A stretch of DNA of 62,748 nucleotides from a virus. A program made the position numbers and the translations under genes. Within the stretch, counting starts at the first letter, position 1; the number at the start of each line of letters is the position of its first letter. The notes beneath the pieces were generated by a model. That model was not told the DNA's origin, made no database searches, and saw only the letters and a list, made by a program, of their open reading frames with translations. Where the stretch lies: positions 1 through 62,748 of the IMG/VR virus record IMGVR_UViG_3300037096_000044, one strand, 5' to 3'. Of this stretch, positions 1 to 62,748 are shown in pieces.

Positions 1-127
1 TAAATTCCGTATCCTCCGGATGCGCAACCCGGATACAAAAGCCGGGAAACGCCACACCGAGATGGCCGAATATCTAAAGGCCCATCCGAATTGCGACGTG
101 GCGGAGATGTTGGCGGGAGTTAAGAGT
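1..127. repeat. Terminal direct repeat, copy 1. It is identical to 62622-62748 and marks the closure point of a circular or terminally redundant genome.
   Basis: Read directly. Both copies run from taaattccgtatcctccgg to ggcgggagttaagagt, and an ORF crosses the junction in frame. Confidence 0.95.
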
Positions 128-352
128 GCCGGTAAAGCCGACTTCACTTGGGCCGTCGCGAACAAGTACATAACCACAGACCTCAAGACGAACGGAGACG
201 CAAATGGAAAGTCCGGGCTTCAAGCGGCTGCGGTCGCACTCGCAATATCGGGAGATGATAAAGCGGACACTAGCAGAGCAAGAAAGAGCGCTAAGCGAAG
301 CCCGGCAAAACCCACCGCCAAATCCAAAAAGTCGCGTCGCAAGGCGCGATGA
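1..352 (+). CDS. 3' part of a wrap-around gene whose 5' part is 62248-62748. Hypothetical protein of ~241 aa with a basic Lys/Ala/Ser-rich C-terminus.
   Basis: The open frame at the window end (frame of 62248) continues at base 128 in the frame of track ORF 20..352. The stop lies at 350-352. Confidence 0.6.
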   Translation, partial: KFRILRMRNPDTKAGKRHTEMAEYLKAHPNCDVAEMLAGVKSAGKADFTWAVANKYITTDLKTNGDANGKSGLQAAAVALAISGDDKADTSRARKSAKRSPAKPTAKSKKSRRKAR

Positions 353-1074
353 TTATCCAATCTCAAATCCGAAACGGAGAGCAAAATGAACGCGCAGCGT
401 CGGTCGGCCGTCAAGTAAATGTTGTGACGACTAAGAACATGGCATTTTATCTTGACGGTACAATCGAGCGGCTTTGCCGCGAACGACTTGGCGATGGCCA
501 CGGCAAGCAATACTATTCCCGCGACGCAGTGGCGTTTCGCGAAGGTATCGCAGATCGCGTCATCGAAAAGATCATCCGCCGCCGTCGCGACATCGAGGCG
601 AAGGAGAAGGCCGATCAGGCAGAAGCTGCAAGGAAGGCAGCTTCTGCTGGGATTAGCCTCGCGACCACGATGACAATAGCGGGCGTCTCCGAGCGGGAGG
701 AGGCCGGCAATTATGACTTCCTCCATGGCGAGGGCGCTTGGGCGAAGAAGCTAGAGCGCGAAGCGGAGTGGGAGCGGGATTGGGATAAGCGCCAAGCCGA
801 ACGGGCAAAGGCGGAAGCCGAGGCCGAGAAGCTTCACGCGGAATGGGCGGCGGCGAACCCGGAGGAAGCGGCTAAGGAAGCGGCTAAGGACCGCGCCCGC
901 GAACGGGCGCGGGATCGTCGCGCCGCTCGAAGCTCTAATCGTTATTATTACCGCGAGACGGCCGAAGACCATCGCAAATCTTCCGGAGAATATCATGCCG
1001 GTTACGAAGCCGGAAAGAATGTTTCCATCGAGCCGCAAATGGATAGCGGTGCTAACAGAAAGATCGGACGATGA
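349..1074 (+). CDS. Hypothetical protein with a highly charged Arg/Glu/Ala-rich (coiled-coil-like) C-terminal half.
   Basis: 241-aa ORF. Its ATG overlaps the upstream stop (ATGA) and its stop overlaps the next start. An alternative start is at 439. Confidence 0.5.
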   Translation: MIIQSQIRNGEQNERAASVGRQVNVVTTKNMAFYLDGTIERLCRERLGDGHGKQYYSRDAVAFREGIADRVIEKIIRRRRDIEAKEKADQAEAARKAASAGISLATTMTIAGVSEREEAGNYDFLHGEGAWAKKLEREAEWERDWDKRQAERAKAEAEAEKLHAEWAAANPEEAAKEAAKDRARERARDRRAARSSNRYYYRETAEDHRKSSGEYHAGYEAGKNVSIEPQMDSGANRKIGR

Positions 1075-1976
1075 CCGGACATTTCGTTGCCTACGCTCCG
1101 CGCGACTTTCGCGCGGAGGCGTTGGACACTATCAAAACCGCAAACAAGATCATTGAGGAGTATGAGAGCAAAGGGATGCCGTTGACCATTCGGCAACTCT
1201 ATTATCAGTTCGTCGCTCGTGGATTGATCGAGAACTCCGATAAGTCTTACAACCGCCTCGGAGGTCTCATCAATGACGGCCGGATGGCGGGCCTCGTATC
1301 TTGGACCGCTATTGAAGACCGGGGACGTAACTTGATGGGGCTGCATACTTATGCATCTCCATCAAGTGCTGTTCGTTCCCTTCTTCCCGATTACCGCATC
1401 GACAAATGGGCCGATCAGCCGTTCCGTCCCGAAGTGTGGGTTGAGAAAGCCGCGCTCGAAGGCGTCATCGGAACGATTTGTAATAAGCTTCAAGTGGACT
1501 TCTTCGCTTGTCGCGGTTACAACTCACAATCCGAGCAATGGCGCGCTGGACGGCGGTTGGCCTCGTATATCTCGAAGGGCCAAGTGCCAATCATCTTTCA
1601 TCTCGGTGACCACGATCCTTCCGGCATCGATATGACTAGGGATAACCGGGACAGATTATCCCTATTTGCCGGCACTCCAATCATGGTCCAGCGTCTAGCG
1701 CTGAACATGCCACAGATCGAGACACATCGCCCTCCGCCGAACCCGGCGAAGGTCAACGACCCAAGAGCCACCGACTACATCGCGACTTACGGCAATGAGA
1801 GTTGGGAGCTAGACGCACTAGAGCCAAGCATTATTCACAATCTCATCGAGGATGCGATTTTACGGATACGTGATTCTCAAAAATGGGACGCAATGCTTAA
1901 GCTCGAAGCCGAAGACAAGATCGAACTTGAATCCATGATCGAAGAAGCAGGAGAGCAAGATGATGACACCATTTGA
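1071..1976 (+). CDS. Topoisomerase VI subunit A / Spo11-like protein (winged helix plus Toprim), a stand-alone 'Mini-A'-type.
   Basis: Contains LTIRQLYYQFVARG (R-x-x-Y-Y winged-helix tyrosine motif), VWVEKAALEG (Toprim Glu) and HLGDHDPSGIDM (DxDPxG Toprim). No B subunit is adjacent. Confidence 0.6.
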   Translation: MTGHFVAYAPRDFRAEALDTIKTANKIIEEYESKGMPLTIRQLYYQFVARGLIENSDKSYNRLGGLINDGRMAGLVSWTAIEDRGRNLMGLHTYASPSSAVRSLLPDYRIDKWADQPFRPEVWVEKAALEGVIGTICNKLQVDFFACRGYNSQSEQWRAGRRLASYISKGQVPIIFHLGDHDPSGIDMTRDNRDRLSLFAGTPIMVQRLALNMPQIETHRPPPNPAKVNDPRATDYIATYGNESWELDALEPSIIHNLIEDAILRIRDSQKWDAMLKLEAEDKIELESMIEEAGEQDDDTI

Positions 1977-2136
1977 AGAAGGCCGTGTGGCCGGGTTCAA
2001 AAATCTTCCTAATGTTAATCCGTATCGGAACGAAGCAGCGAAGGAGTGGGAAGACGGTTATGCTCAAGGCCAGCATGAAGGCCGGGACGAAGTGAGTACA
2101 AAGCGGGTAGCATTCGCTAAGGGGTGGAGATTTTGA
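1960..2136 (+). CDS. Small hypothetical protein (58 aa).
   Basis: The ATG is preceded by gcaggagagcaag (GGAGAG). It overlaps the end of the upstream gene, and its stop abuts the next ATG at 2137. It is below the ORF-track size cutoff. Confidence 0.35.
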   Translation: MMTPFEEGRVAGFKNLPNVNPYRNEAAKEWEDGYAQGQHEGRDEVSTKRVAFAKGWRF

Positions 2137-2472
2137 ATGACCAAACTTATCATCCCGCTCCTTAACGGTGAGAACTGGGAAGTGTATGGAAAGGTCATCG
2201 GTGATTTAGCCATTCACCCCGACAAAAAGGAACCAGCGCGGTGGAGCGTCACTCATGTTCCGTCCGGGCTGACATTCGTTAAGGCTGTCCCGAAGGACGT
2301 GCTGCGTAGTAAGTTGAAGCTGACGAAGTGGTGTGAAGCTGTTCAGCTTGAACTTAAAGGCGATTGGAAGGCTTTGAGGAGCGTTACAGCACAAAGTGTG
2401 CTGAGCGCTCCTCAATTATCAAAAGAACTCAGAGAGCGCATCCGCGCTCATTGTCTATCAACCAAAGTCTGA
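2137..2472 (+). CDS. Hypothetical protein.
   Basis: 111-aa ORF in an operon-like array. No motif recognised. Confidence 0.5.
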   Translation: MTKLIIPLLNGENWEVYGKVIGDLAIHPDKKEPARWSVTHVPSGLTFVKAVPKDVLRSKLKLTKWCEAVQLELKGDWKALRSVTAQSVLSAPQLSKELRERIRAHCLSTKV

Positions 2473-2487
2473 AAACGGAGAGCTAAA

Positions 2488-3144
2488 ATGAAATACGAAT
2501 TTACCGGTGAAACCAAAATCGAGTTCGGTGTAAAGTTACACCGTATTCGAGCGACCGCCGCAATCGTCGCTTTCGGTATCGCTATCGGCGACCTCGGAGG
2601 GTGGATTGAGAAGGAAGATAATCTGTCGCAGGTGTACGGCGATGCGTGGGTGTCCGGCGATGCGTGGGTGTACGGCGATGCGCAGGTGTCCGGCGATGCG
2701 TGGGTGTACGGCGATGCGCAGGTGTCCGGCAATGCGCGGGTGTACGGCGATGCGCAGGTGTCCGGCGATGCGCGGGTGTACGGCGATGCGTGGGTGTACG
2801 GCAATGCGCGGGTGTCCGGCGATGCGTGGGTGTCCGGCGATGCGCGGGTGTACGGCGATGCGCGGGTGTACGGCGATGCGTGGGTGTCCGGCAATGCGCG
2901 GGTGTACGGCGATGGAATTGTTGATGCTTCGATCTTGGTCGCTTCCCGAAGCGACGGTTATACTTTCACTTGCGTAAAGACTAAATCGCTTCCGGTCATA
3001 ATCGCTGGTTGCCGATATTTTACCTTCTCGGAAGCCCGCGAGCATTGGGAGGAAACCCGGAAGGGAACTAAGCTCGGGGATGAATCGTTCGCCCTAATCG
3101 ATCATCTGGAGCGGATGGCGAAGCTACAAGGCTGGTGTAAATAA
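2488..3144 (+). CDS. Hexapeptide-repeat (left-handed beta-helix-like) protein with a non-repetitive C-terminal domain.
   Basis: Carries 15 consecutive G-[DN]-A-[WQR]-V-[SY] hexads. RBS ggagag lies upstream of the ATG. Confidence 0.75.
   Translation: MKYEFTGETKIEFGVKLHRIRATAAIVAFGIAIGDLGGWIEKEDNLSQVYGDAWVSGDAWVYGDAQVSGDAWVYGDAQVSGNARVYGDAQVSGDARVYGDAWVYGNARVSGDAWVSGDARVYGDARVYGDAWVSGNARVYGDGIVDASILVASRSDGYTFTCVKTKSLPVIIAGCRYFTFSEAREHWEETRKGTKLGDESFALIDHLERMAKLQGWCK
2638..2907 (+). repeat. Tandem repeat, 15 x 18 bp, in frame within CDS 2488-3144.
   Basis: The unit is ggc[g/a]atgcg[tg/ca/cg]ggtgt[c/a]c. Only 4 of the 18 nucleotide positions vary across all copies. Confidence 0.95.
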
Positions 3145-3155
3145 GGAGAACGCAG

Positions 3156-3350
3156 ATGGCCGATATGAAAACTCGCATCGAGGAGTTCTGTAAAAGTGAC
3201 CGGGGATGGCCGCGCCATCTCCGGATTGCCCACGCGGAATACCAGGCTCGGTTGGCTACAACTGAGGATGGTAGAAACTTCTGGCGCGGCGTAAAGAACG
3301 CTAATGGCACGGACTTCAAACCGCAGGAGAGCAGACATGACATACGCTAA
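3156..3350 (+). CDS. Hypothetical protein.
   Basis: 64-aa ORF with aaggag upstream of the ATG. Confidence 0.45.
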   Translation: MADMKTRIEEFCKSDRGWPRHLRIAHAEYQARLATTEDGRNFWRGVKNANGTDFKPQESRHDIR

Positions 3351-3570
3351 CACCTATCGTGTTATTGAGAAGAAGAGCGGTGGCACGCTCAACTTCGTCC
3401 GTTACGCGGAGAACGAGAAGGATACTGATTCGGAGGAGGTCGCAGAGCGGAAGCGAAAAGCTCAAGCTATCCGCCTCCGCGACAATTGGGTTGCGAACGT
3501 GGACCCGTCGCTCACGCTTATTGTCGTGAAGTGCGATGGGATGGGCCACATTCTCGATAAGGTGGTGTGA
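3337..3570 (+). CDS. Hypothetical protein.
   Basis: Internal ATG (MTYANTY...) of track ORF 3304..3570, preceded by caggagagcag. Confidence 0.5.
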   Translation: MTYANTYRVIEKKSGGTLNFVRYAENEKDTDSEEVAERKRKAQAIRLRDNWVANVDPSLTLIVVKCDGMGHILDKVV

Positions 3571-3571
3571 T

Positions 3572-3679
3572 ATGTCCGATGCTCAAATCGACGCACTCAT
3601 ATCGGTAATGCTGCTCATTGCGTCATTGCTGATAATCGTCGCTTCTGTTGCCTCTTGGGGAGGGATAGTTTCTTTATGA
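3572..3679 (+). CDS. Small single-pass membrane peptide (35 aa).
   Basis: Sequence is MSDAQIDALISVMLLIASLLIIVASVASWGGIVSL. Its stop overlaps the next ATG (ATGA). Confidence 0.35.
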   Translation: MSDAQIDALISVMLLIASLLIIVASVASWGGIVSL

Positions 3680-4449
3680 GGATATGGACGCGGGATGGAA
3701 TGAAATGGATCGAGGCTCCGGACAAAATAGAAGTTGGAGCCATTATCCATTGGCCTGATGATGAAGGCGTTTACCGAGTAATCGCAGTTCAAGATGAACT
3801 TCGATGCGTTCAACTTAGGAAAGGAGAGCCTGTGCAAAAAGACCGTGGAAACTGGAAACCAGAGCCTCAGCAGAACCAAACGGAGAGCACTCACATGATA
3901 TCCTTAAAGACTAACGACCGGGGCAGCACAATCACTGCCCAAACGGAAGCGACAAAAGAAACTCCTTTAAATGAAATCGTCGCCGGGTATAATGCCCTCG
4001 CGACAAAGCTCGGTTCGAAAACGGTCACACGTTTCAAGAACCGGGAAACGGCGATCAAGCGTTTCAGCGAACTAAAGGCGACACAACCGGCTGCCGACGC
4101 AGCCACAACCCCGAAAGAAGGTGCTACCATGGCGACGAAGAAAAAGGCGAAGAAGACGGTTCCCGCTCCGAAGGAAGACAAGCGCTCGAAAATCTCTATC
4201 GAGTTCGGCGCGCGTCTCGGGACTAACCGTGAGAAGCTCATCGAGGCGCTGCACGGAAGCTTCGGTAAGTTCGTTCCGATCAATCAGCTTTTGAAAGCTG
4301 TATTCGGTTCGATGAACGAAGAGAACCGTGGCGCTCTCGCGATGGTCATGAAGGGCGTCGAAGTCATGATCAAGGACGAAAAGCTGCCGTACAAGACCGA
4401 CCGGAAGAAGGACGATAAGGGCCTCGCTTGGGGGCTGTTTAAGAAGTAG
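3676..4449 (+). CDS. Hypothetical protein with a Lys-rich central linker.
   Basis: The ATG at 3676 is coupled to the upstream peptide. A terminator follows the gene. Confidence 0.55.
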   Translation: MRIWTRDGMKWIEAPDKIEVGAIIHWPDDEGVYRVIAVQDELRCVQLRKGEPVQKDRGNWKPEPQQNQTESTHMISLKTNDRGSTITAQTEATKETPLNEIVAGYNALATKLGSKTVTRFKNRETAIKRFSELKATQPAADAATTPKEGATMATKKKAKKTVPAPKEDKRSKISIEFGARLGTNREKLIEALHGSFGKFVPINQLLKAVFGSMNEENRGALAMVMKGVEVMIKDEKLPYKTDRKKDDKGLAWGLFKK

Positions 4450-4454
4450 GTGCA

Positions 4455-4495
4455 AAGCGGGTATCTCCCTAAGTCGGGAAGATCCCGCTTTTTTG
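4455..4495 (+). terminator. Rho-independent terminator.
   Basis: Stem aagcggg...cccgctt followed by a tttttt run, directly after the stop at 4449. Confidence 0.7.
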
Positions 4496-4645
4496 CGTTT
4501 AAGGCCCTCCTCAGCGCTCCTAGGCGGGGCGTCCTAGGGCCTAGAAGCCCGGTCCGACGCTCGGGCTACCAATCCAGCGCCCTTCCCCGAAACCCCATCC
4601 CTGCACAAGCTCTAGGGCGGCGGGATAGGCTTAAAAGGCGACTGA

Positions 4646-6088
4646 ATGGGCTACCTCCCGAAGATGAAAAGCCGACCGGCCCAAAAGGAGGCGCTGAAGC
4701 TCCTCCGGGGTAAGGAGGCGTTTGCACTTCTTATGGCGATGCGGACCGGGAAAACAAAAGTCGTGCTCGATGACTTCGGAGAGATGGAGCTAGCCGGAGA
4801 GGTTCAAGATCAACTCGTGATCGCTCCGGCGGGCGTTTATCGGACTTGGGAGACGGCCATTCGTGATCATATGTCGGAGGACATATTGGATCGCATGTTA
4901 GTTCATACTTGGAGTTCCGGTGCAGGAGTTGGAGAGCGCCGACGCCTCGAATATTTTATGTCAATAAAAGATAAGCGAAAGCCTCGCACGCTCTTAATGA
5001 ACGTGGAGGCTTTGTCCCGGCCCGGCGATGCGAGGAAATTGGTCAGCGAATATATCAAACAGCGCCGTGTCGTTACCAACGTGGACGAAAGCACAATTAT
5101 CAAAAACAATTCCGAACGGACCAAGTTTGTAACTACCGCTGTCCTTGCTGATTCTGATTATCGGCGCATCCTCTCCGGCCTCGCCACTCCGCGCTCGCCA
5201 CTGGACCTTTTCTATCAATTCCTTTTCCTTGATTGGCGCATACTTGGTCACAAGAGCTATTGGACCTTCCGCGCCGAGGTCGCGATTATGCGGACCGAGT
5301 TCTATGGCGGTCGCCGGGTTCCGATTGTTGTAGGATACCGCCCGGAAGCGGTGGAGGCGCTTAAGGAGAGAATTGCGCCTCACAGCTTTCGCGTTCCATT
5401 CCGTCCCAAGTATCCGAGCACCTATACCATCCGCGAAGTCGAGTTGACGAAGGAGCAAAAGAAGGCTTACGCGGAGATGAAGGAGTTTTCGACCACGAAC
5501 CTCGGGCGTGAGCGCCACGTTACCGCGACCGTGGTGATAGCTCAAATCATGAAGCTCCACCAAATCCTCCTCGGGCACGTAACCGACGAGAACCGGATTA
5601 TTCAAACGTTGCCAGAGAACCGAACGGCCGCACTACTCGGATTTTTAGAAGACTATGACGGCAAAGCCGTCATTTGGGCTCCTTACGATCATGACATTCG
5701 AAAGATCGCGGCGGCGCTTCGGAAAGAGTATGGTCCAAACTCAGTCGCATGTTTTTGGGGTGGAAATGCAAACACGCGGGAGGCTGAGGAAAAACGTTTC
5801 CTCAATGATCCAGTTTGCCGGTTCGAAGTCGCTACCCAAAGCGCCGGAGGCCGAGGCCGGACTTGGACGAATGCGCGGCTCGTGATCTATTACGCTTCGA
5901 CCGATAACCTAGAACACCGGGAGCAATCGGAGCAGCGCACGCTGGGTGAAGATAACAAATACCCAGCCGACTTCGTGGACTTCATCGTTCCGGGGACAGT
6001 GGAAACCAAAATCCTCGAAGCGCTCCGCAAGAAGATCGATATGAGTTCATTTATCAATGGCGACAATTACCGGGAGTGGATTATCTAA
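4646..6088 (+). CDS. SNF2/RAD54-family helicase.
   Basis: Contains MRTGKTKVVL (Walker A-like), NVDESTIIKN (DExx box), LSGLATPRSPLDLF and QSAGGRGRTW (motif VI). Confidence 0.85.
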   Translation: MGYLPKMKSRPAQKEALKLLRGKEAFALLMAMRTGKTKVVLDDFGEMELAGEVQDQLVIAPAGVYRTWETAIRDHMSEDILDRMLVHTWSSGAGVGERRRLEYFMSIKDKRKPRTLLMNVEALSRPGDARKLVSEYIKQRRVVTNVDESTIIKNNSERTKFVTTAVLADSDYRRILSGLATPRSPLDLFYQFLFLDWRILGHKSYWTFRAEVAIMRTEFYGGRRVPIVVGYRPEAVEALKERIAPHSFRVPFRPKYPSTYTIREVELTKEQKKAYAEMKEFSTTNLGRERHVTATVVIAQIMKLHQILLGHVTDENRIIQTLPENRTAALLGFLEDYDGKAVIWAPYDHDIRKIAAALRKEYGPNSVACFWGGNANTREAEEKRFLNDPVCRFEVATQSAGGRGRTWTNARLVIYYASTDNLEHREQSEQRTLGEDNKYPADFVDFIVPGTVETKILEALRKKIDMSSFINGDNYREWII

Positions 6089-6121
6089 AAGAAAAAGCCC
6101 ATAACCTTTTGGTTCCGGGCT
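6086..6121 (-). terminator. Terminator closing the minus-strand late operon, in a convergent gap.
   Basis: On the minus strand the sequence reads AGCCC-gg-AACC-aaaa-GGTT-at-GGGCT followed by TTTTCTTTT. Confidence 0.55.
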
Positions 6122-6163
6122 AAGTTGGTCGCGGGAGACATCCAAAAACCGCGACGGGAGAAA

Positions 6164-6502
6164 TTAAGGGGATTCTAAAATATCCTCGCCATTCTCCGTC
6201 AAATTTTCCGTTAGATAACGGCGACGGACGAAATGATCAGGCTCCGGGAACTCTTCGCCATCTTTTGTTGCATTACGAACTCGCAGCCTCCAAATGTCGT
6301 TCTTAAGCTCGGCAAAGCGGTCATCATCCTCGTGATTGTGGAGCGAGATGATCCGATAGAATATTCGTCGTGTATCGTACACGAGTTGCTTTTGCTCGCT
6401 AAATTTACTTTGAAGGTAGATCATGATTGCCGAAGTCCCGGCAGCTACGGCTCCGATTAGATAGACAGTATCGTTGACGGCTAGGAGTTGCGCGAGCACC
6501 AT
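6164..6502 (-). CDS. Membrane-anchored hypothetical protein, the last gene of the late operon.
   Basis: N-terminal hydrophobic segment LLAVNDTVYLIGAVAAGTSAIMIYL. Confidence 0.5.
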   Translation of the reverse strand: MVLAQLLAVNDTVYLIGAVAAGTSAIMIYLQSKFSEQKQLVYDTRRIFYRIISLHNHEDDDRFAELKNDIWRLRVRNATKDGEEFPEPDHFVRRRYLTENLTENGEDILESP

Positions 6503-6517
6503 TTGCGGTTCTCTTTT

Positions 6518-7291
6518 TTAAGAAGTGGTAATCGCCTTGAGCTTAGATGCGAGGTCGGTTAGATCGAAGCCGGGTGGAGCTTCACCTTGCGCGGTGATCC
6601 AATCGGGGTAAAGTTCCCAATGGGCCTCCTCGCAATACGCATCGAGAAATGCGGGTGTAATCCCCTGTAACCTTCCCCAGCTTACGCAGGTGAAGGTTCC
6701 ATTACGATAGTCCACGAGCGGAACATCGTGGCCTGCCGTCGATTGGTCGCCCGTTACCGAAACATCCCACCGCGCTCCAGCGTCAAATTGGTCTTCCGCG
6801 AAGCCGGGAAGGTTAAGACCAATCCGGCAAAAACCGGAAAGTTGAATTGCCCACCGAAGATGATCCAAATTACTGGGTTCAATATTTCCCGTCGCTTGGG
6901 CTTTGTGGCCGAGAAAACCGTTTGAAACGAGATAAGCACAAACGTCGCTCTCTTGAGCCCCGTTATCGGTCAAAGGATCGGACGCATTGAACGGCGGATT
7001 AGTCACCGCAGAATAGAGCGCAAGCACTTGGTCATCGGTCGGAACGACAATGGAGCCGGAAGCGTTCGCCGTTCGCAGCATAAGCGTATGACCGGTGTCG
7101 GCTGCCGTACAGCACCCGAACCGATCATTTGCCATCATGCCCCAAGGCACTTCGACCTTAGAGACGTAATCGTTACTCTCAGGCGGCGGAGTTCCGAGCG
7201 CATCGAGCGTCGAAGCCATCAAGAGAGCCGAGCGCATCGTGCGCCGGGTTATTACCGGCGCACGACGACCATATTTGTAACGGCGGACCAT
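6518..7291 (-). CDS. Putative papain-like cysteine peptidase. The function call is tentative.
   Basis: Has NDRFGCCTAADTGH around a candidate nucleophile Cys and a later His (AGHDVPLVDY). It lies in the envelope/lysis cluster. Confidence 0.35.
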   Translation of the reverse strand: MVRRYKYGRRAPVITRRTMRSALLMASTLDALGTPPPESNDYVSKVEVPWGMMANDRFGCCTAADTGHTLMLRTANASGSIVVPTDDQVLALYSAVTNPPFNASDPLTDNGAQESDVCAYLVSNGFLGHKAQATGNIEPSNLDHLRWAIQLSGFCRIGLNLPGFAEDQFDAGARWDVSVTGDQSTAGHDVPLVDYRNGTFTCVSWGRLQGITPAFLDAYCEEAHWELYPDWITAQGEAPPGFDLTDLASKLKAITTS

Positions 7292-7296
7292 AGCGC

Positions 7297-7752
7297 TTAG
7301 TTGCTACGGTAGCCGGTAACGGCGACACCGCTCGGAGCGAACGGAAGCGCGCCAGTGGCACCAATCGAAAGCACCGCGCCGGGAGCGAGCGCGCGGAGCT
7401 TCTTGTGGAGCCGGGCTTGAGCAGCTGGGGCTTGTCCGGCGACGATATTCACCAGCGCGGAAATAACGGCATTAAGCGCCGCGCTTCCGGCCGTAACAAT
7501 CGTGGCATAAGACGGACCGAATAGACCGGCCGCAGTCGCCAAGATGCTTTCGACGGTCGGAATATATTTGACCGCCAAATTCACCGCTGATTGGATCGCA
7601 TCGGTAATCGCCGGAGGTAGCGTTACCGAGATGGCGCCGGTGGGTCCGACCGCGACACCGATGCCGGTGCCAAGGATGTTGGAACACCCGGCGACGGTAA
7701 GTGCCGCTGCCGGAGCTACACTGGCAAGAAGAGTTCTGCGAGAAAAGTTCAT
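7297..7752 (-). CDS. Putative Tat-exported lipoprotein, Ala/Gly-rich.
   Basis: MNFSRRTLLASVAPAAALTVAGCS combines a twin-Arg motif with the lipobox LTVAGC. The internal ATG of track ORF 7297..7767 is used as the start. Confidence 0.5.
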   Translation of the reverse strand: MNFSRRTLLASVAPAAALTVAGCSNILGTGIGVAVGPTGAISVTLPPAITDAIQSAVNLAVKYIPTVESILATAAGLFGPSYATIVTAGSAALNAVISALVNIVAGQAPAAQARLHKKLRALAPGAVLSIGATGALPFAPSGVAVTGYRSN

Positions 7753-7763
7753 ATTTCTTCCTT

Positions 7764-8216
7764 TCATGCTGTAATTGGTTTCGCATCCGCAGCAGCAACA
7801 ACCTTATCGCTTGCGGTTGCGTTCGCTATCGCCGGAGAAGCAATAACCTGTTTGACCTCCGGGGTGGTGGCAATTAAATCAGCCACCTTCGCCGTCGCTG
7901 CCGGACTAGAGGTTTGGACAACGATGGTATTCGGCTGGAGTGACACATTCTTCGTTTGGTGAGACTGGCGTGATACAAAACCAGAAATGATTGGAATGGC
8001 AACAACCAAAAATCCGCTGATAGCGGCCACGAGAACCCCCGCAGCTGTACCGACCGCCATTATTGAATCAATAAGCGCTTGTGCTTTCGTCGCGCTGAGA
8101 AGCCCGAGAGCGCCGGCAACTCCCGCGAGGGACATCAGCACATTGCGTCCAGCCGCCAGCGATGGAGCCGAGAACAAGTTGCTGAGATAGGTAAGAAAGG
8201 CCGTTATCTTTTTCAT
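7764..8216 (-). CDS. Membrane protein with two or more hydrophobic segments (holin-like candidate).
   Basis: The MKKITAFLTYL... start overlaps the upstream stop. Hydrophobic stretches include LMSLAGVAGALGLL and AAGVLVAAISGFLVVAIPIISGF. Confidence 0.45.
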   Translation of the reverse strand: MKKITAFLTYLSNLFSAPSLAAGRNVLMSLAGVAGALGLLSATKAQALIDSIMAVGTAAGVLVAAISGFLVVAIPIISGFVSRQSHQTKNVSLQPNTIVVQTSSPAATAKVADLIATTPEVKQVIASPAIANATASDKVVAAADAKPITA

Positions 8217-8512
8217 ACTGTTCCCCTTTCTGCTTGGACTGCCGCGATAACTGCTTGTGCAGCTTCGAGGCATTGTTCAGATGTTACATCGCTGCCGTAC
8301 CCGGCATTAGTTAGAGATGTCATCAGCGCGCTCGCTGCCGTTGCTGCGACGATAGCTTGAGCATCCGGGGTTGGAGCCGGACCGGAGCTATCAAGCACTT
8401 TGATGATTTCAGTTGCACCGGCAGTGTTTGCTTGGTCACCGACCAAGCCAGCCTCCCAACCTTCATAAGCTACCAGAGCCGCTACGCCAGCGGCGAGGTC
8501 TGCATCGGTCAT
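8213..8512 (-). CDS. Hypothetical protein.
   Basis: The MTDADLAAGVAALVAYEG... start is coupled (ATGA) to the upstream small ORF. Confidence 0.45.
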   Translation of the reverse strand: MTDADLAAGVAALVAYEGWEAGLVGDQANTAGATEIIKVLDSSGPAPTPDAQAIVAATAASALMTSLTNAGYGSDVTSEQCLEAAQAVIAAVQAERGTV

Positions 8513-8640
8513 GGCGCTCTCCTTACCGTCATTGATGTAGTCATCGAAACGAGCCAGCACCCGAATGACCAACCGACGCCCGCGCAAAAGGCGCCAACGA
8601 GACAAGCGAGTGCAAAATCTGCTGAGAGATGTAGGACCAT
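8509..8640 (-). CDS. Small membrane peptide (43 aa).
   Basis: Begins MVLHLSADFALACLVGAFCAGVGWSFGCWLV... It sits between two coupled genes and is below the track cutoff. Confidence 0.3.
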   Translation of the reverse strand: MVLHLSADFALACLVGAFCAGVGWSFGCWLVSMTTSMTVRRAP

Positions 8641-8641
8641 G

Positions 8642-8905
8642 TTAATCGAGCCTCTTTATGTAGATGGCATAGACTTCGCCCGGTAGCGCCTTCGTCCCGA
8701 TATACTGGATCGTGCCGTTTAACTCGGGAACCACGCGCGTATCGCCGGGAGAGAAGTGAAGAAGTGCCTCAATGTGCCGCACGTACTCAGTGGCCGAGTA
8801 ACCGTACCTAATAGATTGACTGGCCGTGGTAGCGGATGAGAACATGAGGGGAACCAGGAACGCGAGTGCCGCGAGCAGCGGCCATTTTCCGCGAAGCACT
8901 TTCAT
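8642..8905 (-). CDS. Secreted small protein.
   Basis: Signal-peptide-like N-terminus MKVLRGKWPLLAALAFLVPLMFSSATTA. Confidence 0.5.
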   Translation of the reverse strand: MKVLRGKWPLLAALAFLVPLMFSSATTASQSIRYGYSATEYVRHIEALLHFSPGDTRVVPELNGTIQYIGTKALPGEVYAIYIKRLD

Positions 8906-9518
8906 TGGTTACACTCCTTATTGCTGAGATGATATCATTCACTGCGTCCGGATCATGGTCAGAACAAATATGGCAATCCGGTCTTTCAATAAATGTCAAA
9001 TTGGACGAATTGAACCCCGGTCCGGGGATAAGCGGCGCGCATCCTAGTCCCGCCGTATCGAGGCAATTGGGATTGTAGGTTTCCTGAGCGCGAAGAACAT
9101 TGGCGCTTAGATCGTCTCCGCCGCACCACTGCGAACGCTGAATAACAAAAACGCCCGCTATCGGCCGCGTAACTCCTGCCGCTACGTCCGGCGAAGCGTT
9201 CGCGCCACAAGAGAACCCAATGACAATTTCCTTAACGCCCGGAGGGTCGGCGGCAATATCATTCGCTGCTGCTGCCGTTTGGTAATAGTCATAAATCTGG
9301 ACCCGCGTTACTCCGGGAATTTTCGCGGCAAGCGCGGCGATATAATCCATGCCACCGTTATCGAGCGCCTCATTGCCGAGTGGTAGCATAACTGCTACAT
9401 GTGTCCCGGTCGTGTTTGAAATATCCGATACAATCGAGACAGGCAGCTGGCTGCCGCCGCCAATACCGGCACACCCTGCGAGAGAGAGAAAGAGTAAAGC
9501 AGCACAAAGCTTTTTCAT
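8808..9518 (-). CDS. Lipoprotein with a cutinase-like serine-hydrolase motif (possible lipid esterase).
   Basis: MKKLCAALLFLSLAGC is a lipobox. IVIGFSCGA matches GxSxG, and a downstream DCHICSDHD could supply Asp and His. Confidence 0.4.
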   Translation of the reverse strand: MKKLCAALLFLSLAGCAGIGGGSQLPVSIVSDISNTTGTHVAVMLPLGNEALDNGGMDYIAALAAKIPGVTRVQIYDYYQTAAAANDIAADPPGVKEIVIGFSCGANASPDVAAGVTRPIAGVFVIQRSQWCGGDDLSANVLRAQETYNPNCLDTAGLGCAPLIPGPGFNSSNLTFIERPDCHICSDHDPDAVNDIISAIRSVTNESASRKMAAARGTRVPGSPHVLIRYHGQSIY

Positions 9519-9928
9519 GGTGTCGCCTCCGAGGGTCTGGGAGTGGGAAGAGGTGGCCAAGGTTCGTCGCGAACCGTCCCGAGGCCATCGAGATGGAGCG
9601 CTTCATTTACAGCCGGAGTGCAATCGAGCTTCCTGCCTTTGATATATGGCCCACGGTCGTTGATGATAACTTCAGCGTGATTTCGCCCGAGGCTCAAGTA
9701 ACGACGTTCTCCAAGTCCGTGATCGATCGATGCGCACTTCATCGCTCTCGCATCGTATCTCTCGCCGGAGCTAGTACCAAAAAAGTTCTTCGGGACTGTG
9801 CCATCTCCCGGCCAATAGATCGAAGCAATTACACGCTCCGAGGCGTGAGCGACTAGATCATTCCATATCGCCACAACAATCGCCGCGAGTATAAGGAGAA
9901 CGGCGAGACGGAGAAGGTTCGCGATCAT
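9515..9928 (-). CDS. Membrane-anchored RlpA-like (DPBB) lytic transglycosylase.
   Basis: TM anchor IANLLRLAVLLILAAIVVAIW, then SGERYDARAMKCAS...VIINDRGPYIKGRKLDCTPA (RlpA/3D signature DRGP). Confidence 0.6.
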   Translation of the reverse strand: MIANLLRLAVLLILAAIVVAIWNDLVAHASERVIASIYWPGDGTVPKNFFGTSSGERYDARAMKCASIDHGLGERRYLSLGRNHAEVIINDRGPYIKGRKLDCTPAVNEALHLDGLGTVRDEPWPPLPTPRPSEATP

Positions 9929-10656
9929 ACGCTGCCCCAGTTGTTTACGAGCTTCGCGACCGTCATCGTCCCCACGAGCGTGGAGTTGTCGCAATAGCGC
10001 TCGATGCCAGGGAGAGTGTGCGGGCCTGGTCCCCATTGATCACCGTCATCTTGCCATTGCAACGGTCCGGACGCCTCCCAAGGAAACGGAACGAGCGCCG
10101 GGGCGAAAGTGCCGTATTGGCAAAACCAAAGTCGGCGCTTCGTAAAATTATTAAGGACTGTCCCGGAGGCTTTCGCGAGTTGGGCGCGTGGAGCATCACC
10201 CCCATACACCTTCATCGGAAAGCAGCACCAATTCTCAGTATAGTTACAAAAATCGTCTGCCCAAGAGGCTGGCTGCTGATACCCGGAAGCGCCGATGTCT
10301 TCCCAATCGAGCGTTAGGTCATCGCCCGGCTGATATCCGGCCGCCATAACCGCAGCCCTAAAATTAGCAGCTTCGATTATTGCCGCTCCTGTGCCATTGA
10401 AATGATAAAAGCCGAAGTGTGGAAATATGGAAAGAGAAGACCCGTCAACATCTGTGACGGGGATTGCTTTTCCATCCATCCAATACCGTCGCCGGTTCGC
10501 GGCTCGGCTATCTCGCTCATTGGTTCCTTCGCTGGCCTTGTGATCGAGGAAAGCGATGCCTTGTGCCTTCACTTGAGCAAAACCGGCTAGTGGCTGGTTT
10601 GGAAGGTCAATGACGTCATCACCTTCATAAAGGTCAATGCAAAACGGAGAGTTCAT
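9925..10656 (-). CDS. Glycoside hydrolase family 25-like muramidase (endolysin candidate).
   Basis: IDLYEGD...VKAQGIAFLDHKASEG...FGFYHF fits the GH25 pattern D-x-S/Y...KATEG...YHF. Confidence 0.55.
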   Translation of the reverse strand: MNSPFCIDLYEGDDVIDLPNQPLAGFAQVKAQGIAFLDHKASEGTNERDSRAANRRRYWMDGKAIPVTDVDGSSLSIFPHFGFYHFNGTGAAIIEAANFRAAVMAAGYQPGDDLTLDWEDIGASGYQQPASWADDFCNYTENWCCFPMKVYGGDAPRAQLAKASGTVLNNFTKRRLWFCQYGTFAPALVPFPWEASGPLQWQDDGDQWGPGPHTLPGIERYCDNSTLVGTMTVAKLVNNWGSV

Positions 10657-10660
10657 GTTT

Positions 10661-10891
10661 TCACCATCTTATGAAGTTGGAGGCGAGATAGGTCACAATG
10701 CCGAGAATTATCACAATCATAAAAATGATTATGATAGGCCAAACAAAATCGAAGCGCCCCGGAGCTTCGGCCTCGGATAGATATGGCCAAACTCCTTCCC
10801 CAAATGGTGGCTCTTCGTGGCGCGGGTCTATTATCAGTTTGCGTTCACGAAGAGCCATTTTGTAGAGCCTAGCGGCGGGAGAAAGGGTCAA
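10661..10891 (-). CDS. C-terminally anchored membrane protein (holin/spanin-like candidate).
   Basis: Hydrophobic segment FDFVWPIIIIFMIVIILGIVTYLASNF. Confidence 0.45.
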   Translation of the reverse strand: MTLSPAARLYKMALRERKLIIDPRHEEPPFGEGVWPYLSEAEAPGRFDFVWPIIIIFMIVIILGIVTYLASNFIRW

Positions 10892-11279
10892 CGAAGACCA
10901 ACCCGGCCATTCGGACTTCCCGCGTTCCGAAGTAATCGGCCACAGTCACTGTGCTGCCGTTCACGGCGACTACGGGAGCGACATGCCGCCCCGGCCAAAT
11001 CGCAGCCGTCCCTGGACCGGGAGCGGTGCGACGAAAAGCAAACCAACCATTTGCCAACCACATGTTCACCCCGTTAAGGACGTGATCAGTACGGTGAAAG
11101 AAATAATCTTCAGTGTGACACCCGCATGGACCTCCCATCGAGGCTGCGCGGAGACAATCGCTTGGAAGGCCAGAAAGAGAAGCGGAGACATAATGTCGAT
11201 GCCGACTTGCGGCGTTTGCTGGAGTTGATAAAATCGCCGTTATGAGTAATCCTATGCCGAGGATTGCTCGCGTCATCAT
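10869..11279 (-). CDS. Secreted CHAP/NlpC-like peptidase candidate.
   Basis: Signal peptide MMTRAILGIGLLITAILSTPANA. Also GGPCGCH and a later WPGRHVAPVVAVNGSTVTVADY (CHAP-like His region). Confidence 0.4.
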   Translation of the reverse strand: MMTRAILGIGLLITAILSTPANAASRHRHYVSASLSGLPSDCLRAASMGGPCGCHTEDYFFHRTDHVLNGVNMWLANGWFAFRRTAPGPGTAAIWPGRHVAPVVAVNGSTVTVADYFGTREVRMAGLVFVDPFSRR

Positions 11280-11359
11280 CTCACCTGTGAGTTGTTAAAG
11301 GATACGCGGTGGGTTACAAGAGAGAGAAAGCCTTTAGCCGGTTTCTCCGATCAATACTA

Positions 11360-11833
11360 CTATGGCAATGGCTTATAGCTGATGGATACGTTCGCGGTCG
11401 CTGTCCCACCTTCCGCCGTTCCGACGCGGGCATATAAGGTCGCCGCGTTATAGGAACGAGTGGCGGAATCATTGAGCGTCAATGACATCGCATTATTGTT
11501 TGTATTTTGAGAGGCCGAAGTAACTGTGATCGCTTGATCCGACGCGACGGCGACACCACTTCCGCCCGAGCCACCCGTCGCAGTGTACACGCTCAGCGTC
11601 GCAGTCGATATTGAGGCGGAGGCCCCAGAGATACGGATATCAGTTACCACGTATCGGGTGAACCCGGCTGGCAGGTTAATCGTAATGGCATTATCGGTCG
11701 CGCCAGAGTTGAAATTGAGTGCGGCTCCGACCGCGCACAGCTTATCGATGAGCGCGAATACGCCATTTAAGAACGTAGCGAGCGCCGACATCGTCAGCGG
11801 TGAAGATGGAGTAGTTAGATTTGCAATAGTCAT
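11360..11833 (-). CDS. Tail fibre/receptor-binding-like protein, a paralog of the C-terminal part of 11845-12393.
   Basis: Shares the blocks INLPAGFTRY / IIPLPPGFSTY, VTSASQNTNNN / VSTASANTNNN and SYNAATLYARV / SYNAATLYFRV. Confidence 0.55.
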   Translation of the reverse strand: MTIANLTTPSSPLTMSALATFLNGVFALIDKLCAVGAALNFNSGATDNAITINLPAGFTRYVVTDIRISGASASISTATLSVYTATGGSGGSGVAVASDQAITVTSASQNTNNNAMSLTLNDSATRSYNAATLYARVGTAEGGTATANVSISYKPLP

Positions 11834-11844
11834 TTTGTCGCCTC

Positions 11845-12393
11845 TTAGAAGAGCGGAATAATGAAGAGCGTCACATTGCCCGTTTGCGCGGAGCCTTCGG
11901 CCGTTTGAACCCGGAAATATAAAGTCGCAGCATTGTAACTTTGCGTTCCTGCATTATTGATCGTAAAGCTTTGGGTATTGTTATTGGTATTCGCGGAGGC
12001 AGTGGAAACTGTAATCGCCGTCCCGGTCGTAACAATCGCCGTCCCGCCCGCCCCGGTCGCGGTGAACAAGCCACAAGTCGCGGTCGTTAGTGTTCCGGAA
12101 GCATCCGAAAGATAAAGAGCACTAACGAGATAGGTGGAGAACCCCGGAGGCAGCGGAATTATAATCGCATTATCGGTATTTGCGGCATTGAAATTTATTC
12201 CAGTCAGTGTAACACGGAGCCGGGCAATTTCAGCGAGCTTCGCAGCTGCCCACCCGCCTGCCGTTACGCCGTCTTGAACAACCAATCGGTTGTTTGTAGT
12301 ATCAATCGCGATTTCACCTTGAGCCCCGGTGAAAGTTGATACTTGAGCAATCGAACCGCGTCGGTGCTGGAGCTGGACTGCTGATGACGTCAT
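11845..12393 (-). CDS. Tail fibre protein with an Mtd-N/DUF2793-like N-terminus.
   Basis: The pattern LQHRRGSIAQVSTFTGAQGEIAIDTTNNRLVVQDGVTAGG is typical of phage fibre N-termini. Confidence 0.6.
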   Translation of the reverse strand: MTSSAVQLQHRRGSIAQVSTFTGAQGEIAIDTTNNRLVVQDGVTAGGWAAAKLAEIARLRVTLTGINFNAANTDNAIIIPLPPGFSTYLVSALYLSDASGTLTTATCGLFTATGAGGTAIVTTGTAITVSTASANTNNNTQSFTINNAGTQSYNAATLYFRVQTAEGSAQTGNVTLFIIPLF

Positions 12394-15300
12394 GGGTAAT
12401 CGCTCGATGAGTTGCCGGATACGGTCATATTGACAGGAGTGACATTATTGTTCTCGCCGGAAAGGTCGAAGCCTAATGCGGTAACGGATGAAGAGTTATT
12501 GTAAGCATAGAAACCATCTGCAACTCCTGTATAGGCTCCGAGGAACGTGATTGGGGCTAACGGCGATCCGCCCGCGAAGTCTGACGCGGGGAGAGCTTGA
12601 CCATCAATATAGTAAGTGTCTTCCATCTTTCCGTCGAAACCGAAACCAAAGGAATTGGTACCGCCGCCGGTCGAATAAAGATAAGCAATGACCACGATCC
12701 CACTTCCACCACCCCCGCTTCCATACAAACTTGCGCCACCACCGCCGCCGCCTGTATTTGGGGTTCCTGATACAGCAGGGCCGTTATTCCCCCCAGCGCC
12801 GCCGCCGCCAGAACCGCCAGCGCCGCCAGCGCCGCCAGCGCTAAGATCGCCCGCACCACCGCCGCCGCCGCCATAAATTACCGACGTGCCGGTAATTGAT
12901 GAAGATATCCCCGAGCCGCCAGCGCCGCCAATGTGACCGCTGCCCGTATTACCGCCGCCACCAGCGCCGCCGCCGCCACCAGCGTTAGTACTACCGGCTG
13001 CGCCTGCATTTCCTTGACCACCTGTGCCGCTTCCTCCCGAACCACCTGTGCCACCGCCACCGCCGCTTCCTCCCGTTGCACCATTGGTTGCTAGACCACC
13101 ACCACCGCCGCCACCAATAGCAGTTAACGGAGACGGAAATGCGATCTCGCTATTGCCACCGCTGTTTCCAAGAAGCGGTCCTGATGAACCTACCCCGAGC
13201 CCAGCGCCGCCGAGGCCCACCGTTATGGCGTAACTCCCGGCTGTTACTGATGTGCTGCCAGCGAGGACGCCGCCACCCCCACCGCCACCCGCTGCGTAAT
13301 GGCCACCACCACTACCACCGCCAGCGACGACCAAGTAGTTGATCACACTCACTGCACTCGCTGTGAATGTGCCCGATCCGGTGAATGTATGAATGCGGTA
13401 GCCACCCCCGGTCGTGATCGTACCGCCAGTTGACGCGCCCATACCCTGATTGACGCCCGCTCCGAGCGCCATATTAGTATTTTGCGGTGGCGAGGTCCCG
13501 GAAAGAGTTTCGGAGGAGCCATCGAGATAGAGCTTAACGCGGTTCGCAGCTGTCGCTTGAGTGGTATCAATAGCGACGCAAAGGTGGTGCCAAAGTTCAT
13601 CGCTGACAAGGCTCGAAGTCGTCAAGCTCATATACGTTCCGAGCGCGGTGGATGCGGCATTGACCGCGAACGAAGCGCCACCGACAAATTGGATGGCGAC
13701 TTGGTTCGCGGACGATCCTTGCTGCGCTAGGAATAAATTGGCAGTCTCGCTTGTCCCTCCGTATTTGAACCAAGTGGCAAAAGTGAATTTCTGCTGGTTC
13801 GCATTTGTATTCTGCGGGATGGTTGTGTATTGGTTTGCCGCCGCTCCGCTAGCTACACTTCGGAAGATCAACGATCCAGTTGAGATTGTGAAATAAACTG
13901 ACAGATCAATATCAATCAAAATATATGGCTGGGTGGTCGTGGTCGTTAAAAGACCGACGCCACCGCCGAAATCATCAACCGCCGTAATGGCACTATTGAC
14001 TTGTCCTAAATCAACGGATGCGACTTCGAGCGCTTGAGCTAACGGATGAGCGTATGCTAGAGCAGCAGGCGAGAAGGTATATGCAACACATTCCGCAAGC
14101 GTTTGAAGTCCTAAGCCATAGCCGTTATAAGCTTGAAACTTTAAATACAGCGTTTGATTAAGATACTGGGCCGGCAGATCATAGGTGAAAATTGAAGTGT
14201 CGAGCCGAGCAAAAGGGGCATTGACGGCATGGGATTGAATGACGGAGCCATATAGGCCACGGTTCAATCCGGTTAGAGCGTAGGTGTTTCCGGAAACGAG
14301 TGTGGCGGTTGTGTATGTTAGAAGCTCATCGTCTATAATACAAAGGTTCGCTGCTAACCCGGCTCCGGTCGGAGTAATTGAGGCAAGTGAGCCGTTGCTC
14401 TCTGAGAGATTGACGGTAAGTGTATCGACATTGTCCGGGTTCGTCCCAAGGTAAGTCGGAAGGCCTGTTGTTAACACGCCCATCCGGGCCGCGCCGGTTT
14501 GTTTCCCAATATTTTGGTAATTGGAGCCATCGAGCGAGAGCCAAACAAAACATCCGCCAAAATTTGGATCGAACGTCCCGCTAGGACCTCCCGAAATAGC
14601 AATCCAAACTTCCGGATTACTGCCGACCGGGGTGGAGCCTAGCATTGTGGCCGGAGGCTCGAACACAATCGGAGTATTGACCAGGTTCGGGACGATTTCA
14701 GCGTTGATAGCGAAACCAGAACCGGCTTGCGTCCCGTACTCGGGCGCGGAGACGGTGCCTAGGAACTCCTCTCCGGTAATTGTGATTGTGAAATCTTCGT
14801 TTTCTTGTATCTCAATAATCCGGACGCCTTGACGGTTTAAGCCTTGGGCGCTGTCGGTGATGGTGGCAATCGCCATAAGCTCTAGGATGAGCATAAAATG
14901 GCGGCCGACGGTCCACTGAAACGTCCGGATAATATTTTGCCGCAGCAGCTGGAGAACGGCGGATTGCTGCGCGGCGGAAGCGAGACAAAAGAAATGAGCT
15001 TGTTTTATATCGCTCGGACGCTCACGACCGAACGCGATGATGGATGCTTCGTCCTTTTGCTCGATGTCCACCGGATTGTAGTTATTGTTCCGGTCGAGGT
15101 ATTCGAGCTTAATATTGTTAAGGACTTGATCGCGCGATATCCGGATCGTCAAAAACGGGCTATCAGGGTTCGCGGTCCCGGTTCCAATTGTCCCTTGGTT
15201 CTTTAGGCAATCATCAATTGTGAAGTCATAAAGCGAATTGGTATTTGGGACATATGACGATGTAGCGGCCCAAGTATATTCGATAAGGACGGTTTGGCCA

Positions 15301-16337
15301 ATATCGCTTTGACTAAAATAATAGGTGCCGCCTTGCTCGTAATACGTTCCGACCGCGAGAGCGCCATTATAGCTTGTAACAGGAGTTAATGAACCGCCCG
15401 CTAGATAGGTGACGCCTTCATCTGCGACGAAGCTGCCGGCGTTACCAACTAGGATGGAAGGATAAGAGACGTTCGGAACAATATGGGTTTCGGTGATAGA
15501 TGTAACGGAGCCGAGCGTAACGGCGCTATCTCCATAAGGCTCCACGGTAAGGAAGCCGTATTGCCAGCACGCTACCGCGTTCGTGAACGTACACATGTCG
15601 GAAGCGTAGGAAGAGGCTTGGACTGCTGTAGCGAGCGCCGGAGAGACGACTAAACCGAGAGCCAACGTATAACTTTGCCAATCCGTTAGCGATCCTAGCC
15701 GATCAGCCGGAAAGCCGACACCATTATACCCATTCGTCAAGAATTGAGTGAATGCGATAGTAACATCACCGTCCGGTTGACCCGGTATCGCGGTGTTATT
15801 ATTTGAGAGAAGTTCAAAGGTGAAATTCGGAAGCGATGGATCAGTGCCAAGATAAAGATTTGCCGCGCCCATGTAAGCAATGCCGCGATAACCTTCCGCG
15901 TGAGATGGGTCGGCGCTCTCGGTATAGCTCCAAGTCGTTTGGGCGTAGTCTCCGAAGAACCATTCATAATTCGATGGAACTGTTGATTGACCGGTAAGCG
16001 GCGCGGCTTCGACCGCGTAAGCCGTTCCATTAACCCACATCTGTTCGAAAGCTGCGACGGGACCTTCACAAGCTGCTAAGATGAGTGTGGCATAATAAAC
16101 AGTCTCGGTTCCTCCGGGCGTCGAAAAAATGCCGCCTTTCCCTCCGCCTCCGCCAGCTGAGGCAACACTTTGCGAATTGAAACCGTAATAATCTATTAGG
16201 TTACAACCAATCCTGGTTTGACCTCCGAGGAAAAGAGTAAGCGGGACGCCTTGTAATGACGTATTAACGCGCAGCGCCGACGCGGGCGGTGTCGTTGTCT
16301 TTTGACTGCCGAATAAGCTTTGAAAGAAACGAGCCAC
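12390..16337 (-). CDS. Host-specificity / central tail fibre protein (GTA g15 'megatron'-like) with a LamG-like domain and a Gly-rich C-terminal region.
   Basis: 1315 aa, downstream of the hub and peptidase genes. A ConA/LamG-like block is present (WHHLCVAIDTT...VKLYLDGS), followed by long GGxGG tracts. Confidence 0.7.
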   Translation of the reverse strand: MARFFQSLFGSQKTTTPPASALRVNTSLQGVPLTLFLGGQTRIGCNLIDYYGFNSQSVASAGGGGGKGGIFSTPGGTETVYYATLILAACEGPVAAFEQMWVNGTAYAVEAAPLTGQSTVPSNYEWFFGDYAQTTWSYTESADPSHAEGYRGIAYMGAANLYLGTDPSLPNFTFELLSNNNTAIPGQPDGDVTIAFTQFLTNGYNGVGFPADRLGSLTDWQSYTLALGLVVSPALATAVQASSYASDMCTFTNAVACWQYGFLTVEPYGDSAVTLGSVTSITETHIVPNVSYPSILVGNAGSFVADEGVTYLAGGSLTPVTSYNGALAVGTYYEQGGTYYFSQSDIGQTVLIEYTWAATSSYVPNTNSLYDFTIDDCLKNQGTIGTGTANPDSPFLTIRISRDQVLNNIKLEYLDRNNNYNPVDIEQKDEASIIAFGRERPSDIKQAHFFCLASAAQQSAVLQLLRQNIIRTFQWTVGRHFMLILELMAIATITDSAQGLNRQGVRIIEIQENEDFTITITGEEFLGTVSAPEYGTQAGSGFAINAEIVPNLVNTPIVFEPPATMLGSTPVGSNPEVWIAISGGPSGTFDPNFGGCFVWLSLDGSNYQNIGKQTGAARMGVLTTGLPTYLGTNPDNVDTLTVNLSESNGSLASITPTGAGLAANLCIIDDELLTYTTATLVSGNTYALTGLNRGLYGSVIQSHAVNAPFARLDTSIFTYDLPAQYLNQTLYLKFQAYNGYGLGLQTLAECVAYTFSPAALAYAHPLAQALEVASVDLGQVNSAITAVDDFGGGVGLLTTTTTQPYILIDIDLSVYFTISTGSLIFRSVASGAAANQYTTIPQNTNANQQKFTFATWFKYGGTSETANLFLAQQGSSANQVAIQFVGGASFAVNAASTALGTYMSLTTSSLVSDELWHHLCVAIDTTQATAANRVKLYLDGSSETLSGTSPPQNTNMALGAGVNQGMGASTGGTITTGGGYRIHTFTGSGTFTASAVSVINYLVVAGGGSGGGHYAAGGGGGGGVLAGSTSVTAGSYAITVGLGGAGLGVGSSGPLLGNSGGNSEIAFPSPLTAIGGGGGGGLATNGATGGSGGGGGTGGSGGSGTGGQGNAGAAGSTNAGGGGGAGGGGNTGSGHIGGAGGSGISSSITGTSVIYGGGGGGAGDLSAGGAGGAGGSGGGGAGGNNGPAVSGTPNTGGGGGGASLYGSGGGGSGIVVIAYLYSTGGGTNSFGFGFDGKMEDTYYIDGQALPASDFAGGSPLAPITFLGAYTGVADGFYAYNNSSSVTALGFDLSGENNNVTPVNMTVSGNSSSDYP

Positions 16338-16345
16338 ATTCTACC

Positions 16346-16792
16346 TCACCAGATAGAAAAGAACTTGGTATCAAGAATAGGCATCCCGAGATGAACCGCG
16401 TTCCCAAAGCCTCTTCGCACCAGCTTAGAGGTCGAGTGGGCATGGATAATATTTGGCCAGCCCGGCTTAATCACAATAGCACCATGCGCAAAACAATTCC
16501 CGATCTTATACATAACGATGTCACCAGTCTTCACGCGCGATAAATCAATTTCATGCGCAAATCTTGAAACAAATTCTAGGTAATATTCATCAGAGCGGTG
16601 CAAGAAATGCTGTGGCGAATAGGTCTCAATCTTAAAGTCTTCGATGATCCCAGCTTCAACGAAGACGCATTTAACGAGCTTACCACAATCCGTCCCAACG
16701 CCCTTTAGCTCGCCTAGATCGTGATATGGCGTTCGCAACCACTCCCGCGCTACCCGGTCGATAGCATCCCGGCCGGAGGCTTCATCGATCAT
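16346..16792 (-). CDS. NlpC/P60-family cell-wall peptidase (GTA g14-like tail-associated lysin).
   Basis: GTDCGKLVKCVF carries the nucleophile Cys and HGAIV the His. The gene sits between the hub and host-specificity genes. Confidence 0.65.
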   Translation of the reverse strand: MIDEASGRDAIDRVAREWLRTPYHDLGELKGVGTDCGKLVKCVFVEAGIIEDFKIETYSPQHFLHRSDEYYLEFVSRFAHEIDLSRVKTGDIVMYKIGNCFAHGAIVIKPGWPNIIHAHSTSKLVRRGFGNAVHLGMPILDTKFFSIW

Positions 16793-17841
16793 GCGCCACC
16801 GAGAATTTCCGGAGGCGGAATGAAAAGCTGCCCGCCATAATTATCGACTGCTGTGGAAGGCTGAAAGGCTTGACAGGTAGTATAAACCTTATTACATCCT
16901 GGATAGATCGTGAAAGTATCGCCCACATTAACTGTAAATGGGAGCGGGTTGAAAAGTGTCAGCGTTGAAGAGCCATCCCAACTCTTAATGGTCCGCTGGA
17001 AAGTGTTATTTAGTCCCGAGGTAAAGACGATGCGGCCGAGCGCATAAGTGCCGGAGCCGGAAGGAACGGAAATGCCGCCACTACCAATAATTGAAGTCGA
17101 AGTCGAGTTGGCTGCCACCGTCCCATTAGTCGCGAAGCTTGAAGCGTTCATATTGTTCGAGGCATTACAGCCGAGGTCAAACAGCGTATGCCGGCAAAGC
17201 CCCTGATAAAAGTGACGCGGCATCGAGATGGTAAGGAGTGAACGATAATCGTTCACTGTTAGAATTGCTAAAGCGTTCGTTACATCGACCTCCGCAATGG
17301 TCCCGGCGAAAATAACCTTACACCCTGTCGGAACCGCGCCACCGCTCTGTAGCGGCCAAGCCGGGAGGACGGAGAAATAAGCTTCATCCACCTGAAAATC
17401 CGCACTATCGAGCGCTCCGCCAGCCGCCGCCTGTAGCCAAGGCACCGAGCCAATAGTGTCCGGGAAAGTCGCGCCCGTTACCGGATCGAATGGACGCGGC
17501 ATAATGACCAGCGTCCATGTATCAGTGTCTAAGCCAACCTTAAAGTGAGCCTGGGTCTTCGATTGCTTTTGATCGACGCGGACGCCTTGGGCCGAATAGG
17601 TATAGCCAGCAATCTTTGAGACCCCGACTGCATAGAGGTCCACATATTGCGTTTGATAAAGATTGCCGGCCAGATAAAGGTCACTATAGCCTTCATCAAT
17701 ACCTAGGATGTCGCAATCTGCATCGGTGAACCGGAGAACTCCGCCGCCGAAGAGGGTGATGGTATAAAGCCGCGCGACGAAGAGCGGAGCGTTATCCTCC
17801 ACCACCGAATTAAAGAGAGCGGTGAGCGCTGGGTTAAGCAT
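16789..17841 (-). CDS. Baseplate hub protein (DUF2163 plus BR0599-like, GTA g13-like).
   Basis: N-terminus LFVARLYTITLFGGGVLRFTDAD and Cys-containing block GLCRHTLFDLGC. The gene order matches the GTA set. Confidence 0.6.
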   Translation of the reverse strand: MLNPALTALFNSVVEDNAPLFVARLYTITLFGGGVLRFTDADCDILGIDEGYSDLYLAGNLYQTQYVDLYAVGVSKIAGYTYSAQGVRVDQKQSKTQAHFKVGLDTDTWTLVIMPRPFDPVTGATFPDTIGSVPWLQAAAGGALDSADFQVDEAYFSVLPAWPLQSGGAVPTGCKVIFAGTIAEVDVTNALAILTVNDYRSLLTISMPRHFYQGLCRHTLFDLGCNASNNMNASSFATNGTVAANSTSTSIIGSGGISVPSGSGTYALGRIVFTSGLNNTFQRTIKSWDGSSTLTLFNPLPFTVNVGDTFTIYPGCNKVYTTCQAFQPSTAVDNYGGQLFIPPPEILGGA

Positions 17842-18268
17842 TGCCGAACGGGTAATTGGACCCGGCGAAAGTTGGAGCCAGCATCAGCCCTTCGATACTT
17901 GATAATGGTTCCTTCGAATAAAGAACAAAGCTCGTCATCGGTTCGCCCGCGTTCGCTAGATCGCGGTCCGCCGTAAGGATTAAAGCGGCCAAACCATCGA
18001 GCGCCGCATTGCGCACCGGCAACGCAATGATGATCCACCATCCCGGCTGATAGGTATGGGTGACGACGTTCACCGTACCGATGCCGCCGGGACCGGTCGC
18101 AGGGGTTGTCGTGTCCTGCGCCGGATTCCAGACCTGCACGCCGGGGATGCAGACGTCGCCGCGCCAGGAGCCGGGATTGTCGTTCACGCCAGCACGCCAA
18201 TAAGCGCCAACAACCGGATCGGCTTGCGCGGTCGGCTGATCGGCGAAGCAAAACAGATAATCGATCAT
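17834..18268 (-). CDS. Hypothetical tail-module protein.
   Basis: The internal start MIDYLFCFADQ... overlaps the upstream stop. Confidence 0.4.
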   Translation of the reverse strand: MIDYLFCFADQPTAQADPVVGAYWRAGVNDNPGSWRGDVCIPGVQVWNPAQDTTTPATGPGGIGTVNVVTHTYQPGWWIIIALPVRNAALDGLAALILTADRDLANAGEPMTSFVLYSKEPLSSIEGLMLAPTFAGSNYPFGNA

Positions 18269-20205
18269 GGCGTACCGCTCGTCAGCGTTTGCAGTTGCGC
18301 GCCAGTTCCGGCAACCGGCCAGTAACCGACTTGCTTGATATGGCCGTACATACTGTTGGACCAAATCGGATCGCTGCCGCCCAAGGCAAATTCAGTGGGG
18401 GACGAAGGTGCCGTCGCTGACTTCGTATCGACAGTGCCTCCGGCCGCGACGTAGATCGCAGAAGTTCCATTCGAGGAAATTGCAGATTTCCTCGGGACGC
18501 CAGCAACAGGCGGCGATTGCCCGCTGTCGTTGTTCGAAAAGAGGGCGGTTGTTGCGGCTTCGACGCCTGCGATCAGGCTGGTGCTAAGGGTTGACGCACC
18601 TAAGATGATGCCGAACGAACCACCGGAGTTGCAGATGGCGACACTTCCAGCGCCACCGTTAGCCGCAGACAAATTATCGGCATCGACGTAAAGCGTTGAC
18701 GTGGTCGCATTGTACCAAGACGAAATCGGCGTTGCCGTCAGACTATCCGCCGCCCGCGTCGCGCTCCCCGCTGTAGTAAAAATTGGCGACGTGGCGAAGG
18801 CAAGCGCCTCCACCTGATATTGGTAGGCATAAAACCATGCTGTCGATCCGTTGCCAGTGATCGCTGCGGCAGCACCCCCGTTTGCCGCCGCCGACTGAAT
18901 GAAAAAATCGTCAGAAGACCCGGTTGGGGTGTAAGTATAGGTAAGCCGGAAAAATCCGTTCTGTGCCGGCGTAATAGTCCCACTCGCGCCGCTGCCCTGC
19001 GTGCCAACTGTCGCAGTCGAAAGATTATACCAAACGCTGCCCGGCGACCCCGATACTGCTTGGATTTTGAGCCACGGCGCAGTTAAACCGCCATACTTGA
19101 AATAAAGCGAAAAGGTGTTGGCTTTGTTGGCCGTTACCGGAACGGTAGATTGCTGCGTCCATGTGACCGTATTGCTGCCGCTGCTTGGGACAACCGCCCA
19201 AGCGCTCGTAGTGCCGTCCGGTCCTGACGCTGTCTGCGCGACGGTTGCATTGAAAAAATACCAATAGCCGGAATTGCTAAAGGTATTTGAATAGTACGAG
19301 GTGTTGGTGCTCGCCCCTTCGAGCAAAATGCCCTTCGGCAGCAGCGTGATCGGATCGTAGTCGAAGCGCAGCGCGCCGCTTGATGCCGACGCCAGCAAGC
19401 CGGACGAATTGGTGTAATACGCCGAAGACGAACGGGAGAATGTGACGCCTACTGCGGTGCACCACGCCGAGGAACCGGCGTAAACTGTACCATTGTATAA
19501 GTAATGATTGCTACCGCCCTCCGTGGTGAAATCCGCGAACATCAGTGGATTGGTACCGCCAATTTCGTAGGCATTATACCAGAGTGGCGGCGCAGTATTA
19601 ATAATATCAAGTTTCTCGGTTGTGAACTTAAGTGACTTAAGCTCCCAAAGCTCATACATGAACTTGGAGAAATCTGTTGTATCAGTATCGAACCGACACC
19701 CCCAATAATAATTTCCGGTCCATGTTAAAGCCACCCCATTAGCCGGGGCATATAAAAATGAAACATTACCAGAAGCGTTGATATTATAATCAACGCCCGC
19801 GACATAAGGAGTTCCGTTCCCGTAAAGTGTCGGAGTGCCATTAAGAAGGAAGACAGGTTCAATGAACCCGCCTTGGGTCCGAACAAGTTGAAAATATGTA
19901 CTTGTTCCATTACCAGTGCCAAAGGCTTGCGCCGTAACGGAATTATCATCCGGATCATTGTAAGCGAAAAGATTTGTCGGACCATTTAACTGTGATATGA
20001 AGCCAGAAAGTGTTTGCCATTCTAAATCGTTCGTGTCCGACCGGAGAAAGCTAAATTGAGCCTCGTAACTGTAGGTCGGATAAGTGAACAGTGAGAGCCG
20101 AATACGTTTCCCCGACAAAGCATCCTGTTTTACAGACGACCAATTTTGCGTCCGTTTAACCGGATACGTTATCCCGGCGAGGGTTGGGAAGACAGGAACG
20201 GTCAT
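18265..20205 (-). CDS. Distal tail protein-like (DUF2460/TIGR02217-like N-terminus, GTA g12-like) with a long C-terminal extension.
   Basis: N-terminus MTVPVFPTLAGITYPVKRTQNWSSVKQDALSGKRIRLSLF. It lies immediately after the tape measure gene. Confidence 0.55.
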   Translation of the reverse strand: MTVPVFPTLAGITYPVKRTQNWSSVKQDALSGKRIRLSLFTYPTYSYEAQFSFLRSDTNDLEWQTLSGFISQLNGPTNLFAYNDPDDNSVTAQAFGTGNGTSTYFQLVRTQGGFIEPVFLLNGTPTLYGNGTPYVAGVDYNINASGNVSFLYAPANGVALTWTGNYYWGCRFDTDTTDFSKFMYELWELKSLKFTTEKLDIINTAPPLWYNAYEIGGTNPLMFADFTTEGGSNHYLYNGTVYAGSSAWCTAVGVTFSRSSSAYYTNSSGLLASASSGALRFDYDPITLLPKGILLEGASTNTSYYSNTFSNSGYWYFFNATVAQTASGPDGTTSAWAVVPSSGSNTVTWTQQSTVPVTANKANTFSLYFKYGGLTAPWLKIQAVSGSPGSVWYNLSTATVGTQGSGASGTITPAQNGFFRLTYTYTPTGSSDDFFIQSAAANGGAAAAITGNGSTAWFYAYQYQVEALAFATSPIFTTAGSATRAADSLTATPISSWYNATTSTLYVDADNLSAANGGAGSVAICNSGGSFGIILGASTLSTSLIAGVEAATTALFSNNDSGQSPPVAGVPRKSAISSNGTSAIYVAAGGTVDTKSATAPSSPTEFALGGSDPIWSNSMYGHIKQVGYWPVAGTGAQLQTLTSGTP

Positions 20206-22304
20206 TGCGTACTCGGACTCAATGGTGCGGCGTTAATGAGAAGGCGCTGAAGCTGAGGCAGAATTGAATTGAGAAATGCTTGTGAACCTATCATTGTACC
20301 ATTTAGGTTAATTGATGTTCCGCCGCCGATGCCTCCGCCGCCTCCTGAGATCGCGGTGCGAAAGGCGTCCGCAAAGCCTCCTGCGGCTGGAATAATCATT
20401 TCTCCGGAATGAACTTGCGCCGTCATATTCCCTGGAACGCTCCATGAACCAACGTCGAATGACGCGGCTCCGGCTTGCGTTCCGAAAGAACCTATCACCC
20501 CCGCTTCAGCGGCAGTTCCTGCGGCGAGCGCGGCAGGAAAACCAACCACAGCGGCGAGTTGAGCCGTAACCTCTGCACCAGTTTGCGCGGCGGAAGCGGT
20601 AATGGCCTTAAGAGCAGCTACAGCCGCAGTAGAAGGTCCGCCCACAGCCGTCGCTATTTTAAAAGCGAGCCATTCAACGACCATCTTCTCAACGCCCTCG
20701 ATAAATGAAATTACCAAGTCGCCTAAAATCTTCTTCATGGCTTGACCCCAAGTCTCGGTCCCACCAAGAATGGCACGAAGCTGAGAGTTGAAGGCGCTCT
20801 CGATTGGAGTCATTAAAGATAGCCACGCCTTTTGATCCTCTTGGAGCATTTGATCAGTAAGTTGGTTGTGCTGACCAACAAATTTTTGATAATCAACTGA
20901 TTGCTGGTCCCAAGCCTTTTTCCATTCAGCAGAGCCCATTGGAATTTTTGAAATCTCGTTACTAAAAGCCGTTTGTTCCGCTGCCCAACGTTTATCGAGT
21001 GCGGCTTCAAGCAACGCTGTCTCTTGATCATATGATATTTCGTGAAGCTTCACCTCTGAGGATAATTGTTCCTTGGTTTGGTTATAAGCTTCGTCTGCCA
21101 TTCTGAGAGCGTTCTTAAATGCTTCCTCTTGTTCCTTTAGCACCGAAGGATCGGGAAGACCAAAATTGATTGATTTACCGGGCGCTGCCTCCGCGCCTCC
21201 GGCCGCTCCAATACCGAGCGCGGTTTTAATCTTATCTCCAGCGGTCTTCGCTATAGCGCCGATGTTCTTGAACATCGTCGTGACGTTCGTTTGGAGTGCT
21301 GTCGTCAAATCAGTCCAAGCGTTCTTAATATCCCCGAAGTTAAATGTGAAGGCATCCATCATTAGACGACCTGTGGCGGTCCACAGCGCTCCAATGTCCT
21401 TCGCCGCTGCCTTCGTTAGCTCCCAAAAGCTTTCGATGATCCCGATAGCAGTCGCCAACGCGATATCAATAATAACGATGGCTGCTGCAATCAATTCAAA
21501 AGCAATCTTCCAAGTTCCTCCTGCGTCGATGCTCTCCTTAATCGCGGCGAATACATCCACGAAAATCCGGACCAAGCCGGAGAACGCAGGAGCTAAAACG
21601 CCAACAATAGTGGCGTTCATATCCTTAAACGCGGTGCCGAGCGCGGTTATCCAAACATAAAGTTCATCGAGTGCCGCGATAAACTGATGCGATACTGGTC
21701 CGCCAGCTTCTTGGAAGACCTCTAATAGAGCCGCGACGCCTTCGCGACCTTGCTCCAGCATAGGCGTCATGCCGGCCGCGCCGCGCCCCATAAGCGTTAA
21801 CCCGGCCGCGCTCGGATTGATACCTTCGTCGTGGAGCTTCTTGAATGAGTCAGCGAGAAGGAGAACTTGCTCATTGATTGGAACGTCTAACATCTCCTTC
21901 GCGGAAAGGCCGAGAGCCTTTAAAGCGAGAGCTTGACGGGAGGTCGGAACGCTAGCGGCTTGTAGCGAGATTTGAAGCCGCTCCATCCCCATCGTCATCG
22001 ACTGGACGGAGCCGCCAGTGGCTACGGCAATGAAGCCTAGCTCTTGTGTCGTCTTAGTTGAAACGCCAAGCATGGCCGAGGTGCGCGTTATCTGCTCACC
22101 TAAATCGGCCATGCTATCAATAAAGCTAGCAATTCTTTCGACCGCAAACGCAACGATTACTGCTTCACCTAACGCTGCGAAGCTTTGAGCAATCGCTTGT
22201 ACTGGGGCAGTGATGCTGGTAATAGCATCCTTGACTTGATCTACTCCGGAGAGGAGACCACCAATAGCAGCGCCAAATTGTACTGATACGTCATCATCAG
22301 CCAA
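20202..22304 (-). CDS. Tape measure protein.
   Basis: 700 aa, Ala/Gly-rich with hydrophobic central segments, directly after the G/GT chaperone. The TTG start is preceded by ggaggg. Confidence 0.8.
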   Translation of the reverse strand: MADDDVSVQFGAAIGGLLSGVDQVKDAITSITAPVQAIAQSFAALGEAVIVAFAVERIASFIDSMADLGEQITRTSAMLGVSTKTTQELGFIAVATGGSVQSMTMGMERLQISLQAASVPTSRQALALKALGLSAKEMLDVPINEQVLLLADSFKKLHDEGINPSAAGLTLMGRGAAGMTPMLEQGREGVAALLEVFQEAGGPVSHQFIAALDELYVWITALGTAFKDMNATIVGVLAPAFSGLVRIFVDVFAAIKESIDAGGTWKIAFELIAAAIVIIDIALATAIGIIESFWELTKAAAKDIGALWTATGRLMMDAFTFNFGDIKNAWTDLTTALQTNVTTMFKNIGAIAKTAGDKIKTALGIGAAGGAEAAPGKSINFGLPDPSVLKEQEEAFKNALRMADEAYNQTKEQLSSEVKLHEISYDQETALLEAALDKRWAAEQTAFSNEISKIPMGSAEWKKAWDQQSVDYQKFVGQHNQLTDQMLQEDQKAWLSLMTPIESAFNSQLRAILGGTETWGQAMKKILGDLVISFIEGVEKMVVEWLAFKIATAVGGPSTAAVAALKAITASAAQTGAEVTAQLAAVVGFPAALAAGTAAEAGVIGSFGTQAGAASFDVGSWSVPGNMTAQVHSGEMIIPAAGGFADAFRTAISGGGGGIGGGTSINLNGTMIGSQAFLNSILPQLQRLLINAAPLSPSTQ

Positions 22305-22844
22305 GGCTCTTCCCTCCAGTACGTTGAACTAGCGCTACAAATTGGTCACGCGTCATCGGTTTAGATTTTTCTTCCTCTTCTTTCGGTTTGAAGCCAACGA
22401 AGCCCGCGACGATGTCGCGCAGCGGTGGATAGAAGTCCCAGTAATTGAACATCTCTTGGACACTATTTAGCGTCTCTTCATCAATTTGGGCAGTCGTGTA
22501 ATATAAATCATTACGCAGCCGTCCATAAAGATTGCGCCAGAACCGATCATTTTCCTTTACGGGATCGGAACTGGCGCTGGTGCGTTTGGGTCCGGCTTCT
22601 TCATCTCCATTCCGCTATCCTTAAGAATGGCTGCGATAGCGGTTTGGATTTCATTGAAACCGACTTCGATATCATCGAAGTTTTCCGGCAGCTTCGGTTC
22701 CGAGCGCTCGAAAGCAATAGTGAGAATGTCAGCCCACCGTGTTCCATCGTCCGGCTGCATCAGCAACTTTGAAACACGCTTAAGTTGACCAATCTTGAGC
22801 CTCGGAACCTGATATTCCTGCTCACCAAATTTAATCGTCGCCAT
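22297..22844 (-). CDS. Tail assembly chaperone GT (-1 frameshift fusion product).
   Basis: The -1 frame is open from the slippery site to a stop at 22297-22299. It has no start of its own and encodes ...ENDRFWRNLYGRLRNDLYYTTAQIDEETL... Confidence 0.55.
22557..22844 (-). CDS. Tail assembly chaperone G (zero-frame product).
   Basis: MATIKFGEQEYQVPRLKIGQLKRV..., located between the tail tube and tape measure genes. Confidence 0.6.
   Translation of the reverse strand: MATIKFGEQEYQVPRLKIGQLKRVSKLLMQPDDGTRWADILTIAFERSEPKLPENFDDIEVGFNEIQTAIAAILKDSGMEMKKPDPNAPAPVPIP
22584..22590 (-). promoter_or_regulatory. -1 programmed ribosomal frameshift slippery heptamer C CCA AAC.
   Basis: The + strand gtttggg reads CCCAAAC on the minus strand, phased X XXY YYZ in the G frame, 27 nt before the G stop. 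Confidence 0.55.
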
Positions 22845-22854
22845 TGTCTTCTCC

Positions 22855-23613
22855 TTACGAGGTGACTGCGGGTGGAGTAGTCGGGAATTGATAGGTGAAA
22901 GCTTGCTGGGCTGCATTGATGCCGATTTCGAAATCGATTGCAGGCATCATGAAGTCTTCAAGTTTGAAGTCTTGCGTCAGATCAGACATAACGCAATTGA
23001 GCATCCGGACCGCGTATGGATTGGAATTGAGATCGGTCCAATAGTCGAGTTGGAAGGTTGGAGTGGTACCGATGTTTTGCGCCGATACCGTCATGCTTTG
23101 GCCGAGCGCCGAAGAGTTCGTGTAATTGATACCGACCGCAAGGCTTTGATCGGCAGTCGCGAAATCATACACGCCTCCGGCTCCGAGGCTATAGTAGCCA
23201 GCGGACGGTGAGCCGGTCGTCTCTTTCAGCAGCGGTTGCCAACTCGCAATATAATACGCTCCAAGGTCTTGATCATAACCGTTGGAGTTGGTAACGGTAA
23301 GATTGCCGCCACCAGCGCCGATGGTATGAAGCTCGCCCATATTGTAGTTAAGGCCACCGGCTGCAAGCGTACCGGCATAAAACAGCGAGTTCCAAGCGTA
23401 AGCGGAAATCATCGCAGCTTTAATTTTGCCGGTCGTCTTGATGGTGCCCTTCGCGATGACCAGTGGACGATTGACCTGGCCGAAGAGCGACTTGACCGTT
23501 GCTTTCTCGGCAAAGCTCAACTCGTTCGCGAAACCAATATTGACGGGAGTTTGGTTCGCGATGTCGGTTCGCTTCGCAATGATGATACCAGGACCGAATA
23601 CGGGGAAAGGCAT
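22855..23613 (-). CDS. Major tail (tube) protein.
   Basis: 252 aa, immediately upstream of the chaperone pair. The call rests on position and size. Confidence 0.55.
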   Translation of the reverse strand: MPFPVFGPGIIIAKRTDIANQTPVNIGFANELSFAEKATVKSLFGQVNRPLVIAKGTIKTTGKIKAAMISAYAWNSLFYAGTLAAGGLNYNMGELHTIGAGGGNLTVTNSNGYDQDLGAYYIASWQPLLKETTGSPSAGYYSLGAGGVYDFATADQSLAVGINYTNSSALGQSMTVSAQNIGTTPTFQLDYWTDLNSNPYAVRMLNCVMSDLTQDFKLEDFMMPAIDFEIGINAAQQAFTYQFPTTPPAVTS

Positions 23614-23625
23614 CTGGCGTTCTCC

Positions 23626-24111
23626 TTATACGATAGGCGTGCCCAGTAGCACGCGGATCGGGATGATGAGAAGGGATATATTGTCGATGTCGCCGGAAGC
23701 CTTAACGATCTCACCTTCGATACGGCAATGCTCCACTAGACCACCGAGCGTTTGCTTACCGAAGATTTTTAGTCCGCCACTTGGTTTCAAAACGTTAAAG
23801 ATTGCATCCTTAACAGCGTCCAAATCTTGGATTGGGTCTTGGGTTAGATCAGCAGGAGCCGTTAAGTAAATGATTGCCTCATAACGTTGAGTATTTTTTG
23901 CGAGAGGTTCCGCTTGCCAACCAAACATCTCTCCGGGTTCCCAAAGAAAGAGCGCTGGCATATTCCCTTCGCCAACTTCATCCCATTTTTGGAACCGTCG
24001 CCGCGCAGTAACAAACGACAAATTGTTACCAGCATACAAGTTGAATTTTGCTGTGGCGAGAAGATTAAGGAGCGCGGTTGCTACGGTATTGGTTGCTGGC
24101 TGGGTCGCCAT
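23626..24111 (-). CDS. Neck / tail-terminator-like protein (call based on position).
   Basis: 161 aa, between the gp10-like gene and the tail tube gene. Confidence 0.4.
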   Translation of the reverse strand: MATQPATNTVATALLNLLATAKFNLYAGNNLSFVTARRRFQKWDEVGEGNMPALFLWEPGEMFGWQAEPLAKNTQRYEAIIYLTAPADLTQDPIQDLDAVKDAIFNVLKPSGGLKIFGKQTLGGLVEHCRIEGEIVKASGDIDNISLLIIPIRVLLGTPIV

Positions 24112-24597
24112 CTAGCGGCTCCTTAAACCTTCGAGAACCGCACTCCGCATCCCGTCAACGATTTCCTGTCGCATTTGATCGAGCGACGAACGCATATAAG
24201 AGCGCTCGGGCATATGAACATCGTGCGCCGCTACCCGCATCGCAAAGATGTCCTTAGCACCGATAACAAAATGAAGCGCCTTCGCCTTTACCGGCACTAT
24301 CTCGGGAATATGGATCACGCCGCCATATTCATGAATGGCGGCATATTTAACGTCGCCAGAGGAATAAACCTTAGCGCTGATTTGTTCCGGGTTGTCGGTG
24401 ACTTCTTCAGTGATAGAACGGCGCAAAGCGCCGGAGACTACGTTTAAGACCGGACCGGAAAGCTTCTCCTTCACCATCGCTTCAAGAAGAAGAGCTAACA
24501 TATAAACCTTTCGCCGGAGCACCACGCGAACAGTCGATGGCATCGCATTGAGGCGTTCTACAAGTTCACGGTCACCTTTTATCTCGATGGTAAACAT
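24112..24597 (-). CDS. HK97 gp10-family head-tail joining protein.
   Basis: The N-terminus GDRELVERLNAMPSTVRVVLRRKV is typical of the gp10 family. Confidence 0.55.
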   Translation of the reverse strand: MFTIEIKGDRELVERLNAMPSTVRVVLRRKVYMLALLLEAMVKEKLSGPVLNVVSGALRRSITEEVTDNPEQISAKVYSSGDVKYAAIHEYGGVIHIPEIVPVKAKALHFVIGAKDIFAMRVAAHDVHMPERSYMRSSLDQMRQEIVDGMRSAVLEGLRSR

Positions 24598-25421
24598 TAG
24601 ATGAGAGGAACAACCATCCGGAACGGATTGATCATCATCTTTATAGCCGCCGTCATTCGGGAAAGATCGTAAGCCGTAGTCTGTGGCCCCGGAGTGGTGT
24701 GGCTACGTTCACCGATGCGGTTACGATAGCGATACGCCTCGCCGACCATTTCCATACACGCCTGATTAAGTGGAGCCGGGATGTAACTGTAATTGCCCAG
24801 CAGCGCCGCTCCCGCGTCTCCGAGCGCGAAGGTATAAATGCCTAGCGCAACCGAATATTGACCTGTATTCGGAGCACCCGTCACGAGTGTAAGAGCTATA
24901 CCGGACGAAGCATAAGTAACTCCTCCGTCCTTCGCCCAAGGACCATTCAGCTGGGCTGCTGTTACCGTTCCACCGCCCACTGGAACAACCCAAGCCTCAT
25001 TCGATACAAAATAGCCAGCGGTATAAACGATCTGGATATTTTGTATGCCACAGCAGAACTCGTAACCAAGAACGTTGATCAATTGCGGCTTACCCGGAAG
25101 CTCGCCGTCCCAAGCTTCGAACGTATAACCGCACCCATAGAACTGACCGGCAGGACGAACCGGAACAACACACCGTCCGATGGTGACGGAGGCTACAGAA
25201 GTAGTCGGCCACTTCCGTAACATCTTACTGACTTCGCCATACCCGTTATAGACCTCGGTGTAAGTTTGTGACAAGACAGTCTGTCTTTGGATATCACTTA
25301 GGATCGCCTGAGATGCCGAAGTGATAAGCGAAGACAGCAAAGCATTATCGTTCCCGGACGTGGGAACGTTCGGTATCCAACTCGATACCTGAGCGAGTGT
25401 AGCGAGGTCGGTAGCGGGCAT
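24597..25421 (-). CDS. Head-tail connector (gp6-like N-terminus) with a C-terminal extension.
   Basis: N-terminus DLATLAQVSSWI...NALLSSLITSASQAILSDIQRQTVLSQTYTEVY. Confidence 0.5.
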   Translation of the reverse strand: MPATDLATLAQVSSWIPNVPTSGNDNALLSSLITSASQAILSDIQRQTVLSQTYTEVYNGYGEVSKMLRKWPTTSVASVTIGRCVVPVRPAGQFYGCGYTFEAWDGELPGKPQLINVLGYEFCCGIQNIQIVYTAGYFVSNEAWVVPVGGGTVTAAQLNGPWAKDGGVTYASSGIALTLVTGAPNTGQYSVALGIYTFALGDAGAALLGNYSYIPAPLNQACMEMVGEAYRYRNRIGERSHTTPGPQTTAYDLSRMTAAIKMMINPFRMVVPLI

Positions 25422-25640
25422 CTATGACTTCTTCAAGTCTTCAGGCTTCGCTAATCCAGTCTTCTTATTTTTGAAATCACTTGTTTCAATCTCCGGCATT
25501 TTCTCCCCAGCCGGTTTACAACCGTGCGCCAGCATATCCTTCGCAAAGTGAGCCGGCACATCGACCGTACCAGCGGTGACTTCGAAATCTTGACCTTGAA
25601 CGCAAAACTTGTTGGTACCTTCCGGAACGTAAAAGCGCAT
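25422..25640 (-). CDS. Hypothetical small head-module protein.
   Basis: 72-aa ORF after the capsid-gene terminator hairpin. Confidence 0.45.
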   Translation of the reverse strand: MRFYVPEGTNKFCVQGQDFEVTAGTVDVPAHFAKDMLAHGCKPAGEKMPEIETSDFKNKKTGLAKPEDLKKS

Positions 25641-25663
25641 GTCGCCTTCTCCTAATTGGGATT

Positions 25664-25692
25664 GAAAAGTGCCGGGGCATTTCCGCCCCGGC
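25664..25692 (-). terminator. Intrinsic terminator/attenuator hairpin directly after the major capsid gene, inside the late operon.
   Basis: Minus strand reads GCCGGGGC-ggaaat-GCCCCGGC followed by ACTTTT. Confidence 0.55.
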
Positions 25693-25704
25693 GTTCGCTC
25701 GGAC

Positions 25705-27345
25705 CTAGAAACCCGGAACGCCAGCCGGTGGGTTCACGTTCGTGATCACACCGAAAGCGGGCGGGAAGTAGCAAGAGAACACTTCGTCCACGTAGCAGCC
25801 GAACTCATAGCGCATCGTCTTGAACGGCCACTGGAGTTGGTAGTAGTCCTGCCGCACGTGGCTCTCAAGAATGTTCGCCACACCTGCGAGTTCATACGGC
25901 ACGCGGTCCGACCAAAAGATGATCGTGCCGGGCGGGACAAACGGATGGATTTCGATGTCCAGCGTATTACCGAAGAACTTATTGATGTAGGAGGTAACGC
26001 GACGGCCAGCGATGATCCGACCCGTCTGCTGGTCCGCATCGAACAGGATACGGAACTGAGCAGCCGTGTCGCCGGAACCGAAGAAGGTTCCCATCGCATT
26101 TTGAATGTCCGCTGACGACATCAAGATGCGGTCGTAACCGATCTTGTATTGGTCATAAGCGGCCTGTAGCACCGCGTCAAACTCCGCGATGTTGGTGCCG
26201 GCGATGGTAAGGCCGGAGTTGCCGGAGTTCATCGTCAAGATGATTGATCCGGAGTTGGAGCTAACGGCAATTGAGCCGTTCGTAAGCGTCGGCAAAACGG
26301 GATTGGTCGTCATCACCGTGCCCGGAGCCGAACCAAAAACCGAACCATACATCTGCGACAAGATGCCGTCCGGAAGCAGCGTGTTCAACGAGTTGTCCTG
26401 ATAGTTCGATCCAACTTTCAGGGCAGTGATCGGCTGAGCACTCGTTCCGGGGTTCTTCGAGAACGTCACCTTGTTCGCCGCAGTGATGCCTGCCAGCGTC
26501 TCGGCTCCCGTCGCCGTTCCGACGTACCACGCATAAGCGACCGCGCCATTCACCGCCGTAACCGAAGCAGTGACGATTTGCGCAGTGGTAACGCTCGCCA
26601 GCGAGGCTTCCGCCGAAGGACCGCCCGAACCGCCGCCGAATGTATCGGTGGAGCCGTCTGCGTTAACCTTCGTCACCTGACCGGGGACACCACCTTGCAT
26701 CGTCGTGGAGTTGTAGGTAGTGTAGTTGAGATAACCGAACCCCGAGAGCGCGACGCAAATGACGTACACGGTAACGGTGCCGCCCCAACTGCCAGTCGCA
26801 CCTGCCGCCGACAAGGTCGGAGTTGGCGTGGTACCGAGCGGAGTGGAGGCGTTGCCGAGGAACAGCGTTTGTTCCTCACCAATCATCACCGAGCGAAGGG
26901 TGGATTGGACCGCGATGCCTAGAGCCTCGGGAGAAAGGTTCTTGGCACCCCAGCGGGCTTGGAAGGTGACCGAGCTTTCCAAACCGAGCGTCTTGTAGGT
27001 CGCAGTCTGGTCTTGCTCGGTAATCGCGATGCGAGCACCGCGATTGCCTTCGGAAACGCCGATGGAGATATTGTTGACGTTAATCCCAACGATGCGCTTC
27101 CAGTGATAGGCGTTTCCGCCATCGGCCGGAACTCGCGGCAGTTTCGAAATTCGCGGGATCAATTCTTTGAACGGATAGAGCATCTGGACGACCGGGCGAA
27201 GATCGTACCACAACAGCCCAGTGGCCTCCGAGATGGTATCCGCTTTGTTGAGGTCTTGGCCGAGCTTTTCGGACAATCCCTTCAGCAGCCCCTCGTTAGC
27301 GAGGAGTGCAGCAACGATTTCGTTGCTGACGAGTTGCTTGGTCAT
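25705..27345 (-). CDS. Major capsid protein.
   Basis: 546 aa, follows the protease and scaffold genes, has a strong RBS (ggagaactaagaaATG) and is followed by a hairpin. The call rests on position and size. Confidence 0.7.
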   Translation of the reverse strand: MTKQLVSNEIVAALLANEGLLKGLSEKLGQDLNKADTISEATGLLWYDLRPVVQMLYPFKELIPRISKLPRVPADGGNAYHWKRIVGINVNNISIGVSEGNRGARIAITEQDQTATYKTLGLESSVTFQARWGAKNLSPEALGIAVQSTLRSVMIGEEQTLFLGNASTPLGTTPTPTLSAAGATGSWGGTVTVYVICVALSGFGYLNYTTYNSTTMQGGVPGQVTKVNADGSTDTFGGGSGGPSAEASLASVTTAQIVTASVTAVNGAVAYAWYVGTATGAETLAGITAANKVTFSKNPGTSAQPITALKVGSNYQDNSLNTLLPDGILSQMYGSVFGSAPGTVMTTNPVLPTLTNGSIAVSSNSGSIILTMNSGNSGLTIAGTNIAEFDAVLQAAYDQYKIGYDRILMSSADIQNAMGTFFGSGDTAAQFRILFDADQQTGRIIAGRRVTSYINKFFGNTLDIEIHPFVPPGTIIFWSDRVPYELAGVANILESHVRQDYYQLQWPFKTMRYEFGCYVDEVFSCYFPPAFGVITNVNPPAGVPGF

Positions 27346-27406
27346 TTCTTAGTTCTCCAGTTTGGCCAAGCCCGCATCGCCTCGGACTTTGTTTTGGGTT
27401 GAAGGG

Positions 27407-28186
27407 TTAACGTTTCGCGGACGCGGCTGCGCCTTTGAAATTCGGATCGGAGATAACCGGACGGCCGAACGTCTTGCCGCCTTTGAGAGTATCACCAATC
27501 ATGTTCGCGATCATTCCTGCCGCAGCCTTGTTCACTGAGTCAGGGTCTTGCGCATCAAAGGAGATGCCGTCCATCAGCTTCGCCATCGGGCTTCCGCCAT
27601 TGGCGCCGTTTTCGACCTCACCGCCAAAGGCAGTCTTGTCGAGAGCAAACACCCGCGCACGCGGGCCACCGGCCGGCATCCGCGAGAGCGCTTCGACCAG
27701 TTTGGTGGAGCCAGCCAACTCGCCTTCGAGCTTCGCAGCCTTCTCGCGGGCAGCAGCCTCACCTTCAGTGACGAAAGCGCCTTTCTTCGGGTCGGGAGTG
27801 CCACCAGTGAATTGTGGTTCCACTTCGCCCTCGATCATCTCGCTCATGGTCTTGGTGTCGATGGTTCCGCCCGTCGCGGTCGGAAGACCGGAGCCCATGC
27901 CCCAAGCATTGGCGACTTTGCCGATGTGATGCTCGGCCAGGGACTGATGCTCTTCCATGTCGTTGAAGTGGCCAGCGGCCTTAACGAGATGGCCAGCGGC
28001 TTCGTCCATCGGCATTTCCTTCTTGCCTGCCTTCTTCGCATCGGTGAAGCAGCCCGCCGCCTTGTCCATCGAAGTCATACCGGCTTCGCGGCACTCCGCC
28101 GCCTTGCCGAGATGCATCATGGCTTTGCCGATATTCATTTTGTGCGCGGCAGCGGTGCGCTTTTGCAGTTCGTTCTCATTGGACAT
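27407..28186 (-). CDS. Scaffold-like protein (Ala/Gly/Lys/Met-rich).
   Basis: Starts MSNENELQKRTAAAHK... and lies between the protease and capsid genes. Confidence 0.45.
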   Translation of the reverse strand: MSNENELQKRTAAAHKMNIGKAMMHLGKAAECREAGMTSMDKAAGCFTDAKKAGKKEMPMDEAAGHLVKAAGHFNDMEEHQSLAEHHIGKVANAWGMGSGLPTATGGTIDTKTMSEMIEGEVEPQFTGGTPDPKKGAFVTEGEAAAREKAAKLEGELAGSTKLVEALSRMPAGGPRARVFALDKTAFGGEVENGANGGSPMAKLMDGISFDAQDPDSVNKAAAGMIANMIGDTLKGGKTFGRPVISDPNFKGAAASAKR

Positions 28187-29879
28187 TGAACAGTTCCTTA
28201 AGTTGGGCGAAGTGATCGCCGGTTGGAGTAACAATCGGTTCGCAGCGCTTCGCCATCAAGGCTAGCGCATCGAATATGTCGGCCGGTTCCCGGCTAACAG
28301 TCGCCGCCGCAGTGATAAGTTCTTGGGCTTCTTCTTCGCCCATACTCGAAAGCAACGCATCGAGAAGTTCAGCAATGATATCGCCAAATTGAGTGAGCAT
28401 GGTACCGAACTTGTCCGTCAGTTCCTTACTGACTTCAACGGTCGTGGCACCCCACGCAAACGGGCAGCAGTAATTGTCCGCCTGTCCTTCCAACCGTTCC
28501 TCGGCACATTCGAGCGAGGCGAGGAGCGAAAGAAGATTGGACACCACGTAAAAATCCGCGATGCCGCCTTTCGCTATCTTGGACTTCCAATCGTCCGGTA
28601 GCGCGTCCGTCGCCCCGAGCGCGCGGGCGCGGGCCTTAATGTGGCGCTTAGCGCTCGCTTTATTCTTCGCGCGACCGTGGGCGATGATAGCGTTTTCCAA
28701 ATCCTTCTTGTTCTCGATTGGGAACGAACCATCCGGCATCGCCGCTCCCGAACTCGCCGCTGCGTCACGCTCCTTTGAAGAGAAATCACGTTTACCGAAG
28801 TCGATACCAGAACCGGAAAGCAGGTTCATAAACTTCGCGAACATGCCGAGGTCTTCCGGCTCAATGGTCACTGGCTTACGCGGAGCCGTTAAGAAGCTCG
28901 GAATAGGAACGTGGCCAGCGGCCTTCGCGACCTCGATACGGCAATCGGGATTGGCCGGACGATCCACCAAGCTAATCTCAATCAGCTGAAGCTCGGTGAT
29001 TGTAGTGCCCGACTTCGCCATCTTCTTGCCGCCGATAGAATAGCCCTTGAGCACCTTCTCATCAAGCAGCTTGATGCAACCCGGCTCCACGATGCGGGAC
29101 GTAAGGAAGAGGCCCTTGTCATCGACATTCGCTTCCTTCGCGGTGCCGACTGCAATGGGTTGATGCATCTGACGAATGTTACCCCATTCCATATAGTCGG
29201 GAAGCGCTTTCTCGATGGCACCTTTCGAAACAATCTCGCCATCGAGGTCTAACGTCTCGGTTGAGGCGTAGCCGGTAACGGTCCGTGAGCCGTCCGCACC
29301 TTTCTCAACCTTCGTGATCGGAACGAAAAAGTGGATTTGGTCTTCTTTCATAACGGCTCCTTTAGTCGCCGAAGAGGTCTGTGCTGCTTTCATCGCCGCC
29401 AATAATTTCTTGTCGCCTGAGTATGGAGCTAGTTCAAGGTTGTCCGGAACTCGCGTCACTCGCTCGTGTTCGTCTTCGTGAATATAAGGTTCGTAAGCGT
29501 CTTGGTACGATTGCCAAGACAAGTCGAGTTGTTCCGTGACGTAAGGTTTCTCAAACAAGAACGTCGCGATACCATGCGCGTCCTTATAGATCATTTTGAG
29601 AACGTTAATGCAATACGTCTCCGGTATCTCGTGATGAGGAAGACAGTTCCGAGGTTTGAAGGTTTTGCCACCAGCCTTCAAAGTCTCCGGCAATTCGTGA
29701 TCCGGAAACCACTCACTCATATCCTCCGAACAACCCGCGAGATAAGGCAGCGTCCAACCGTCATCGTTTAGCTTCGCCTTAACAATCAACTCGGCTATTG
29801 CCGCACAGACCTCGTCAGTAATCTGCGCGACTAAATCATCCGAAGGATAAGGCGTCTCAAGGTGATGGCCTGACGACAT
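28176..29879 (-). CDS. Prohead serine protease (HK97 S78/U35-like core) with extra N- and C-terminal regions.
   Basis: The core is LDLDGEIVSKGAIEKAL...IRQMHQPIAVG...GYSIGG...IEISLVDRPANP. About 180 aa precede it; a possible internal start is MKEDQIHFF. Confidence 0.6.
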   Translation of the reverse strand: MSSGHHLETPYPSDDLVAQITDEVCAAIAELIVKAKLNDDGWTLPYLAGCSEDMSEWFPDHELPETLKAGGKTFKPRNCLPHHEIPETYCINVLKMIYKDAHGIATFLFEKPYVTEQLDLSWQSYQDAYEPYIHEDEHERVTRVPDNLELAPYSGDKKLLAAMKAAQTSSATKGAVMKEDQIHFFVPITKVEKGADGSRTVTGYASTETLDLDGEIVSKGAIEKALPDYMEWGNIRQMHQPIAVGTAKEANVDDKGLFLTSRIVEPGCIKLLDEKVLKGYSIGGKKMAKSGTTITELQLIEISLVDRPANPDCRIEVAKAAGHVPIPSFLTAPRKPVTIEPEDLGMFAKFMNLLSGSGIDFGKRDFSSKERDAAASSGAAMPDGSFPIENKKDLENAIIAHGRAKNKASAKRHIKARARALGATDALPDDWKSKIAKGGIADFYVVSNLLSLLASLECAEERLEGQADNYCCPFAWGATTVEVSKELTDKFGTMLTQFGDIIAELLDALLSSMGEEEAQELITAAATVSREPADIFDALALMAKRCEPIVTPTGDHFAQLKELFNVQ

Positions 29880-30275
29880 CTAGCCTCCGGGAATGATCAA
29901 CGGTTTACGCTTAGGCGTCAACAGCTGCTCTTTCTTCCATTGAAGTGCGTAAGAGTGATGAAGCTCTGCGCCCTTTCGCCGGGTGATCATCTGCTGGCCA
30001 TCGATCCAAGCTTCCACCGGAGTAACGACCATGACGCTAATAGTCTTCGGCTCCGATAAAGCGTCCGCCATCATAAGTAACCGGCCCGCTGCCGTCCGGG
30101 CTTGATGCGGGGTTAGAGCAGCCACCAGTTGGGTGCCTGGTACAATATCACCATTGGCTTTCGTTTCAAGTATTTCCGTTAACGCAATCGCCACACCACC
30201 TTCGTGCGGGATGATCTCAAACGCTACGTTACCGGGAAGTTCTGCTTCCGCGCCGTTTAGTTTTCCGTTGATCAT
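29880..30275 (-). CDS. Hypothetical protein.
   Basis: 131-aa ORF whose stop abuts the protease start. Confidence 0.45.
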   Translation of the reverse strand: MINGKLNGAEAELPGNVAFEIIPHEGGVAIALTEILETKANGDIVPGTQLVAALTPHQARTAAGRLLMMADALSEPKTISVMVVTPVEAWIDGQQMITRRKGAELHHSYALQWKKEQLLTPKRKPLIIPGG

Positions 30276-31674
30276 TGTCGTCGCCTTTCATCATCTTTAC
30301 GATAGCGAACTTCATCCGCTCAATCGGTTCGTCCCAATTGTTCGGATCAACCTGGTTAAACAACCGAACCGAACTGTACCAAGGCTCCGCGCCACGCGCC
30401 CACCGCCAGCAAGGATTGATCGGATTGAACATAAACGTCGGACGCCCGAGCGCTCCAGCGATATGTACCGCGACAGTATCGACCGTGATGATTAGGTCCA
30501 TCGTATCCATAACGTTCGCAGTGTCCGCGAAGTCCCGGATGCCATTCGTGGCGTCCACAATAAGGTTCTCGGCTCCGAACTTCACTAGCTCACTATTGAA
30601 CTCTCCAACTTGGAGCGAGTGGAGCTTAACGCCACGAAGCTCTCCGAGAGTTACAAGCGCCGGAAGCGGAACGGAACGCTGCCGCGATCTTTCGTAACCT
30701 GAAGATGCGGACCAAACTAGACCGATGTTAAATGTTGGAGAGGTCCTGCGGACGCCACGGGGCGACGGCCGCAGCGCCCGCAGGTACGGCCCGGCTGACG
30801 GCAAGTTACCGTAAGTCGAACCGATAAGTGGAAGGACCGAGATGAGAGGAGAGTGGTAATCCGCCTTCATCGCAACCTTCACAATTTGTCCGGGCTGATC
30901 GATGTCGATAATTTCATCAACCTCGCACCGCCCAGTAAGCAATCGGATTAGCTCGTTTGGCGATGCAAAAACAACCTTCGCCCTCGGCCATTTCTTTTTC
31001 AACTGCGGGATGAACCGGATGAATTGAACGCTATCACCGAAACCTTGCTCACGGTGAATGATGATCGTCTTATCGTTCAAGTCTTCACCGGTCCACCGCA
31101 CCACGCCGGTATCCCAAACCATTGACTTATTAAGCATCCCATTCCAGCGGACCTCGGAGAGCTTCAAACCTTCGAGAAGATCGCCCGACTTAAGGACCGT
31201 CAGCGCCAGATCGTGGCGAAGCGGAATATTGTCCGGCTTTAAATCGAGCGAGCGCCGGAGATGATGAGCACCTAACAATGGCTTTCCGACCGAATAATAA
31301 AGCAACCCCATATTGTGATGAAAGCCAGGGTGCTTATCGTTCAACTTCAAAGCTCGCAGCAACGCCACTTCCGCGTTCGGAAAATCCTGGACCCGCCACA
31401 GTGTATTCCCAAGATCATTCCACGCCTCCGCGTTCGAAGGATCGAGCGCCAAGGATTTACGCTGAAGCGCAGCGGAAGCTTCATAACGTCCAGAGCTATT
31501 GATTAGATTGCCGAGCTTGTGGTAAGCCTCGGCGCAGCCGGGGTCTGCATCGACCGCGCCGAGGAACATAGCTCTAGCATTATTCGCGTCTCCGGCCGCC
31601 ATGCGCTCGTTACCGAGCGCAACCATTCCGGAGGCGCGGGCCTTCGCTTCGTCATTCTTCATATTGCCGTGCAT
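30229..31674 (-). CDS. TPR-repeat protein fused to a GT-B (GT9/heptosyltransferase-like) glycosyltransferase domain.
   Basis: Several TPR units are present (AEAYHKLGNL..., AEAWNDLGNTL..., GFHHNMGLLYY...). These are followed by IIIHREQGFGDSVQFIRFIPQLKKKWP, a GT9-like G-x-G-D motif. Confidence 0.55.
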   Translation of the reverse strand: MHGNMKNDEAKARASGMVALGNERMAAGDANNARAMFLGAVDADPGCAEAYHKLGNLINSSGRYEASAALQRKSLALDPSNAEAWNDLGNTLWRVQDFPNAEVALLRALKLNDKHPGFHHNMGLLYYSVGKPLLGAHHLRRSLDLKPDNIPLRHDLALTVLKSGDLLEGLKLSEVRWNGMLNKSMVWDTGVVRWTGEDLNDKTIIIHREQGFGDSVQFIRFIPQLKKKWPRAKVVFASPNELIRLLTGRCEVDEIIDIDQPGQIVKVAMKADYHSPLISVLPLIGSTYGNLPSAGPYLRALRPSPRGVRRTSPTFNIGLVWSASSGYERSRQRSVPLPALVTLGELRGVKLHSLQVGEFNSELVKFGAENLIVDATNGIRDFADTANVMDTMDLIITVDTVAVHIAGALGRPTFMFNPINPCWRWARGAEPWYSSVRLFNQVDPNNWDEPIERMKFAIVKMMKGDDNDQRKTKRRGSRTSR

Positions 31675-31697
31675 TGTCGTCGCCTATTTTTGGAAGA

Positions 31698-32426
31698 TCA
31701 ACCCGGATAAATGTAACTGTAACCGAACGAGAGGCCGTGGGTGCCGTCCGGAACTGTGGTCGGGGTGATCAAGCCACTCGCCACCACGAGCGTGCCCACC
31801 GTCTCATCCGCAGGAACGGAAAGACCGAGCGTGCCAGCGGTCGGAGTGATCTTGGTTTCCTTCGTGACCGATAGGCTGGTGAAGCTCGTATCGAGCGGCA
31901 ACGCGAGAACGTTGTTGGTGCCGATCTGAATGACTTGTGCCGAACCGCCCGCCGCGCTCGCATAAATGGTTCCTGACGTAAGATGTTCGACACCTTTCGA
32001 AGTGTACTGGGTGGCAGACGTAACGGTGCCGGCGAAGTTGAAAATGTCCGTTTGCGTCGTACCATCGTTCGCGGTGTAAGTCAACCCGAGCGAACCGGCT
32101 GTGAGTGTGCCGGTCATGTTGAGAAGGACAGCCAACTGGCGCGGAACGTCCGGCTGAGCCGCGATGGTAAGCGTAGTCGGACCGGCCGATAGCGACGTGG
32201 ACGAAACGGTGACGGAAGGCGAAGACGCGGCCGGAGCGCCGGGCGTATTGTATGAGCGGTGCACCGTCGTGGCGAATTTAAAGCCGAGCTTGATAAAATC
32301 GTTCGCGTCGGCAGGGTTAATGGAAACTGTGCCATTGGATTGGACGAACACAGTCCCAGAGTTCATCGATTGCACCGATCCGCCAAACCCGGCAGGAGCG
32401 AACATCGTAACGTTTGCGAGAGCCAT
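31698..32426 (-). CDS. Ser/Thr/Gly-rich structural-type protein (decoration or fibre candidate, possible glycosylation substrate).
   Basis: 242 aa with runs such as SSPSVTVSSTSLSAGPTTLT. It is embedded between glycosyltransferase genes. Confidence 0.45.
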   Translation of the reverse strand: MALANVTMFAPAGFGGSVQSMNSGTVFVQSNGTVSINPADANDFIKLGFKFATTVHRSYNTPGAPAASSPSVTVSSTSLSAGPTTLTIAAQPDVPRQLAVLLNMTGTLTAGSLGLTYTANDGTTQTDIFNFAGTVTSATQYTSKGVEHLTSGTIYASAAGGSAQVIQIGTNNVLALPLDTSFTSLSVTKETKITPTAGTLGLSVPADETVGTLVVASGLITPTTVPDGTHGLSFGYSYIYPG

Positions 32427-32462
32427 TTTATTAGTTCCTCTTAGCTATGTCGCCTTGCGGAT

Positions 32463-33155
32463 TCAACGTGATCGTCTTTCCATCGCTTCCCGCATTTCGC
32501 GGTAGTGTCCCGACTTTAAGACGTACTCAGGAGCCTTCTTTACTCGTTCCTCAATCTCCTCATAACTAAGGATATAAGGCCAATTAAACATTCCGTGATA
32601 GCCAAACGTTTCCTCGATTGGATAAATCGCCACACGCTCGAAAGCGAAGCGCCCAGCTAACTCGGTCGAGGCCCAAGTAAAACCTTCCCGCTCTAAAACT
32701 GGCCGATAGACCCGACACAAGATTTCATCCTCTGGCAGCCGGACCGGAAAGCCGGTCCTATTTGCCGCGATGTAATCGAGCAACCGTTTAGAGCGAAGAG
32801 AAAAACCGCTATTGCCTACGTTGTTGTGGGTGTACCACCAAGGTGCACCGATGTAGTCGTAATCGAAAAATTCTTGGCGCCAAGCGCCGGGATTAACAAT
32901 CCATCCATCCCATTGAAAGAACAAGGCATGCTTGGTCTCAATATATTTCGGCAGTTCATAATTCGTGTACTGCGCGAATGCATCATAGTTCCGGAACGGC
33001 TCTATCGGGACAGTCTCTCTCCCAAAAGATTTGTCGGTGAATAGTTTTACATCCCCGAACCGAGCGTGTTTTAAACATTCGTCCGCCGCCGCTAACGCCA
33101 ACTCATGGCAATTGTCATAAACACTAACAAGCGTGACGTCAGATAGATCAAGCAT
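32463..33155 (-). CDS. DUF5672-like putative glycosyltransferase.
   Basis: The YDYIGAPWW...VGNSGFSLRSKRLL pattern matches the family as I recall it. Confidence 0.4.
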   Translation of the reverse strand: MLDLSDVTLVSVYDNCHELALAAADECLKHARFGDVKLFTDKSFGRETVPIEPFRNYDAFAQYTNYELPKYIETKHALFFQWDGWIVNPGAWRQEFFDYDYIGAPWWYTHNNVGNSGFSLRSKRLLDYIAANRTGFPVRLPEDEILCRVYRPVLEREGFTWASTELAGRFAFERVAIYPIEETFGYHGMFNWPYILSYEEIEERVKKAPEYVLKSGHYREMREAMERRSR

Positions 33156-33885
33156 CGGCCATTAACCGCGATGATAACCGATCCAACGAAAAATCTACAC
33201 CTGAGTTAACTTCGGCATAGCGTCTCAAATCCTTATAACGAAATGCCGATACCACGCCAGCGGTGACATAAGGATTAATGAAATTATCATCTCGGTTATC
33301 GTCCCTGTAGTCTCCGATCCAAACCACAGTCGGGATGCGCAACATAGCACTCATCGTCTTGAATGCGCTATCACTGCCAACGAACCCTGAACACTCCGCG
33401 ATGTGTGAAAGATTAACTGAGATGTCTTCATTACGAACGAGCCGAAGCCTCGGACTTTCTTTCAATCCGAATTGATCCAGTTCATCGACCGACCCGAACA
33501 GCAAGAAATTATATTGCGAAGCTTTCAATACGAGTCCGACTAGCACTCTCAGCGGAAGGGCCTTTGACGGGAAGCCAAAGCGCTTCTCAACACTGATCGA
33601 GTAGCCGGAGCCTCCGAGATGAACGCCAATGACCGGGCGTCTATCGGTGAAGATTGGGTCTTGTCTCGGAAACGGGTTATTGTTAAGGAATAAAGTCCGT
33701 GGGCAATTCTTCGCGCCTTTCAACCGGCCAAGTGATAGTTCCTCCACTGATATGCCGAGTGACCGGAAGAACTCCGGGATACAATCGTTATGCGAGGCGA
33801 CTAGGTAATCGTGTTCCGGGTGCGCCATCATAAATGGCAAGCACTGTAAGAAATCCCCAATGCCACCTTTAACCGCGACCCTCAC
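33148..33885 (-). CDS. GT9-like glycosyltransferase.
   Basis: Has MRVAVKGGIGDFLQCLPFM (G-x-G-D) and a later SDSAFKTMSAML block. Confidence 0.4.
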   Translation of the reverse strand: MRVAVKGGIGDFLQCLPFMMAHPEHDYLVASHNDCIPEFFRSLGISVEELSLGRLKGAKNCPRTLFLNNNPFPRQDPIFTDRRPVIGVHLGGSGYSISVEKRFGFPSKALPLRVLVGLVLKASQYNFLLFGSVDELDQFGLKESPRLRLVRNEDISVNLSHIAECSGFVGSDSAFKTMSAMLRIPTVVWIGDYRDDNRDDNFINPYVTAGVVSAFRYKDLRRYAEVNSGVDFSLDRLSSRLMADA

Positions 33886-34919
33886 GCTAGCGCCTCTTCT
33901 TCTTTGAACCTATCCAATAGCATCTCGCGGTGAGCGTCGATATTGCTCGGCATGCAATGCGTCAGCTGACCGCAATTGTGGCAAGGCAGCTTACTTTCAC
34001 GGCGCTTACCTTCAAGGTGCATACGCCGAAGATCATTCATCTTGTCCGAGTTCCAAATCTCCTTCAAAGATTGATTGTTGGCATTACCAATAATCAATCT
34101 TCGCTCCCAGTCCTGAAAGCAAGAGCTAACGAGGCCATCCGCATTTACTGCCATGCTATAGAAAATGTAAGAGCAAACATCGACCTCTTTGATTGGCTGA
34201 TTGTAAAGGCCGGTGGTGATCGTCGCTCCGGTGAAGCCTTCAATGTCAAACTCCGGCCAGCATGGCGCAAAGTTCTCGGCAAAGATGCGGTCGCAATGAT
34301 CGCCAAAAGTATCAAAGAAACGGGCACGGGCGTCCGCATCCAGCATCTCGTTCAAAGTCTTGATGACAATTTCACACTTGCCCTTATTCGCGTACAACCA
34401 TTTCACGTTCTCCACGAACCGGGCGAAGTCGAATTTGACACCGGTGAACTTCGCGTAAGTGGCTTCATCCATCCCATCGACCGATATGTTGATCCGATCT
34501 ATCCCGGCTTCGAGCACCGGCGCCAACCGTTCGGGAGTAATGAGCGAGCCATTCGTGGTGGTATCGATATAAGGAACGGAAGGAGAGAGCTTCGCATAAC
34601 GGATCATATCTGCTAGGCGCTTATTGAGAAACGGCTCGCCATCCTTATAGAGCCGCAAGACGCGGATGGGTTTGGGGAATTCCGAAAGGTCATCGATGAT
34701 CTTTTGGAATACCTCCAACTTCATCGCGCCGACGAAGCGCCCTGTGCCCGCGATTAAATCCGGATGGCCAGTCGGACAAAAGACGCACTTGAAATTGCAA
34801 GCGCTCGCCGGGTCCACGAAGAGAACGTAAGGTGTGGTCAACGGTATGACCGTCTCCAACAGAGTACGGTCTTCGAGATTGATGCGAGGCTTAAGCTGTG
34901 CTCTCATTTCTTTTCTCAA
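33882..34919 (-). CDS. Radical SAM enzyme with a SPASM-type C-terminal Cys cluster.
   Basis: SACNFKCVFCP matches CxxxCxxC. The C-terminal cysteines are CSYIF...SSCFQDW...PCHNCGQLTHC. Confidence 0.7.
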   Translation of the reverse strand: MRKEMRAQLKPRINLEDRTLLETVIPLTTPYVLFVDPASACNFKCVFCPTGHPDLIAGTGRFVGAMKLEVFQKIIDDLSEFPKPIRVLRLYKDGEPFLNKRLADMIRYAKLSPSVPYIDTTTNGSLITPERLAPVLEAGIDRINISVDGMDEATYAKFTGVKFDFARFVENVKWLYANKGKCEIVIKTLNEMLDADARARFFDTFGDHCDRIFAENFAPCWPEFDIEGFTGATITTGLYNQPIKEVDVCSYIFYSMAVNADGLVSSCFQDWERRLIIGNANNQSLKEIWNSDKMNDLRRMHLEGKRRESKLPCHNCGQLTHCMPSNIDAHREMLLDRFKEEEALA

Positions 34920-34942
34920 TGATATAAAAATATTGATTCATT

Positions 34943-36004
34943 TCACTCACCTCGTTCTTTTGGGATCGCAAAAACGACCGCGCCGCAACCGCAATAACAA
35001 TAAAGCCGAAACAAGAAACGGTAATCCCTTAAATTTTCCATCATCCATTCCGCCGCGCGCCACAGCCCGTCCGAATTGTGATAGACGCCCACCGCTAGGA
35101 TTGGCCGGTGCTGCGCTAAGGTTTCCGTCGCTCCGCGTAAGGCGTCGAACTCGCCACCCTCCAAGTGAGCCTTAATAAAGGTCGGAGCTTCATTTAGCTC
35201 ATCGATAGTTCTCACCCGCACTTTAGTACGGCCGCGCAAGTCCAGCTTCGCCGTCAAACCATCTCCGAACATTAAGCCAATTCCAGGGTGACGGCCTAAA
35301 GCATCGAAGATGATTGTCGCGCCGCTCAGGTTAGATTTCAGCTGCGCAAGGTTCGATACCATCGGCTCAATGGCGACGATCCGCGTTGAAGCTCCCATTA
35401 CCTCTCGCGCCTTAAGCGACGCAGCGCCGATATAAGCTCCGCAATCTAGGAAGACTTCGTGATCGTGTAAGACCGCGCGAACCTCGGGGATGAAGTAGCG
35501 ATCTTCAACCGGGATTAACGGAGCTTCCTTAAATGACCACTCTTCCCGAAGCCGACGCCAAGCAACAAATTGGGTATGATGAGCGCGGGAATAATGATCG
35601 TCCCATCGGTCCCAAACCTTAAAGACGCGGCGCTCATCACCTAGAGATAGATCGCCAGCGAACCAACCGTTGTTAAGCGGGTGACGGTCGGTGTAGCATT
35701 GCGCCAGATCATAGAACGGTACAACCTCTTCAAATCCTCTTCCGTGAAGAAGCTGCTCAATAGGCGCATAAGGCGAAGTAACAATAGCAACCGCGACCGG
35801 ATAACTATTTGAAACTTTCTCATCGCGCTCAAACCAAGAGACAGGTTCAATATTGAGCGTCTTAAAAAACTCCATCGCCAACCGGCCGAGATTACCACGC
35901 CCATAAAGGTGGACTGGTTGGTTGGTATAATCCTTCATCCTCGCTGCTGGCGACTTCGTCAATGCTAAATGTAACGCGGAGAAGGAACTCAAGACACCAG
36001 CCAC
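34943..36004 (-). CDS. FkbM-family methyltransferase.
   Basis: Contains VFLDCGAYIGAAS...VAIEP...IKAHLEGGEFDAL. Confidence 0.55.
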   Translation of the reverse strand: MAGVLSSFSALHLALTKSPAARMKDYTNQPVHLYGRGNLGRLAMEFFKTLNIEPVSWFERDEKVSNSYPVAVAIVTSPYAPIEQLLHGRGFEEVVPFYDLAQCYTDRHPLNNGWFAGDLSLGDERRVFKVWDRWDDHYSRAHHTQFVAWRRLREEWSFKEAPLIPVEDRYFIPEVRAVLHDHEVFLDCGAYIGAASLKAREVMGASTRIVAIEPMVSNLAQLKSNLSGATIIFDALGRHPGIGLMFGDGLTAKLDLRGRTKVRVRTIDELNEAPTFIKAHLEGGEFDALRGATETLAQHRPILAVGVYHNSDGLWRAAEWMMENLRDYRFLFRLYCYCGCGAVVFAIPKERGE

Positions 36005-36981
36005 TCGCGGTTATCGAGATACCACCGGACCGTCTTCTCCAGCGATACCTCGAATGATAGCGGAAGCGACCAACCGAGACTTGCAAGCTTCGAGCCATCG
36101 AGCGCATAGCGCAGATCGTGGCCCGGTCGCGAAGAGTGGAAGTCCACCATAACATAGTTCAAATCTTTACCAACAAATCTAGCAACCATCTGCGCTAGTG
36201 CTAGATTGTCAACCTCTTTCTCTCCGACGATATTGAACGTCTCGCCAATGGTGCCTTTAGTCGCGACGAAGTTCAACGCGGCGGCAGCATTACGAGCGTG
36301 GATATAGAAGCGGCTACCGGGAACGGTGAGCGACTTATCAGCGTGAATGGTAACTCGCTCTCCGCGCAGCACTCGCGAAATAATCATCGGAACAAACTTT
36401 TCCGGGTGCTGCCGTTCTCCAAAAACGTTCATCGTGTGAACGATCTTTATTGGTAAGCCGTAGGTGTTACCAAACGAGACGACTAGCTGCTCGGCTCCGG
36501 CCTTCGTCGCCGCGTAAGGATTACAAGCGTTGTACGGGGCATGTTCCTTATGGAAGACGCCCGGAGCGGCCGGACCAAAAACCTCATCGGTGGAAAAGTA
36601 GATAAATTGTTCAAGCCCCAAGCCGCGAATTGCGCGCGCATAATCGAGCAGGTTACAAGTTGCCACCACGTTATCATAAACGAACGAGAGCGGATCAGCA
36701 ATCGAACGGTCCACGTGCGTCGCCGCAGCGAGATGATAGACGCGATTAAAATGACCAAGCTGCGAAGCAACGATTGAATTAATCGGCGCTCTTAGATCGT
36801 GATAGACGAACTTGGTCCGCTTCCGGTGAGTTTCCCATCCTCTTATCTGAGCGATACGGTTGAGGTTGCCGGAGGTATCGAGCTTGTCGAGGAAAATGAT
36901 TTCATCATCGGAGGTTCGCAGTATATGTTCCGCGACGCCAGCCCCGATGAAACCCGCGCCGCCCGTGAGGAGTATTCTCAT
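35989..36981 (-). CDS. NDP-sugar 4,6-dehydratase (RmlB-like extended SDR).
   Basis: Contains MRILLTGGAGFIG, STDEVFG and YAATKAGAEQL (YxxxK). Confidence 0.7.
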   Translation of the reverse strand: MRILLTGGAGFIGAGVAEHILRTSDDEIIFLDKLDTSGNLNRIAQIRGWETHRKRTKFVYHDLRAPINSIVASQLGHFNRVYHLAAATHVDRSIADPLSFVYDNVVATCNLLDYARAIRGLGLEQFIYFSTDEVFGPAAPGVFHKEHAPYNACNPYAATKAGAEQLVVSFGNTYGLPIKIVHTMNVFGERQHPEKFVPMIISRVLRGERVTIHADKSLTVPGSRFYIHARNAAAALNFVATKGTIGETFNIVGEKEVDNLALAQMVARFVGKDLNYVMVDFHSSRPGHDLRYALDGSKLASLGWSLPLSFEVSLEKTVRWYLDNREWLVS

Positions 36982-37103
36982 TTGTGTCGTCGCCTTTCGT
37001 TGGTAGAATAATTATCACCGCATCTTCGTCAGGGAAGCGGCGAACGGCGTCAGCGCTCGTACTCTTAAAGCGCCGGGTAATATCAGGAAAGCGAATTACG
37101 TTC

Positions 37104-37868
37104 TCATTCATCTTCGACTACCGGGCTGATAGCGCACTCGCAGTTTGGGTGCGCTGGAGGGGCATCGTCGCCGCTATCGAAATCATCGTCCAAGTCGATT
37201 GGCCCTTGGTCATTATTAGCGACGCAAATCTCGCAAGGCTCAGGGCCGAGCAGCCATTCCTTCTTTAGATTGACGCCCGCTTCACTCTTCGCCGCGCGAT
37301 AACCCGCCATGGCGCCAGTTGAGTTTGAGTGGCTAATCTCCGTCCGGGCGATAAGGTCAGCGCGGTCTTCCGAGAATGCGAACTGATCCGATAGTCCCTC
37401 GGCAATCTGATCTAGACCAATATTCCGCTCAAGCCCATCCACGATAGCTGATCGAAGCATATTCTTTGTTGCTGCATCAATGTTGGTAACGAGTTCGGCA
37501 GCTTGGTCCTCCGCTGCTTTAACCGCGCGCCGGTTAACGAGGTTGGTAATCTTTTCATCGTCCGATAGTCCGACCGTTGATAGAGCTTCCGCGCTCGCAT
37601 CCTCAATGGCGCCTTGAAAATCATCCGTCAACTCCGCGAAGCCGACTAGGGTGGAGAGGTCTAAGCTATCCACGATTTGGTCGGGCTGCTTCTTCGCTTT
37701 CGCGACCTTATCAGAATGAACGAGTTGGTGGGTGATCGAGTGGAGGGCCTTCGTTAAGATCGCGTGGGCCTTAGACTTGACGATGCCTTGAGCGCGGGCA
37801 ACGGTCGCCCTCTCCATTGAGACATGCCTCAAGCGCCGATAAGCCTTCGCGAAAGGGTGCGCCGGCAA
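37104..37868 (-). CDS. Head morphogenesis protein (Mu F / SPP1 gp7-like). The start is uncertain (alternative ATG at 37817).
   Basis: C-terminal PPAHPNCECAISP signature. The gene follows the portal gene and overlaps its 3' end. Confidence 0.6.
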   Translation of the reverse strand: MPAHPFAKAYRRLRHVSMERATVARAQGIVKSKAHAILTKALHSITHQLVHSDKVAKAKKQPDQIVDSLDLSTLVGFAELTDDFQGAIEDASAEALSTVGLSDDEKITNLVNRRAVKAAEDQAAELVTNIDAATKNMLRSAIVDGLERNIGLDQIAEGLSDQFAFSEDRADLIARTEISHSNSTGAMAGYRAAKSEAGVNLKKEWLLGPEPCEICVANNDQGPIDLDDDFDSGDDAPPAHPNCECAISPVVEDE

Positions 37869-39507
37869 ATTTGCCTACCCCTTTGCCTTTCTTGCCCTTC
37901 GGCGGCGGAGCCTTGTCGCTCGGAGCATTTGCCGCCTGCTGCATATTCGACATCGTTTGATCATGCGTCTCGGCTTGACGCGCTAGCTCATCGGGCACCG
38001 CGAGAGCTTTTTGCTTATTCGCTTCGACCGTCTCCGCGAAAGGAACCGGGCCATTGGGCGTCTCAACGACCGCCTCCGCTCCGGCGCCATTGGGAAGTGG
38101 CGGCATATTGATCTTGTCGCGTCCTTCGTCCGGCGTTAGAAGACCGGCTTTCACATAGCCAGTCGTCACAGTCATCTCGATTTGCGGATCAACTTCCGGT
38201 TCCGCATCCCACGCGAACTCGCAATCGTCATAACCGAAGCCAATGTCTTCTTGAACCAGCGGGTCCATAATCTCGGACTTGAACCACGTCATCAAAGGAT
38301 GTAAACCTTCCTCCTCCGACGCCTCTTGGGCGGTGTTTGCTGTCGCCCGGTTCATCATCTTAACAAACGGTTGAGGTGATACCGAGAAAGCGAAACAAAC
38401 GAGCCGTGTGAGTGACTCATCGCGGTCCGCTTGAAGGCCCTCGCCGGACGAACCCTTAATATCAAACGGCTTCATGCCGCCCGGCATAAAGCGGACCTTG
38501 GATTTAAAGTTGAGATTGCCGGACAGCATCGCATCAAACATCGCTTGGAAGCTCGCCGTTTGCTGCGGTGTCCAACTCTCCGGAACCGTGACAATCAAAT
38601 CGGGAAGCGTGCCTTCATTCCAAAATGCGGCGCGGTAAAGCTGCTTTCGTATTCCCTCAGTGACCTCGATGAAGATTTGTTCAACTGGGCTGTAGCCATA
38701 AATCGGCAGTTGAGTACGCGGGCGCATCGGCGCATAGATGAGTTCCGTCTCATCGAGGTTCACCATTGGCAAACCTTTGATAATCTGCTGGAACGCCGGA
38801 TTGGGATAGTCGGGCCGTCGCCCTGCATCATCAATCAACGGCTTAATGGTCGCGCCGTCTAACACATCGAGCGCGTATGGTTTACCTCCAGCCGAGCGCC
38901 AAACATAAAGCGACGGCGCATCGATCACGAAGAGGTCTTCAAGGAGCTTCCGGCACCAAGGCCCGAACTTGAACTTACGATCCGGGCGCTTGAAGAACTC
39001 ATCGAGTTCTTTAAGACGTTTGTTCGTCGCCTTCGGCTTATCAATCAGCTGGAACTTCCATGGCACCCGCAGCAATTGATCTTTCCGCGTCTCAATGACC
39101 GAGCGAAGAACACCCCACGACATTGACATTGCTCGCAGCGTCTCGAAGAACGAAACCCGCGACGGGATGAAATCAATATTGGTGCCGACCGGATAATCAA
39201 AGGTGCGCGGATAATCGACAAACGGCGGACCGAACGGGGTGACAGGTTGGAACGGCGAGAACCAGTTTTGATCGATGTCAACATCACTGATCGCGTTCGG
39301 CGGTTGCTCGCCGGCAAGATCATTATACTTGCCGGGACGAACGGGTTGTGTCGAGGAACGTGTCGGCGGCAACTTGTAATTTTGCATCTGGCCGAACGCC
39401 GGGCCAATCGGGGTGGATGAAGCTCCGGGCGTGACCGTTGGTGACTTCTCCACGAAGCCTTTGCCACGCTCCCAAGTCGGAAGGTCGAGCGGTTCGTTAT
39501 CAGACAT
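37771..39507 (-). CDS. Portal protein.
   Basis: 578 aa, downstream of the large terminase, with an acidic/basic C-terminal tail. The call rests on position and size. Confidence 0.7.
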   Translation of the reverse strand: MSDNEPLDLPTWERGKGFVEKSPTVTPGASSTPIGPAFGQMQNYKLPPTRSSTQPVRPGKYNDLAGEQPPNAISDVDIDQNWFSPFQPVTPFGPPFVDYPRTFDYPVGTNIDFIPSRVSFFETLRAMSMSWGVLRSVIETRKDQLLRVPWKFQLIDKPKATNKRLKELDEFFKRPDRKFKFGPWCRKLLEDLFVIDAPSLYVWRSAGGKPYALDVLDGATIKPLIDDAGRRPDYPNPAFQQIIKGLPMVNLDETELIYAPMRPRTQLPIYGYSPVEQIFIEVTEGIRKQLYRAAFWNEGTLPDLIVTVPESWTPQQTASFQAMFDAMLSGNLNFKSKVRFMPGGMKPFDIKGSSGEGLQADRDESLTRLVCFAFSVSPQPFVKMMNRATANTAQEASEEEGLHPLMTWFKSEIMDPLVQEDIGFGYDDCEFAWDAEPEVDPQIEMTVTTGYVKAGLLTPDEGRDKINMPPLPNGAGAEAVVETPNGPVPFAETVEANKQKALAVPDELARQAETHDQTMSNMQQAANAPSDKAPPPKGKKGKGVGKFAGAPFREGLSALEACLNGEGDRCPRSRHRQV

Positions 39508-39820
39508 TGATAATAGCCGAGAGCTTTTGACCCGGCGCCACGCCGAAGTATTCGGTGGAGTTCGCCGCTAGCCGTTTGCTGTTTACCGTCGCGCCGACAT
39601 AAAGAGTATTCTCATCCGCCGCGCTAATGGCGATGGAACAAATACAAGTTGAATCAGTGTGGACGCGGAGCAGGCATGTCCCAGATTGAAAGCCAGCGGA
39701 TAGTTGCGCTGTCGCATTAACCACGAGCGGGGGTTGATCGTATGACGGCTCCACCGCAACGGTAATTTGATCCGGTGCTTGGAGCGCCTTTTTGTATTCC
39801 GAAAGGTAAAGGGTCGTCAT
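39500..39820 (-). CDS. Hypothetical protein.
   Basis: The internal start MTTLYLSEYKK overlaps the upstream stop. Confidence 0.45.
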   Translation of the reverse strand: MTTLYLSEYKKALQAPDQITVAVEPSYDQPPLVVNATAQLSAGFQSGTCLLRVHTDSTCICSIAISAADENTLYVGATVNSKRLAANSTEYFGVAPGQKLSAIINV

Positions 39821-40041
39821 GGCGCTTTCACCTTCGATGTATGGAGAAGAAGAATGGAGGTCGGAACACAATTGGTGCCAATAACTTCGTTCGTTTGACA
39901 AAGTGAAACGATACGTGTTCCTGCTTCGAGTTCATCCGCTAGATCGCGAAGCGCATCCGCTAATCGAGCACGCTGGTCGGCGGCTATCGAAATGCCGAGG
40001 TATCTGTCGCCTGATCGCCCAACGAACTTTGAAGCGTCCAT
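39817..40041 (-). CDS. Hypothetical protein.
   Basis: 74-aa ORF in the operon array. Confidence 0.4.
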   Translation of the reverse strand: MDASKFVGRSGDRYLGISIAADQRARLADALRDLADELEAGTRIVSLCQTNEVIGTNCVPTSILLLHTSKVKAP

Positions 40042-40044
40042 GGC

Positions 40045-40239
40045 TCACCAACCGATATGAGGAAGCCAGTGTGAGAAGACAATCAGCACCGCGATAATGG
40101 ACCCGGTGAAGAAGGTCGGTAGCACCGGCACATCTTCCGCTGCCGATGGACTATCGCTCATCGCTGAGCTGAATAGCATTATTGCGCTCACTGCGCACGT
40201 TATCGCGAACACAATCGCTGCAACGATAAATGCGCCCAT
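40045..40239 (-). CDS. Small two-segment membrane protein.
   Basis: The MGAFIVAAIVFAITCAVSAIMLF...IIAVLIVFSHW start shares one base with the terminase stop (TAATG). Confidence 0.45.
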   Translation of the reverse strand: MGAFIVAAIVFAITCAVSAIMLFSSAMSDSPSAAEDVPVLPTFFTGSIIAVLIVFSHWLPHIGW

Positions 40240-41786
40240 TATCGTACTAGCTCCGGTTTTGGCGGTGCACATTCAACGTGCCACGAATGAACGCCATCAG
40301 TCCTTCGCGACGATCCGAGAGGCTTATTACACGTCGCACAAGTCTTAGCGCCGGGCATTAGCTCCGCAAGTGTCGCGCGATAAACGTCCATCAAGTTATC
40401 TTCGGTGGGCTTCGGCTCGATAGCCTGTGCCCAAGGTCGATTGTCGGTCTTAGCCTCGATAGGTTTCGATCCACCTTCGACCAACTCCTTGTAATACGTG
40501 ATCCAGCCTTCCGCATTGCTAGATAGCACAAGATCGGTAACAGCCCACACCCAAGCATCAGCACGATCAGGAGAGCGCTCACCGCCATAACCAGCAGGAG
40601 AAAAATTGACCAACTGATCTTCAAGCTCTGGGAAATATCCTGCATGACGGGCCTTGTCTTGCTTCTCTTCATACAAGACGGAAACTGGTTCGGCTCTTAC
40701 AGCTTTGCCTCGGCTGGCGGTAAGGACTTGAACGGCAATACCCGGATCGAGTGACCGGATAACGTAAGCGACCATGTCGCCGCCAAAATTGACTTCGGCC
40801 ACAATTCGATCCGCGCCCCATTTGTGATAAGCTGCGATGGCAGCCCGGCCCCAGACTTCCGGTGGACCATTACAGGTAACATCAGCAAGCAGGTAAACGC
40901 GATTGTCAAACCCAAGACCACCAACGACAATTCCAATGTCGTCGTTCCTTTTGTTTTCATCTTTCGCTCCTGCTCCACTAGGATCGATAGCGACCACAAC
41001 GCGACGCATCATTGGAACATCGAGCGGCTTGCCGTCTTCCGACATCACGCAACGCGCTCTATCGATAGCCTCTAGCGACCAAAAGGCATTATCAAGTTCG
41101 TCCGTATAAATGCCTTCATAGAACCTAGCTCGATGGCGCGCTGGAAGATGAGCCAACGAATCAAGATACTCGGGCGATAGGTTCGGGAGGTTATCGACCG
41201 GGTTCATAAACATCCGCGCGAAGTCGTGCGGATTACTAAGCGGCTTGCGCGAGACTGGATCAATGTGTTGGGAACCGAACTCCGCGTTGGTCCAATGCGA
41301 CTTACCGCCAGGGTTTAGATCGTAATAGGCTCGCTGCTTTAAATTCCCGACAACTTGAGCGAGACGTGTTCGAGCGGTAACGACTGACGAGTAAGGAATT
41401 TGCGAACATTCATTGAAGAGCATTGTCGCATATTCATTACCGAGGATTTTCTCAACTCGGTCTTTAACGTCTAGCCCACCAACCCAGATTTGTGAAGAGT
41501 TCGGAAGTTCAAAGAAGCCATCTTGACGATGCTCGGTCAATCGAATGTCGGGGAAACAAAGTCGAAAGACCTTCGGCAACGTATCGAGCGAGATTGACGA
41601 GCGGGCCGCGTTAGATCGGAAACGAAGAATTGCGTGACGCGATACCGGAGCCTTTAGCGCTCGAAGCCCGACGCGATTAACGAGCAGTGTAGTTTTACCG
41701 GAACGCGATCCACCGACTAGGAGCGTATGGCGCTGAGGCCCGGAAAGAAGCTCACGGGCCTCGTTTTGTCGCGAAGTGAAATCCAT
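40239..41786 (-). CDS. terL: Terminase large subunit.
   Basis: Walker A is LVGGSRSGKTTLL. The C-terminal nuclease-like region has VAIDPSG...D. A small terminase gene lies upstream. Confidence 0.85.
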   Translation of the reverse strand: MDFTSRQNEARELLSGPQRHTLLVGGSRSGKTTLLVNRVGLRALKAPVSRHAILRFRSNAARSSISLDTLPKVFRLCFPDIRLTEHRQDGFFELPNSSQIWVGGLDVKDRVEKILGNEYATMLFNECSQIPYSSVVTARTRLAQVVGNLKQRAYYDLNPGGKSHWTNAEFGSQHIDPVSRKPLSNPHDFARMFMNPVDNLPNLSPEYLDSLAHLPARHRARFYEGIYTDELDNAFWSLEAIDRARCVMSEDGKPLDVPMMRRVVVAIDPSGAGAKDENKRNDDIGIVVGGLGFDNRVYLLADVTCNGPPEVWGRAAIAAYHKWGADRIVAEVNFGGDMVAYVIRSLDPGIAVQVLTASRGKAVRAEPVSVLYEEKQDKARHAGYFPELEDQLVNFSPAGYGGERSPDRADAWVWAVTDLVLSSNAEGWITYYKELVEGGSKPIEAKTDNRPWAQAIEPKPTEDNLMDVYRATLAELMPGAKTCATCNKPLGSSRRTDGVHSWHVECAPPKPELVR

Positions 41787-42275
41787 CTAAGCTGACTCAT
41801 CAACTTTATCGAAGTGAAGATGAACGTCACCTTTAGCTTGATGCTCTATCGTCGCGAGACGCGGATGGCAGTATGGAGCGGCCTCGACCGCGCACGATTG
41901 AGCGTTCTCTCGCGCCGCGAGTAAAGTGCGAAGGAGCTTTATGCCTTCGCCGCGCTTTTCGTCTTCGTCGCCTTCGCTCGCCAAAAGCTTTTCAAGCTTC
42001 ACAGTAAAGGTTTGGGCTTGCTTGAACCAAAAGAGCATGTTGTTGATCATAACATTCAACGGAGCTTCGCCCGCGTCGATTAGCTCTTGTATCTCTTTCG
42101 CGGTGAAACCTTTGCGGATTTGTGCAAGCTTGGATAATGGCCGTCCGCCCTTCTTACCATTGGCTCTCGATACGTGCGCCGGGGGATGACTCATGTTTTC
42201 ATCGTAGGTTATAACCCACGGACTGTCCGGAAAACTTGAACGCTCCGCATCTCTATGAGACTTTATCAGTCTCAC
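41787..42275 (-). CDS. Terminase small subunit. The start is uncertain (GTG at 42275 or ATG at 42194).
   Basis: Has an NGKKGGRPLSKL DNA-binding-type motif and sits immediately upstream of terL. Confidence 0.5.
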   Translation of the reverse strand: MRLIKSHRDAERSSFPDSPWVITYDENMSHPPAHVSRANGKKGGRPLSKLAQIRKGFTAKEIQELIDAGEAPLNVMINNMLFWFKQAQTFTVKLEKLLASEGDEDEKRGEGIKLLRTLLAARENAQSCAVEAAPYCHPRLATIEHQAKGDVHLHFDKVDESA

Positions 42276-42308
42276 ATTATGACTTCAAAATTTGCTAGCT
42301 CGCCAAAG

Positions 42309-42857
42309 TCAGGCCGAGCAAGACACCAAATTATGAAGCGGAATATTCACTGGAACTTTTTGACCAAGAAGCTCGTACAAAACTCGTTCGCACTGGCTCG
42401 TTCCGGCGCCATCATAAAGGCCATACAAACCTTCTTGCGCCATCGGACCATGTTTTGCAAAAACCTTCTCGCCCATTTTGAACGGGAGCGGTTCAGGAAG
42501 AACAACCAAACCACCTTGCTCGCGTGCTTTCAATTTTTGAATGAAGGTGACAGCGAGTTGCGCTGGTTGTTCTTCCAAATCCACTTCCCTTTCCGAGAAG
42601 TCATTATTGAGACGGCTTCCACTTGTCATCAACACACCATTAATCCCAATCGTGGTCAAGATCGAATACCAGTGATCAACCACAAACACGAATATGTAGC
42701 GCGGGAAGAGCGCTCGCCGGAAACCTTGTAAGCTCCCGCGCACTACACGTTTCGCTTTTATGAATGGACAATAAACTTCGAATGACTGGCGCGCGAGATT
42801 TGTTATAGCTTTCATCTCGCCCAACGGTTCGGTTTGAGCCACCGCCCAGTATGACAT
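42309..42857 (-). CDS. NusG/RfaH-like transcription elongation/antitermination factor, the first gene of the late operon.
   Basis: The NGN pattern is SYWAVAQTEPLGEMKA...RGSLQGFRRALFPRYIFVFV...INGV. The KOW-like region is FKMGEKVFAKHGPMAQEGLYGLY. Confidence 0.7.
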   Translation of the reverse strand: MSYWAVAQTEPLGEMKAITNLARQSFEVYCPFIKAKRVVRGSLQGFRRALFPRYIFVFVVDHWYSILTTIGINGVLMTSGSRLNNDFSEREVDLEEQPAQLAVTFIQKLKAREQGGLVVLPEPLPFKMGEKVFAKHGPMAQEGLYGLYDGAGTSQCERVLYELLGQKVPVNIPLHNLVSCSA

Positions 42858-43034
42858 TCGAGGAAGGCTCCAATTCGCCGGAACGTCGCTTTTCGCTCGG
42901 AAGCTCGATCAATAAAAGCCTTTTTCGGGGTAGCCCGGCTAAGTCGTTGAAGCGGGCGTCTATTCCCACTTCTATCTAAAAGCCAACCACAACTAACCCG
43001 CGAAAACAAAGGACAACTAAGAGGTCAGTAACCG

Positions 43035-43058
43035 TTTTCCATTTTTACCCATTTTCGT
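43035..43058 (+). repeat. Direct repeat copy 1 in the AT-rich control region.
   Basis: ttttccatttttacccattttcgt, compared with ttttcaattttcccattttcgt at 43330-43351. Confidence 0.8.
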
Positions 43059-43283
43059 ACCTTTACCCTCTTTATCTCTTCTTCTTCTCTTAGACTTAAT
43101 GTAGAAGAGGGTAGGTAGCCCAAAAAAAACGTAAAACGGTTTCCGACATATAAGTTATCCGCTAACCGCAGACCTTTCCACAACTTTGTTATTAGTTTGT
43201 CGGTCGATAGTGTGCTGAAATCAGTAGCTTACGGGCGAAGGTCTTTTATCTAGGCGCTGCAACAACTTAACTGTGATTTTTTA

Positions 43284-43292
43284 TGATATAAT
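43284..43292 (+). promoter_or_regulatory. Extended -10-like element TGATATAAT. Its direction and function are uncertain.
   Basis: Perfect TGnTATAAT on the + strand. It is flanked by the inverted repeat GTGCTGAAAT (43212-43221) / AATTCAGCAC (43305-43314). No + strand gene lies downstream. Confidence 0.3.
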
Positions 43293-43329
43293 GTTGTTCT
43301 GTTAAATTCAGCACCTTTCAAAACACAAA

Positions 43330-43351
43330 TTTTCAATTTTCCCATTTTCGT
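43330..43351 (+). repeat. Direct repeat copy 2 in the AT-rich control region.
   Basis: Shares the cccattttcgt core and T-rich lead-in with 43035-43058. Confidence 0.8.
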
Positions 43352-43365
43352 GTCCAAGGTCCCCG

Positions 43366-43545
43366 TTACGGCATCGGTCTTTCCGTGAACATAAAAACGA
43401 GCCAAACGAGTGGCCAAAAGACGACCGCCGACCCGAGCGAAAGCGCCCGGCGAACGCCCGGCTTCCCCGCGTATTCGAGCTTTCGCGTGAGATAAAGATA
43501 TGTCAAAACCATCCCGACGCCATAGATTGCGAGCGCGATTTTCAT
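43366..43545 (-). CDS. Small membrane protein (59 aa).
   Basis: Sequence is MKIALAIYGVGMVLTYLYL...VVFWPLVWLVFMF. RBS ggagagg lies upstream. It is below the track cutoff. Confidence 0.45.
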   Translation of the reverse strand: MKIALAIYGVGMVLTYLYLTRKLEYAGKPGVRRALSLGSAVVFWPLVWLVFMFTERPMP

Positions 43546-43573
43546 TCGATCCTCTCCAACTTTATCCGGTATC

Positions 43574-44815
43574 CTAGCGCCTGGGCCCAGCGACGCGATG
43601 ATTGCGCGCGGAAGCTCTCAGGCGCGTCACGGCGCGTTCAAGCTGTTGGTCATAGTCATCGGCCCACGCAACGGCGGCTTGTTCCTTATGCTCTACGATG
43701 GCCTGTCCGATGGCGCACCCGAGCGCGGCCGGCACCGCATTCCCTATCTGCATGTACTGAGAACTCATTGAGCCGCTGAATTTCCAGTCCGGCGCGAAGC
43801 CTTGAATGGCCGCGCATTCACGGACTGATAACGGTCTGACGACTTCGGGATGGCACAGTGCGCTCCCCTTGCGATTGGCGCGTCCGGTGATCGTCGGGGC
43901 CGGACGATTCCATGCGAGCCGACGATAAAATCCGGTCTTGCCGCCGCCCGCCGCGAAGGAACCGCCCATAGCCTTGCGTTGAAGTTTTCGCGGCAGCGAA
44001 CGCCAATTGCCGCCTTCCGGAACAAGCGCAAAATATTGTTCCACGTCCGGCGTATATTTTGCGCCTTTGCCGGGACGGCGTCGAAACTTCCAGATTTCAT
44101 CTTTCAGCACTCGGTAAGGCAGGAGCGCCGATGGACCATGCGTCGCCGACGGCAGTACAGGCGGCGAAAAATCGCGGGCACCAATCATCACAAACCGGAG
44201 ACGGTGTTGGGCCGCGCCGTAATCCGCAGCATCAAACACGCCGAAGGTCACGAAATATCCGAGGCCGCGAATGTCGGCGAGGATTTGGCGTACTGCCGAT
44301 CCCGACAATTCGTCCTCACTCAGCGGAGCATGATCTTCGTCGCCGCTGAGCCAAGAATGATCGTAAGTCTTAAGGCTCCAATGCTGACCCGGACGCTCGG
44401 AAATTGGCCGGTGACGGAGTGCGGCTGTCGTCAGATTAGCCACGTTTTCAAGGACAAAGCGGCGCGGTCTGACTTCGCCGATTAGGCGAAGATACTCATA
44501 GATCAAATTGCCGCGAGGATCGGTTAGGGCCGCCCGTTTGCCGCCGGGCGAAAAACTCTGGCATGGCGGGCCGCCGACCATCAAATCGACTTCGCCTTTG
44601 AAGCCACGGGCTTTGCGCAGCTTGTCGGCGTCAAGGCTCGCGATGCTGTCGCTGATAAGCTGGACGGACGGTCTGTTCAGCCGGATCGTTTCGCAGCAAT
44701 CGAAATCAATCTCATTCACGAGCGTCGGGAATATCCCGGCCTTCTCTAGTCCGAGATCGAGACCAAGCGCCCCTGAGAAAAACGACCAAACCTCTGGTTT
44801 TTTCGCGCGTGCCAT
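43574..44815 (-). CDS. dcm: DNA (cytosine-5) methyltransferase.
   Basis: Motifs are FSGALGLDLG (I), GGPPCQSFS (IV), LENV (VI), AQHRLRF (VIII) and GNAVP (X). Confidence 0.9.
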   Translation of the reverse strand: MARAKKPEVWSFFSGALGLDLGLEKAGIFPTLVNEIDFDCCETIRLNRPSVQLISDSIASLDADKLRKARGFKGEVDLMVGGPPCQSFSPGGKRAALTDPRGNLIYEYLRLIGEVRPRRFVLENVANLTTAALRHRPISERPGQHWSLKTYDHSWLSGDEDHAPLSEDELSGSAVRQILADIRGLGYFVTFGVFDAADYGAAQHRLRFVMIGARDFSPPVLPSATHGPSALLPYRVLKDEIWKFRRRPGKGAKYTPDVEQYFALVPEGGNWRSLPRKLQRKAMGGSFAAGGGKTGFYRRLAWNRPAPTITGRANRKGSALCHPEVVRPLSVRECAAIQGFAPDWKFSGSMSSQYMQIGNAVPAALGCAIGQAIVEHKEQAAVAWADDYDQQLERAVTRLRASARNHRVAGPRR

Positions 44816-44938
44816 GATGGCTGATTTTACCGTGATTGCCCTGTCGGAACATTAACGCACCGGAACGCCGCGCGGCGCGAATCACTCACTCATCGAGTGA
44901 CCGTTGTGCCGCTACTGCTTTATGTAAATCTCCAATCT

Positions 44939-45301
44939 TCATGAGTGCAACCTTTCTCCTTCGCGCTCGATGAGCGCTCGCCGTTCCGTTATCCATTCTC
45001 GCGTCAGCGTTACAACTTCTTCGATACGGTTAACCGTTGCATCAATTATTGCTAGCGACGATGCTTTGTCCTTCGCATCCAACATCTTTCCGGTCTTTTC
45101 GTAAGTGGCAATGTGTTCTGAGTAGACTAGCAGCCCTGCTAAGACCGAGGCGACAATATAGTTTAGTGATGCTGGGCACATTCGGTTTTCCTCAATTAAT
45201 GAGGAGAACAGTTTAATCATTTCCGTTCCAATTTGGTTGGTTTTAACGAACCCGCCATAGTCCGCTTCTTCGACGAAGCAATTGCAAGTTGGTCTTGGCA
45301 T
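44939..45301 (-). CDS. Hypothetical protein.
   Basis: 120-aa ORF. Confidence 0.45.
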   Translation of the reverse strand: MPRPTCNCFVEEADYGGFVKTNQIGTEMIKLFSSLIEENRMCPASLNYIVASVLAGLLVYSEHIATYEKTGKMLDAKDKASSLAIIDATVNRIEEVVTLTREWITERRALIEREGERLHS

Positions 45302-45302
45302 C

Positions 45303-45500
45303 CTATTCTCCTAGTATCTCGTTAATCGCATCCCGTAAATCGGCCAGCGCCCGAAGCTCCAGTGTACTTAGCCTCGCGGTCCGTGGGTATGAGCGCAATA
45401 CTCCGAGAAGGTCTGTTGTGTTTACGCGTGTGCCGCTAAGCGGCGAAGGTGCAATAGGGCGTTCTCTGATTTGGGATATTTTATTTGCATGATTGGTCAT
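45303..45500 (-). CDS. Hypothetical protein.
   Basis: 65-aa ORF, coupled to its neighbours. Confidence 0.4.
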   Translation of the reverse strand: MTNHANKISQIRERPIAPSPLSGTRVNTTDLLGVLRSYPRTARLSTLELRALADLRDAINEILGE

Positions 45501-45703
45501 GTCACCACCTTTAATCTCGCTGTTTCAACCCAAGCTGAGTGGCTAGAGCCATTGTGAATGTAAGAGACTTCGACCGTTCGCGAACAGCCTCCATCCGAGA
45601 TTGGACGGAATTGAAACGACGTAACCTTTCCGATAAGGGAACGATCATCGTCAATCATCACTTTGTCGAACAAATCGAAGTCGGAACGAAAGTCCATTGC
45701 CAT
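45497..45703 (-). CDS. Hypothetical protein.
   Basis: 68-aa ORF. Confidence 0.45.
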   Translation of the reverse strand: MAMDFRSDFDLFDKVMIDDDRSLIGKVTSFQFRPISDGGCSRTVEVSYIHNGSSHSAWVETARLKVVT

Positions 45704-45748
45704 AAGTTACTCTCCTTTGCATTTAGCGAAAGTCAAAGATGACTTCTG

Positions 45749-48019
45749 CTATAGCTTCCACTCCTGCGCTAGTTTCTCTACATCGATGGGCCGCATGTCC
45801 TTACTAAGCTCCATGGGCAACCGCCTCGATAGCTCTGCGGAAGAACAGATTAGCCGGGCTGGTGATCCTCGCGTCCCCCATTTCTCAATCGAGACTTTGT
45901 GATCGCCGACGAACCACTCTTGCGACTTCGCGATCTTACGCACCGTTAAAGGTTTCTCTAGCCGGTCATTGTGCCGGCCATCATAGAGATGGTTCTTGAT
46001 CAGTCTAATCAAATCCGTATCTAAAAGTAGAACCCCGCCGTTGGCTGGGTTCCACTTTCCGTTTTGCCACGGAGCCTTACAAACCCGCTCCGCGAACTTC
46101 GGATCGCCCGCCATTTCCTCCCGTAGCCGGTTAAGGAAGTTCGAAACCAGAACTTGGCCCGGCGAATACCCTTCCTCGATAACCTGGCGTTTCAACACCG
46201 ACCAAGGCGCATCGTCCCCGCGAATGACAGGACCAACCTTCTTAACGAACTCCTCCGCCCAAGCTTTTATAATCCCCAATCCGCCTTCCTCTTCGAGCCA
46301 CAAATTGAACTTTGTCCAATACGCCGGGTTTTTCTTCTCGTCAGTTACTTTGGGCACGAACCACCGTCGATCATCGACCGACAACTGTATGGCCCGCATC
46401 GAGTTCGAACAAGCGAATACATGCATCCAGTTTTCCATCTCGTAATTGTCAAGGTATTTCTTTTTAACGGTAACAAATTTGTCGGTGATAATTGATTTGA
46501 GCTTATTGTAAGCCTTAGCACTGTGACCGGCGTAGATTTCATGCACGACGGCCAACCGTTTGTGGGCCAGCCAATAATTAAAATCGCTATCAACAATCTC
46601 GCTCTCGGACGGGAAAGAGACATTCCACTCTCCTAGGATTGGCGTTAGGATTTTCTCGCCCAGCGTCGATTTACCGACACCTTGGACTTCCGAGATTAAA
46701 AGCACCCCATAGGTGATTTTAGTCTCAGGTAGAGCTATCAGCGTAGCACACCACCTCATAAGCTCAGTGCGGTCTTTCTCATCGGGTATTAAGTGCTCCA
46801 TGAAATCGAGAAACGGCCTAGCTTCCCCTTTTTCCGATTTCACATTGGACGGACAATGCGTATTGATAAACCGTCCACCGTCCTTCGAGCTATAGATGCC
46901 TTTCTCCATAGCTGGGGAATATTTAATGATGGCGCTTTTCGAAGCTGCATCCTTCCGGACCAGCCTAGCAGTATCGTCCGCGTCCGAATACGGCGCGACG
47001 GTCGAATTGAATTGTTTCTCGTTCAAAAGATTTGAGGGGAAGTCCTTGTGGATATACACCTCTGGCCGGACGGAGTGGTACCATTCCTCGCGGAACGCTT
47101 GCGTCAGCTTTTGGATTGGACGGCCGGTGCCGGCCGGGTTCGGTATAAGCTCGGTGGCTCGGGTAGCGAGCACAATGAGCTTTTCAATCTTAGGTCCAAT
47201 ATATCGTCCGCTTTTCGTAAAAAGCGAACGCGGCACATCGTCCGCAAGGTCCCAGCTTAATCCAAAACGCGGATCGAACATTATCCCTTTAACCGCCATC
47301 CCAAAATTCTTCGAGAACTCCTGTAACACCGCTTTCCCGGCCCAATCGTTATCACAAACATAGATGAACTCGGTTCCGCCGCTAGATCGTAACTCCGGAT
47401 AGTCGGCACGGTGAGGCGCTAGCGCTCCGCCAATCATGCCCCAGTGTTCATATAGAGTTAGGAAATCTCCGAATGGGTGATCTTTTAACTCTTTCTTGCG
47501 CTTCGGATCGTTGACCAACCCGTCCACGAATGCTGCGCTTTTGGCGCCTTCATGCACCATTACGCGCGAAACAAGCGAGCGCTTGTCTCGCGGTTTCCAA
47601 AAGGGAAGCGACCTATCCGGCTCCATCCTTCTCCACTCGCCATCCGACCAAAACGACCACGGCACATACGCCTTCCGATCTACTAGCCGTTCTTGGACCA
47701 TGATCAGTCCGCCTTCGCGCCGGTCCCAAAATTCATATAAAGCTCCTCTTCCAACTTTTGGGAGGAGGGCCTTTATATTCTTCGCGTTAATTGATTTGGG
47801 GAAATCCGCTTTCGCCAATTCGCCTTTGATACTTTCGACTTCTTCCTTAGTAGGCGCGAACTCCTTATTGGAGCACGAAATCGTCCCATCTGAGGCGATC
47901 TTAATAAGTGCTCGCTCGGTATAGTAATTGCCGCGATGGACTTTCACCATGTAGCGGCGGAAGTTCAATTCCTCCGCGCCGACGCGGGCAATATAAGTGT
48001 TAAGCTTCGGTGTTTTCAT
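45749..48019 (-). CDS. Primase-helicase (Toprim-like domain plus SF3/D5-P4-type P-loop helicase).
   Basis: VMVHEGAKSA and FIYVCDNDWAGK give the Toprim E and DxD residues. Walker A is SEVQGVGKSTLGEKI. Confidence 0.7.
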   Translation of the reverse strand: MKTPKLNTYIARVGAEELNFRRYMVKVHRGNYYTERALIKIASDGTISCSNKEFAPTKEEVESIKGELAKADFPKSINAKNIKALLPKVGRGALYEFWDRREGGLIMVQERLVDRKAYVPWSFWSDGEWRRMEPDRSLPFWKPRDKRSLVSRVMVHEGAKSAAFVDGLVNDPKRKKELKDHPFGDFLTLYEHWGMIGGALAPHRADYPELRSSGGTEFIYVCDNDWAGKAVLQEFSKNFGMAVKGIMFDPRFGLSWDLADDVPRSLFTKSGRYIGPKIEKLIVLATRATELIPNPAGTGRPIQKLTQAFREEWYHSVRPEVYIHKDFPSNLLNEKQFNSTVAPYSDADDTARLVRKDAASKSAIIKYSPAMEKGIYSSKDGGRFINTHCPSNVKSEKGEARPFLDFMEHLIPDEKDRTELMRWCATLIALPETKITYGVLLISEVQGVGKSTLGEKILTPILGEWNVSFPSESEIVDSDFNYWLAHKRLAVVHEIYAGHSAKAYNKLKSIITDKFVTVKKKYLDNYEMENWMHVFACSNSMRAIQLSVDDRRWFVPKVTDEKKNPAYWTKFNLWLEEEGGLGIIKAWAEEFVKKVGPVIRGDDAPWSVLKRQVIEEGYSPGQVLVSNFLNRLREEMAGDPKFAERVCKAPWQNGKWNPANGGVLLLDTDLIRLIKNHLYDGRHNDRLEKPLTVRKIAKSQEWFVGDHKVSIEKWGTRGSPARLICSSAELSRRLPMELSKDMRPIDVEKLAQEWKL

Positions 48020-48452
48020 TGACCTTCTCTTTTATCATTTCAATCATTGCTGCGAGTTGTGGGTCGTCCTTTATCGCTTCTTCAATTTTTCTTTGTCCGT
48101 GTAAAACGGTCGCGTGGTGAAATCCTCCGAGTGCGGTCGCAATTTGGTTAAGGGAATAGTCGCCTTTCGCAATGAACATTACAACTTGTCTCGGCACAAC
48201 AATGTTTTGGGTATGTAGCCGCGACGTTACCCAAGCTCCCGGTATCCCGAAACTTTCAGCCACAGCGCGGATAATCTGTTTTATCTTCTTCTCGCGTGGT
48301 GCGGCAGCATAACTGTAATTGATGACGACTTCATCGGCCTTGACGCTTTGATTGATTGCCGGAGTATAAGTCCCTTTTGGCGACGGAGCGCTATTGAGGC
48401 GCTTCATCCGTTCTAAGTGTTCGCGGTGGAGCGTTCGGAGGTAGGACACCAA
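48000..48452 (-). CDS. DnaA domain IV-like helix-turn-helix protein.
   Basis: RQVVMFIAKGDYSLNQIATALGGFHHATVLHGQRKIE matches the DnaA C-terminal pattern (...HsTVlha..ki). Confidence 0.55.
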   Translation of the reverse strand: MVSYLRTLHREHLERMKRLNSAPSPKGTYTPAINQSVKADEVVINYSYAAAPREKKIKQIIRAVAESFGIPGAWVTSRLHTQNIVVPRQVVMFIAKGDYSLNQIATALGGFHHATVLHGQRKIEEAIKDDPQLAAMIEMIKEKVNENTEA

Positions 48453-48594
48453 TTACCCTCGGGCGGCGGCAACGAGGTTATTTTCGCCTTTCCCCGAAGT
48501 CAAGGAAAGGGTTTTTCCGGGCTAAAAGATAATCCTTTTATTGACTAGCGTTTCGGCGGAGACTAGCCTTCGGACGGGAAAAAGGAGAGCACCG

Positions 48595-49203
48595 ATGCCC
48601 CATCCTAACGCGGACGTTGCCGCTGCCATAGCTGGTAGCGCGAAGAGCAAACCCAACCCCGATAAGTTGCAAGAACTCCAGCGCGAAGCGGCCCGCGCCC
48701 GCGATCTAGAGCGCGAGATTGTAGATGCCGAAGAGCACCTATCATCTCTTAAAGAGAAACTTCAAAAGCTTTACTTTACCACTCTCCCCGATCTGATGGC
48801 CGAAGTGAAGCTAGACTATATCGGCGTTCCCCCGCGCGGCAACTTGCCGGGCGTCGATTATAAGCTCACCCCTTTCTATGCGGCAAATATCGCGGCGGCA
48901 TGGCCAGTTGAAAAGCGGGAGGCCGCTTTTTCACTCCTAAAACGGCTTCACGCTGAGTCATTGATTAAGACGGAGGTTAGTGCGGCGTTGCCGAAGGGCA
49001 ATTTAGCGACCGCCAAGAAGCTCGTGGCTGCCGCTAAGAAGCTCGGTGTTACCGCCGACCTAACACTGTCCGTTCACTCGGGCACACTTAAAGCTTGGCT
49101 CCGCGACCTCTATGAAAAGGGCAAGGCTCTTTCGAAATCCGACCTCGAAAAGATTGGCGGCTCGGTCGGCCGTGTCGTCCGCCCCGAGGAGCGCAAGACA
49201 TGA
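48595..49203 (+). CDS. Hypothetical protein with an N-terminal coiled coil.
   Basis: The ATG follows aaaaggagagcaccg. The track start at 48541 is a TTG extension. Confidence 0.5.
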   Translation: MPHPNADVAAAIAGSAKSKPNPDKLQELQREAARARDLEREIVDAEEHLSSLKEKLQKLYFTTLPDLMAEVKLDYIGVPPRGNLPGVDYKLTPFYAANIAAAWPVEKREAAFSLLKRLHAESLIKTEVSAALPKGNLATAKKLVAAAKKLGVTADLTLSVHSGTLKAWLRDLYEKGKALSKSDLEKIGGSVGRVVRPEERKT

Positions 49204-49370
49204 GGCGTCATCACCGGGCCGAACGCGGAAGAGGCGTTGTTACCATCGGACCGTTTTCAGGCTTAAGGAAACTCGGAAGGGCTATGCGTCGCGGTAAAGT
49301 CCCTCCAGAGCGACAGGTCATTATTGATACCGCGATGAAAAAAGCCAACGAAAGGAAATCCAATGGCTAA
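49200..49370 (+). CDS. Small basic protein (56 aa), tentative.
   Basis: MRRHHRAERGRG... ATGA overlap upstream, and its stop overlaps the next start. It is below the track cutoff. Confidence 0.3.
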   Translation: MRRHHRAERGRGVVTIGPFSGLRKLGRAMRRGKVPPERQVIIDTAMKKANERKSNG

Positions 49371-50202
49371 GGCGACAGCAAAACCTACCGGACGTGCAAT
49401 AGCGAAGACCGGAGGCGGCGGAGTTCCCGCCCACCTTCAAAAAGTCAAGATGAGTGGAGCGGGAGTATCGACCGATACCTCCGATCTATTGATCCCGATG
49501 TGCCGCATCCTCCAACCGATGTCCCCGGAGGTCCAAAAGCGCGGCGCGACGTATATTAAAGGAGCCGAGCCGGGCGACATCTATATCAAGAACGCCGCCA
49601 ACCCGGTTCTTAAGGGCGAGGATGGTTTTCTCTTTCAGCCTTGCTACTTCTCGAAGGGCATTGTTGAGTGGCTACCGCGCGATAAGGGCGGCGGCGGCGG
49701 CGGCGGGTTCGTAATGTTGCACAAGGAGGAACCGGCGGACGCAATATCCGTTCCGAACCCGCAGAACCCGGAGCGCACCATGCGTATCCGGAAGAGTAAC
49801 AAGAATATCCTCGTGGAGACGCGATACCACGGCGGTTTCATTATCACCGACGGAACCCCGATGCCGGCCGTTATTCCCTTCGCTTCATCCGGGCACACCG
49901 TATCAAAGGCTTGGATGATGCTTATGAACTCGAAGATGGTATCGGGGGTGAAGGCCGACAGCTGGGCGGTCTATTACCGCTTCAAGACGAAGCTGAAGAC
50001 GGTCGGCCCGAATACGTGGTCCATCTTCGAAATTACAGATGGTGGGGAGGAAGACGAAGACGGCCTTCCCTCTACACTGTGGGTCCCCACGCTTGAAGAC
50101 TATGAGCGCGGCGCGGCGCTCGGTAAGTCGCTAGCGAGCGGCGCTCAACGCTTCGACGCAGCGGCAGCGGGCGACGAAGCCGCTGACGATGAGAAGATGT
50201 AA
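49363..50202 (+). CDS. Hypothetical DNA-metabolism-module protein with a Gly7 tract and an acidic C-terminal tail (possible ssDNA-binding or annealing role).
   Basis: 279 aa ending in AAGDEAADDEKM. The function is a guess from context and the acidic tail. Confidence 0.4.
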   Translation: MAKATAKPTGRAIAKTGGGGVPAHLQKVKMSGAGVSTDTSDLLIPMCRILQPMSPEVQKRGATYIKGAEPGDIYIKNAANPVLKGEDGFLFQPCYFSKGIVEWLPRDKGGGGGGGFVMLHKEEPADAISVPNPQNPERTMRIRKSNKNILVETRYHGGFIITDGTPMPAVIPFASSGHTVSKAWMMLMNSKMVSGVKADSWAVYYRFKTKLKTVGPNTWSIFEITDGGEEDEDGLPSTLWVPTLEDYERGAALGKSLASGAQRFDAAAAGDEAADDEKM

Positions 50203-50210
50203 AGGTCAAA

Positions 50211-50238
50211 GGGGAAACCCAATTGGGTTTCCCCTTTC
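50211..50238 (+). terminator. Rho-independent terminator.
   Basis: Perfect palindrome GGGGAAACCC-aatt-GGGTTTCCCC followed by ttt. Confidence 0.8.
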
Positions 50239-50347
50239 AGCTTCCGGTAGAAGAGGCGTTTCATCGGTGGGCGCGCCTCCCTCCTTCTGGCAGGTCACTC
50301 GGACCGGCACCTGTGGAAGAAAGCCGGTCCACCTAATTTAATGGATA

Positions 50348-50712
50348 CATGCTTATCCGGTTGCCACACACAGGAGCTAGATCATGAGCGGCTTGACGGA
50401 AGAACAGCTTGACGCACTAGGCATAAAACGGCCTGAAATCCCGGCCGACACGGTGGAGCACCAAGTGACGCCATCACAGCGGGCCTACGGGCTTCTGTGG
50501 CGCACATTTACGGACCTGCCGTTTGTTCACATGGCGCGCCGCGAATTGTTTGAGGCGCTGTCAAAAGAGGAACGGTATGCCGGGATCGCGTGGGCTATCG
50601 AGAAGTACGGCACCATGCCAACGCAGCAAATGATCGCTGCCGATATACAGGTCGGCCAGTTCCCCGAAAAATCCTACGGATAGTAGCTGTGTGTCTAAAC
50701 CGGATAAGCATG
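50348..50712 (+). mobile_element. Inverted-repeat-bracketed cassette 1 (365 bp), flanked by an 8-bp direct duplication AATGGATA.
   Basis: The L end is 50348-50373 (CATGCTTATCCGGTTGCCACACACAG). The R end is 50687-50712 (CTGTGTGTCTAAACCGGATAAGCATG). AATGGATA occurs at 50340-50347 and at 50713-50720. Confidence 0.7.
50384..50683 (+). CDS. Cassette 1 cargo: hypothetical 99-aa protein.
   Basis: RBS caggag lies at the inner edge of the L repeat. The stop is 4 nt before the R repeat. Confidence 0.6.
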   Translation: MSGLTEEQLDALGIKRPEIPADTVEHQVTPSQRAYGLLWRTFTDLPFVHMARRELFEALSKEERYAGIAWAIEKYGTMPTQQMIAADIQVGQFPEKSYG

Positions 50713-50713
50713 A

Positions 50714-50959
50714 ATGGATATGACAATGGCAGATGATCAAGCGCTTAGGATCGATATAAAACCGGGTGATGATGGCGGTGTCCCGACTGACCGCGAAAAG
50801 GCATCCCAGTACCGAACGAAGGCGACCATCCAGCTAACATCGCTTTGTAAGCTTCTCGATGAAGCGAAGGCGGACGGTTTCATCATCTCTTACGGAACCG
50901 GCGACAATGCTCAAGGCGAACAGGCCATCACCAAACTCGACATCTCGTTTGCGCCATGA
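50714..50959 (+). CDS. Hypothetical protein.
   Basis: Its ATG lies inside the right copy of the AATGGATA duplication. Confidence 0.5.
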   Translation: MDMTMADDQALRIDIKPGDDGGVPTDREKASQYRTKATIQLTSLCKLLDEAKADGFIISYGTGDNAQGEQAITKLDISFAP

Positions 50960-51135
50960 TAGTCCGTGAAGCCGGGTTAATCATCTTCAACTGCGACAAG
51001 TGTTCCGACTTCGTGGAGACGGAGGAGCGCGGCTTCGAGGAAGCGAAATTAAAGCTCGATGCTGAGAAGTGGCACGCCGTCCGCGTCGGACTAAACTGGG
51101 AACAGATTTGTCCGTCTTGTTGGAGCAAGTTATGA
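50956..51135 (+). CDS. Small CxxC...CxxC zinc-ribbon protein (59 aa).
   Basis: Sequence is MIVREAGLIIFNCDKCSDFVE...ICPSCWSKL, with ATGA overlaps at both ends. Confidence 0.45.
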   Translation: MIVREAGLIIFNCDKCSDFVETEERGFEEAKLKLDAEKWHAVRVGLNWEQICPSCWSKL

Positions 51136-51824
51136 CCGCCGAAGTAGCGTTATCGGTTCGTGAACAAATCCTAGCGTTGTGGCCCGATCACACCGGGCCG
51201 GAGATTGAGGCTATGTTAGCGAAGGAGTTGGGTTCGGCTAAACCGCGCTACATCTTTGGCGTAGTGCGGCGGGCACGAAGACGCGGCGACGCTAGAGCCA
51301 TCGAGAAACCGAAGGGGAAGATGAGCGAGTGGACGAAGGAGAGTAAGGACCGGCTGCGCGAACTCGCCGCGCCGGGCCACGATACGCTTAGCGATTATGA
51401 TATTGCGAATATCCTTAATAAAGAGTTTGGTACATCCTTCTCCCGTAATGCCATAATCGGAATGCGTGGAAGGATGCTACTTTTTAAGGCGCGGAAAGAA
51501 AGAAAACATCATGCGCGTGGCGAGTATCGCCCGCGCGCCATCCTTCAGCCGAAGGATAAGCCGGGCCAGAATTTGAATTTTCATTCTTGGCGCTCGCCTA
51601 AGCCGTCTAAGCCTCCAGTTCTTGTAGAGCCGAAAGAAGCTCAACAAGGTTTCCCGTATCGGGCGAGCCTTCTTGAGCTTAACAATTCGACTTGCCGGTG
51701 GCCGGTGTGGCCTCACTTCGTCGATCCTCCGGACCGCGAATATTTCTTTTGTGGCGAGCCGAGCGCGGACCTCGGAGCATCGAAACCATATTGTCCCTAT
51801 CACACGTCCCAATCGAGAGGCTAA
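51132..51824 (+). CDS. gcrA: GcrA-like cell-cycle/transcription regulator with a duplicated N-terminal HTH-like module.
   Basis: The N-terminal module is MSEWTKESKDRLRELAAPGH...SRNAIIGMRGRM, and an upstream copy reads REQILALWPDHTGPEIEAMLAKELG...IFGVVRRARRRG. The C-terminal signature is CRWPVW...FFCGEP...KPYCPYH. Confidence 0.7.
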   Translation: MTAEVALSVREQILALWPDHTGPEIEAMLAKELGSAKPRYIFGVVRRARRRGDARAIEKPKGKMSEWTKESKDRLRELAAPGHDTLSDYDIANILNKEFGTSFSRNAIIGMRGRMLLFKARKERKHHARGEYRPRAILQPKDKPGQNLNFHSWRSPKPSKPPVLVEPKEAQQGFPYRASLLELNNSTCRWPVWPHFVDPPDREYFFCGEPSADLGASKPYCPYHTSQSRG

Positions 51825-51938
51825 TACCATGGTCCTTAGATCGCGCATCGGCGTGATGGAGCCGGTAGGTATGTTGGTTGCTCTCCTACCTAAAGGCGCG
51901 ATTTGAGGGGCAACTCCTTGGCTGGGAGCCATAAATAT

Positions 51939-52664
51939 CATGCTTATCCGGTTGCCACACACAAACGCTGAGACCTACTAGATGTTGATGCGAACAAAAC
52001 CCAAAGCTCTTGACCTTTTCTGCTGTGCCGGCGGCGCGGGAATGGGCTTGTGGCAAGCCGGATTTGAGGTTGTCGGTGTTGATATTGAGCCGCAGCGCCG
52101 CTATCCGTTTGAGTTTCATCAAGCCGACGCTATGACGTTTCCGCTGGACGGCTTCGATTTCGTTTGGGCAAGTCCGCCTTGCCAAGGCTACAGCCATCTG
52201 ACGCCTAAAGATGCAAAAAAGAGATGGGTCAAGCTAATTCCGGCCATAAGGGCGCGCTTAGTCAAAGCCGGAGTGCCGTATTGCATCGAGAACGTGGTGG
52301 GTGCCCGCCAACAACTCGTAAGGCCGTGCCTGCTTTGCGGCTCCATGTTTGGCCTTCGGACACAACGACACCGGCTTTTTGAAACATCGTTTTCGACCGC
52401 TCCTCCAAGAACGTGCGACCACAGCCAAATTCCGCTGCTCGTCACTACAGCCAGCAAAGCGAGCCGAGAGAAGCGTTTTAAGTTGGGAATGCCCCCAAAG
52501 ACGGTAAAAAACGCCCCCCTAGCCTACGGAATTGATTGGATGGATTTCAACGGACTGAAAGAGGCGATACCACCCGCTTACGCCAAGTTCATCGGAACAG
52601 CCGCAATGGCATATATCAAACAGACACAAGCTGTAGGGCTGTGTGTCTAAACCGGATAAGCATG
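51939..52664 (+). mobile_element. Inverted-repeat-bracketed cassette 2 (726 bp).
   Basis: The L end is 51939-51963 and the R end is 52640-52664. Its inner L and R extensions are shared with cassette 3. GAAGGATT follows the R end at 52665-52672. Confidence 0.65.
51982..52650 (+). CDS. Cassette 2 cargo: compact DNA (cytosine-5) methyltransferase (222 aa).
   Basis: Contains DLFCCAGGAGMG (I), ASPPCQGYS (IV), IENV (VI), TQRHRLF (VIII) and a short target-recognition region. The last codons and the TAA stop lie inside the R repeat. Confidence 0.75.
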   Translation: MLMRTKPKALDLFCCAGGAGMGLWQAGFEVVGVDIEPQRRYPFEFHQADAMTFPLDGFDFVWASPPCQGYSHLTPKDAKKRWVKLIPAIRARLVKAGVPYCIENVVGARQQLVRPCLLCGSMFGLRTQRHRLFETSFSTAPPRTCDHSQIPLLVTTASKASREKRFKLGMPPKTVKNAPLAYGIDWMDFNGLKEAIPPAYAKFIGTAAMAYIKQTQAVGLCV

Positions 52665-52877
52665 GAAGGATTACCCCGGACCATGCGAAACATCATCGGA
52701 GGCGATATGCTCTTTTGGAGGCCGGAAGGCCCGCAACTAGAATACCGCGATCGCACGTTTTTCATTGCCGACCTCAATCCTGAGATTGAGATTAGGTGGG
52801 CCGTGACGCCGCGCCAGCTTCTCGGCATCGGCTTCAAGTGCATCGCCGCCGCAACCCGTTCCCTCTTGTCACTTTAG
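52662..52877 (+). CDS. Hypothetical protein (alternative start 52683).
   Basis: The first ATG is the terminal ATG of the cassette 2 R repeat. Confidence 0.45.
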   Translation: MEGLPRTMRNIIGGDMLFWRPEGPQLEYRDRTFFIADLNPEIEIRWAVTPRQLLGIGFKCIAAATRSLLSL

Positions 52878-52884
52878 GCCCAAA

Positions 52885-53106
52885 ATGAACCCGGATCAGA
52901 CCATCAACCTAAATCAGAACGCCGCCGACTGCATCAAGGCAGCCAGCAAATTCGGTGAGACGATCTACACCAATATCTGCAACGGGAATGTTTCTCACGT
53001 TGCATGGGGCGGCGTCGATTGGCTTGCCATGATAGGCATATCGAGCTTTGGCCTAGCCTTCACGGCGCTGCTTTTCAGCTTCGCGATTATGGTCATTCGA
53101 GATTGA
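52885..53106 (+). CDS. Small membrane protein.
   Basis: C-terminal hydrophobic segments WLAMIGISSFGLAFTALLFSFAIMVI. Confidence 0.5.
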   Translation: MNPDQTINLNQNAADCIKAASKFGETIYTNICNGNVSHVAWGGVDWLAMIGISSFGLAFTALLFSFAIMVIRD

Positions 53107-53112
53107 AGGATT

Positions 53113-53471
53113 CATGCTTATCCGGTTGCCGCACACAAACGCTGAGACCTACTAGATGCTGAGGGCACTATGAAGATCATCGTTAACGGCGAGCCGCACG
53201 AATACGCGCACAAAAAGATAGGCTACGACGAGGTCGTTAAGCTGGCGACCGGCAAAAACTCGCAAGAACTGACGGTTACCTATTTTTGGCGCAGCCATCT
53301 GCATGATTTGACCCGCAACGGTTCGCTTTCGCCGGGTGTTTGGAAGCCCAGGAGCCTTGGCAATCTTCGCAAGACAATCGAGGTTGCCGAAGGCATGGAG
53401 TTCACCGCAGTTTGGACAGGTGCAGCGTGACCACAAGATGTAGGGCTGTGTGTCTAAACCGGATAAGCATG
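53113..53471 (+). mobile_element. Inverted-repeat-bracketed cassette 3 (359 bp).
   Basis: The L end is 53113-53137 (one A-to-G change) and the R end is 53447-53471. GAAGGATT precedes the L end at 53105-53112. Confidence 0.65.
53170..53430 (+). CDS. Cassette 3 cargo: beta-grasp (ThiS/MoaD/multiubiquitin-like) small protein.
   Basis: Contains MKIIVNGEPHEYAHKKIGYDEVVKLA...TVTY...GMEFTAV. There is no C-terminal Gly-Gly. It is preceded by a 5-codon uORF (MLRAL) whose stop overlaps this ATG. Confidence 0.45.
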   Translation: MKIIVNGEPHEYAHKKIGYDEVVKLATGKNSQELTVTYFWRSHLHDLTRNGSLSPGVWKPRSLGNLRKTIEVAEGMEFTAVWTGAA

Positions 53472-53544
53472 AATGGGATGGTTGGTGGCCCGCTGATGTT
53501 GCGGCGTAAACCGTCGAACTCCTGATGAATAAGGAAACTGGAAC

Positions 53545-53703
53545 GTGATCGACAACTGGCATGGCAAGCCTATCGGCGATCTCACGCGCGGCGAACTTAT
53601 TGACGCGCTAGAGTGGTGTGTCGGAAAACTGCGCGAATACCAACTCACCGAATTACGCCGAGCAACAAACCCATTGCGCGGACTTCCTCTGGAACGGAAA
53701 TGA
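53545..53703 (+). CDS. Small hypothetical protein (52 aa, GTG start).
   Basis: RBS aaggaa lies upstream. It is below the track cutoff. Confidence 0.3.
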   Translation: MIDNWHGKPIGDLTRGELIDALEWCVGKLREYQLTELRRATNPLRGLPLERK

Positions 53704-53722
53704 AACTGAAGGAGTTTTTGTC

Positions 53723-54649
53723 ATGACCATTGACATCATCGGAGCCGGGTTGGCCGGACTTCTCGCCGGCAATATGCTAAGCCACCGTCACCCAATCATC
53801 TCGGAGGCGCAGCCAACGTTGCCGAATAATCACAGTGCAGTATTACGCTTTAAGACATCCTCTGTAGGAGATGTCTTGAATATTCCCTTCCGTAAAGTGA
53901 CGATGGTAAAGACCGCGCTGCCTTGGCTCAATCCGGTCGCGGATGCTCTCGCGTATTCTCGTAAAAATACAGGAATAAGCCGAAGCGACCGCTCGATTAT
54001 CGCCGGCACCGTTACCGAGCCGCGTTGGATCGCACCGCCGAACCTTATATGGCTGATGGCGGAACGACTGACTATTTCTTATAGTCAGTCGTTTCTTTTT
54101 AAGGATAAGGAACGAGGCGAGAATTGGCGTCCGACCATTTCCACCATACCGATGCCGACGCTGATGAAGCTCCTCAACTATCCGAAGGCCGATCAGTTTA
54201 AGTTTAGCGGAACAGCAGGAATGAATATTAAGGCACGCCTCTTTAATTGTGATGCCTATATTTCGCTCCTCGTTCCGGACGAAAATTACATCTTTTCCCG
54301 CATCTCGGTGACAGGAGACGAAATGATTGTTGAGTGTCCAGTTGCGGAGGATATTTACGGCGATATATTAAACATCGCTATTGATGCTGCTGAGCTTCTT
54401 GGGCTAGAGGTCGATGGTAAAACGCTCTCTCATCATCAGCAAAAATATGCGAAAATCAATCCGCTCGAAGACGATGAAGCCCGCAAGGATTTCATTTATT
54501 GGGCGACCGATCAACACGGCATCTTTTCGCTCGGCCGCTTCGCGACGTGGCGGCCGCATCTCCTCTTGGATGACCTCGTTCAAGACATCCGGTTGATCGA
54601 CAAGTGGATTGAGAAGAAAGACCGATATGCCATAGCGAGGAGCCGATGA
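53723..54649 (+). CDS. FAD/NAD(P)-binding Rossmann protein (UDP-galactopyranose mutase / amine-oxidase-like fold).
   Basis: MTIDIIGAGLAGLLAG matches GxGxxG, and the C-terminus has SLGRFATWRPHLLLDDLVQDI. RBS gaaggag lies upstream of the ATG at 53723. Confidence 0.5.
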   Translation: MTIDIIGAGLAGLLAGNMLSHRHPIISEAQPTLPNNHSAVLRFKTSSVGDVLNIPFRKVTMVKTALPWLNPVADALAYSRKNTGISRSDRSIIAGTVTEPRWIAPPNLIWLMAERLTISYSQSFLFKDKERGENWRPTISTIPMPTLMKLLNYPKADQFKFSGTAGMNIKARLFNCDAYISLLVPDENYIFSRISVTGDEMIVECPVAEDIYGDILNIAIDAAELLGLEVDGKTLSHHQQKYAKINPLEDDEARKDFIYWATDQHGIFSLGRFATWRPHLLLDDLVQDIRLIDKWIEKKDRYAIARSR

Positions 54650-54849
54650 ACCCCGGAACCGTCTTCCTAGTCGCCTGTGTCTCGTGCGGGCTTCTTATCT
54701 ACATCGCTGGCTTTATCAATGGCACTTATCTCTATGGTCAATGGAACAGCGAACGGCTGCGCGCTATGGCCGTCGCCGGTTATACCGTTATCGAAGTCCG
54801 CACCTACCGGCTTCTTGACATCACGCCGAAGGTGGAGGAGAAGCTATGA
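54646..54849 (+). CDS. Small membrane protein.
   Basis: Hydrophobic segment VFLVACVSCGLLIYIAGFINGTYLY. Confidence 0.45.
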   Translation: MNPGTVFLVACVSCGLLIYIAGFINGTYLYGQWNSERLRAMAVAGYTVIEVRTYRLLDITPKVEEKL

Positions 54850-55037
54850 CCGTCTTTTATTATCGGCGCGGGCTAAAGGGTGAAGCTTGGCCGGTTAAGT
54901 CGCTCGAAAAACCGAACTCGCTGCCTTCGGAAATCTTCACGAAGGATAAAGAGAGCGTTCGCATTCAAGTTATCACTCGATGCGCTCGCCACGAAGTATC
55001 CGTTGGAGAAGACCCATGGCTGAGTTCGATCCGATAA
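54846..55037 (+). CDS. Hypothetical protein.
   Basis: 63-aa ORF with an ATGA overlap. Confidence 0.4.
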   Translation: MTVFYYRRGLKGEAWPVKSLEKPNSLPSEIFTKDKESVRIQVITRCARHEVSVGEDPWLSSIR

Positions 55038-55255
55038 GGTCCATCCAACAAGAGTTGGAAGGACTAGCGGCCGTGCGCCTCTCGATGAAACGCCGGGAGG
55101 CAGTCGCGGAGGAAGCGATGGGTAAAGCCGAGCAAGAGCTTAATGACCTCCGCAAGCTCAGTGGTTTTCTCAGTCTTGAAATCGAGCGTAAGCGTAAAGT
55201 CCTACAGGACCTCGTTGATAAACAGGAGAGCAAAGATGAAAGTTACACTGATTGA
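55016..55255 (+). CDS. Hypothetical coiled-coil protein.
   Basis: Internal ATG (MAEFDPIRSIQQELEGL...) of track ORF 54980..55255. Confidence 0.4.
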   Translation: MAEFDPIRSIQQELEGLAAVRLSMKRREAVAEEAMGKAEQELNDLRKLSGFLSLEIERKRKVLQDLVDKQESKDESYTD

Positions 55256-55994
55256 TTATACCGGAATTGGTTGGCCCGATCCGGCAGACCGCGCAGCTAA
55301 CATTCTTATCTTTTCTAAGAATACAAGATTGAATATGACGCCCGATCTAATCGGGGATATTGAGCAGTGGAACAATGAAAGAAAGCTCGAAGAGCTTACT
55401 TACATGGCCAATACCATCCCGAGCAGTTGGGAATTTGTCGATTATACCTTCCTCATCGAAGGTGTCACTCGCGCCTTTACTCACCAACTCGTTCGGACGC
55501 GGACGGCGAGCTTCGCGCAACAAACCATGCGCGTACTCGATGTGAGCGAAGGTCCGGGATGGGATTACCTAACCGGACCATCCATTGAACATCGCGCGCT
55601 GCTAGAGATGGATTACGAAGCGGCAATGGCCGTTATCGCTAAGACCTATAAGGAATTGATAAAGAACGGTGCAACAATTGAAGACGCCCGTGGCATCCTC
55701 CCCACGAACATTCTCACCAATATCGTTATGAAACTGAACATGCGCAACTTCGTCGATATGGTGAGGAAGCGCTCAAGCTCCCGGACCCAAGGCGAATACC
55801 GGGACGTTCTCGCCGCGATGAAGGAAGCAGCTTTGGCCGTCCATCCATGGCTAAAGCTCTTTATCGAGCGGGATGCGGACCGGGCGATTTCGGACCTTGA
55901 GAAAATCATAAATGGAAGCAGCATCGTTAACTCTGATCCAAATGTTAAAATAACGATGATCAAGCTCCTCGATCAATTGCGAGCGCTGGTGTAA
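55236..55994 (+). CDS. thyX: Flavin-dependent thymidylate synthase (ThyX-like) with a variant signature.
   Basis: FTHQLVRTRTASFAQQTMR is compared with the canonical RHRxxSxxxxSxR. RBS ggagag lies upstream of MKVTLIDY. Confidence 0.6.
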   Translation: MKVTLIDYTGIGWPDPADRAANILIFSKNTRLNMTPDLIGDIEQWNNERKLEELTYMANTIPSSWEFVDYTFLIEGVTRAFTHQLVRTRTASFAQQTMRVLDVSEGPGWDYLTGPSIEHRALLEMDYEAAMAVIAKTYKELIKNGATIEDARGILPTNILTNIVMKLNMRNFVDMVRKRSSSRTQGEYRDVLAAMKEAALAVHPWLKLFIERDADRAISDLEKIINGSSIVNSDPNVKITMIKLLDQLRALV

Positions 55995-56299
55995 TGCTGT
56001 TCCCCTGTCCACGGTGCGTCTCGCGCGATAGAATGGGCCGGAAGCCGAAGAGCCGAACTGATGTCATCGAAACCCAAGTCAAGTCGAAAGAAAGCTACGC
56101 CCGGAAAAGGTGGACCACCATCATTCTTAGGGCGCGGCGGTGCCGGGCCTGTGGCGCGGTCTTTACCACGCGAGAAGGCGTCTCCGATGGTACGGTGGCA
56201 CCACGCGCTGCACCAAGTCACCGGGTCGATGGCGCTAAACTTCAACGACCCAAAAGATTTCGTATCCGGGTGGATCGTTACACTGCGTTCGGTTGCTGA
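55994..56299 (+). CDS. NrdR-like zinc-ribbon protein with no ATP-cone.
   Basis: CPRC...RARRCRACGAVFTTRE resembles the NrdR ribbon (RRRxCxxCxxRFTTxE). The C-terminal half looks low quality. Confidence 0.35.
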   Translation: MLFPCPRCVSRDRMGRKPKSRTDVIETQVKSKESYARKRWTTIILRARRCRACGAVFTTREGVSDGTVAPRAAPSHRVDGAKLQRPKRFRIRVDRYTAFGC

Positions 56300-56314
56300 T
56301 GAGATGGAGACGTT

Positions 56315-56509
56315 ATGAACTGGCTCCGCCGCCTTCGCGTCCGCCGCCTTCGCCGGAAGAAGCTGGCGGAGATGGAACTGTATCAGTCTTTCACCGAGAA
56401 GAACGAATATGGTGAAGCGTTTAAGCATATCCTAATTGCGCAGCTTATCGCGCTCGAAATTGAGAAGCTTACCGGCGAACACGAGTTCTTATGGGAGACT
56501 TCGGGATGA
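56315..56509 (+). CDS. Hypothetical protein.
   Basis: 64-aa ORF. Confidence 0.4.
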   Translation: MNWLRRLRVRRLRRKKLAEMELYQSFTEKNEYGEAFKHILIAQLIALEIEKLTGEHEFLWETSG

Positions 56510-56967
56510 TTGACACCGCGACCGAGGGCCGGAAATACGTCTTAGTCGATATTGATCACGTCGTCGCCAACTCATTCTGGCGAGACGAAATGATTGGTTC
56601 CAATACTGATTGGGACCAATATCACAGTTCAAGCTGGCAAGACGAACCGCTAGAGGACGTAACTGCCTTCCTCCGTTCGATCTGGGTCGATTACTTCATC
56701 GTCGCCTTTACCGCACGCCCGGAGAAGTGGCGCAAGATGACAATGGAATGGTTCATTAAACATAATATTATGGTCGATGAACTCCTGATGCGTCCGGACG
56801 ATGCTTTTCACCCCTCCCCGGAGCTTAAATTGAAGCTCGTGACTGAAAGGTTCGGTGACCAATGGCAATCGAAGATTGCCTTTATCCTCGAAGATAGGGA
56901 TGATGTGACAGCGGCTTTTAAGGCGGCGGGAGTTACGGTCCTTCAAGTCCACGCGAGGTCTAAATGA
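56506..56967 (+). CDS. HAD-superfamily phosphatase (deoxynucleotidase or PNK-phosphatase-like).
   Basis: YVLVDIDHVVAN matches the DxDxV motif I. The ATG overlaps the upstream stop. Confidence 0.5.
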   Translation: MIDTATEGRKYVLVDIDHVVANSFWRDEMIGSNTDWDQYHSSSWQDEPLEDVTAFLRSIWVDYFIVAFTARPEKWRKMTMEWFIKHNIMVDELLMRPDDAFHPSPELKLKLVTERFGDQWQSKIAFILEDRDDVTAAFKAAGVTVLQVHARSK

Positions 56968-57269
56968 AAAAAGTCAAATCCGTTCCCAATAGGCTCCGCG
57001 ACCTCGGGAAGATTTACGAGGAGCGCAACGCCCTTTATGGCGATAGCTATAAGGAGTTTGGAAAGCTAATGGCGGCCATGTTTCCGGCTGGCATTAGCTT
57101 AAAGACGGCTGAGCAGTTCAACCGTTTTTCGTTGTTCCTTCACATCGTTGATAAGGTTCGGCGTTACGGTGGCGGTAATATGCTCCGAGGCCACCCCGAC
57201 AGTCTCGATGATCTTTCAGTCTATGCACAGATGCTTTCGGAAACGGATGAAGAAGGAGAGCGAAAATGA
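56964..57269 (+). CDS. DUF6378/MazG-related-like small protein. The call is tentative.
   Basis: ERNALYGDSYKEFG...GHPDSLDDLSVYA resembles the H-x-DS-x-x-D-x-x-x-Y pattern of that phage family. Confidence 0.35.
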   Translation: MKKVKSVPNRLRDLGKIYEERNALYGDSYKEFGKLMAAMFPAGISLKTAEQFNRFSLFLHIVDKVRRYGGGNMLRGHPDSLDDLSVYAQMLSETDEEGERK

Positions 57270-57529
57270 TAAAGCCAAATATTGTTATCAACCGAGACTC
57301 AGTCATCATCGATGATCGAACTTTATCACGTCCGCTATCGTTCTCGATAACAGCTTGGTTCGAATTTTGGGAATGGGCGCGGGACGGAGAAAATGTGAAT
57401 AGTGCTGATATTAAATCGGACCTTGAGCGAGATTGGGAAGAAAAAGTCAGTATAGCGAAGGTCGAAGGCTCTGAGGAAGGACGCGCAAAGGCCATCGAAG
57501 AAATGCGCGATAAACTAGGTGAATTATGA
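57266..57529 (+). CDS. Hypothetical protein.
   Basis: 87-aa ORF. Confidence 0.45.
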   Translation: MIKPNIVINRDSVIIDDRTLSRPLSFSITAWFEFWEWARDGENVNSADIKSDLERDWEEKVSIAKVEGSEEGRAKAIEEMRDKLGEL

Positions 57530-58086
57530 AAGCCGTCATCTTCGATACCGAGACAACCGGGCTGGTTAAGAACCGCACCATTAAGCTGGATAACCAACCC
57601 GAAATAATCGAGTTCTATGGCGCGCTCGTGGACCTCGGAAAGAAGGGCAAAATCTTGAAGGAGGTCGATACCTTGATAAAGCCCAACAAAGCTTTATCGA
57701 TGGAACCTAACCCCGGCGACAAGCGCACCATTACGCAGATTACTGGCATTGACAATGAGATGCTGAAAAGCGCTCCAATCTTTGCAGCGGTATCAAAGGA
57801 GATTTTTCAATTACTTGAAAAAGCCCCTTTGATTATTGCCCATAATCTCTCGTTCGATAAGGACATGGTTGAGATCGAGGCGCAGCGCCTAAAGAAGAAG
57901 GTAAAGTGGCCACGCGGCATTTGTACGGTCGAACAAACAATTTCCTTACTTGGCTATCGTCTTACCCTTTCCAAGCTGTATGAGCACTTGTTTGAAGAGA
58001 AGTTCGAAGGCGCTCACCGCGCAAAGGCGGATGTGGAAGCACTCATCAAGGTTTGTGTGGAGTTACACAAAAGGAATGTCATTTGA
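57526..58086 (+). CDS. dnaQ: DnaQ-like DEDDh 3'-5' exonuclease.
   Basis: VIFDTETTG is ExoI, IAHNLSFD is ExoII and HRAKADVEAL is ExoIII. Confidence 0.8.
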   Translation: MKAVIFDTETTGLVKNRTIKLDNQPEIIEFYGALVDLGKKGKILKEVDTLIKPNKALSMEPNPGDKRTITQITGIDNEMLKSAPIFAAVSKEIFQLLEKAPLIIAHNLSFDKDMVEIEAQRLKKKVKWPRGICTVEQTISLLGYRLTLSKLYEHLFEEKFEGAHRAKADVEALIKVCVELHKRNVI

Positions 58087-60923
58087 AAATCCGTACCGGC
58101 TACTCCTTCCGAACGGCCGTCGGCCATTTAGAGGATATCATCAGCAGACTTCAAGAAACAAAGTCCGCTGTGGCTCCTATCTCCGACCGGATGAGCACGT
58201 TCGGATTTGTCAAGTGGACGAAGCTCGCCGAAAAGGCAAAGCTTCGTCCATTGTATGGGGTAGAACTCGCCGTCACCGAAGCTCTTGGCGAAAAAAAGCC
58301 CATTCTCGATTACTGGACCTTCTTCGCAAAAGATAGCTTGCGCCCGCTCCACGACCTTATCGGCCTAGCGACCGACAATCCGGGCCGGGAACCGAGCTTG
58401 CTTTACTCTCAAGCTCTCGCCGCTAAAGGTCTCATAAAGATTTCCGGAGAGAGGTTGCAGCTACATTCACGGTTGAAGCCCGACAAAGATTTCTTTGTCG
58501 GGCTTCAACCGTCAACTCCAAAGGTGCTTTATGATGAAGCCCAAAAAATGGGTCTTAGATTTCTTGCTACGGGTGACAATTATTTTCCTCGCGATGGCGA
58601 CATTGAATTTTATCGCATCACGCTGGGCGGAAGAGCGAATACCCAAAGCTATCCCCAATACATTCTATCCGACTTGGAATGGCGAGAAGCTGTTAGCTGG
58701 ATAGCCGATAAAAAGTCCCAAGATCAAGCGATCAAAAACAGAGACGCAGCAATCAGGTCCTGCCGCGCGGTCTTGAAACACGCCGAGCTTTTGGTACCGA
58801 AGAAGACGAAGACGCTCCGCCAGATGTGCATTGACGGGGCGAAGCGAACCGGCACCAATTTGTCCGATCCTGTTTATGCTGAACGCCTTGATCGCGAATT
58901 AAAGCTAATTCACGATAAAAACTTTGAGGACTACTTCTTCATCATTGCGGATATGATATGCTGGGCGAAGGAGAGGATGATTGTCGGACCGGCCCGAGGG
59001 TCATCGTGTGGGTCGCTCGTTTGTTACCTTATCAATATCACGACGATTGATCCAATTCCCTACAATCTCATTTTTGAACGCTTCATCGATACCACCCGCG
59101 AAGACTTACCCGATATTGACATTGACTTCTCCGATACGAGGCGCCAACTTGTATTTGATTATGCAGAGGAGAAGTATGGCGCGGAGCGGGTGGCGCGCCT
59201 CGGCACCGTAGGATTATTTAAACCGCGCAGTGCTCTTAAAGCTACAGGTGTAGCTTTAAGAATACCCTCTTGGCAAGTCGAGAAGGTCCTAGACGGCACC
59301 ATTGAGCGAAGCTCGGGCGATGCCCGCGCCTTTCAAGCGCTAGAAGATACGTTACAAGGCACCGAAGCGGGCCGTAAAATGCTGGAGGAGTATCCCGAGG
59401 CGAAAATAGCGGGACGACTAGAGGGCCATCCCAATAACGCCTCGCAGCACGCTGCCGGTATTGTTATCACGAAGGAGCCGGTGACCGAGTATGTGGCTAT
59501 TGATAGCCGTACAAAAAGTGCCATGTGCGATAAGAAGGACGCAGAAAGCCTTAATCTTTTGAAGATCGATGCACTCGGCCTTACCCAGCTATCAATCTTC
59601 GAACGAACGCTAGAATTGATCGGAGAGAAACCAATTTCAGGGTGGCTCGAAAAACTCCCGATTGACGATAAAATGGCATTTGATGTACTCAACAAATGCC
59701 ATTTTGCCGGCATCTTTCAGTTTAACGGAGCGGCGGTGAAGTCGCTTACCACTCAAATTAAGGTCAATGACATTGAGGACATTATCGCCTTGGTCGCTCT
59801 CGCCCGTCCCGGCCCGCTCGCCACCGGAGGTTCCCAGACTTGGATTAGGCGGCGGAACGGTGAGGAGATTACCGAGACGATCCACCCACTCATGGAAGAG
59901 GTAACGCGGGCGACGTTCGGTTGCGTCATTTACCAAGAAACAGTTATGACAGTTTGCCGTCGCGTCGGCTTAATGTCGTGGGAGGATACGGCCGAAATCC
60001 GGAGGCTGATGTCCAAGTCGATGGGCGATGAGTATTTTTCGAAGTATTGGGAACGCTTCGTTAAGGGCGCAAAAAAGAATGGATTGACAGCAGAAACGGC
60101 AAAGGAGATATGGGATCAAATTTGCACCTTCGGCTCCTTCGCCTTTAATCGATCGCATGTTGTCGGTTACGGTTACATCTCGTATTGGTGCTGCTGGTTA
60201 AAGGCTCATCACCCTATCGAGTTCGCTGCCGCGACCTTAGACGCGGAGAGTGATCCAGCGCGCCAGATTGCCTTGCTTCGTGAACTTCGCGACGAAGGCA
60301 TTGACTATATCGCCGTGGACCCGGAGCTATCGACCGACAAGTGGGTGCCGGGGAAACGGGGCAAGAAGAAGTTTCTTGTAGGCCCGCTGACGATGATTAA
60401 AGGTTTCGGCTCGACAACCGTCGCTAAGATACTCGATAGCCGGACGACTGGCGAGGAACTAGCGCCCGCGACGAAGAAGAAGCTGGCGAGCGCGCGGACC
60501 GATATTGACACTCTCTTTCCGGTCGCGGACGCGGTGAAGAAGCTTCATCCCGATTTAACTGAAGCAGGTATCTTCTCCGCTCCGACTTCGGTGATAGAGG
60601 TCCAACCCGGCATTGCTGGAGAGGTTATGATTATCGCCGTTCTCCGGCGCATAGCGCCGCTCGATGAGAACGAAACACAGCGCGTCCTTAGGCGTGGCGG
60701 GAAAACGCTATCAGGTCCGACGAAGGCGCTGAACTTGTTTTTTCAAGATGACACCGATGAAATTTTTTGTAAGATCAATCGCTATGACTACCTCCGCATG
60801 GGCGTGGAGGTCTTCGAGCGTGGCCGAGCCGGGAAGGCGATCTATGCGGTAAAGGGAACGGTGCCACGCGACTTCCGGATGATTTCAATTAAACGTATCC
60901 GCTATCTCGGAGAGATAGGATGA
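58083..60923 (+). CDS. dnaE: DNA polymerase III alpha-type (DnaE-like) replicative polymerase.
   Basis: The N-terminus LKIRTGYSFRTAVG is PHP-like. Also present are GPARGSSCGSLVCYLINIT, PDIDIDF, HAAGIVI and FNRSHVVGY. The TTG at 58083 overlaps the exonuclease stop; an alternative ATG is at 58053. Confidence 0.9.
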   Translation: MKIRTGYSFRTAVGHLEDIISRLQETKSAVAPISDRMSTFGFVKWTKLAEKAKLRPLYGVELAVTEALGEKKPILDYWTFFAKDSLRPLHDLIGLATDNPGREPSLLYSQALAAKGLIKISGERLQLHSRLKPDKDFFVGLQPSTPKVLYDEAQKMGLRFLATGDNYFPRDGDIEFYRITLGGRANTQSYPQYILSDLEWREAVSWIADKKSQDQAIKNRDAAIRSCRAVLKHAELLVPKKTKTLRQMCIDGAKRTGTNLSDPVYAERLDRELKLIHDKNFEDYFFIIADMICWAKERMIVGPARGSSCGSLVCYLINITTIDPIPYNLIFERFIDTTREDLPDIDIDFSDTRRQLVFDYAEEKYGAERVARLGTVGLFKPRSALKATGVALRIPSWQVEKVLDGTIERSSGDARAFQALEDTLQGTEAGRKMLEEYPEAKIAGRLEGHPNNASQHAAGIVITKEPVTEYVAIDSRTKSAMCDKKDAESLNLLKIDALGLTQLSIFERTLELIGEKPISGWLEKLPIDDKMAFDVLNKCHFAGIFQFNGAAVKSLTTQIKVNDIEDIIALVALARPGPLATGGSQTWIRRRNGEEITETIHPLMEEVTRATFGCVIYQETVMTVCRRVGLMSWEDTAEIRRLMSKSMGDEYFSKYWERFVKGAKKNGLTAETAKEIWDQICTFGSFAFNRSHVVGYGYISYWCCWLKAHHPIEFAAATLDAESDPARQIALLRELRDEGIDYIAVDPELSTDKWVPGKRGKKKFLVGPLTMIKGFGSTTVAKILDSRTTGEELAPATKKKLASARTDIDTLFPVADAVKKLHPDLTEAGIFSAPTSVIEVQPGIAGEVMIIAVLRRIAPLDENETQRVLRRGGKTLSGPTKALNLFFQDDTDEIFCKINRYDYLRMGVEVFERGRAGKAIYAVKGTVPRDFRMISIKRIRYLGEIG

Positions 60924-61345
60924 GCGACGGCGGACTAAGGCAGCTGTTCCAAAAATATCTCTTTCAAGATGTCCAGTGGCAAGGGATTGAGACGTGGAGC
61001 ACAGGCCAAGGCGTCCCAGACATGGAGTATTGTTTCAAAGGCGGTCGCTCCGGTTGGATTGAAAATAAACTAACAGAAAGTTATTCAGTAAAAATATCTC
61101 CGGAGCAGGTCGCATGGGTAGAGCGGCGTGACCGGATGGGCGGTCGGGTCTTCGTCGCGATTAGATGGCGATGCGCGGAGAGCGCTTTAAAAAAGAAGCG
61201 CGATGAAATCTGGCTCTTCCCCGGTTCATCGATCCGGGCGCTAACGCTTAAGAAAGCGTTAAATTACATGGAACCGCTCGTTCTAGGCGAAGACGGCCCA
61301 GCAAATTGGCCTTGGGACCGTATCCGGAGAGAACTGATGAAATAA
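60920..61345 (+). CDS. VRR-NUC / PD-(D/E)xK nuclease (resolvase-like).
   Basis: GVPDMEY...GWIENKL gives the PD...ExK motif. Confidence 0.55.
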   Translation: MSDGGLRQLFQKYLFQDVQWQGIETWSTGQGVPDMEYCFKGGRSGWIENKLTESYSVKISPEQVAWVERRDRMGGRVFVAIRWRCAESALKKKRDEIWLFPGSSIRALTLKKALNYMEPLVLGEDGPANWPWDRIRRELMK

Positions 61346-61915
61346 TGATGTTATTTCATTAGTTTATACGGGTAAAATAGTTGTTTTCTTTCATGTCGGT
61401 TTGGCGGATACTTCTGTTGTCGCGCGGTTCGCGGCTACGGGCCTCCCGAGGAGCCAAGAGCATAAAATCCCCGAGCGCCTAATCCGGTCCGGCCTCCTCT
61501 AACAGAGGCGCGAGCGACCCGGCCGGAGAGGGTAAGTAAAGGCCGCCAGCGCGCGGGCCGAGAAGAAAGACCCGGATTAAAAATCCGCGCTCCGCGAATT
61601 TCGTAGTAGCGCACCCAAAGGCTCCACGTAGCCAATCCCCGAACGCCCCACGAGGCCGAAGTAAGGGACAGCGCGGAAAACAATCCGGTTCTCTTCGAGA
61701 GACGAAAAGCTCACCGAGGCGAAGGCGCTCCGCCGCCGTAGTAGCCCGATAATCCCTCCGACCTCTAAGAGATAAAGACCGATCTTTCGAACGCCCAAAG
61801 CGGCCGTAGTAGGAAGGAATTAAAAAAGGCGAAACCGGACGCGGGGAACCGCGCCCGGTCGCCGCGCTAGGCGAGCGCGGCCTGATGAGCCAGCCGAATT
61901 TTAAGGAGAGCAGAA
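61346..61915 (+). other. ORF-free, GC-rich, hairpin-dense region (candidate structured ncRNA, leader or origin).
   Basis: No credible ORF on either strand. CCGTAGTAG occurs three times (61601-61609, 61736-61744, 61804-61812), and there are many local stems. Confidence 0.5.
61822..61863 (-). terminator. Strong hairpin with a T-tract on the minus strand only (back-stop terminator for antisense or read-through transcription).
   Basis: + strand reads aaaaaa-GGCGA-aa-CCGG-a-CGCGG-ggaa-CCGCG-c-CCGG-TCGCC. Confidence 0.5.
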
Positions 61916-62251
61916 ATGACGAAGCTTAATCAAAATCAACTCACAATTATGGCCGCGATCCTTGGTGTAGGAAATATTGGATGCGACCATTTGTTCAGAG
62001 GATCAGAGCCAACAGTTACTCCTGACATAGTCAAAAAAATTTACAATACCAATAATCAATTAAATATCGAAAATGTGGTTTATCATTTCGCTGGTTGCCT
62101 TTTTGAAAGTGAAGAGATGGCTGAGATATTTTGTGATGAAGCTAAATCTTGGATTAAGAAGCTTCGCAAAATGCCTGTGAAAAAAATTAAATCGACTTGG
62201 GAGGATACGGCCAAGTTCCTTGAAGCGATGGGTCTTGGAGATACACTGTGA
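61916..62251 (+). CDS. Hypothetical protein encoded by a visibly AT-rich gene.
   Basis: RBS aaggagag lies upstream. The composition is clearly lower in GC than the neighbouring sequence. Confidence 0.55.
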   Translation: MTKLNQNQLTIMAAILGVGNIGCDHLFRGSEPTVTPDIVKKIYNTNNQLNIENVVYHFAGCLFESEEMAEIFCDEAKSWIKKLRKMPVKKIKSTWEDTAKFLEAMGLGDTL

Positions 62252-62748
62252 GAGCGCCCAAAAAGTTTGTTACCGACATCCCCGAGTTCTTGCAACGGAA
62301 GCCGGATGGCGCTTTGGCTTTCCCAAAAGCGAAGGCCCCGAAAGTTGAACTGGTGAAAGCTATCGCACCAGTTCAACTCCCCGCGCTGCCGGAAGGATTG
62401 CGCTGGGCCGCGACCGAGAGCGAAGAGACGGGAAGCTCCGCCGAACTCGGCATCGTTCCGAGGCGGTGGGCGAGCGACCCGAGCATCGCCCGGTTCCTCG
62501 CTCTAGCGATCCGCGATAAGGGAGAGAGGAAGAAGGCTTCGCTCGAAAGCTTCAAAGCGTCGATGGCCGCGAAGAAGGCGGCGGAGCCAAAAGTAGCGAA
62601 GCCGTCTTTCGGAACCGGCGTTAAATTCCGTATCCTCCGGATGCGCAACCCGGATACAAAAGCCGGGAAACGCCACACCGAGATGGCCGAATATCTAAAG
62701 GCCCATCCGAATTGCGACGTGGCGGAGATGTTGGCGGGAGTTAAGAGT
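62248..62748 (+). CDS. 5' part of the wrap-around gene, which continues at base 128 of the window.
   Basis: The GTG start overlaps the upstream stop (GTGA). The frame stays open to the window end and is in phase with ORF 20..352. Confidence 0.6.
   Translation, partial: MRAPKKFVTDIPEFLQRKPDGALAFPKAKAPKVELVKAIAPVQLPALPEGLRWAATESEETGSSAELGIVPRRWASDPSIARFLALAIRDKGERKKASLESFKASMAAKKAAEPKVAKPSFGTGVKFRILRMRNPDTKAGKRHTEMAEYLKAHPNCDVAEMLAGVKS
62622..62748. repeat. Terminal direct repeat, copy 2 (identical to 1-127).
   Basis: Read directly. Confidence 0.95.

Follow-up and report, generated by a model that had tools for sequence, protein, structure and literature searches.

To our knowledge, mycobacterial phages and giant algal viruses are so far the only viruses shown to coat their own particles with sugar. 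In 2023, Freeman et al. reportedly described virion glycosylation in mycobacteriophages (Cell Host Microbe; cited by PMC12582341 and PMC11256854), with the capsid and tail-tube subunits as acceptors. The algal chlorovirus PBCV-1 encodes sugar-nucleotide enzymes including a 4,6-dehydratase, as well as glycosyltransferases (GTs) and methyltransferases (PMC5408694, PMC9614988). In Caulobacter crescentus and Brevundimonas subvibrioides, flagellin is O-glycosylated by FlmG-class transferases, and experiments show that the TPR domain of FlmG binds the acceptor while its GT-B domain sets donor specificity (PMC7591256; bioRxiv 10.1101/2022.03.25.485807). The bacterial autotransporter heptosyltransferases TibC and AAH (PDB 4rap, 4rb4), which have a GT-B, GT9-like fold, act in the cytoplasm and attach O-linked sugars to numerous Ser residues on a folded, beta-rich protein. 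The serotype-conversion loci of temperate phages (gtrABC, O-acetylases) encode membrane-embedded proteins that modify O-antigen in the periplasm; they lie beside the integration module and bring about lysogenic conversion.

Here, we analysed a 62,748-nt stretch of viral DNA (IMG/VR record IMGVR_UViG_3300037096_000044; the window), in which eight co-oriented minus-strand genes occupy positions 36981-29880, with the portal and MuF-like genes on one side and the prohead protease gene on the other (Table 1). The flanking genes are on the same strand, and transcription runs from high to low coordinates. A sequence-only reading had placed an island of nine co-oriented, closely spaced genes at this position, and the gene calls and flank profiles agreed with its placement, orientation and spacing. 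It is somewhat probable, in our judgement, that the island encodes an FlmG-like enzyme that holds a head protein, most likely the 242-aa protein p242, by its TPR domain and O-glycosylates it by its GT domain, with the other transferases extending the glycan.

Table 1. Features of the island and of the neighbouring head genes in the window.
Feature	Position	Strand	Basis or remark
TerL	41786-40239	-	
Portal	39507-37771	-	PF04860, 59.6 bits
MuF-like minor head protein	37868-37104	-	PF04233, 39.4 bits
68-aa ORF	36905-37111	-	probably not a gene
NDP-hexose 4,6-dehydratase-like SDR (RmlB-like), 330 aa	35989-36981	-	PF16363, PF01370
FkbM-family methyltransferase, 353 aa (GTG start)	34943-36004	-	PF05050, TIGR01444
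Radical SAM/SPASM (twitch-like) enzyme, 341-345 aa	33882-34919	-	PF04055, PF13186
Compact GT-B protein, GT9 (heptosyltransferase) fold, 245 aa	33148-33885	-	AF2/Foldseek
DUF5672 protein, 230 aa	32463-33155	-	PF18922, 61.4 bits
p242, all-beta, Thr/Ala/Gly/Ser-rich head-module protein, 242 aa	31698-32426	-	AF2, family context
TPR + GT9-like GT-B protein (TPR-GT), 481 aa	30229-31674	-	TPR Pfam, PF01075
p131, small conserved protein between TPR-GT and prohead protease, 131 aa	29880-30275	-	
Prohead protease fusion	29879-28176	-	PF04586; phrog_80 head maturation protease
Scaffold-like ORF	28234-27407	-	
Major capsid protein (MCP)	27345-25705	-	

Eight of the nine proposed genes proved solid. The ninth, the 68-aa ORF, is probably spurious: it had no match in any family library and no tblastn match in related loci, overlaps the start of the dehydratase gene by 77 nt, and is missing from the gene calls for contig L098, which is 100% identical. 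This contig came from an independent sequencing run and, because it re-assembled 21.4 kb at 100% identity, the island is not a chimera. The island is real, and it is a genuine insertion relative to the Brevundimonas phages Polewnik and Strzyga, the closest cultured relatives (MCP 35% identity), since their head modules run from portal-MuF through protease/scaffold to MCP without it. Identity of the MCP to its counterparts on cassette-bearing contigs was 60-88%, and to proteins annotated as major capsid proteins in Arthrobacter phages it was 26%. A GcrA-like gene and a GTA-like tail mark a phage of alphaproteobacterial type. Neighbouring genes overlap by up to 47 nt or are separated by up to 122 nt, the widest gap lying between the MuF and dehydratase genes, and promoter-like and terminator-like sites were not enriched relative to shuffled sequence. 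This spacing and the lack of terminator enrichment suggest that the island is co-transcribed with the head genes.

The RmlB-like, FkbM and radical SAM/SPASM assignments held in profile searches, and profile and fold searches moved none of the enzymes to a non-glycosyl function. The RmlB-like SDR matched PF16363 (E 5.7e-46) and PF01370 (E 1.8e-43), scored 259.6 bits against TIGR01181 (below the equivalog cut-off of 365.1) and contains the motifs GxxGxxG, STDEV and YxxxK; a 56% identical homologue occupies the same position in L013. The FkbM enzyme scored 41.6 bits against PF05050 (cut-off 22.7) and 49.7 bits against TIGR01444 (cut-off 37.7), and its L009 homologue was 49% identical; the gene calls for the identical contig instead use an ATG at 35938, which would give 331 aa. 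The radical SAM/SPASM enzyme matched PF04055 (69 bits) and PF13186 (56 bits), carries the motifs CxxxCxxC and C-x12-G-x4-C ... CxxCx5C, and was 64% identical to its homologue in L009. The island had been described as a self-contained pathway. However, a nucleotidyltransferase is absent, and none of its products is recognisable as a 4-ketoreductase, epimerase or aminotransferase. In the absence of a sugar-activating enzyme, the pathway must begin from host NDP-hexose, and no gene was assigned to the step that follows the 4-keto-6-deoxy intermediate. From the RmlB-like and FkbM enzymes, it is reasonable to infer a methylated 6-deoxyhexose-type product.

This scheme leaves no role for the radical SAM/SPASM enzyme, and its substrate could be a protein instead of a sugar. 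Most SPASM enzymes mature peptides or proteins, and NCBIfam maturase families were matched here, all below their cut-offs, with no equivalog reached. Part of the island might then be RiPP-like, the enzyme maturing a ribosomal peptide or protein such as the 68-aa ORF product or p242. We give this reading very little credence: the 68-aa ORF is neither conserved nor called, the p242 family is almost devoid of Cys (0.3%), and the best PDB relative of the enzyme is the carbohydrate-oxidising BtrN (E 4e-14 over the auxiliary-cluster domain). The gene also lies in the variable periphery, beside methyltransferases, and was present in the window and L009 only.

Two GT9-like transferases, one fused to TPR repeats, had been proposed, and both calls were borne out, for TPR-GT by profiles and for the 245-aa protein by a GT9 fold. 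In TPR-GT, the TPR domain (about residues 10-165) gave several TPR Pfam matches and matched the OGT TPRs in PDB. The GT9-like GT-B domain (about residues 166-470) scored 19.4 bits against PF01075, below the curated cut-off of 22, and gave weak matches to heptosyltransferase NCBIfam models. Many of the 2251 TPR-GT homologues carry a precomputed PF01075 assignment, the motifs EQGxGD and DTAxxHLAGAxG are invariant, and homologues with 30-53% identity occur in phage head modules. Members of this GT-domain family also occur in Azospira oryzae (L041), immediately 5' of flagellin genes; among the 80 best bacterial loci, 2 have a flagellin gene as neighbour. By analogy, TPR-GT is a putative FlmG-like protein O-glycosyltransferase.

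The 245-aa protein, which has 152 homologues, had no direct Pfam, NCBIfam or PHROG match. Its AF2 model (pLDDT 95.9) was closest among PDB folds in Foldseek to WaaF 1psw (E 1.9e-7), 3tov, TibC and WaaC. Family members gave weak matches to DUF354 (7 of 48) and GT9 (6 of 48), and the family aligned with the TPR-GT domain in hhalign (E 2e-4 over the D-S/T-A motif). The description of the DUF5672 protein as a transferase could not be established, as it had no PDB relative by profile and none of its 398 homologues bore an informative name; it is possibly a second glycan-extending transferase. DUF5672 genes follow TPR-GT in L103 and L110-L116 and are present in L009, L010 and L013. In one protein of another phage (P0002), DUF5672 is fused to TPR-GT9, and in the 744-aa TPR-GT of L010 (P0008), residues 21-273 are a homologue of the 245-aa GT, a natural N-terminal fusion. 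Because of these fusions, all three putative transferases are tied to one TPR scaffold.

p242 belongs to an undescribed family of phage head modules, which we propose to be decoration-like. It was confidently predicted to be folded and all-beta (AF2 pLDDT 94.5), and 27% of its residues are Ser or Thr. The approximately 100 homologues are metagenomic, with none in cultured phages and no Pfam or PHROG family. The model had no significant PDB fold match, including to any known decoration protein, and its best BFVD matches were uncharacterised phage proteins. Across the family, Ser or Thr is conserved at 21 positions, and only ~8% of residues are charged. GC3 of the gene (0.68) is like that of the MCP and scaffold genes and unlike that of the island enzymes. 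Relatives of the C-terminal domain (HMM E 1e-18 to 1e-36) adjoin major-head-protein genes of three other PHROG types in other lineages, in one case just before the MCP gene, the position that gpD has in lambda. Three loci (L096, L117 and L118) encode a p242 homologue without any GT, in the order p242-portal-MuF, so that p242 acts in the head module independently of a GT, as an acceptor would and an enzyme subunit would not. The 242-aa and 131-aa proteins had been called unrelated to head assembly; this is probably wrong. The p131 protein had no family or PDB match. Its slot is taken by homologues in L008 (35%), L013 (48%) and L009 (32%), and by ORFs of similar size (121-133 aa) in L012 and L014.

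A p242 homologue adjoins TPR-GT9 in 23 of 26 assessable phage contexts, and TPR-GT9 lies directly downstream of it in 14 of 17 assessable IMG/VR loci. The two genes travel together across at least two packaging-module arrangements, and cultured relatives without the cassette likewise lack p242. The minimal form, in L014, reads portal-p228-TPR-GT-p121-p78-protease-MCP with zero sugar genes; since it keeps both, p242 and TPR-GT form the core. Usually, p131 would belong to this conserved core as well, with a variable periphery of predicted donor-building and glycan-lengthening enzymes. Compared with the window, L013 has an 88% identical MCP, a 60% identical p242 and a 53% identical TPR-GT, and its tailoring genes differ, whereas the window's radical SAM, FkbM and DUF5672 genes are closest to the L009 versions. 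The cassette is mosaic, its tailoring genes being shuffled among phages with 77-88% identical capsid proteins. With peripheral genes swapped among close phages, different glycans would therefore be built on one conserved protein scaffold.

Although these data make p242 the most likely acceptor, the cassette may glycosylate another virion protein, such as the MCP or a tail protein, with p242 serving as an adaptor that presents the target, a chaperone or a glycan-binding, lectin-like capsid protein. The MCP contains 17.6% Ser/Thr and might be glycosylated instead of p242 or in addition to it; capsid and tail-tube subunits are the reported acceptors in mycobacteriophages. A second TPR-GT directly follows the MCP gene in L012, podovirus MW202512 carries MCP, two ORFs, TPR-GT, FkbM and a GalT-like gene but yielded no p242 homologue, and p242 itself gave weak carbohydrate-binding-module-like Foldseek matches. 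We nevertheless consider this reading unlikely, if worth keeping in view. The same MCP family occurs without the cassette in Polewnik, and because the Polewnik MCP aligns over 93% of MCP length, nothing in the MCP looks specific to the cassette. It is p242 that accompanies TPR-GT between packaging modules, and p242 that holds the conserved Ser/Thr positions.

The host surface had been named as the alternative target to a virion protein. The cassette would then modify the LPS core, O-antigen, flagellin or pilin, blocking superinfection or the re-adsorption of progeny to lysing cells. GT9 enzymes are LPS heptosyltransferases, which fits the fold likeness to WaaC and WaaF, and RmlB-like enzymes supply O-antigen synthesis. 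The phage is of the alphaproteobacterial type, and Caulobacter and Brevundimonas, the FlmG users, are alphaproteobacteria. The GT family includes bacterial members next to flagellin genes. On the other side, no flagellin-like gene is present in the window, and TibC, which the 245-aa GT matches as well, is a heptosyltransferase that modifies protein. No transmembrane-like segment was found in any island protein, nor were a flippase, polymerase or GtrA/B-type components, and the cassette lies within the late head operon, not near any lysogeny module and closely linked to a phage-specific head-module protein. A host target is thus improbable. A phage protein seems favoured because of the head-module setting, seen in many phage contigs and always with the same phage-specific beta protein, the TPR acceptor-binding domain and the lack of membrane segments.

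Sugar transfer to phage DNA, for example onto hydroxymethylated bases in evasion of restriction, is a far more doubtful reading. Phage GTs that decorate DNA are known (bioRxiv 10.1101/2023.12.21.572611, PMC13326640), and the window carries two C-5 cytosine methylases and ThyX. However, no TET/5mYOX or hydroxymethylase was found among the ORFs scanned, the cassette lies in the head operon at a distance from the genes of DNA metabolism, and DNA modification would need neither a TPR acceptor domain nor a beta-protein partner.

If p242 is glycosylated as we propose, the RmlB-like dehydratase would convert host NDP-hexose to NDP-4-keto-6-deoxyhexose, and the radical SAM/SPASM and FkbM enzymes would tailor the sugar or the glycan. 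The TPR domain would bind the acceptor, as in FlmG, and the GT9-like GT-B domain would put the first sugar on Ser/Thr residues at the acceptor surface. This would happen in the cytoplasm late in infection, either ahead of head assembly or while it proceeds. The 245-aa GT9-fold transferase, and possibly DUF5672, would lengthen the glycan on the same acceptor. The added sugar would be 6-deoxyhexose-derived, and probably methylated. If carried into the virion, such an O-linked glycan may serve shielding, stability or adsorption. What is new is the comparative picture, in which an undescribed p242 family is tied to TPR-GT9 in phage head modules; it suggests that an uncultured phage sugar-coats its own particle.

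Among the known systems, the serotype-conversion loci share phage-borne sugar-modifying genes with the cassette, which differs in encoding soluble enzymes, in its late-operon location and in its link to a head protein. Although the 245-aa protein has TibC among its best structural matches, TibC is dodecameric, iron-binding, about 400 aa long and uses ADP-heptose, whereas the phage protein is much smaller and the island has no heptose pathway. PBCV-1 likewise combines virus-encoded sugar-nucleotide enzymes, GTs and methyltransferases, and places methylated 6-deoxy sugars on its capsid protein independently of host glycosylation machinery. It is, however, a eukaryotic giant virus with atypical N-linked glycans on its major capsid protein, made by unrelated enzyme families whose genes are scattered rather than gathered in a compact head-operon cassette.

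In mycobacteriophages, phage-encoded GTs also modify the phage's own structural proteins, giving a glycan-coated particle. Their hosts are Actinobacteria, and the capsid and tail-tube subunits themselves are modified, with no dedicated acceptor protein. We know of no TPR-GT9, p242 family or dehydratase/radical SAM/FkbM cassette in their head operons.

FlmG, by analogy, shares with TPR-GT the soluble two-domain design, with an N-terminal TPR domain for the acceptor and a C-terminal GT-B domain for the donor. Cytoplasmic action before the substrate assembles into an extracellular structure and a Ser/Thr-rich structural subunit as acceptor are likenesses that we propose for the phage. Dedicated sugar-nucleotide genes alongside and an alphaproteobacterial setting are common to both. 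The phage enzyme differs in being phage-encoded within a head module, and its likely acceptor is a phage beta-sandwich protein instead of flagellin. Its predicted donor route is RmlB-like (6-deoxyhexose type), in contrast to the pseudaminic or legionaminic acid of FlmG, and it is accompanied by extra putative transferases (the 245-aa GT9-fold protein and DUF5672) that are sometimes fused to the same TPR scaffold.

The metagenomic contig is complete at 62,748 bp, and its gene content is that of a siphophage of the alphaproteobacterial type; all sequences available for the phage are metagenome contigs. Two C-5 cytosine methylase genes are present, one coding for a full-length (413 aa) and the other for a short (222 aa) enzyme, alongside genes for ThyX, DNA polymerase III alpha, a NusG-like protein, a protein with a DnaA C-terminal domain, and a cell-cycle regulator resembling GcrA. 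The tail module resembles those of gene transfer agents (GTA) and phage phiJL001 (Rcc01698-like, DUF2460, BR0599, and Gp84_N matches). The GcrA-like, DnaA C-terminal domain, NusG-like, and GTA/phiJL001-like tail genes are all indicative of an alphaproteobacterial host, in agreement with the Brevundimonas phage relatives. An Mtd_N domain (major tropism determinant N-terminal domain, E 1.9e-12) was detected in a 182-aa protein encoded just downstream of a 1315-aa host-specificity-like tail protein gene. Two adjoining genes matching the Pam3 gp33-like (DUF7307) and Pam3 gp34-like families were located at the start of the early/replication region, on the strand opposite to the structural genes. 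No integrase was found among the larger ORFs of the window scanned against Pfam; a cassette-bearing contig, L008, carries a tyrosine integrase gene (1036-1986) just upstream of its small and large terminase genes, and thus some members of the clade may be temperate.

Coordinates of features in the window
Feature	Position	Strand
Mtd_N-containing protein	11845-12393	-
Tail genes	12390-20205	-
Major capsid protein (MCP)	27345-25705	-
Scaffold-like ORF	28234-27407	-
Prohead protease	29879-28176	-
Island	36981-29880	-
Island: 131-aa protein (p131)	30275-29880	-
Island: 481-aa TPR and GT9-like protein (TPR-GT)	31674-30229	-
Island: Ser/Thr-rich 242-aa protein (p242)	32426-31698	-
Island: DUF5672 protein	33155-32463	-
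Island: 245-aa protein	33885-33148	-
Island: radical SAM/SPASM enzyme (rSAM)	34919-33882	-
Island: FkbM methyltransferase		-
Island: dehydratase	36981-35989	-
MuF	37868-37104	-
Portal	39507-37771	-
TerL	41786-40239	-
NusG-like protein	42309-42857	-
C-5 cytosine methylase, full-length	43574-44815	-
DnaA C-terminal domain protein	48000-48452	-
Pam3 gp33-like and gp34-like genes	48541-50202	+
GcrA-like regulator	51069-51824	+
C-5 cytosine methylase, short	51982-52650	+
ThyX	55143-55994	

An earlier, sequence-only reading had described nine genes inserted in the head module. The island proved real, and the gene calls hold for all but a 68-aa ORF (37111-36905). An independent sequencing run had assembled a 21.4-kb stretch, the entire island included, at 100% identity. 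In the nearest cultured relatives by MCP, the Brevundimonas phages Polewnik and Strzyga (35% identity), a portal-MuF fusion is followed by a protease/scaffold protein and the MCP, and the island is absent. Based on the identical assembly and these island-free genomes, we consider the island a genuine insertion relative to known relatives. Megablast with the island as query returned zero matches among 50,697 phage records, and a search for promoters and terminators of a separate island transcription unit yielded sites no commoner than in shuffled sequences. The 68-aa ORF had no library matches and no counterpart in related loci, and was not called on the 100% identical contig. Its candidacy as a RiPP precursor was rejected on the latter two grounds.

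The TPR-fused GT9-like transferase proposed in the sequence-only reading was borne out by profile searches. TPR Pfam matches were clear (approximately residues 10-165), and the GT9-like region (approximately residues 166-470) scored 19.4 bits against PF01075, just under the cut-off of 22, with the match confined to profile positions 174-205. Many homologues bear GT9 annotations, and the motifs EQGxGD and DTAxxHLAGAxG are conserved. No transmembrane segment was detected. The protein thus combines an N-terminal TPR region and a C-terminal GT-B domain in one soluble polypeptide, an architecture shared with the FlmG class. Among enzymes built this way, the FlmG flagellin glycosyltransferases of Caulobacter and Brevundimonas are the best studied: their TPR domain binds the acceptor, their GT-B domain sets the donor, and exchanging the latter domain can reprogram the sugar (PMC7591256; bioRxiv 10.1101/2022.03.25.485807). 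Given this likeness in domain architecture, TPR-GT may work like FlmG, and the acceptor, judging from the TPR fusion, would be a protein. The GT-domain family was found in at least 592 bacterial loci. Flagellin genes adjoined the family member in two of the best 80 loci and were missing from the other 78; in Azospira oryzae (L041), a member immediately precedes two flagellin genes, and a Burkholderia homologue of TPR-GT had no flagellar context. The window has no flagellin-like gene, and TPR-GT is therefore not a flagellin transferase. The surroundings of TPR-GT were also devoid of Pse/Leg (nonulosonic-acid) genes. GT-domain peptide patterns had no match when run against IMG/VR.

The second proposed GT9-like transferase, the 245-aa protein, had no family match by sequence (Pfam, PF01075 included; NCBIfam; PHROG), retrieved nothing in single-sequence and profile searches of the PDB, and was not significantly similar to TPR-GT by BLASTP. 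The proposal was upheld by structure prediction: for the AF2 model (pLDDT 95.9), the top Foldseek matches were WaaF 1psw (E 1.9e-7, TM 0.58), GT9 structure 3tov, TibC, and WaaC. WaaF and WaaC are GT9 heptosyltransferases, and TibC is a protein heptosyltransferase; heptose-pathway genes were not found in the island. The 152 homologues weakly match DUF354 and GT9, PF01075 being weakly matched by six of 48 family members (best E 6.6e-4). In a profile-profile alignment, the C-terminal D-S-A-x-K-T motif of the 245-aa protein was matched to the D-T-A-x-x-H motif of TPR-GT (E 2e-4). As modelled, the 245-aa protein is a GT-B fold closest to solved GT9 structures. The DUF5672 protein is a bona fide member of its family (PF18922, 61.4 bits; cut-off 24.4), and this part of its earlier designation as a DUF5672-like transferase stood. 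The label of transferase is unproven: none of 398 homologues had an informative name, and the sole match in profile searches of the PDB, a cytochrome-b5-domain protein, was spurious. By our own reading, the alignment shows a DxD-like DYDY motif together with motifs of the GT-A type.

The sugar-tailoring enzymes were assigned with varying precision. The dehydratase, previously named RmlB-like, had strong extended-SDR matches and retained all three motifs (GxxGxxG, STDEV, and YxxxK). It is not an RmlB equivalog, as it scored 259.6 bits against TIGR01181 (cut-off 365.1); the safe call from its sequence is a putative NDP-hexose 4,6-dehydratase-like extended SDR. The FkbM and radical SAM/SPASM designations both passed curated cut-offs: 49.7 bits for TIGR01444 (cut-off 37.7) and 41.6 for PF05050 (22.7) in the former, and 69.3 bits for PF04055 (29.5) and 55.6 for PF13186 (21.5) in the latter. 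The FkbM enzyme would O-methylate a sugar. A CxxxCxxC radical SAM core and a C-terminal Cys-rich auxiliary-cluster domain are visible in rSAM, and its closest solved structure is BtrN, a carbohydrate-oxidising enzyme. Its subfamily could not be assigned because every NCBIfam equivalog or subfamily model scored below its cut-off. That rSAM instead matures a peptide is scarcely probable at all, there being no credible precursor. The cassette lacks a nucleotidyltransferase and a recognisable 4-ketoreductase, epimerase, or aminotransferase, and the pathway is thus not self-contained. The earlier interpretation, a self-contained pathway for a virion-protein sugar, was partly supported overall, losing its self-containment.

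Other phage-like contigs carry TPR-GT homologues (30-53% identity) in their head modules, always between the packaging and protease/MCP genes. We assessed 26 contexts, comprising the window, contigs from protein look-ups, and 17 assessable IMG/VR loci. TPR-GT9 was beside p242 in 23 of them, and its start was usually <300 nt from the p242 stop codon. What constitutes the core is shown by L014, a contig with a minimal module of portal, p228, TPR-GT, p121, a 78-aa ORF, protease, and MCP, and zero sugar genes. Three contigs (L096, L117, and L118) have a p242 homologue without the transferase, in the order p242-portal-MuF, and p242 therefore has a head-module role of its own. Natural fusions were also detected: the 245-aa domain forms the N-terminus of a 744-aa TPR-GT in L010, and a DUF5672 domain is fused ahead of TPR-GT in the homologous protein P0002. 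Between L013 and the window, MCP, p242, and TPR-GT are 88%, 60%, and 53% identical, respectively, and the tailoring genes differ. The rSAM, FkbM, and DUF5672 proteins of the window are closest to their counterparts in L009, whose MCP is 77% identical. On sequence comparison, the peripheral genes are exchangeable between phages.

The related contigs encode further domains. Three cassette-related phages encode Acb1 (anti-CBASS phosphodiesterase, PF23474) domains in their head modules (L009 11662-12723, L010 13789-14097, and L096 13151-15814), one within an 887-aa protein and one directly after the portal gene. L096, with its transferase-less p242 homologue, also has an aspartyl/asparaginyl beta-hydroxylase-like gene (PF05118, 1342-2520), a further candidate for a phage-borne enzyme that modifies proteins. 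Portals fused to an InPase domain (PF18823) were found in L014 (7453-9969) and L015 (6066-8462), and L014 additionally has, between its TerL and portal genes, one for a pectate-lyase-like beta-helix protein.

The AlphaFold model of p242 is all-beta (pLDDT 94.5), ruling out a disordered mucin-like stretch. The protein is rich in Thr (14%), Ala (14%), Gly (10%), and Val (10%), with only about 8% charged residues, a composition that fits an exposed structural protein; 21 positions are kept as Ser/Thr. The family comprises approximately 100 metagenomic proteins and has no Pfam or PHROG model. No member was found by tblastn in 50,697 deposited phage genomes. Foldseek against the PDB gave nothing at E < 1e-3 and no match to a known decoration protein, and PDB searches with the p242 profile and with p131 were empty. 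Weak Foldseek matches (XepA, cupin, IBDV VP2, and tail-needle-knob; TM about 0.2) were dismissed as uninformative. The best matches in a viral structure library were uncharacterised proteins from uncultured phages. An RmlC-like cupin sugar epimerase was rejected, as p242 has no conserved His and is present both without sugar genes (L014) and without the transferase.

The p242-family HMM detected the C-terminal domain (approximately residues 55-240) in other phage proteins (E 1e-18 to 1e-36), either on its own, in proteins of 190-215 aa, or in tandem. Such relatives are encoded immediately upstream of the major head protein gene in L126, which is the lambda gpD position, immediately downstream of it in L120, and one gene from it in L125 and L130; the neighbouring MCPs belong to three PHROG families (phrog_752, 1328, and 267). 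In other phage lineages, the domain (motif IAAQPDxPR) occurs in tandem or inside Thr/Ala-rich proteins of 380-556 aa (L125 6710-8380; L119, L123, and L133), and this wider superfamily likewise has no Pfam or PHROG model. The GC3 of p242 (0.68) is close to that of the MCP (0.72) and scaffold-like (0.70) genes; the enzymes range from 0.52 to 0.63. The protein is missing from the Polewnik relatives and is thus dispensable in related phages. Taken together, the fold, composition, conserved Ser/Thr, relatives beside MCP genes, and GC3 point to a decoration-like, capsid-associated protein that would bind the capsid.

We tentatively propose, with somewhat less than even confidence, that a large environmental phage clade, probably with alphaproteobacterial hosts, carries a portable 'glyco-decoration' module. 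The module would consist of a dedicated glycoprotein on the capsid surface, from a fold family not described before, an FlmG-like TPR-GT belonging to it, sometimes fused to more transferases, and a fast-exchanged sugar-tailoring cassette, giving a strain-variable particle glycan coat that diversifies like bacterial O-antigen. The underlying mechanism we consider slightly more likely than not: by analogy with FlmG, the TPR domain would capture p242 in the cytoplasm late in infection, and the GT domain would put the first sugar on its surface Ser/Thr. The 245-aa transferase, and perhaps the DUF5672 protein, would lengthen the glycan. The dehydratase, rSAM, and FkbM enzyme would provide or tailor a 6-deoxyhexose-type, probably methylated sugar drawn from host NDP-hexose. 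The glycan, its placement on p242, and the incorporation of p242 into virions are all inferred. Modification of the host surface or host flagellin by the cassette is improbable considering the late-operon position, the tie to a head protein, and the absence of membrane components; membrane-like segments were found in none of the island proteins. Glycosylation of phage DNA would accord with the encoded cytosine methylases, but we regard it as very improbable: the ORFs scanned included no TET-like hydroxylase or hydroxymethylase, and the TPR domain and beta-protein partner would have no role there.

Two further phages bear on which protein is the acceptor. L012, a 79.5-kb phage contig, has two TPR-GT paralogues (412-1833 and 10001-11398), one at the customary site, followed by a 133-aa ORF and a 1214-aa NUDIX- and ChaB-containing protein, and one after the MCP gene, an arrangement suggestive of multiple acceptors in some phages. 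In a metagenomic podovirus from Manatee Spring (MW202512.1, L100 6505-11732), the MCP gene is followed by two small ORFs and then, in this order, by genes for a TPR protein, an endonuclease, an FkbM methyltransferase, and a GalT-like protein; the C-terminus of the TPR protein is 26% identical to the GT domain of the window. This appears to be a comparable glycosylation cassette in a structural module, but one lacking p242. Both the second L012 transferase after the MCP and the podovirus favour the main rival explanation, with a different virion protein as the acceptor and p242 as an accessory, as does the likewise Ser/Thr-rich MCP. We consider this rival rather unlikely.

If the proposal holds, virion glycosylation would extend to phages with Gram-negative (alphaproteobacterial-type) hosts. 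Such a system would be the first described for any Gram-negative host, and also the first to include a dedicated acceptor protein. It would also give a function to three uncharacterised families (p242, the compact 245-aa GT9-fold, and DUF5672). Phage surfaces would diversify by glycan, with a bearing on adsorption, particle stability, defence evasion, and phage engineering. Freeman et al. are said to have found in 2023 that mycobacteriophage glycans change antibody recognition.

To our knowledge, mycobacteriophages are the only phages whose enzymes have been shown experimentally to glycosylate the phage particle. Among eukaryotic viruses, particle glycosylation by virus enzymes is known in chloroviruses. 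Virus-encoded glycosylation of virion proteins is of a known kind, described for chloroviruses (PMC5408694, PMC9614988) and for mycobacteriophages (Freeman et al. 2023, as cited by PMC12582341). In our literature search, we found no report of such glycosylation with a TPR-GT9 FlmG-like enzyme, a dedicated, widely conserved acceptor-like head protein, extra transferases fused to the same TPR scaffold, or a shuffled sugar cassette within the head operon of Gram-negative-type phages. The modular design of an acceptor protein, a TPR-guided transferase, and exchangeable sugar genes would be reprogrammable, as chimeric FlmG enzymes were (bioRxiv 10.1101/2022.03.25.485807). FlmG acts on flagellin, whereas the phage TPR-GT is encoded in a head module together with an RmlB-like dehydratase.

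Follow-up and report, generated by a model that had tools for sequence, protein, structure and literature searches.

Three single-gene units of an uncultured phage as probable mobile insertion cassettes of IS1595 ancestry

We analyzed a 62,748-nucleotide stretch of viral DNA (IMG/VR record IMGVR_UViG_3300037096_000044, hereafter the window), in which three short units, each carrying one gene, are bounded by inverted repeats of the same kind. These units are very probably non-autonomous mobile insertion cassettes (MICs) derived from an insertion sequence (IS) of the IS1595 family. The evidence for this reading is comparative only; transposition itself has not been observed for the cassettes. 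The comparisons document a family of such elements with its ends, 8-bp target-site duplications, and autonomous relatives, as well as one cassette at several sites, an empty site, and diverse cargo. Mobilization in trans, and which transposase acts, are inferred, with only indirect support from the presence of unit 1 at three sites and from the empty site.

The repeats conform to CATGCTTATCCGGTT(GCC/TAG)RCACACA and occur in six copies, forming three L...R pairs with one plus-strand gene inside each. CATGCTTATCCGGTT lies on the plus strand at 50348, 51939, and 53113 and on the minus strand at 50698, 52650, and 53457, which places the R ends at 50688-50712, 52640-52664, and 53447-53471. In shuffled sequences the 15-mer matched 0.09 times and the 25-mer 0 times, and an end profile run at maximum sensitivity detected no seventh copy in the 62,748 bases. 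L and R of each pair are 84-88% complementary over 25-29 nt, with the fixed GCC/TAG triplet in between. The original prediction, made from the window alone, had described these six copies of about 25 nt, their arrangement in three inverted pairs around one gene each, and longer ends common to units 2 and 3, and all of this was borne out. Despite their unrelated cargo, units 2 and 3 agree in 96% of 51 nt at their L ends and in 93% of 45 nt at their R ends, L2/L3 and R2/R3 being distinguishable at diagnostic positions. The units measure 365, 726, and 359 bp and contain one substantial plus-strand open reading frame (ORF) each, co-oriented with the surrounding plus-strand genes.

Unit 1 (50348-50712, plus strand) was delimited by its ends, its ORF, and its flanking duplication, an 8-mer AATGGATA present in identical copies at 50340-50347 and 50713-50720. 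Its left inverted repeat (50348-50372) continues via a GGAG ribosome-binding site to an ATG at element position 37, and the 99-aa cargo ORF without a family match (50384-50683, plus strand) is followed by the right inverted repeat (50688-50712). Unit 2 (51939-52664, plus strand), recognized by ends, ORF, and a Pfam match, has a left end (51939-51988) with a GAGA ribosome-binding site and an ATG at element position 44 (51982). This ATG opens a 222-aa C5 DNA methyltransferase gene (51982-52650, plus strand; Pfam C-5 DNA_methylase), of which the final 8 codons and the TAA stop fall within the right end (52620-52664). The flanks of unit 2, ATAAATAT and GAAGGATT, do not match. The GAAGGATT copy adjoining R2 (52665-52672) is one half of a target-site duplication, the second half of which adjoins L3 (53105-53112), and the plus-strand segment between them (52673-53104) contains two small genes, encoding 64 aa (52683-52877, plus strand) and 73 aa (52885-53106, plus strand). 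Unit 3 (53113-53471, plus strand), likewise identified by ends, ORFs, and a Pfam match, begins with a left end (53113-53162), and an upstream ORF of 5 codons, MLRAL (53156-53173, plus strand), starts at the conserved ATG of this end (position 44, 53156). The TGA of this ORF overlaps the ATG (ATGA, 53170-53173) of the 86-aa cargo gene (53170-53430, plus strand; Pfam Multi_ubiq), and the right end occupies 53427-53471. The flanks of unit 3, GAAGGATT and AATGGGAT, do not match either.

The link to the IS1595 family is provided by a protein of about 345 aa that is encoded by the 1.6-2.3-kb elements bounded by these ends. The protein of viral locus L108 contains Zn_ribbon_IS1595 (PF12760, 1.8e-13) and DDE_Tnp_IS1595 (PF12762, 8.2e-35) and matches the NCBIfam model transpos_IS1595 (NF033547). 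Among the viral transposases of this size, only the L108 protein was scanned for domains, the others being compared with it; for the proteins of L108, L056, L022, L036, L071, L015, L106, L086, and L072, identity to the L108 protein was 57-81%. Plain ISs in bacterial contigs also match the IS1595 transposase. The closest named relative of the transposase is ISAcr1 (64% identity); on pACRY03 its ends read CCTTGCCTATCCGGTTGACTCCCATACCTACTAGAT.. with an inverted partner, which is the same type of end. The ISfinder end consensus of the ISSod11 group, nnnGcnTATC, would also fit, as a lead only. Judged by these comparisons, L and R represent terminal inverted repeats from an insertion sequence of the IS1595 family, for which a duplication of 8 bp is a hallmark (PMC8101967).

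The original prediction had also noted the absence of a transposase in or near the units, and tblastn searches of the 62.7-kb window with two IS1595-type transposases indeed found none (best E = 1.8); the units are therefore non-autonomous. We rejected the possibility that they are autonomous IS1595 ISs, given that they lack a transposase and that their 359-726 bp are filled by unrelated ORFs. The original prediction had viewed them as a MITE-like mobile chassis with interchangeable cargo. The chassis, its mobility, and the exchange of cargo are supported by every check that had been proposed. True MITEs are small non-coding IS derivatives, and the units do not qualify as such, their interior being taken up by ORFs of 86, 99, and 222 aa, of which two have Pfam matches. 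Autonomous partners had been anticipated, and elements with the same ends that encode an IS1595-family transposase exist; none of the 33 elements of the exact GCC/TAG subtype reaches transposase length (maximum 927 bp), and no cognate autonomous partner of this subtype was found.

A terminal 15-mer scan of IMG/VR retrieved at least 119 stretches, to which exact subtype ends were added afterwards. The resulting 179 viral loci yielded 115 distinct convergent pairs of 184-2253 bp, in agreement with the predicted existence of further copies; retrieval by an exact 15-mer biases this catalogue toward well-preserved ends. Perfect 8-bp target-site duplications flank 82 of the 115 viral elements, the chance of an 8-bp direct repeat being about 1.5e-5 for one pair. 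Target-site duplications had been missed in the original prediction. A palindromic target preference, R-W-W-N-N-W-W-Y, was derived from 58 perfect duplications in the first set of loci. In bacterial genomes, the same terminus bounds every kind of element to be expected from an IS family: plain ISs of 1005-1093 bp that encode the transposase, MITEs measuring 101-250 bp, and a small number of forms with cargo. Perfect 8-bp repeats flank 18 of 22 bacterial pairs, and the ends occur in isolate genomes and plasmids as well. They were absent from all 50,697 deposited phage genomes. The GCC/TAG subtype, to which the window's units belong, comprises 33 elements of 305-927 bp with 28 unrelated cargo families, a diversity that had likewise been foreseen; Dam and C5 methyltransferases as well as NADAR are among the proteins encoded there, and members of the family outside this subtype carry Mom and MazG-like proteins. 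Taken together, this is apparently an undescribed large family carrying dozens of unrelated accessory genes between uncultured phage genomes.

Indications of movement were obtained for the window's own units. Copies of unit 1 in L004 (12174-11808) and L121 are 98% identical to it over exactly the element; similarity stops at the termini. The flanks of both copies are unrelated to those in the window, and the duplications differ (AAATATAG in L004, given in the window's orientation, and TTTCATTT in L121), so that unit 1 occupies three unrelated sites with its own duplication at each. An empty site, proposed as a test, was found as well: the metagenome contig L244 has an uninterrupted site with a single GAAGGATT, flanked by sequences matching the left-of-L3 flank (34/34) and the right-of-R2 flank (38/40). 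According to this alignment, the GAAGGATT pair beside R2 and L3 is a transposition footprint, explained by the empty site in L244. The order of the 64-aa and 73-aa genes is permuted relative to L244, with a new junction near 52872-52884 (TTTAGGCC/CAAAATG). For units 2 and 3 an inside-out event is inferred, as is the route of their rearrangement. The unit 2 cargo is 60% identical to that of the L090 element, which has the target-site duplication GAACATTT. It is also 51% identical to the passenger methyltransferase of L022, in which left end, methyltransferase, transposase, and right end follow one another, a connection between the cassettes and forms that bear a transposase. Searches for a close relative of the window phage in which units 1 to 3 are present or absent at orthologous positions found none.

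Could the conserved 45-51-nt ends instead serve as portable homology, as in T4 PeSLs, with the transposon ancestry a mere fossil? PeSL-bracketed ORFs are shuffled in this manner (PMC2839356), matching flanks are missing in 11 of the 33 GCC/TAG elements, including units 2 and 3, and the flanks of the L349 element are reverse complements of each other; the lack of a transposase in the window and of an autonomous subtype partner would also fit. We nevertheless consider this improbable, since perfect 8-bp duplications flank 20 of the 33 subtype elements, a further 2 having a duplication with one mismatch, and the duplicated sequence varies by site. New duplications such as those of unit 1 at each of its three unrelated sites cannot arise by homologous recombination, and the GAAGGATT pair is itself a footprint of transposition. 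Elements without matching flanks imply that recombinational movement or reshuffling must also occur; the most fitting view is that recombination acts secondarily, on copies that have already transposed.

In the MIC reading that we prefer, L corresponds to the left and R to the right terminal inverted repeat of the parent IS, and the units reside in the early-gene region of an uncultured tailed phage. A zinc-ribbon/DDE IS1595 transposase, supplied in trans by an element of a co-infecting phage or by a host IS, might bind both ends and move the segment into RWWNNWWY targets, duplicating 8 bp. The transposase gene would have been swapped for one accessory gene, expressed via signals built into the ends. 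The left end would contribute a ribosome-binding site and, in most members, a start codon (ATG TTG, element position 44), and the right end would contribute stop codons, among them a TAA from the distinctive triplet. Since they have 45-51-nt ends in common, cassette copies might further act as portable homology and as paired transposase substrates, thereby rearranging their neighborhood.

Among the 33 GCC/TAG elements, 19 ORFs begin at element position 44, and 8 run into the right end, giving otherwise unrelated proteins a common tail, ..TQDVGLCV. We infer that genes are expressed from the ends, the left one providing the ribosome-binding site and often the start codon and the right one stop codons. 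The asymmetry of the ends, the reason for which had not been raised before, might reflect this division, with the R triplet giving an in-frame TAA stop and the L end a ribosome-binding site and start codon. A scan of 50100-53800 revealed no sigma-70-like promoter and a single terminator-like site, on the minus strand, with none on the plus strand; without such a promoter, expression would rely on read-through transcripts. In such a transcript a long-range L/R stem might mark each gene for translational control or for processing, e.g., by RNase III, a function that would account for the conservation of the repeats. For unit 1 RNA, the predicted fold closes the whole cassette by a 15+8-bp stem (-154 kcal/mol, z = -4.9), and the three units are co-oriented with neighboring plus-strand genes. 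Regulation at the RNA level is nonetheless a very weak candidate for the role of the repeats: such in silico folding is expected of any terminal inverted repeat, an Rfam match is absent, the ends also bracket transposase genes and bacterial non-coding MITEs with 8-bp duplications, and in other contigs they occur in both orientations relative to neighboring genes. An RNA effect of the stem could be a side consequence, not explaining the distribution. That the arrangement arose from a repeat mis-threaded during assembly of a metagenomic contig (JGI/IMG) is scarcely credible. An independent Logan assembly of the window phage does break at the repeats, with one contig stopping within R1 and another, of 1279 bp, coinciding with the R1-L2 segment. 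Against an artefact stand the ends with site-specific duplications in more than 100 independent contigs, which come from many samples, and in genomes and plasmids of isolated bacteria, as well as the diagnostic differences between L2/L3 and R2/R3; the elements themselves are real, and mis-threading remains conceivable only for the order of units 2 and 3.

MPMEs and T4 PeSLs had been suggested as the nearest precedents, a suggestion we do not follow, as the mobile insertion cassette or transporter IS is a known architecture in insertion-sequence biology (PMC3129680). The window's cassettes meet the MIC definition given there: IS ends, passenger gene(s), no transposase, and the duplication of the parent IS. 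As far as this source describes them, MICs such as MIC231 of IS231 from the Bacillus cereus group (De Palmenaer et al. 2004, as cited in PMC3129680) likewise have IS-type terminal inverted repeats around one or a few passenger genes, lack a transposase, show the target duplication of the parent IS, and are presumed to be mobilized in trans. In contrast to MIC231 as outlined there, with IS4 as the parent family, the cassettes described here derive from the IS1595 family, are carried by phages, and have radiated to dozens of cargo types, and the cargo ORF is often fused to a start codon in the left end and, with up to 8 codons, to a stop in the right end. According to what these sources relate, the IS1595 family includes transporter ISs with passenger genes (Siguier et al. 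2009, as cited in PMC3129680; PMC8101967). The 1.6-2.3-kb phage-borne members resemble these in carrying passengers between left end and transposase gene. The ..TGCnTATCCGGTTgaC.. end type, the subterminal CTACTAGAT, the 8-bp duplications, and the zinc-ribbon plus DDE_Tnp_IS1595 transposase of autonomous relatives are features that the elements described here share with the IS1595 family and ISAcr1. However, the three window copies lack a transposase, and the ACACACA-type subterminal sequence of the GCC/TAG subtype was seen on no transposase-bearing element.

MPME1 and MPME2 are similarly ultra-small, with inverted repeats and one small ORF, and polymorphic among related phage genomes, but their content is constant, at about 439 bp, and IR-L shows a 6-bp addition in place of a target duplication, with neither cargo variation nor a tie to a known transposase family in that report (PMC3029335). 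Identity with MPMEs was rejected on the grounds of size (359-726 bp in the window, 305-927 bp in the subtype), variable cargo, the 8-bp duplication, and IS1595 ancestry. PeSL cassettes of T4-type phages also place short conserved motifs around single non-essential ORFs in variable regions, with recombinational shuffling of modules; they consist of early promoter and terminator stem-loops and act as direct repeats via homologous recombination and mini-circles (PMC2839356, PMC4122927). This identity was rejected as well, the units having inverted transposon ends with target duplications and neither a sigma-70-type promoter nor a plus-strand terminator. Integron gene cassettes, which depend on attC sites, a tyrosine recombinase, and a fixed platform, are alike in concept, as they too lack a promoter, hold one gene per unit, and place interchangeable cargo on a standard recombination chassis; they differ from the DDE-transposon ends, dispersed insertion, and 8-bp duplication found here.

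The acquisition and swapping of small accessory genes by phages ("morons", counter-defence genes) is usually credited to illegitimate or short-homology recombination, and insertion sequences are regarded as rare in phage genomes. This kind of element is already known; what appears to be new is its setting in phages, its scale, and the way in which cargo is embedded in translation signals. In phage contigs of many metagenomes, a defined transposon chassis surrounds at least 28 unrelated genes in one subtype, with clear insertion footprints and an empty site. It is tempting, if doubtful at present, to speculate that the cassettes form a dedicated phage system, not occasional IS debris, in which a standard chassis provides ribosome-binding site, start codon, stop codon, and ends for transposase binding and is moved in trans by phage or host IS1595 transposases. 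In this view, phages of Alphaproteobacteria in soil and freshwater would use it as a main vehicle by which accessory and DNA-modification (counter-defence) genes are exchanged, and the transposase would also remodel genomes via neighboring cassette ends, as in the inside-out event inferred for units 2 and 3. If so, they would be the phage counterpart of integron cassettes. Since ends, target preference, and candidate transposases are known, one route of phage gene flow becomes directly testable. The 25-nt end offers a simple annotation marker of mobile cargo in viromes, and with about 95 nt of ends the cassettes are very compact natural cargo vectors from a little-studied DDE family.

Six copies of the 15-mer CATGCTTATCCGGTT are present in the window, an entire 62,748-bp JGI/IMG metagenomic contig, with + strand copies at 50348, 51939, and 53113 (left ends L1 to L3) and - strand copies at 50698, 52650, and 53457 (right ends R1 to R3). 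Shuffled sequences gave an expectation of 0.09 matches to the 15-mer and no chance matches to the 25-nt form with GCC in L and TAG in R, and a sensitive profile search detected no seventh end copy in the window. The L/R arms span 25-29 nt with a complementarity of 84-88%, and each pair encloses one + strand ORF, namely, 99 aa without a family match in unit 1 (50348-50712), 222 aa with a match to the C-5 DNA methylase family in unit 2 (51939-52664), and 86 aa with a Multi_ubiq match in unit 3 (53113-53471). Units 2 and 3 have 51 nt of left end (96%) and 45 nt of right end (93%) in common, with unrelated cargo, and no transposase is encoded in the window. The original prediction had described these features, i.e., six end copies, left ends paired with right ends, a single + strand gene per pair, additional shared sequence inside the ends of units 2 and 3, and no transposase near them, and each was recovered. 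No sigma-70 promoter was found in the left end, and there was no match to a known RNA family. Directly 3' of a 279-aa Pam3_Gp34-like gene, and about 100 nt before unit 1 begins, there is a perfect hairpin rich in GC (AAAGGGGAAACCCAA/TTGGGTTTCCCCTTT) with T residues after it (50202-50243). It resembles an intrinsic terminator, in which case unit 1 begins a new transcription unit or needs read-through.

Genes for a portal, a terminase, a prohead protease, RcGTA-like tail proteins, and a DnaE-type polymerase identify the window as a tailed phage. An alphaproteobacterial host is inferred, which fits the GcrA-like gene between units 1 and 2 (51132-51824). Because GcrA works together with DNA methylation in Alphaproteobacteria, there may be an interplay between phage regulation and the methyltransferase cargo. 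Outside any cassette, the phage encodes another C5 DNA methyltransferase, which is full-length at 413 aa (43574-44815, - strand).

In the 33 catalogued elements with the window-type triplet (GCC/TAG subtype), the left end is conserved over about 50 nt as CATGCTTATCCGGTT GCC RCACACA AACGCTGAGNNNTACTAG ATG TTG A. The cargo ORF starts at this ATG, element position 44, in 19 of them, including unit 2, and unrelated proteins thus acquire a Met-Leu N terminus. In others, this ATG leads into a stop codon or a mini-ORF, and the cargo then has a new ribosome-binding site and a start codon of its own; unit 3 has a 5-codon ORF (MLRAL) whose TGA overlaps the cargo ATG (ATGA). The left end of unit 1 is a shorter variant, GGAGCTAGATC followed by ATG at position 37. 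The right end of the subtype, conserved over about 45 nt, contains TGA, TAG, and TAA at 41, 28, and 14 nt from the terminus, respectively. Since ORFs read into the right end up to the TAA in 8/33 elements, unit 2 among them, the tail ..TQDVGLCV is common to proteins as unrelated as a C5 methyltransferase, NADAR, a radical-SAM-like protein, and others. This TAA arises from the TAG triplet, by which R differs from L. Positions 16-18 are free to vary across the wider family, with GAC the commonest, and so may be dispensable for transposase recognition and fixed in the GCC/TAG subtype as a stop codon, an inference from sequence.

Searched for exact matches to the 15-mer, IMG/VR yielded at least 119 stretches; a profile of the ends was built, and the set was enlarged by loci matching the exact GCC-type end (44 stretches) or the exact TAG-type end (55 stretches). 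Nearly all listed 15-mer matches continue as CATGCTTATCCGGTT-nnn-RCACMCA, and many of them are convergent pairs a few hundred bases apart. The further copies that had been expected amount to at least 115 distinct paired elements of 184-2253 bp in at least 179 viral loci, in a catalogue seeded by the exact 15-mer and built on IMG/VR contigs, which are predictions. A perfect 8-bp direct repeat lies just outside the termini of 82 of the 115 catalogued viral elements, and one with a single mismatch in five more. The 58 perfect duplications in the first locus set vary in sequence by site, with a palindromic preference R-W-W-N-N-W-W-Y. Elements of 1.6-2.3 kb with these ends encode a protein of about 345 aa, a transposase for which the nearest named IS is ISAcr1 of Acidiphilium (64% identity). 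The ends of ISAcr1 (CCTTGCCTATCCGGTTGACTCCCATACCTACTAGAT..) are of the same type as those of the cassettes, including the subterminal CTACTAGAT motif. In bacterial contigs of several phyla, the terminus bounds plain ISs of 1005-1093 bp with this transposase, and an identical terminus is found on MITEs of 101-250 bp and a few cargo-bearing forms; 8-bp duplications surround nearly all of these elements. The stated features of the IS1595 family are an 8-bp duplication, a single transposase, a zinc ribbon, and a DDE domain of the DDE_Tnp_IS1595 type (PMC8101967). By function and membership, the cassettes are mobile insertion cassettes (MICs) of this family. Less regular arrangements of the ends were also observed: a Terriglobia MAG (L125, 6344-6476) contains three head-to-tail copies of the end sequence at 59-bp spacing, and in another locus (L097, 1421-1470) the R end is partly duplicated in direct orientation (..TAGACACACATGCTTATCCGGGTTAGACAC).

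The duplications are absent from 11 of the 33 GCC/TAG elements, and one element has reverse-complement flanks, as might be expected if the cassettes were purely units of homologous recombination, but site-specific 8-bp duplications cannot arise by recombination alone. Exchange between copies by recombination probably contributes to reshuffling as a process additional to transposition. A GCC/TAG cassette in locus L349 (2099-2524) has the mutually reverse-complementary 8-bp flanks ATATACAT and ATGTATAT, and a related cassette in locus L010 has ATGTATAT on both sides, which suggests inversion by recombination between oppositely oriented copies. A role of L and R as a long-range stem in RNA is weaker still, since this stem does form in the predicted RNA but is expected from any inverted repeat, and transposase-bearing and MITE relatives are left unexplained.

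Unit 1 is 98% identical to a copy in locus L004 over exactly 50348-50714 and is also present in a Logan contig (L121). In a three-way alignment, similarity begins and ends at the termini, and the three copies have different duplications: the window copy has AATGGATA, the L004 copy AAATATAG (given in window orientation), and the L121 copy TTTCATTT. Judged by this comparison, the window's own cassette copies have moved; all evidence on the family is likewise comparative. A homologue of the unit 2 cargo with 60% identity resides within the same ends in locus L090, with duplication GAACATTT. Another, 51% identical, lies between a left end and an IS1595 transposase gene in locus L022. This layout is the expected precursor form, a "transporter IS" in the sense of PMC3129680.

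An autonomous partner had also been anticipated. Transposase-bearing elements with these ends do exist, but none belongs to the GCC/TAG subtype, whose 33 catalogued members reach at most 927 bp. Those in phage contigs have subterminal sequences of the ACCCA or ACATRCA type, and host ISs with the same 15-nt terminus occur in bacterial contigs. Our working inference is that the cassettes are moved in trans by a related phage-borne or host IS. A 309-aa IS1595-type gene adjoins GCC/TAG cassettes in four loci (L010, L070, L076, and L029; 10043-10972 in L010, identical to L246) and has 153 relatives in viral contigs (loci L247-L325). As a general mobiliser, this phage-resident transposase is unsupported as a rule, with family ends at most 10 kb from its relatives in only 10/80 loci examined. 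No inverted repeats of its own were recognisable around the gene, which could be a domesticated transposase. A 22-nt motif, GGGAATTATATACTTGACTCCC, occurs near it in several loci, with inverted copies, and resembles a promoter or operator of a phage; the window contains no copy of the motif.

Attempts to locate close kin of this phage, in which the units might be present or absent, had little success. Megablast of 49300-54700 against deposited phages gave no match, IMG/VR contained no relatives of the flanking 279-aa protein and no match to the exact reconstructed unit 1 empty site or the right flank of R3, and JGI metagenomes contained neither the unit 1 right flank nor the occupied GAAGGATT/L3 junction. 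Exact-protein look-ups returned only the same phage in a repeat-fragmented Logan assembly and an informative JGI metagenome contig, L244. The Logan assembly (SRR13689538; L120/L122, L245), an independent short-read assembly, is interrupted at the repeats, with one contig of 38 kb terminating within R1 and another of 1279 bp corresponding to the R1-L2 segment. Such cassettes are expected to fragment phage genomes in routine virome assemblies.

The flanks of unit 2 do not match each other, nor do those of unit 3; the right flank of R2 and the left flank of L3 are both GAAGGATT. L244 contains the two genes of the R2-L3 interval in reversed order relative to the window, and between them a single GAAGGATT joined to L3-left sequence (34/34) and R2-right sequence (38/40). 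This is an empty site, with GAAGGATT single and uninterrupted, and the two window copies are therefore halves of one transposition footprint. By inference, a single inside-out transposition event accounts for every unit 2/3 flank. In the supposed ancestor, unit 2 would have been followed by the 73-aa gene, GAAGGATT, the 64-aa gene, and unit 3, and the two cassettes would have been flanked by ordinary duplications, ATAAATAT and AATGGGAT, respectively. The transposase would pair the inner ends R2 and L3, a valid right-end/left-end pair, excise the spacer between them, and insert these ends into the GAAGGATT of the released spacer. The predicted product would read R2, GAAGGATT, 64-aa gene ... 73-aa gene, GAAGGATT, L3, with the outer flanks as before, a permuted gene order, and a repair junction where the former ends of the spacer meet. 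In the window, the junction reads TTTAGGCC/CAAAATG and falls at a TTAG(G/C)CC microhomology seen in L244. Tandem duplication, or excision and reinsertion by recombination between cassette ends, would by our inference need at least three events. Worked through by hand, neither simple unequal crossing-over nor inversion between copies reproduced the observed flanks and gene order. The predicted precursor was not found in IMG/VR and JGI metagenome searches with flank and junction sequences. Independent recurrence in many assemblies rules out an assembly artefact as the source of the elements themselves, but units 2 and 3 could still have been assembled in the wrong order. L244 also contains a different cassette (49-799) encoding a 227-aa C5 methyltransferase, with its right end (776-799) immediately upstream of the 73-aa gene, and an additional family end at 1823 (1823-1847). 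Relatives of this phage region are repeated targets.

The cassettes had been presented as without precedent among MPMEs and PeSLs. They are indeed neither, MPMEs having a fixed 439-bp content and a 6-bp addition rather than a duplication (PMC3029335) and PeSLs being promoter-terminator direct repeats that work by recombination (PMC2839356), but all three occupy a common niche as single accessory ORFs in variable phage regions. The kind itself is already known: PMC3129680 gives definitions of MICs, MITEs, and transporter ISs, with reference to the IS1595 family paper for the last of these. The ends were absent from 50,697 deposited phage genomes, and the 50-nt L end and 45-nt R end gave only chance-level matches in cultured phages at E values up to 10. 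Unit 2 DNA matched cultured phages only within the methyltransferase coding sequence, and the transposase protein retrieved two faecal contigs (25-27% identity) in the cultured-phage search. No published description of this family was found in open-access text. What appears to be new is the occurrence in phages, the extent of the radiation, the placement of start and stop codons within the ends, and the footprint of a transposase acting on neighbouring cassettes.

Cargo variation, likewise anticipated, is extensive, with 28 unrelated families in the 33 GCC/TAG elements. Pfam matches across the catalogue include DNA-modification proteins (N6/N4, D12-class, Dam-family, and C5 DNA methyltransferases, and Mom), NADAR, MazG-like proteins, a radical-SAM-like protein, crAss001_48-like, DUF3307, and Multi_ubiq proteins, and one TnpB. 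A PAPS-reductase-like cargo scored only under the Pfam threshold, and the majority of cargo is unannotated. The prominence of DNA-modification cargo fits a role in counter-defence, which we infer only. The TnpB, of 367 aa (Pfam OrfB_IS605 plus Cas12f1-like TNB), is the sole cargo of an element of 1156 bp in a viral contig (L052, 1253-2408); the element has IS1595-type ends like the others and is flanked by the perfect duplication ATATCAGA. Here, an RNA-guided nuclease gene is carried within another transposon's ends.

Follow-up and report, generated by a model that had tools for sequence, protein, structure and literature searches.

The mobile insertion cassette (mic) is defined by two inverted repeats (IRs), the lack of a transposase and a target duplication (PMC3913671). 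Insertion sequences (ISs) of the IS1595 family are characterized by 8-bp target-site duplications (TSDs) and by the Zn_ribbon_IS1595 and DDE_Tnp_IS1595 domains (PMC8101967). In mycobacteriophages, MPME1 and MPME2 are elements of approximately 440 bp with inverted repeats and one small open reading frame (ORF), which are polymorphic among close phage genomes and carry an unexplained 6-bp sequence added next to IR-L, the target not being duplicated (PMC3029335). The locus discussed here is a 365-bp unit, named cassette 1, with AATGGATA directly outside both of its ends. It combines two IS-type inverted repeats around a passenger gene, no transposase and a target duplication, and the AATGGATA repeat is read as the transposition footprint of a non-autonomous IS1595-family cassette, with a probability of approximately 0.93.

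The whole stretch of DNA that was analysed (the window, 62,748 nucleotides) is a complete tailed-phage genome of 62,621 bp plus a 127-bp assembly overlap, the latter being an exact terminal direct repeat (1–127 and 62622–62748) of a circular or terminally redundant genome. The phage encodes terminase, portal, head protease, tail, DNA polymerase, primase and helicase, and three cassettes are found among its small early-region genes. The gene directly preceding cassette 2 (51135–51824; 445–1137 in L120, Pfam GcrA) encodes a GcrA-like regulator, which suggests an alphaproteobacterial host; a cassette similar to cassette 1 is also found just downstream of a GcrA gene in L159/L160. Among other features of the genome, a 413-aa gene called C5 DNA methylase in Logan contig L119 probably corresponds, by length match only, to window positions 43574–44815, and a 218-aa ORF (2488–3144, + strand) contains 16 tandem 18-nt repeats (2627–2914) encoding hexapeptides of the type (V/A)(Y/S)GDA(W/Q/R). 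The 1315-aa ORF at 12390–16337 (− strand), with GC-rich runs of 9-nt periodicity (12703–13334) and Gly-rich repeats, probably encodes a tail-fibre-like protein.

Cassette 1 occupies positions 50348–50712, the left and right copies of AATGGATA being found at 50340–50347 and 50713–50720, respectively (both + strand). Its ends are CATGCTTATCCGGTTGCCACACACAG and the reverse complement of CATGCTTATCCGGTTTAGACACACAG, 26 nt each, with mismatches at positions 16–18 only. The left, gene-proximal, terminal inverted repeat (50348–50373, + strand) runs into GGAG (50373–50376), and the right, gene-distal, one (50687–50712, − strand) is the TAGA variant and is complementary to the left in 23 of the 26 positions; the repeat is the putative binding and cleavage site of a transposase. 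The bases that border the two copies of AATGGATA are unlike on both sides (5′, t versus g; 3′, c versus t), so that the repeated sequence measures 8 bp and no more. The downstream 81-aa phage gene (50714–50959) takes its ATG (50714) from the right copy, a start also chosen by an independent gene caller (27–272 in L120), and the duplication, by regenerating this start codon, leaves the gene intact. The ATG of the left copy (50341) opens a 23-codon ORF, which reads MDTCLSGCHTQELDHERLDGRTA up to its stop and runs into the inverted repeat. Both junctions are reproduced in a separate Logan assembly of SRR13689538, the contigs of which break inside the repeats, as a dispersed repeat would predict. 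Thus, the anatomy described in the first-pass annotation, namely the position and sequence of the unit and of the AATGGATA copies, a match ending at 8 bp, a right copy supplying the downstream ATG and a left copy starting a 23-codon remnant, was reproduced in full.

Between the repeats, and in the same orientation as the flanking genes, a 99-aa cargo ORF (50384–50683, + strand) takes up 81% of the element length. No match for its product was found in Pfam, NCBIfam or PHROGs, its AlphaFold model (helical, pLDDT 72) has no PDB match at E ≤ 0.001, and homologues form only three clusters among 5.8 billion proteins. One homologue (86% aa identity) is carried by a fossil copy of the element (2949–3330 in L155–L157) with the long type of left arm, the right end of which is truncated after ...GTGTCTAAA, the terminal 13 nt (CCGGATAAGCATG) being missing; this copy is presumably immobilised. 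Another homologue, 50% identical, is found without repeats in L158. The GGAG of the left arm (50373–50376) is the likely ribosome-binding site of the cargo, and a sigma-70 promoter scan of positions 50150–53600 returned no site. By taking into account the orientation of the cargo, its own GGAG and the lack of a consensus promoter, the gene would probably be expressed by read-through of a phage transcript.

The end motif occurs in the window exactly six times, with none expected by chance, and delimits three co-oriented cassettes. A 25-nt pattern of the end was used as the search key for the family. Among IMG/VR viral contigs it was found in at least 118 stretches, compared with 32 stretches among 185,579 bacterial and archaeal species (one genome each); the genome matches are mostly to Hyphomicrobiales or other Alphaproteobacteria metagenome-assembled genomes, and at least one of the 32 stretches is the same contig as a viral match. 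In GenBank phage records neither the left arm nor a close transposase was found. The family appears to be largely confined to phages, and both its setting and its scale are apparently undescribed: the accessible literature (most subscription journals being outside reach) contained no description of phage-borne cargo elements of the IS1595-derived, MIC or MITE kind, and three papers considered as earlier descriptions (PMC7468147, PMC10370329 and PMC9229222) turned out on checking to be unrelated.

The fetched loci contained 321 ends in 127 convergent pairs, which correspond to 110 non-redundant insertions of 171–2685 bp. An exact 8-bp duplication is present directly outside the termini in 77 of the 110 insertions, and a match of seven of the eight positions in four more, with no match (0/110) in the control formed by the next 8-mers outward (8-bp shift). 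Other copies of the element, which the first-pass annotation had proposed to inspect for 8-bp duplications, do carry them in the majority of cases. The 77 exact duplications represent 74 different sequences with 31% GC, versus 56% in the flanks, and yield a palindromic target consensus, T-n-[A-W-W-K-R-W-W-T]-n-A, most of which is fitted by AATGGATA. No duplication is found in 29 of the 110 insertions (about 26%), nor individually in two of the three window cassettes, which indicates that recombination or rearrangement at the elements is also common. By a crude and noisy ORF-based test, insertions lie at gene boundaries in 43 of 71 cases, and the cargo is co-oriented in 20 cases versus 8.

In most elements a single ORF, with its start towards the GCCA-type end and its stop towards the TAGA-type end, covers 75–95% of the length. 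Conservation of the left arm extends over approximately 50 nt (CATGCTTATCCGGTTGCCACACACAAACGCTGAGACCTACTAGATGTTGA), beyond which the cargo is unrelated; in its short variant, which is that of cassette 1, the inverted repeat is followed by GGAGCTAGATC and then by the cargo ATG. The right arm, of approximately 40–41 nt, contains TAA stops in two reading frames. Throughout the family (L001–L152) unrelated cargos share their starting position, directly behind ...CTAGATGTTGA of the left arm, and the distance of their ends from the right terminus is 5, 13–14, 28–29 or 41 nt. Both arms have their counterpart in the long imperfect inverted repeats of the parental IS. The 110 cargo ORFs fall into 86 clusters, of which 70 are singletons, and only four are transposases; DNA methyltransferases of at least five Pfam classes, Mom, NADAR, Fic, RlaP, a PAPS-reductase PHROG, TnpB and Multi_ubiq were recognized, and most of the products have no known function. 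In two cases (1253–2408 in L018 and 3703–4850 in L060) a TnpB of 357–367 aa (OrfB_IS605 plus Cas12f1-like TNB) is the sole cargo between IS1595-type inverted repeats, its stop codon being approximately 36 nt from the terminus, with no obvious room for the usual guide-RNA or right-end region; the gene of an RNA-guided nuclease is thus found within a cassette of the DDE type. In L075 (3004–3040), two tandem elements are exactly 8 bp apart (R end-ATATATTT-L end), which may reflect repeated use of one target site or else a junction of the tandem or circle type.

The movement of cassette 1 as a unit is documented by a copy in L003, an unrelated 30-kb phage contig with flanks unlike those of the window. 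The copy has the same length, is identical in 358 of 365 positions (98%) over both arms and is flanked by a duplication of its own, CTATATTT. Therefore, AATGGATA is not part of the repeat, and the possibility that it belonged to a longer sequence accompanying every copy, raised in the first-pass annotation as what would refute a target duplication, does not hold. Unoccupied sites were found for two other family insertions. At the position of a 506-bp element of L010, which is flanked by ATCCAAAT and ATCCAAAC, the related L109 carries only one ATCCAAAC; in the metagenomic contig L153, one copy of GAAGGATT lies between two genes, named B and A, discussed below. For cassette 1 itself, the predicted empty site cctaatttAATGGATAtgacaatgg had no exact match in metagenome and viral contigs, so that the empty-site check proposed in the first-pass annotation is supportive through other insertions of the family. 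Searches with flanking proteins in viral and metagenome contigs returned no relatives of the window phage, megablast of 48.5–55.5 kb versus GenBank phages gave no match, and exact-protein look-ups of the flanking genes returned only Logan contigs of the same sample. The empty-site search was thus uninformative because the collections hold no close relative of the phage.

Neither tblastn nor a custom HMM search detected an IS1595-type transposase in the window, so cassettes 1–3 are non-autonomous, that is, IS derivatives rather than ISs. The cognate enzyme was recognized in family copies of 1.3–2.3 kb, which have the same ends and 8-bp duplications of their own (ATTCACTT for L038 3979–5875; TTCGCAAT for L025 2423–4390) and encode a 349–357-aa protein matching DDE_Tnp_IS1595 (7e-32), Zn_ribbon_IS1595 (2e-12) and NCBIfam NF033547 (1e-53). 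A transposase with both domains is thus found between the ends in the long relatives L038 (349 aa, 4786–5835), L025, L010 and L062, and not in the window cassettes. The closest named IS is ISAcr1 (63% aa identity of the transposase), a copy of which in plasmid NC_015181 (L154) has the ends CTTGCCTATCCGGTTGAC...CCTACTAGATC and the 8-bp duplication GAATCAGC; the ends of cassette 2, CATGCTTATCCGGTTGCC...CCTACTAGATG, have the same terminal and subterminal architecture. The long-copy transposase has a recognizable H-x6-K third catalytic signature, and the ends (nnnGCnTATC) together with its D-D-H-x6-K signature fit a probable assignment to the ISSod11 group of the IS1595 family. Seven viral loci contain both an autonomous copy and a cassette within the same approximately 14 kb, which indicates that phages can themselves be a source of the enzyme. 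A second IS1595-family transposase of approximately 310 aa, 27–29% identical to the cassette-cognate one and with an E-x6-K signature (NF033547, E = 9e-62), is encoded 1–5 kb from cassettes in L005 (10024–10972), L024 (5677–6471), L027 (6809–7684), L085 (6322–7264), L091 and L122; no flanking inverted repeats are detectable, and the gene could represent either a domesticated copy or a resident helper.

Taken together, the family duplications, the L003 copy, the two empty sites and the transposase family support the initial proposal of a target-site duplication generated by transposition with 8-bp staggered cleavage, against which three other explanations were weighed. The first, judged very improbable, maintains that the AATGGATA duplication was made by an earlier family member, into which the present cargo was later swapped by homologous recombination through the arms. 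The conservation of the arms (50 nt on the left, approximately 41 nt on the right) across unrelated cargos would allow it, the elements without duplication testify that recombination at elements occurs, and the same cargo is found with a short left arm in the window and in L003 and with a long one in L155–L157. However, the 98% identity of the L003 copy over all 365 bp, together with its own perfect duplication, is the prediction of whole-unit transposition, and even after a swap the 8-bp footprint would still stem from transposition of a family member. A site-specific recombination cassette, integron- or lox-like, in which a circle with an R-8 bp-L site undergoes strand exchange within the 8-bp overlap, has still poorer prospects. 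The two ends plus 8 bp would indeed form an inverted repeat with an 8-bp spacer, as in the abutted R-ATATATTT-L junction of L075, and cargo between arms of fixed length is typical of cassette systems, but the empty sites of L109 and L153 contain no end-like sequence, the 74 different 8-mers are at odds with recombinases that need matching overlaps, the insertions are dispersed instead of arrayed at one attachment site, and the one enzyme found between such ends, a DDE transposase, belongs to a family with characteristic 8-bp TSDs. That the repeat arose by chance, or is a fixed non-mobile regulatory palindrome flanking genes, can be dismissed, despite Shine-Dalgarno-like flanks and an AATGG that begins the right flank of both cassette 1 and cassette 3, because an 8-mer match at fixed positions has a probability of 1.6e-5, the AATGGATA pair is the single such match at an offset of 373 in 62,367 window positions, flanks differ among copies, L003 included, the family-wide duplication counts speak against it as well, and the recurrence of AATGG is explained by the measured target preference.

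Cassette 1 is best explained as a mobile insertion cassette derived from an IS1595-family IS of the ISAcr1-like type, the transposase gene of which has been replaced by the single 99-aa passenger gene between the terminal inverted repeats. In the proposed mechanism, a DDE transposase of the IS1595 family with an N-terminal zinc ribbon, supplied in trans, would bind the repeats and cleave at the CATG termini; the shared ends suggest this enzyme, which could come from the host, from a prophage or from an autonomous copy carried by a co-infecting phage. The enzyme would then transfer the element into a target cleaved with an 8-bp stagger, and gap repair would produce the AATGGATA duplication. The presumed target, at the start codon of the 81-aa gene, is AT-rich and in keeping with the palindromic preference of the family. 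The mode of transposition could be either cut-and-paste or copy-in (replicative).

The other two window cassettes have the same ends. Cassette 2 (726 bp, 51939–52664, + strand), with a 50-nt left arm and a right arm of approximately 40 nt, carries a 222-aa C5 DNA-methylase-like ORF (51982–52650) and is flanked by ATAAATAT on the left and GAAGGATT on the right. Cassette 3 (359 bp, 53113–53471, + strand), the cargo of which is an 86-aa ORF (53170–53430, Pfam Multi_ubiq), is flanked by GAAGGATT on the left and AATGGGAT on the right, so that neither has its own duplication. The 448-bp segment between them (52665–53112, + strand) has GAAGGATT at each end and contains gene A (64 aa, 52683–52877), joined to gene B (73 aa, 52885–53106) by the junction TTAGGCC (junction j, 52874–52880). 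In L153 (JGI 3300037242, 799–1260), gene B (222/222 nt identical) directly precedes gene A (191/195 nt), the joint being tcgcgattatggtcattcgagatt-GAAGGATT-accccggaccatgcgaaacatcatcgga, namely the left flank of window cassette 3, one 8-mer, and the right flank of cassette 2. The window segment is, thus, a circular permutation of the B-GAAGGATT-A arrangement of L153, the remainder of which has no homology to the window. With respect to the L153 empty site, the 'insert' of the window extends around the circle from the left end of cassette 3 to the right end of cassette 2; that is, the whole phage genome lies between two outward-facing ends with a perfect 8-bp duplication. The TTAGGCC joint is a 5–7-nt microhomology shared, in L153, by the sequence that follows A and the sequence that precedes B.

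The simplest reading of this arrangement would be that an ancestral phage genome was fused with an L153-like genome through the elements, and that a microhomology deletion followed; removal of the redundant genome after the fusion would leave the captured 440-bp A-B patch. Homologous recombination between an element at GAAGGATT and a phage element is credited with close to an even chance of having produced the fusion, and it requires a parental element devoid of duplication, as are approximately 26% of the family members. Action of the transposase on the facing ends, R of cassette 2 and L of cassette 3, is also considered a serious candidate, although it too falls short of even odds; it explains the loss of one duplication copy by each cassette as well as the unlike outer flanks, and an abutted R-8 bp-L junction exists in L075. 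Other scenarios for the fusion are considered improbable.

Insertion sequences are generally held to be rare in phage genomes, and the gain of single 'moron'-type genes by phages is mostly ascribed to illegitimate or homologous recombination. The cassette family offers a concrete, testable vehicle for phage-to-phage gene flow, and the 25-nt end key can be used to mine phage accessory and counter-defence genes from metagenomes, many of the cargos being genes for DNA modification, of kinds typical of anti-restriction functions. Phage genomes are also rearranged by the elements, which serve as portable stretches of homology or as transposition ends. A broader proposal is put forward tentatively, with the odds on balance against it: that IS1595-derived single-gene cassettes form a phage-adapted gene shuttle, and that pairs of them also act as the ends of giant transposons, the latter idea being suggested by the C2-GAAGGATT-A-B-GAAGGATT-C3 structure and by the L153 empty site. 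If this were true, the shuttle would be a main route of accessory and counter-defence gene exchange among phages of soil and freshwater Alphaproteobacteria, with methyltransferases of at least five classes, Mom, NADAR, Fic and TnpB swapped at fixed arm boundaries, and cassette pairs would fuse a whole phage genome with another replicon and capture genes.

Comparison with the described systems makes cassette 1 a mobile insertion cassette, by function as well as by definition, and sets it apart from autonomous ISs, MITEs, MPMEs and integron cassettes. With IS1595/ISAcr1-like ISs they share the 8-bp target duplication and the end nnTGCnTATCCGGTTG with the subterminal CCTACTAGAT motif, as in the ISAcr1 copy, but the window cassettes have one passenger ORF, instead of a transposase, between the ends. 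With MICs, such as MIC231 of Bacillus cereus, related to IS231, mic-qnrD and mic-qnrS2, they have in common passenger gene(s) and the presumption that the cognate IS transposase mobilises them in trans; they differ in that they derive from IS1595 and not from IS4/IS231, reside in phage genomes rather than in chromosomes or plasmids, hold at least 86 unrelated cargo clusters between near-identical arms, and carry, in the window family, phage accessory or counter-defence-type cargo rather than resistance genes. Cassette 1 is not a MITE, which is short and non-coding, since it is coding, and only a few family copies of 171–192 bp are MITE-like. The MPMEs are likewise ultra-small phage elements with inverted repeats and a single small ORF, but an identity with them is ruled out by the 8-bp duplication, the variable size (171–2685 bp) and the variable cargo, the MPME ORF being fixed and the repeats and hosts unrelated. 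Integron gene cassettes resemble the family as single promoter-less genes that behave as mobile units, with conserved boundaries and a diverse cargo pool; they are ruled out by the 74 insertion-site 8-mers, the dispersed elements, the repeat-free empty sites, the DDE transposase and the lack of any attC/attI logic. In mechanism the cassettes are of a known kind, and what appears to be new is the phage setting, the scale, the number of cargos and the signs of genome rearrangement.
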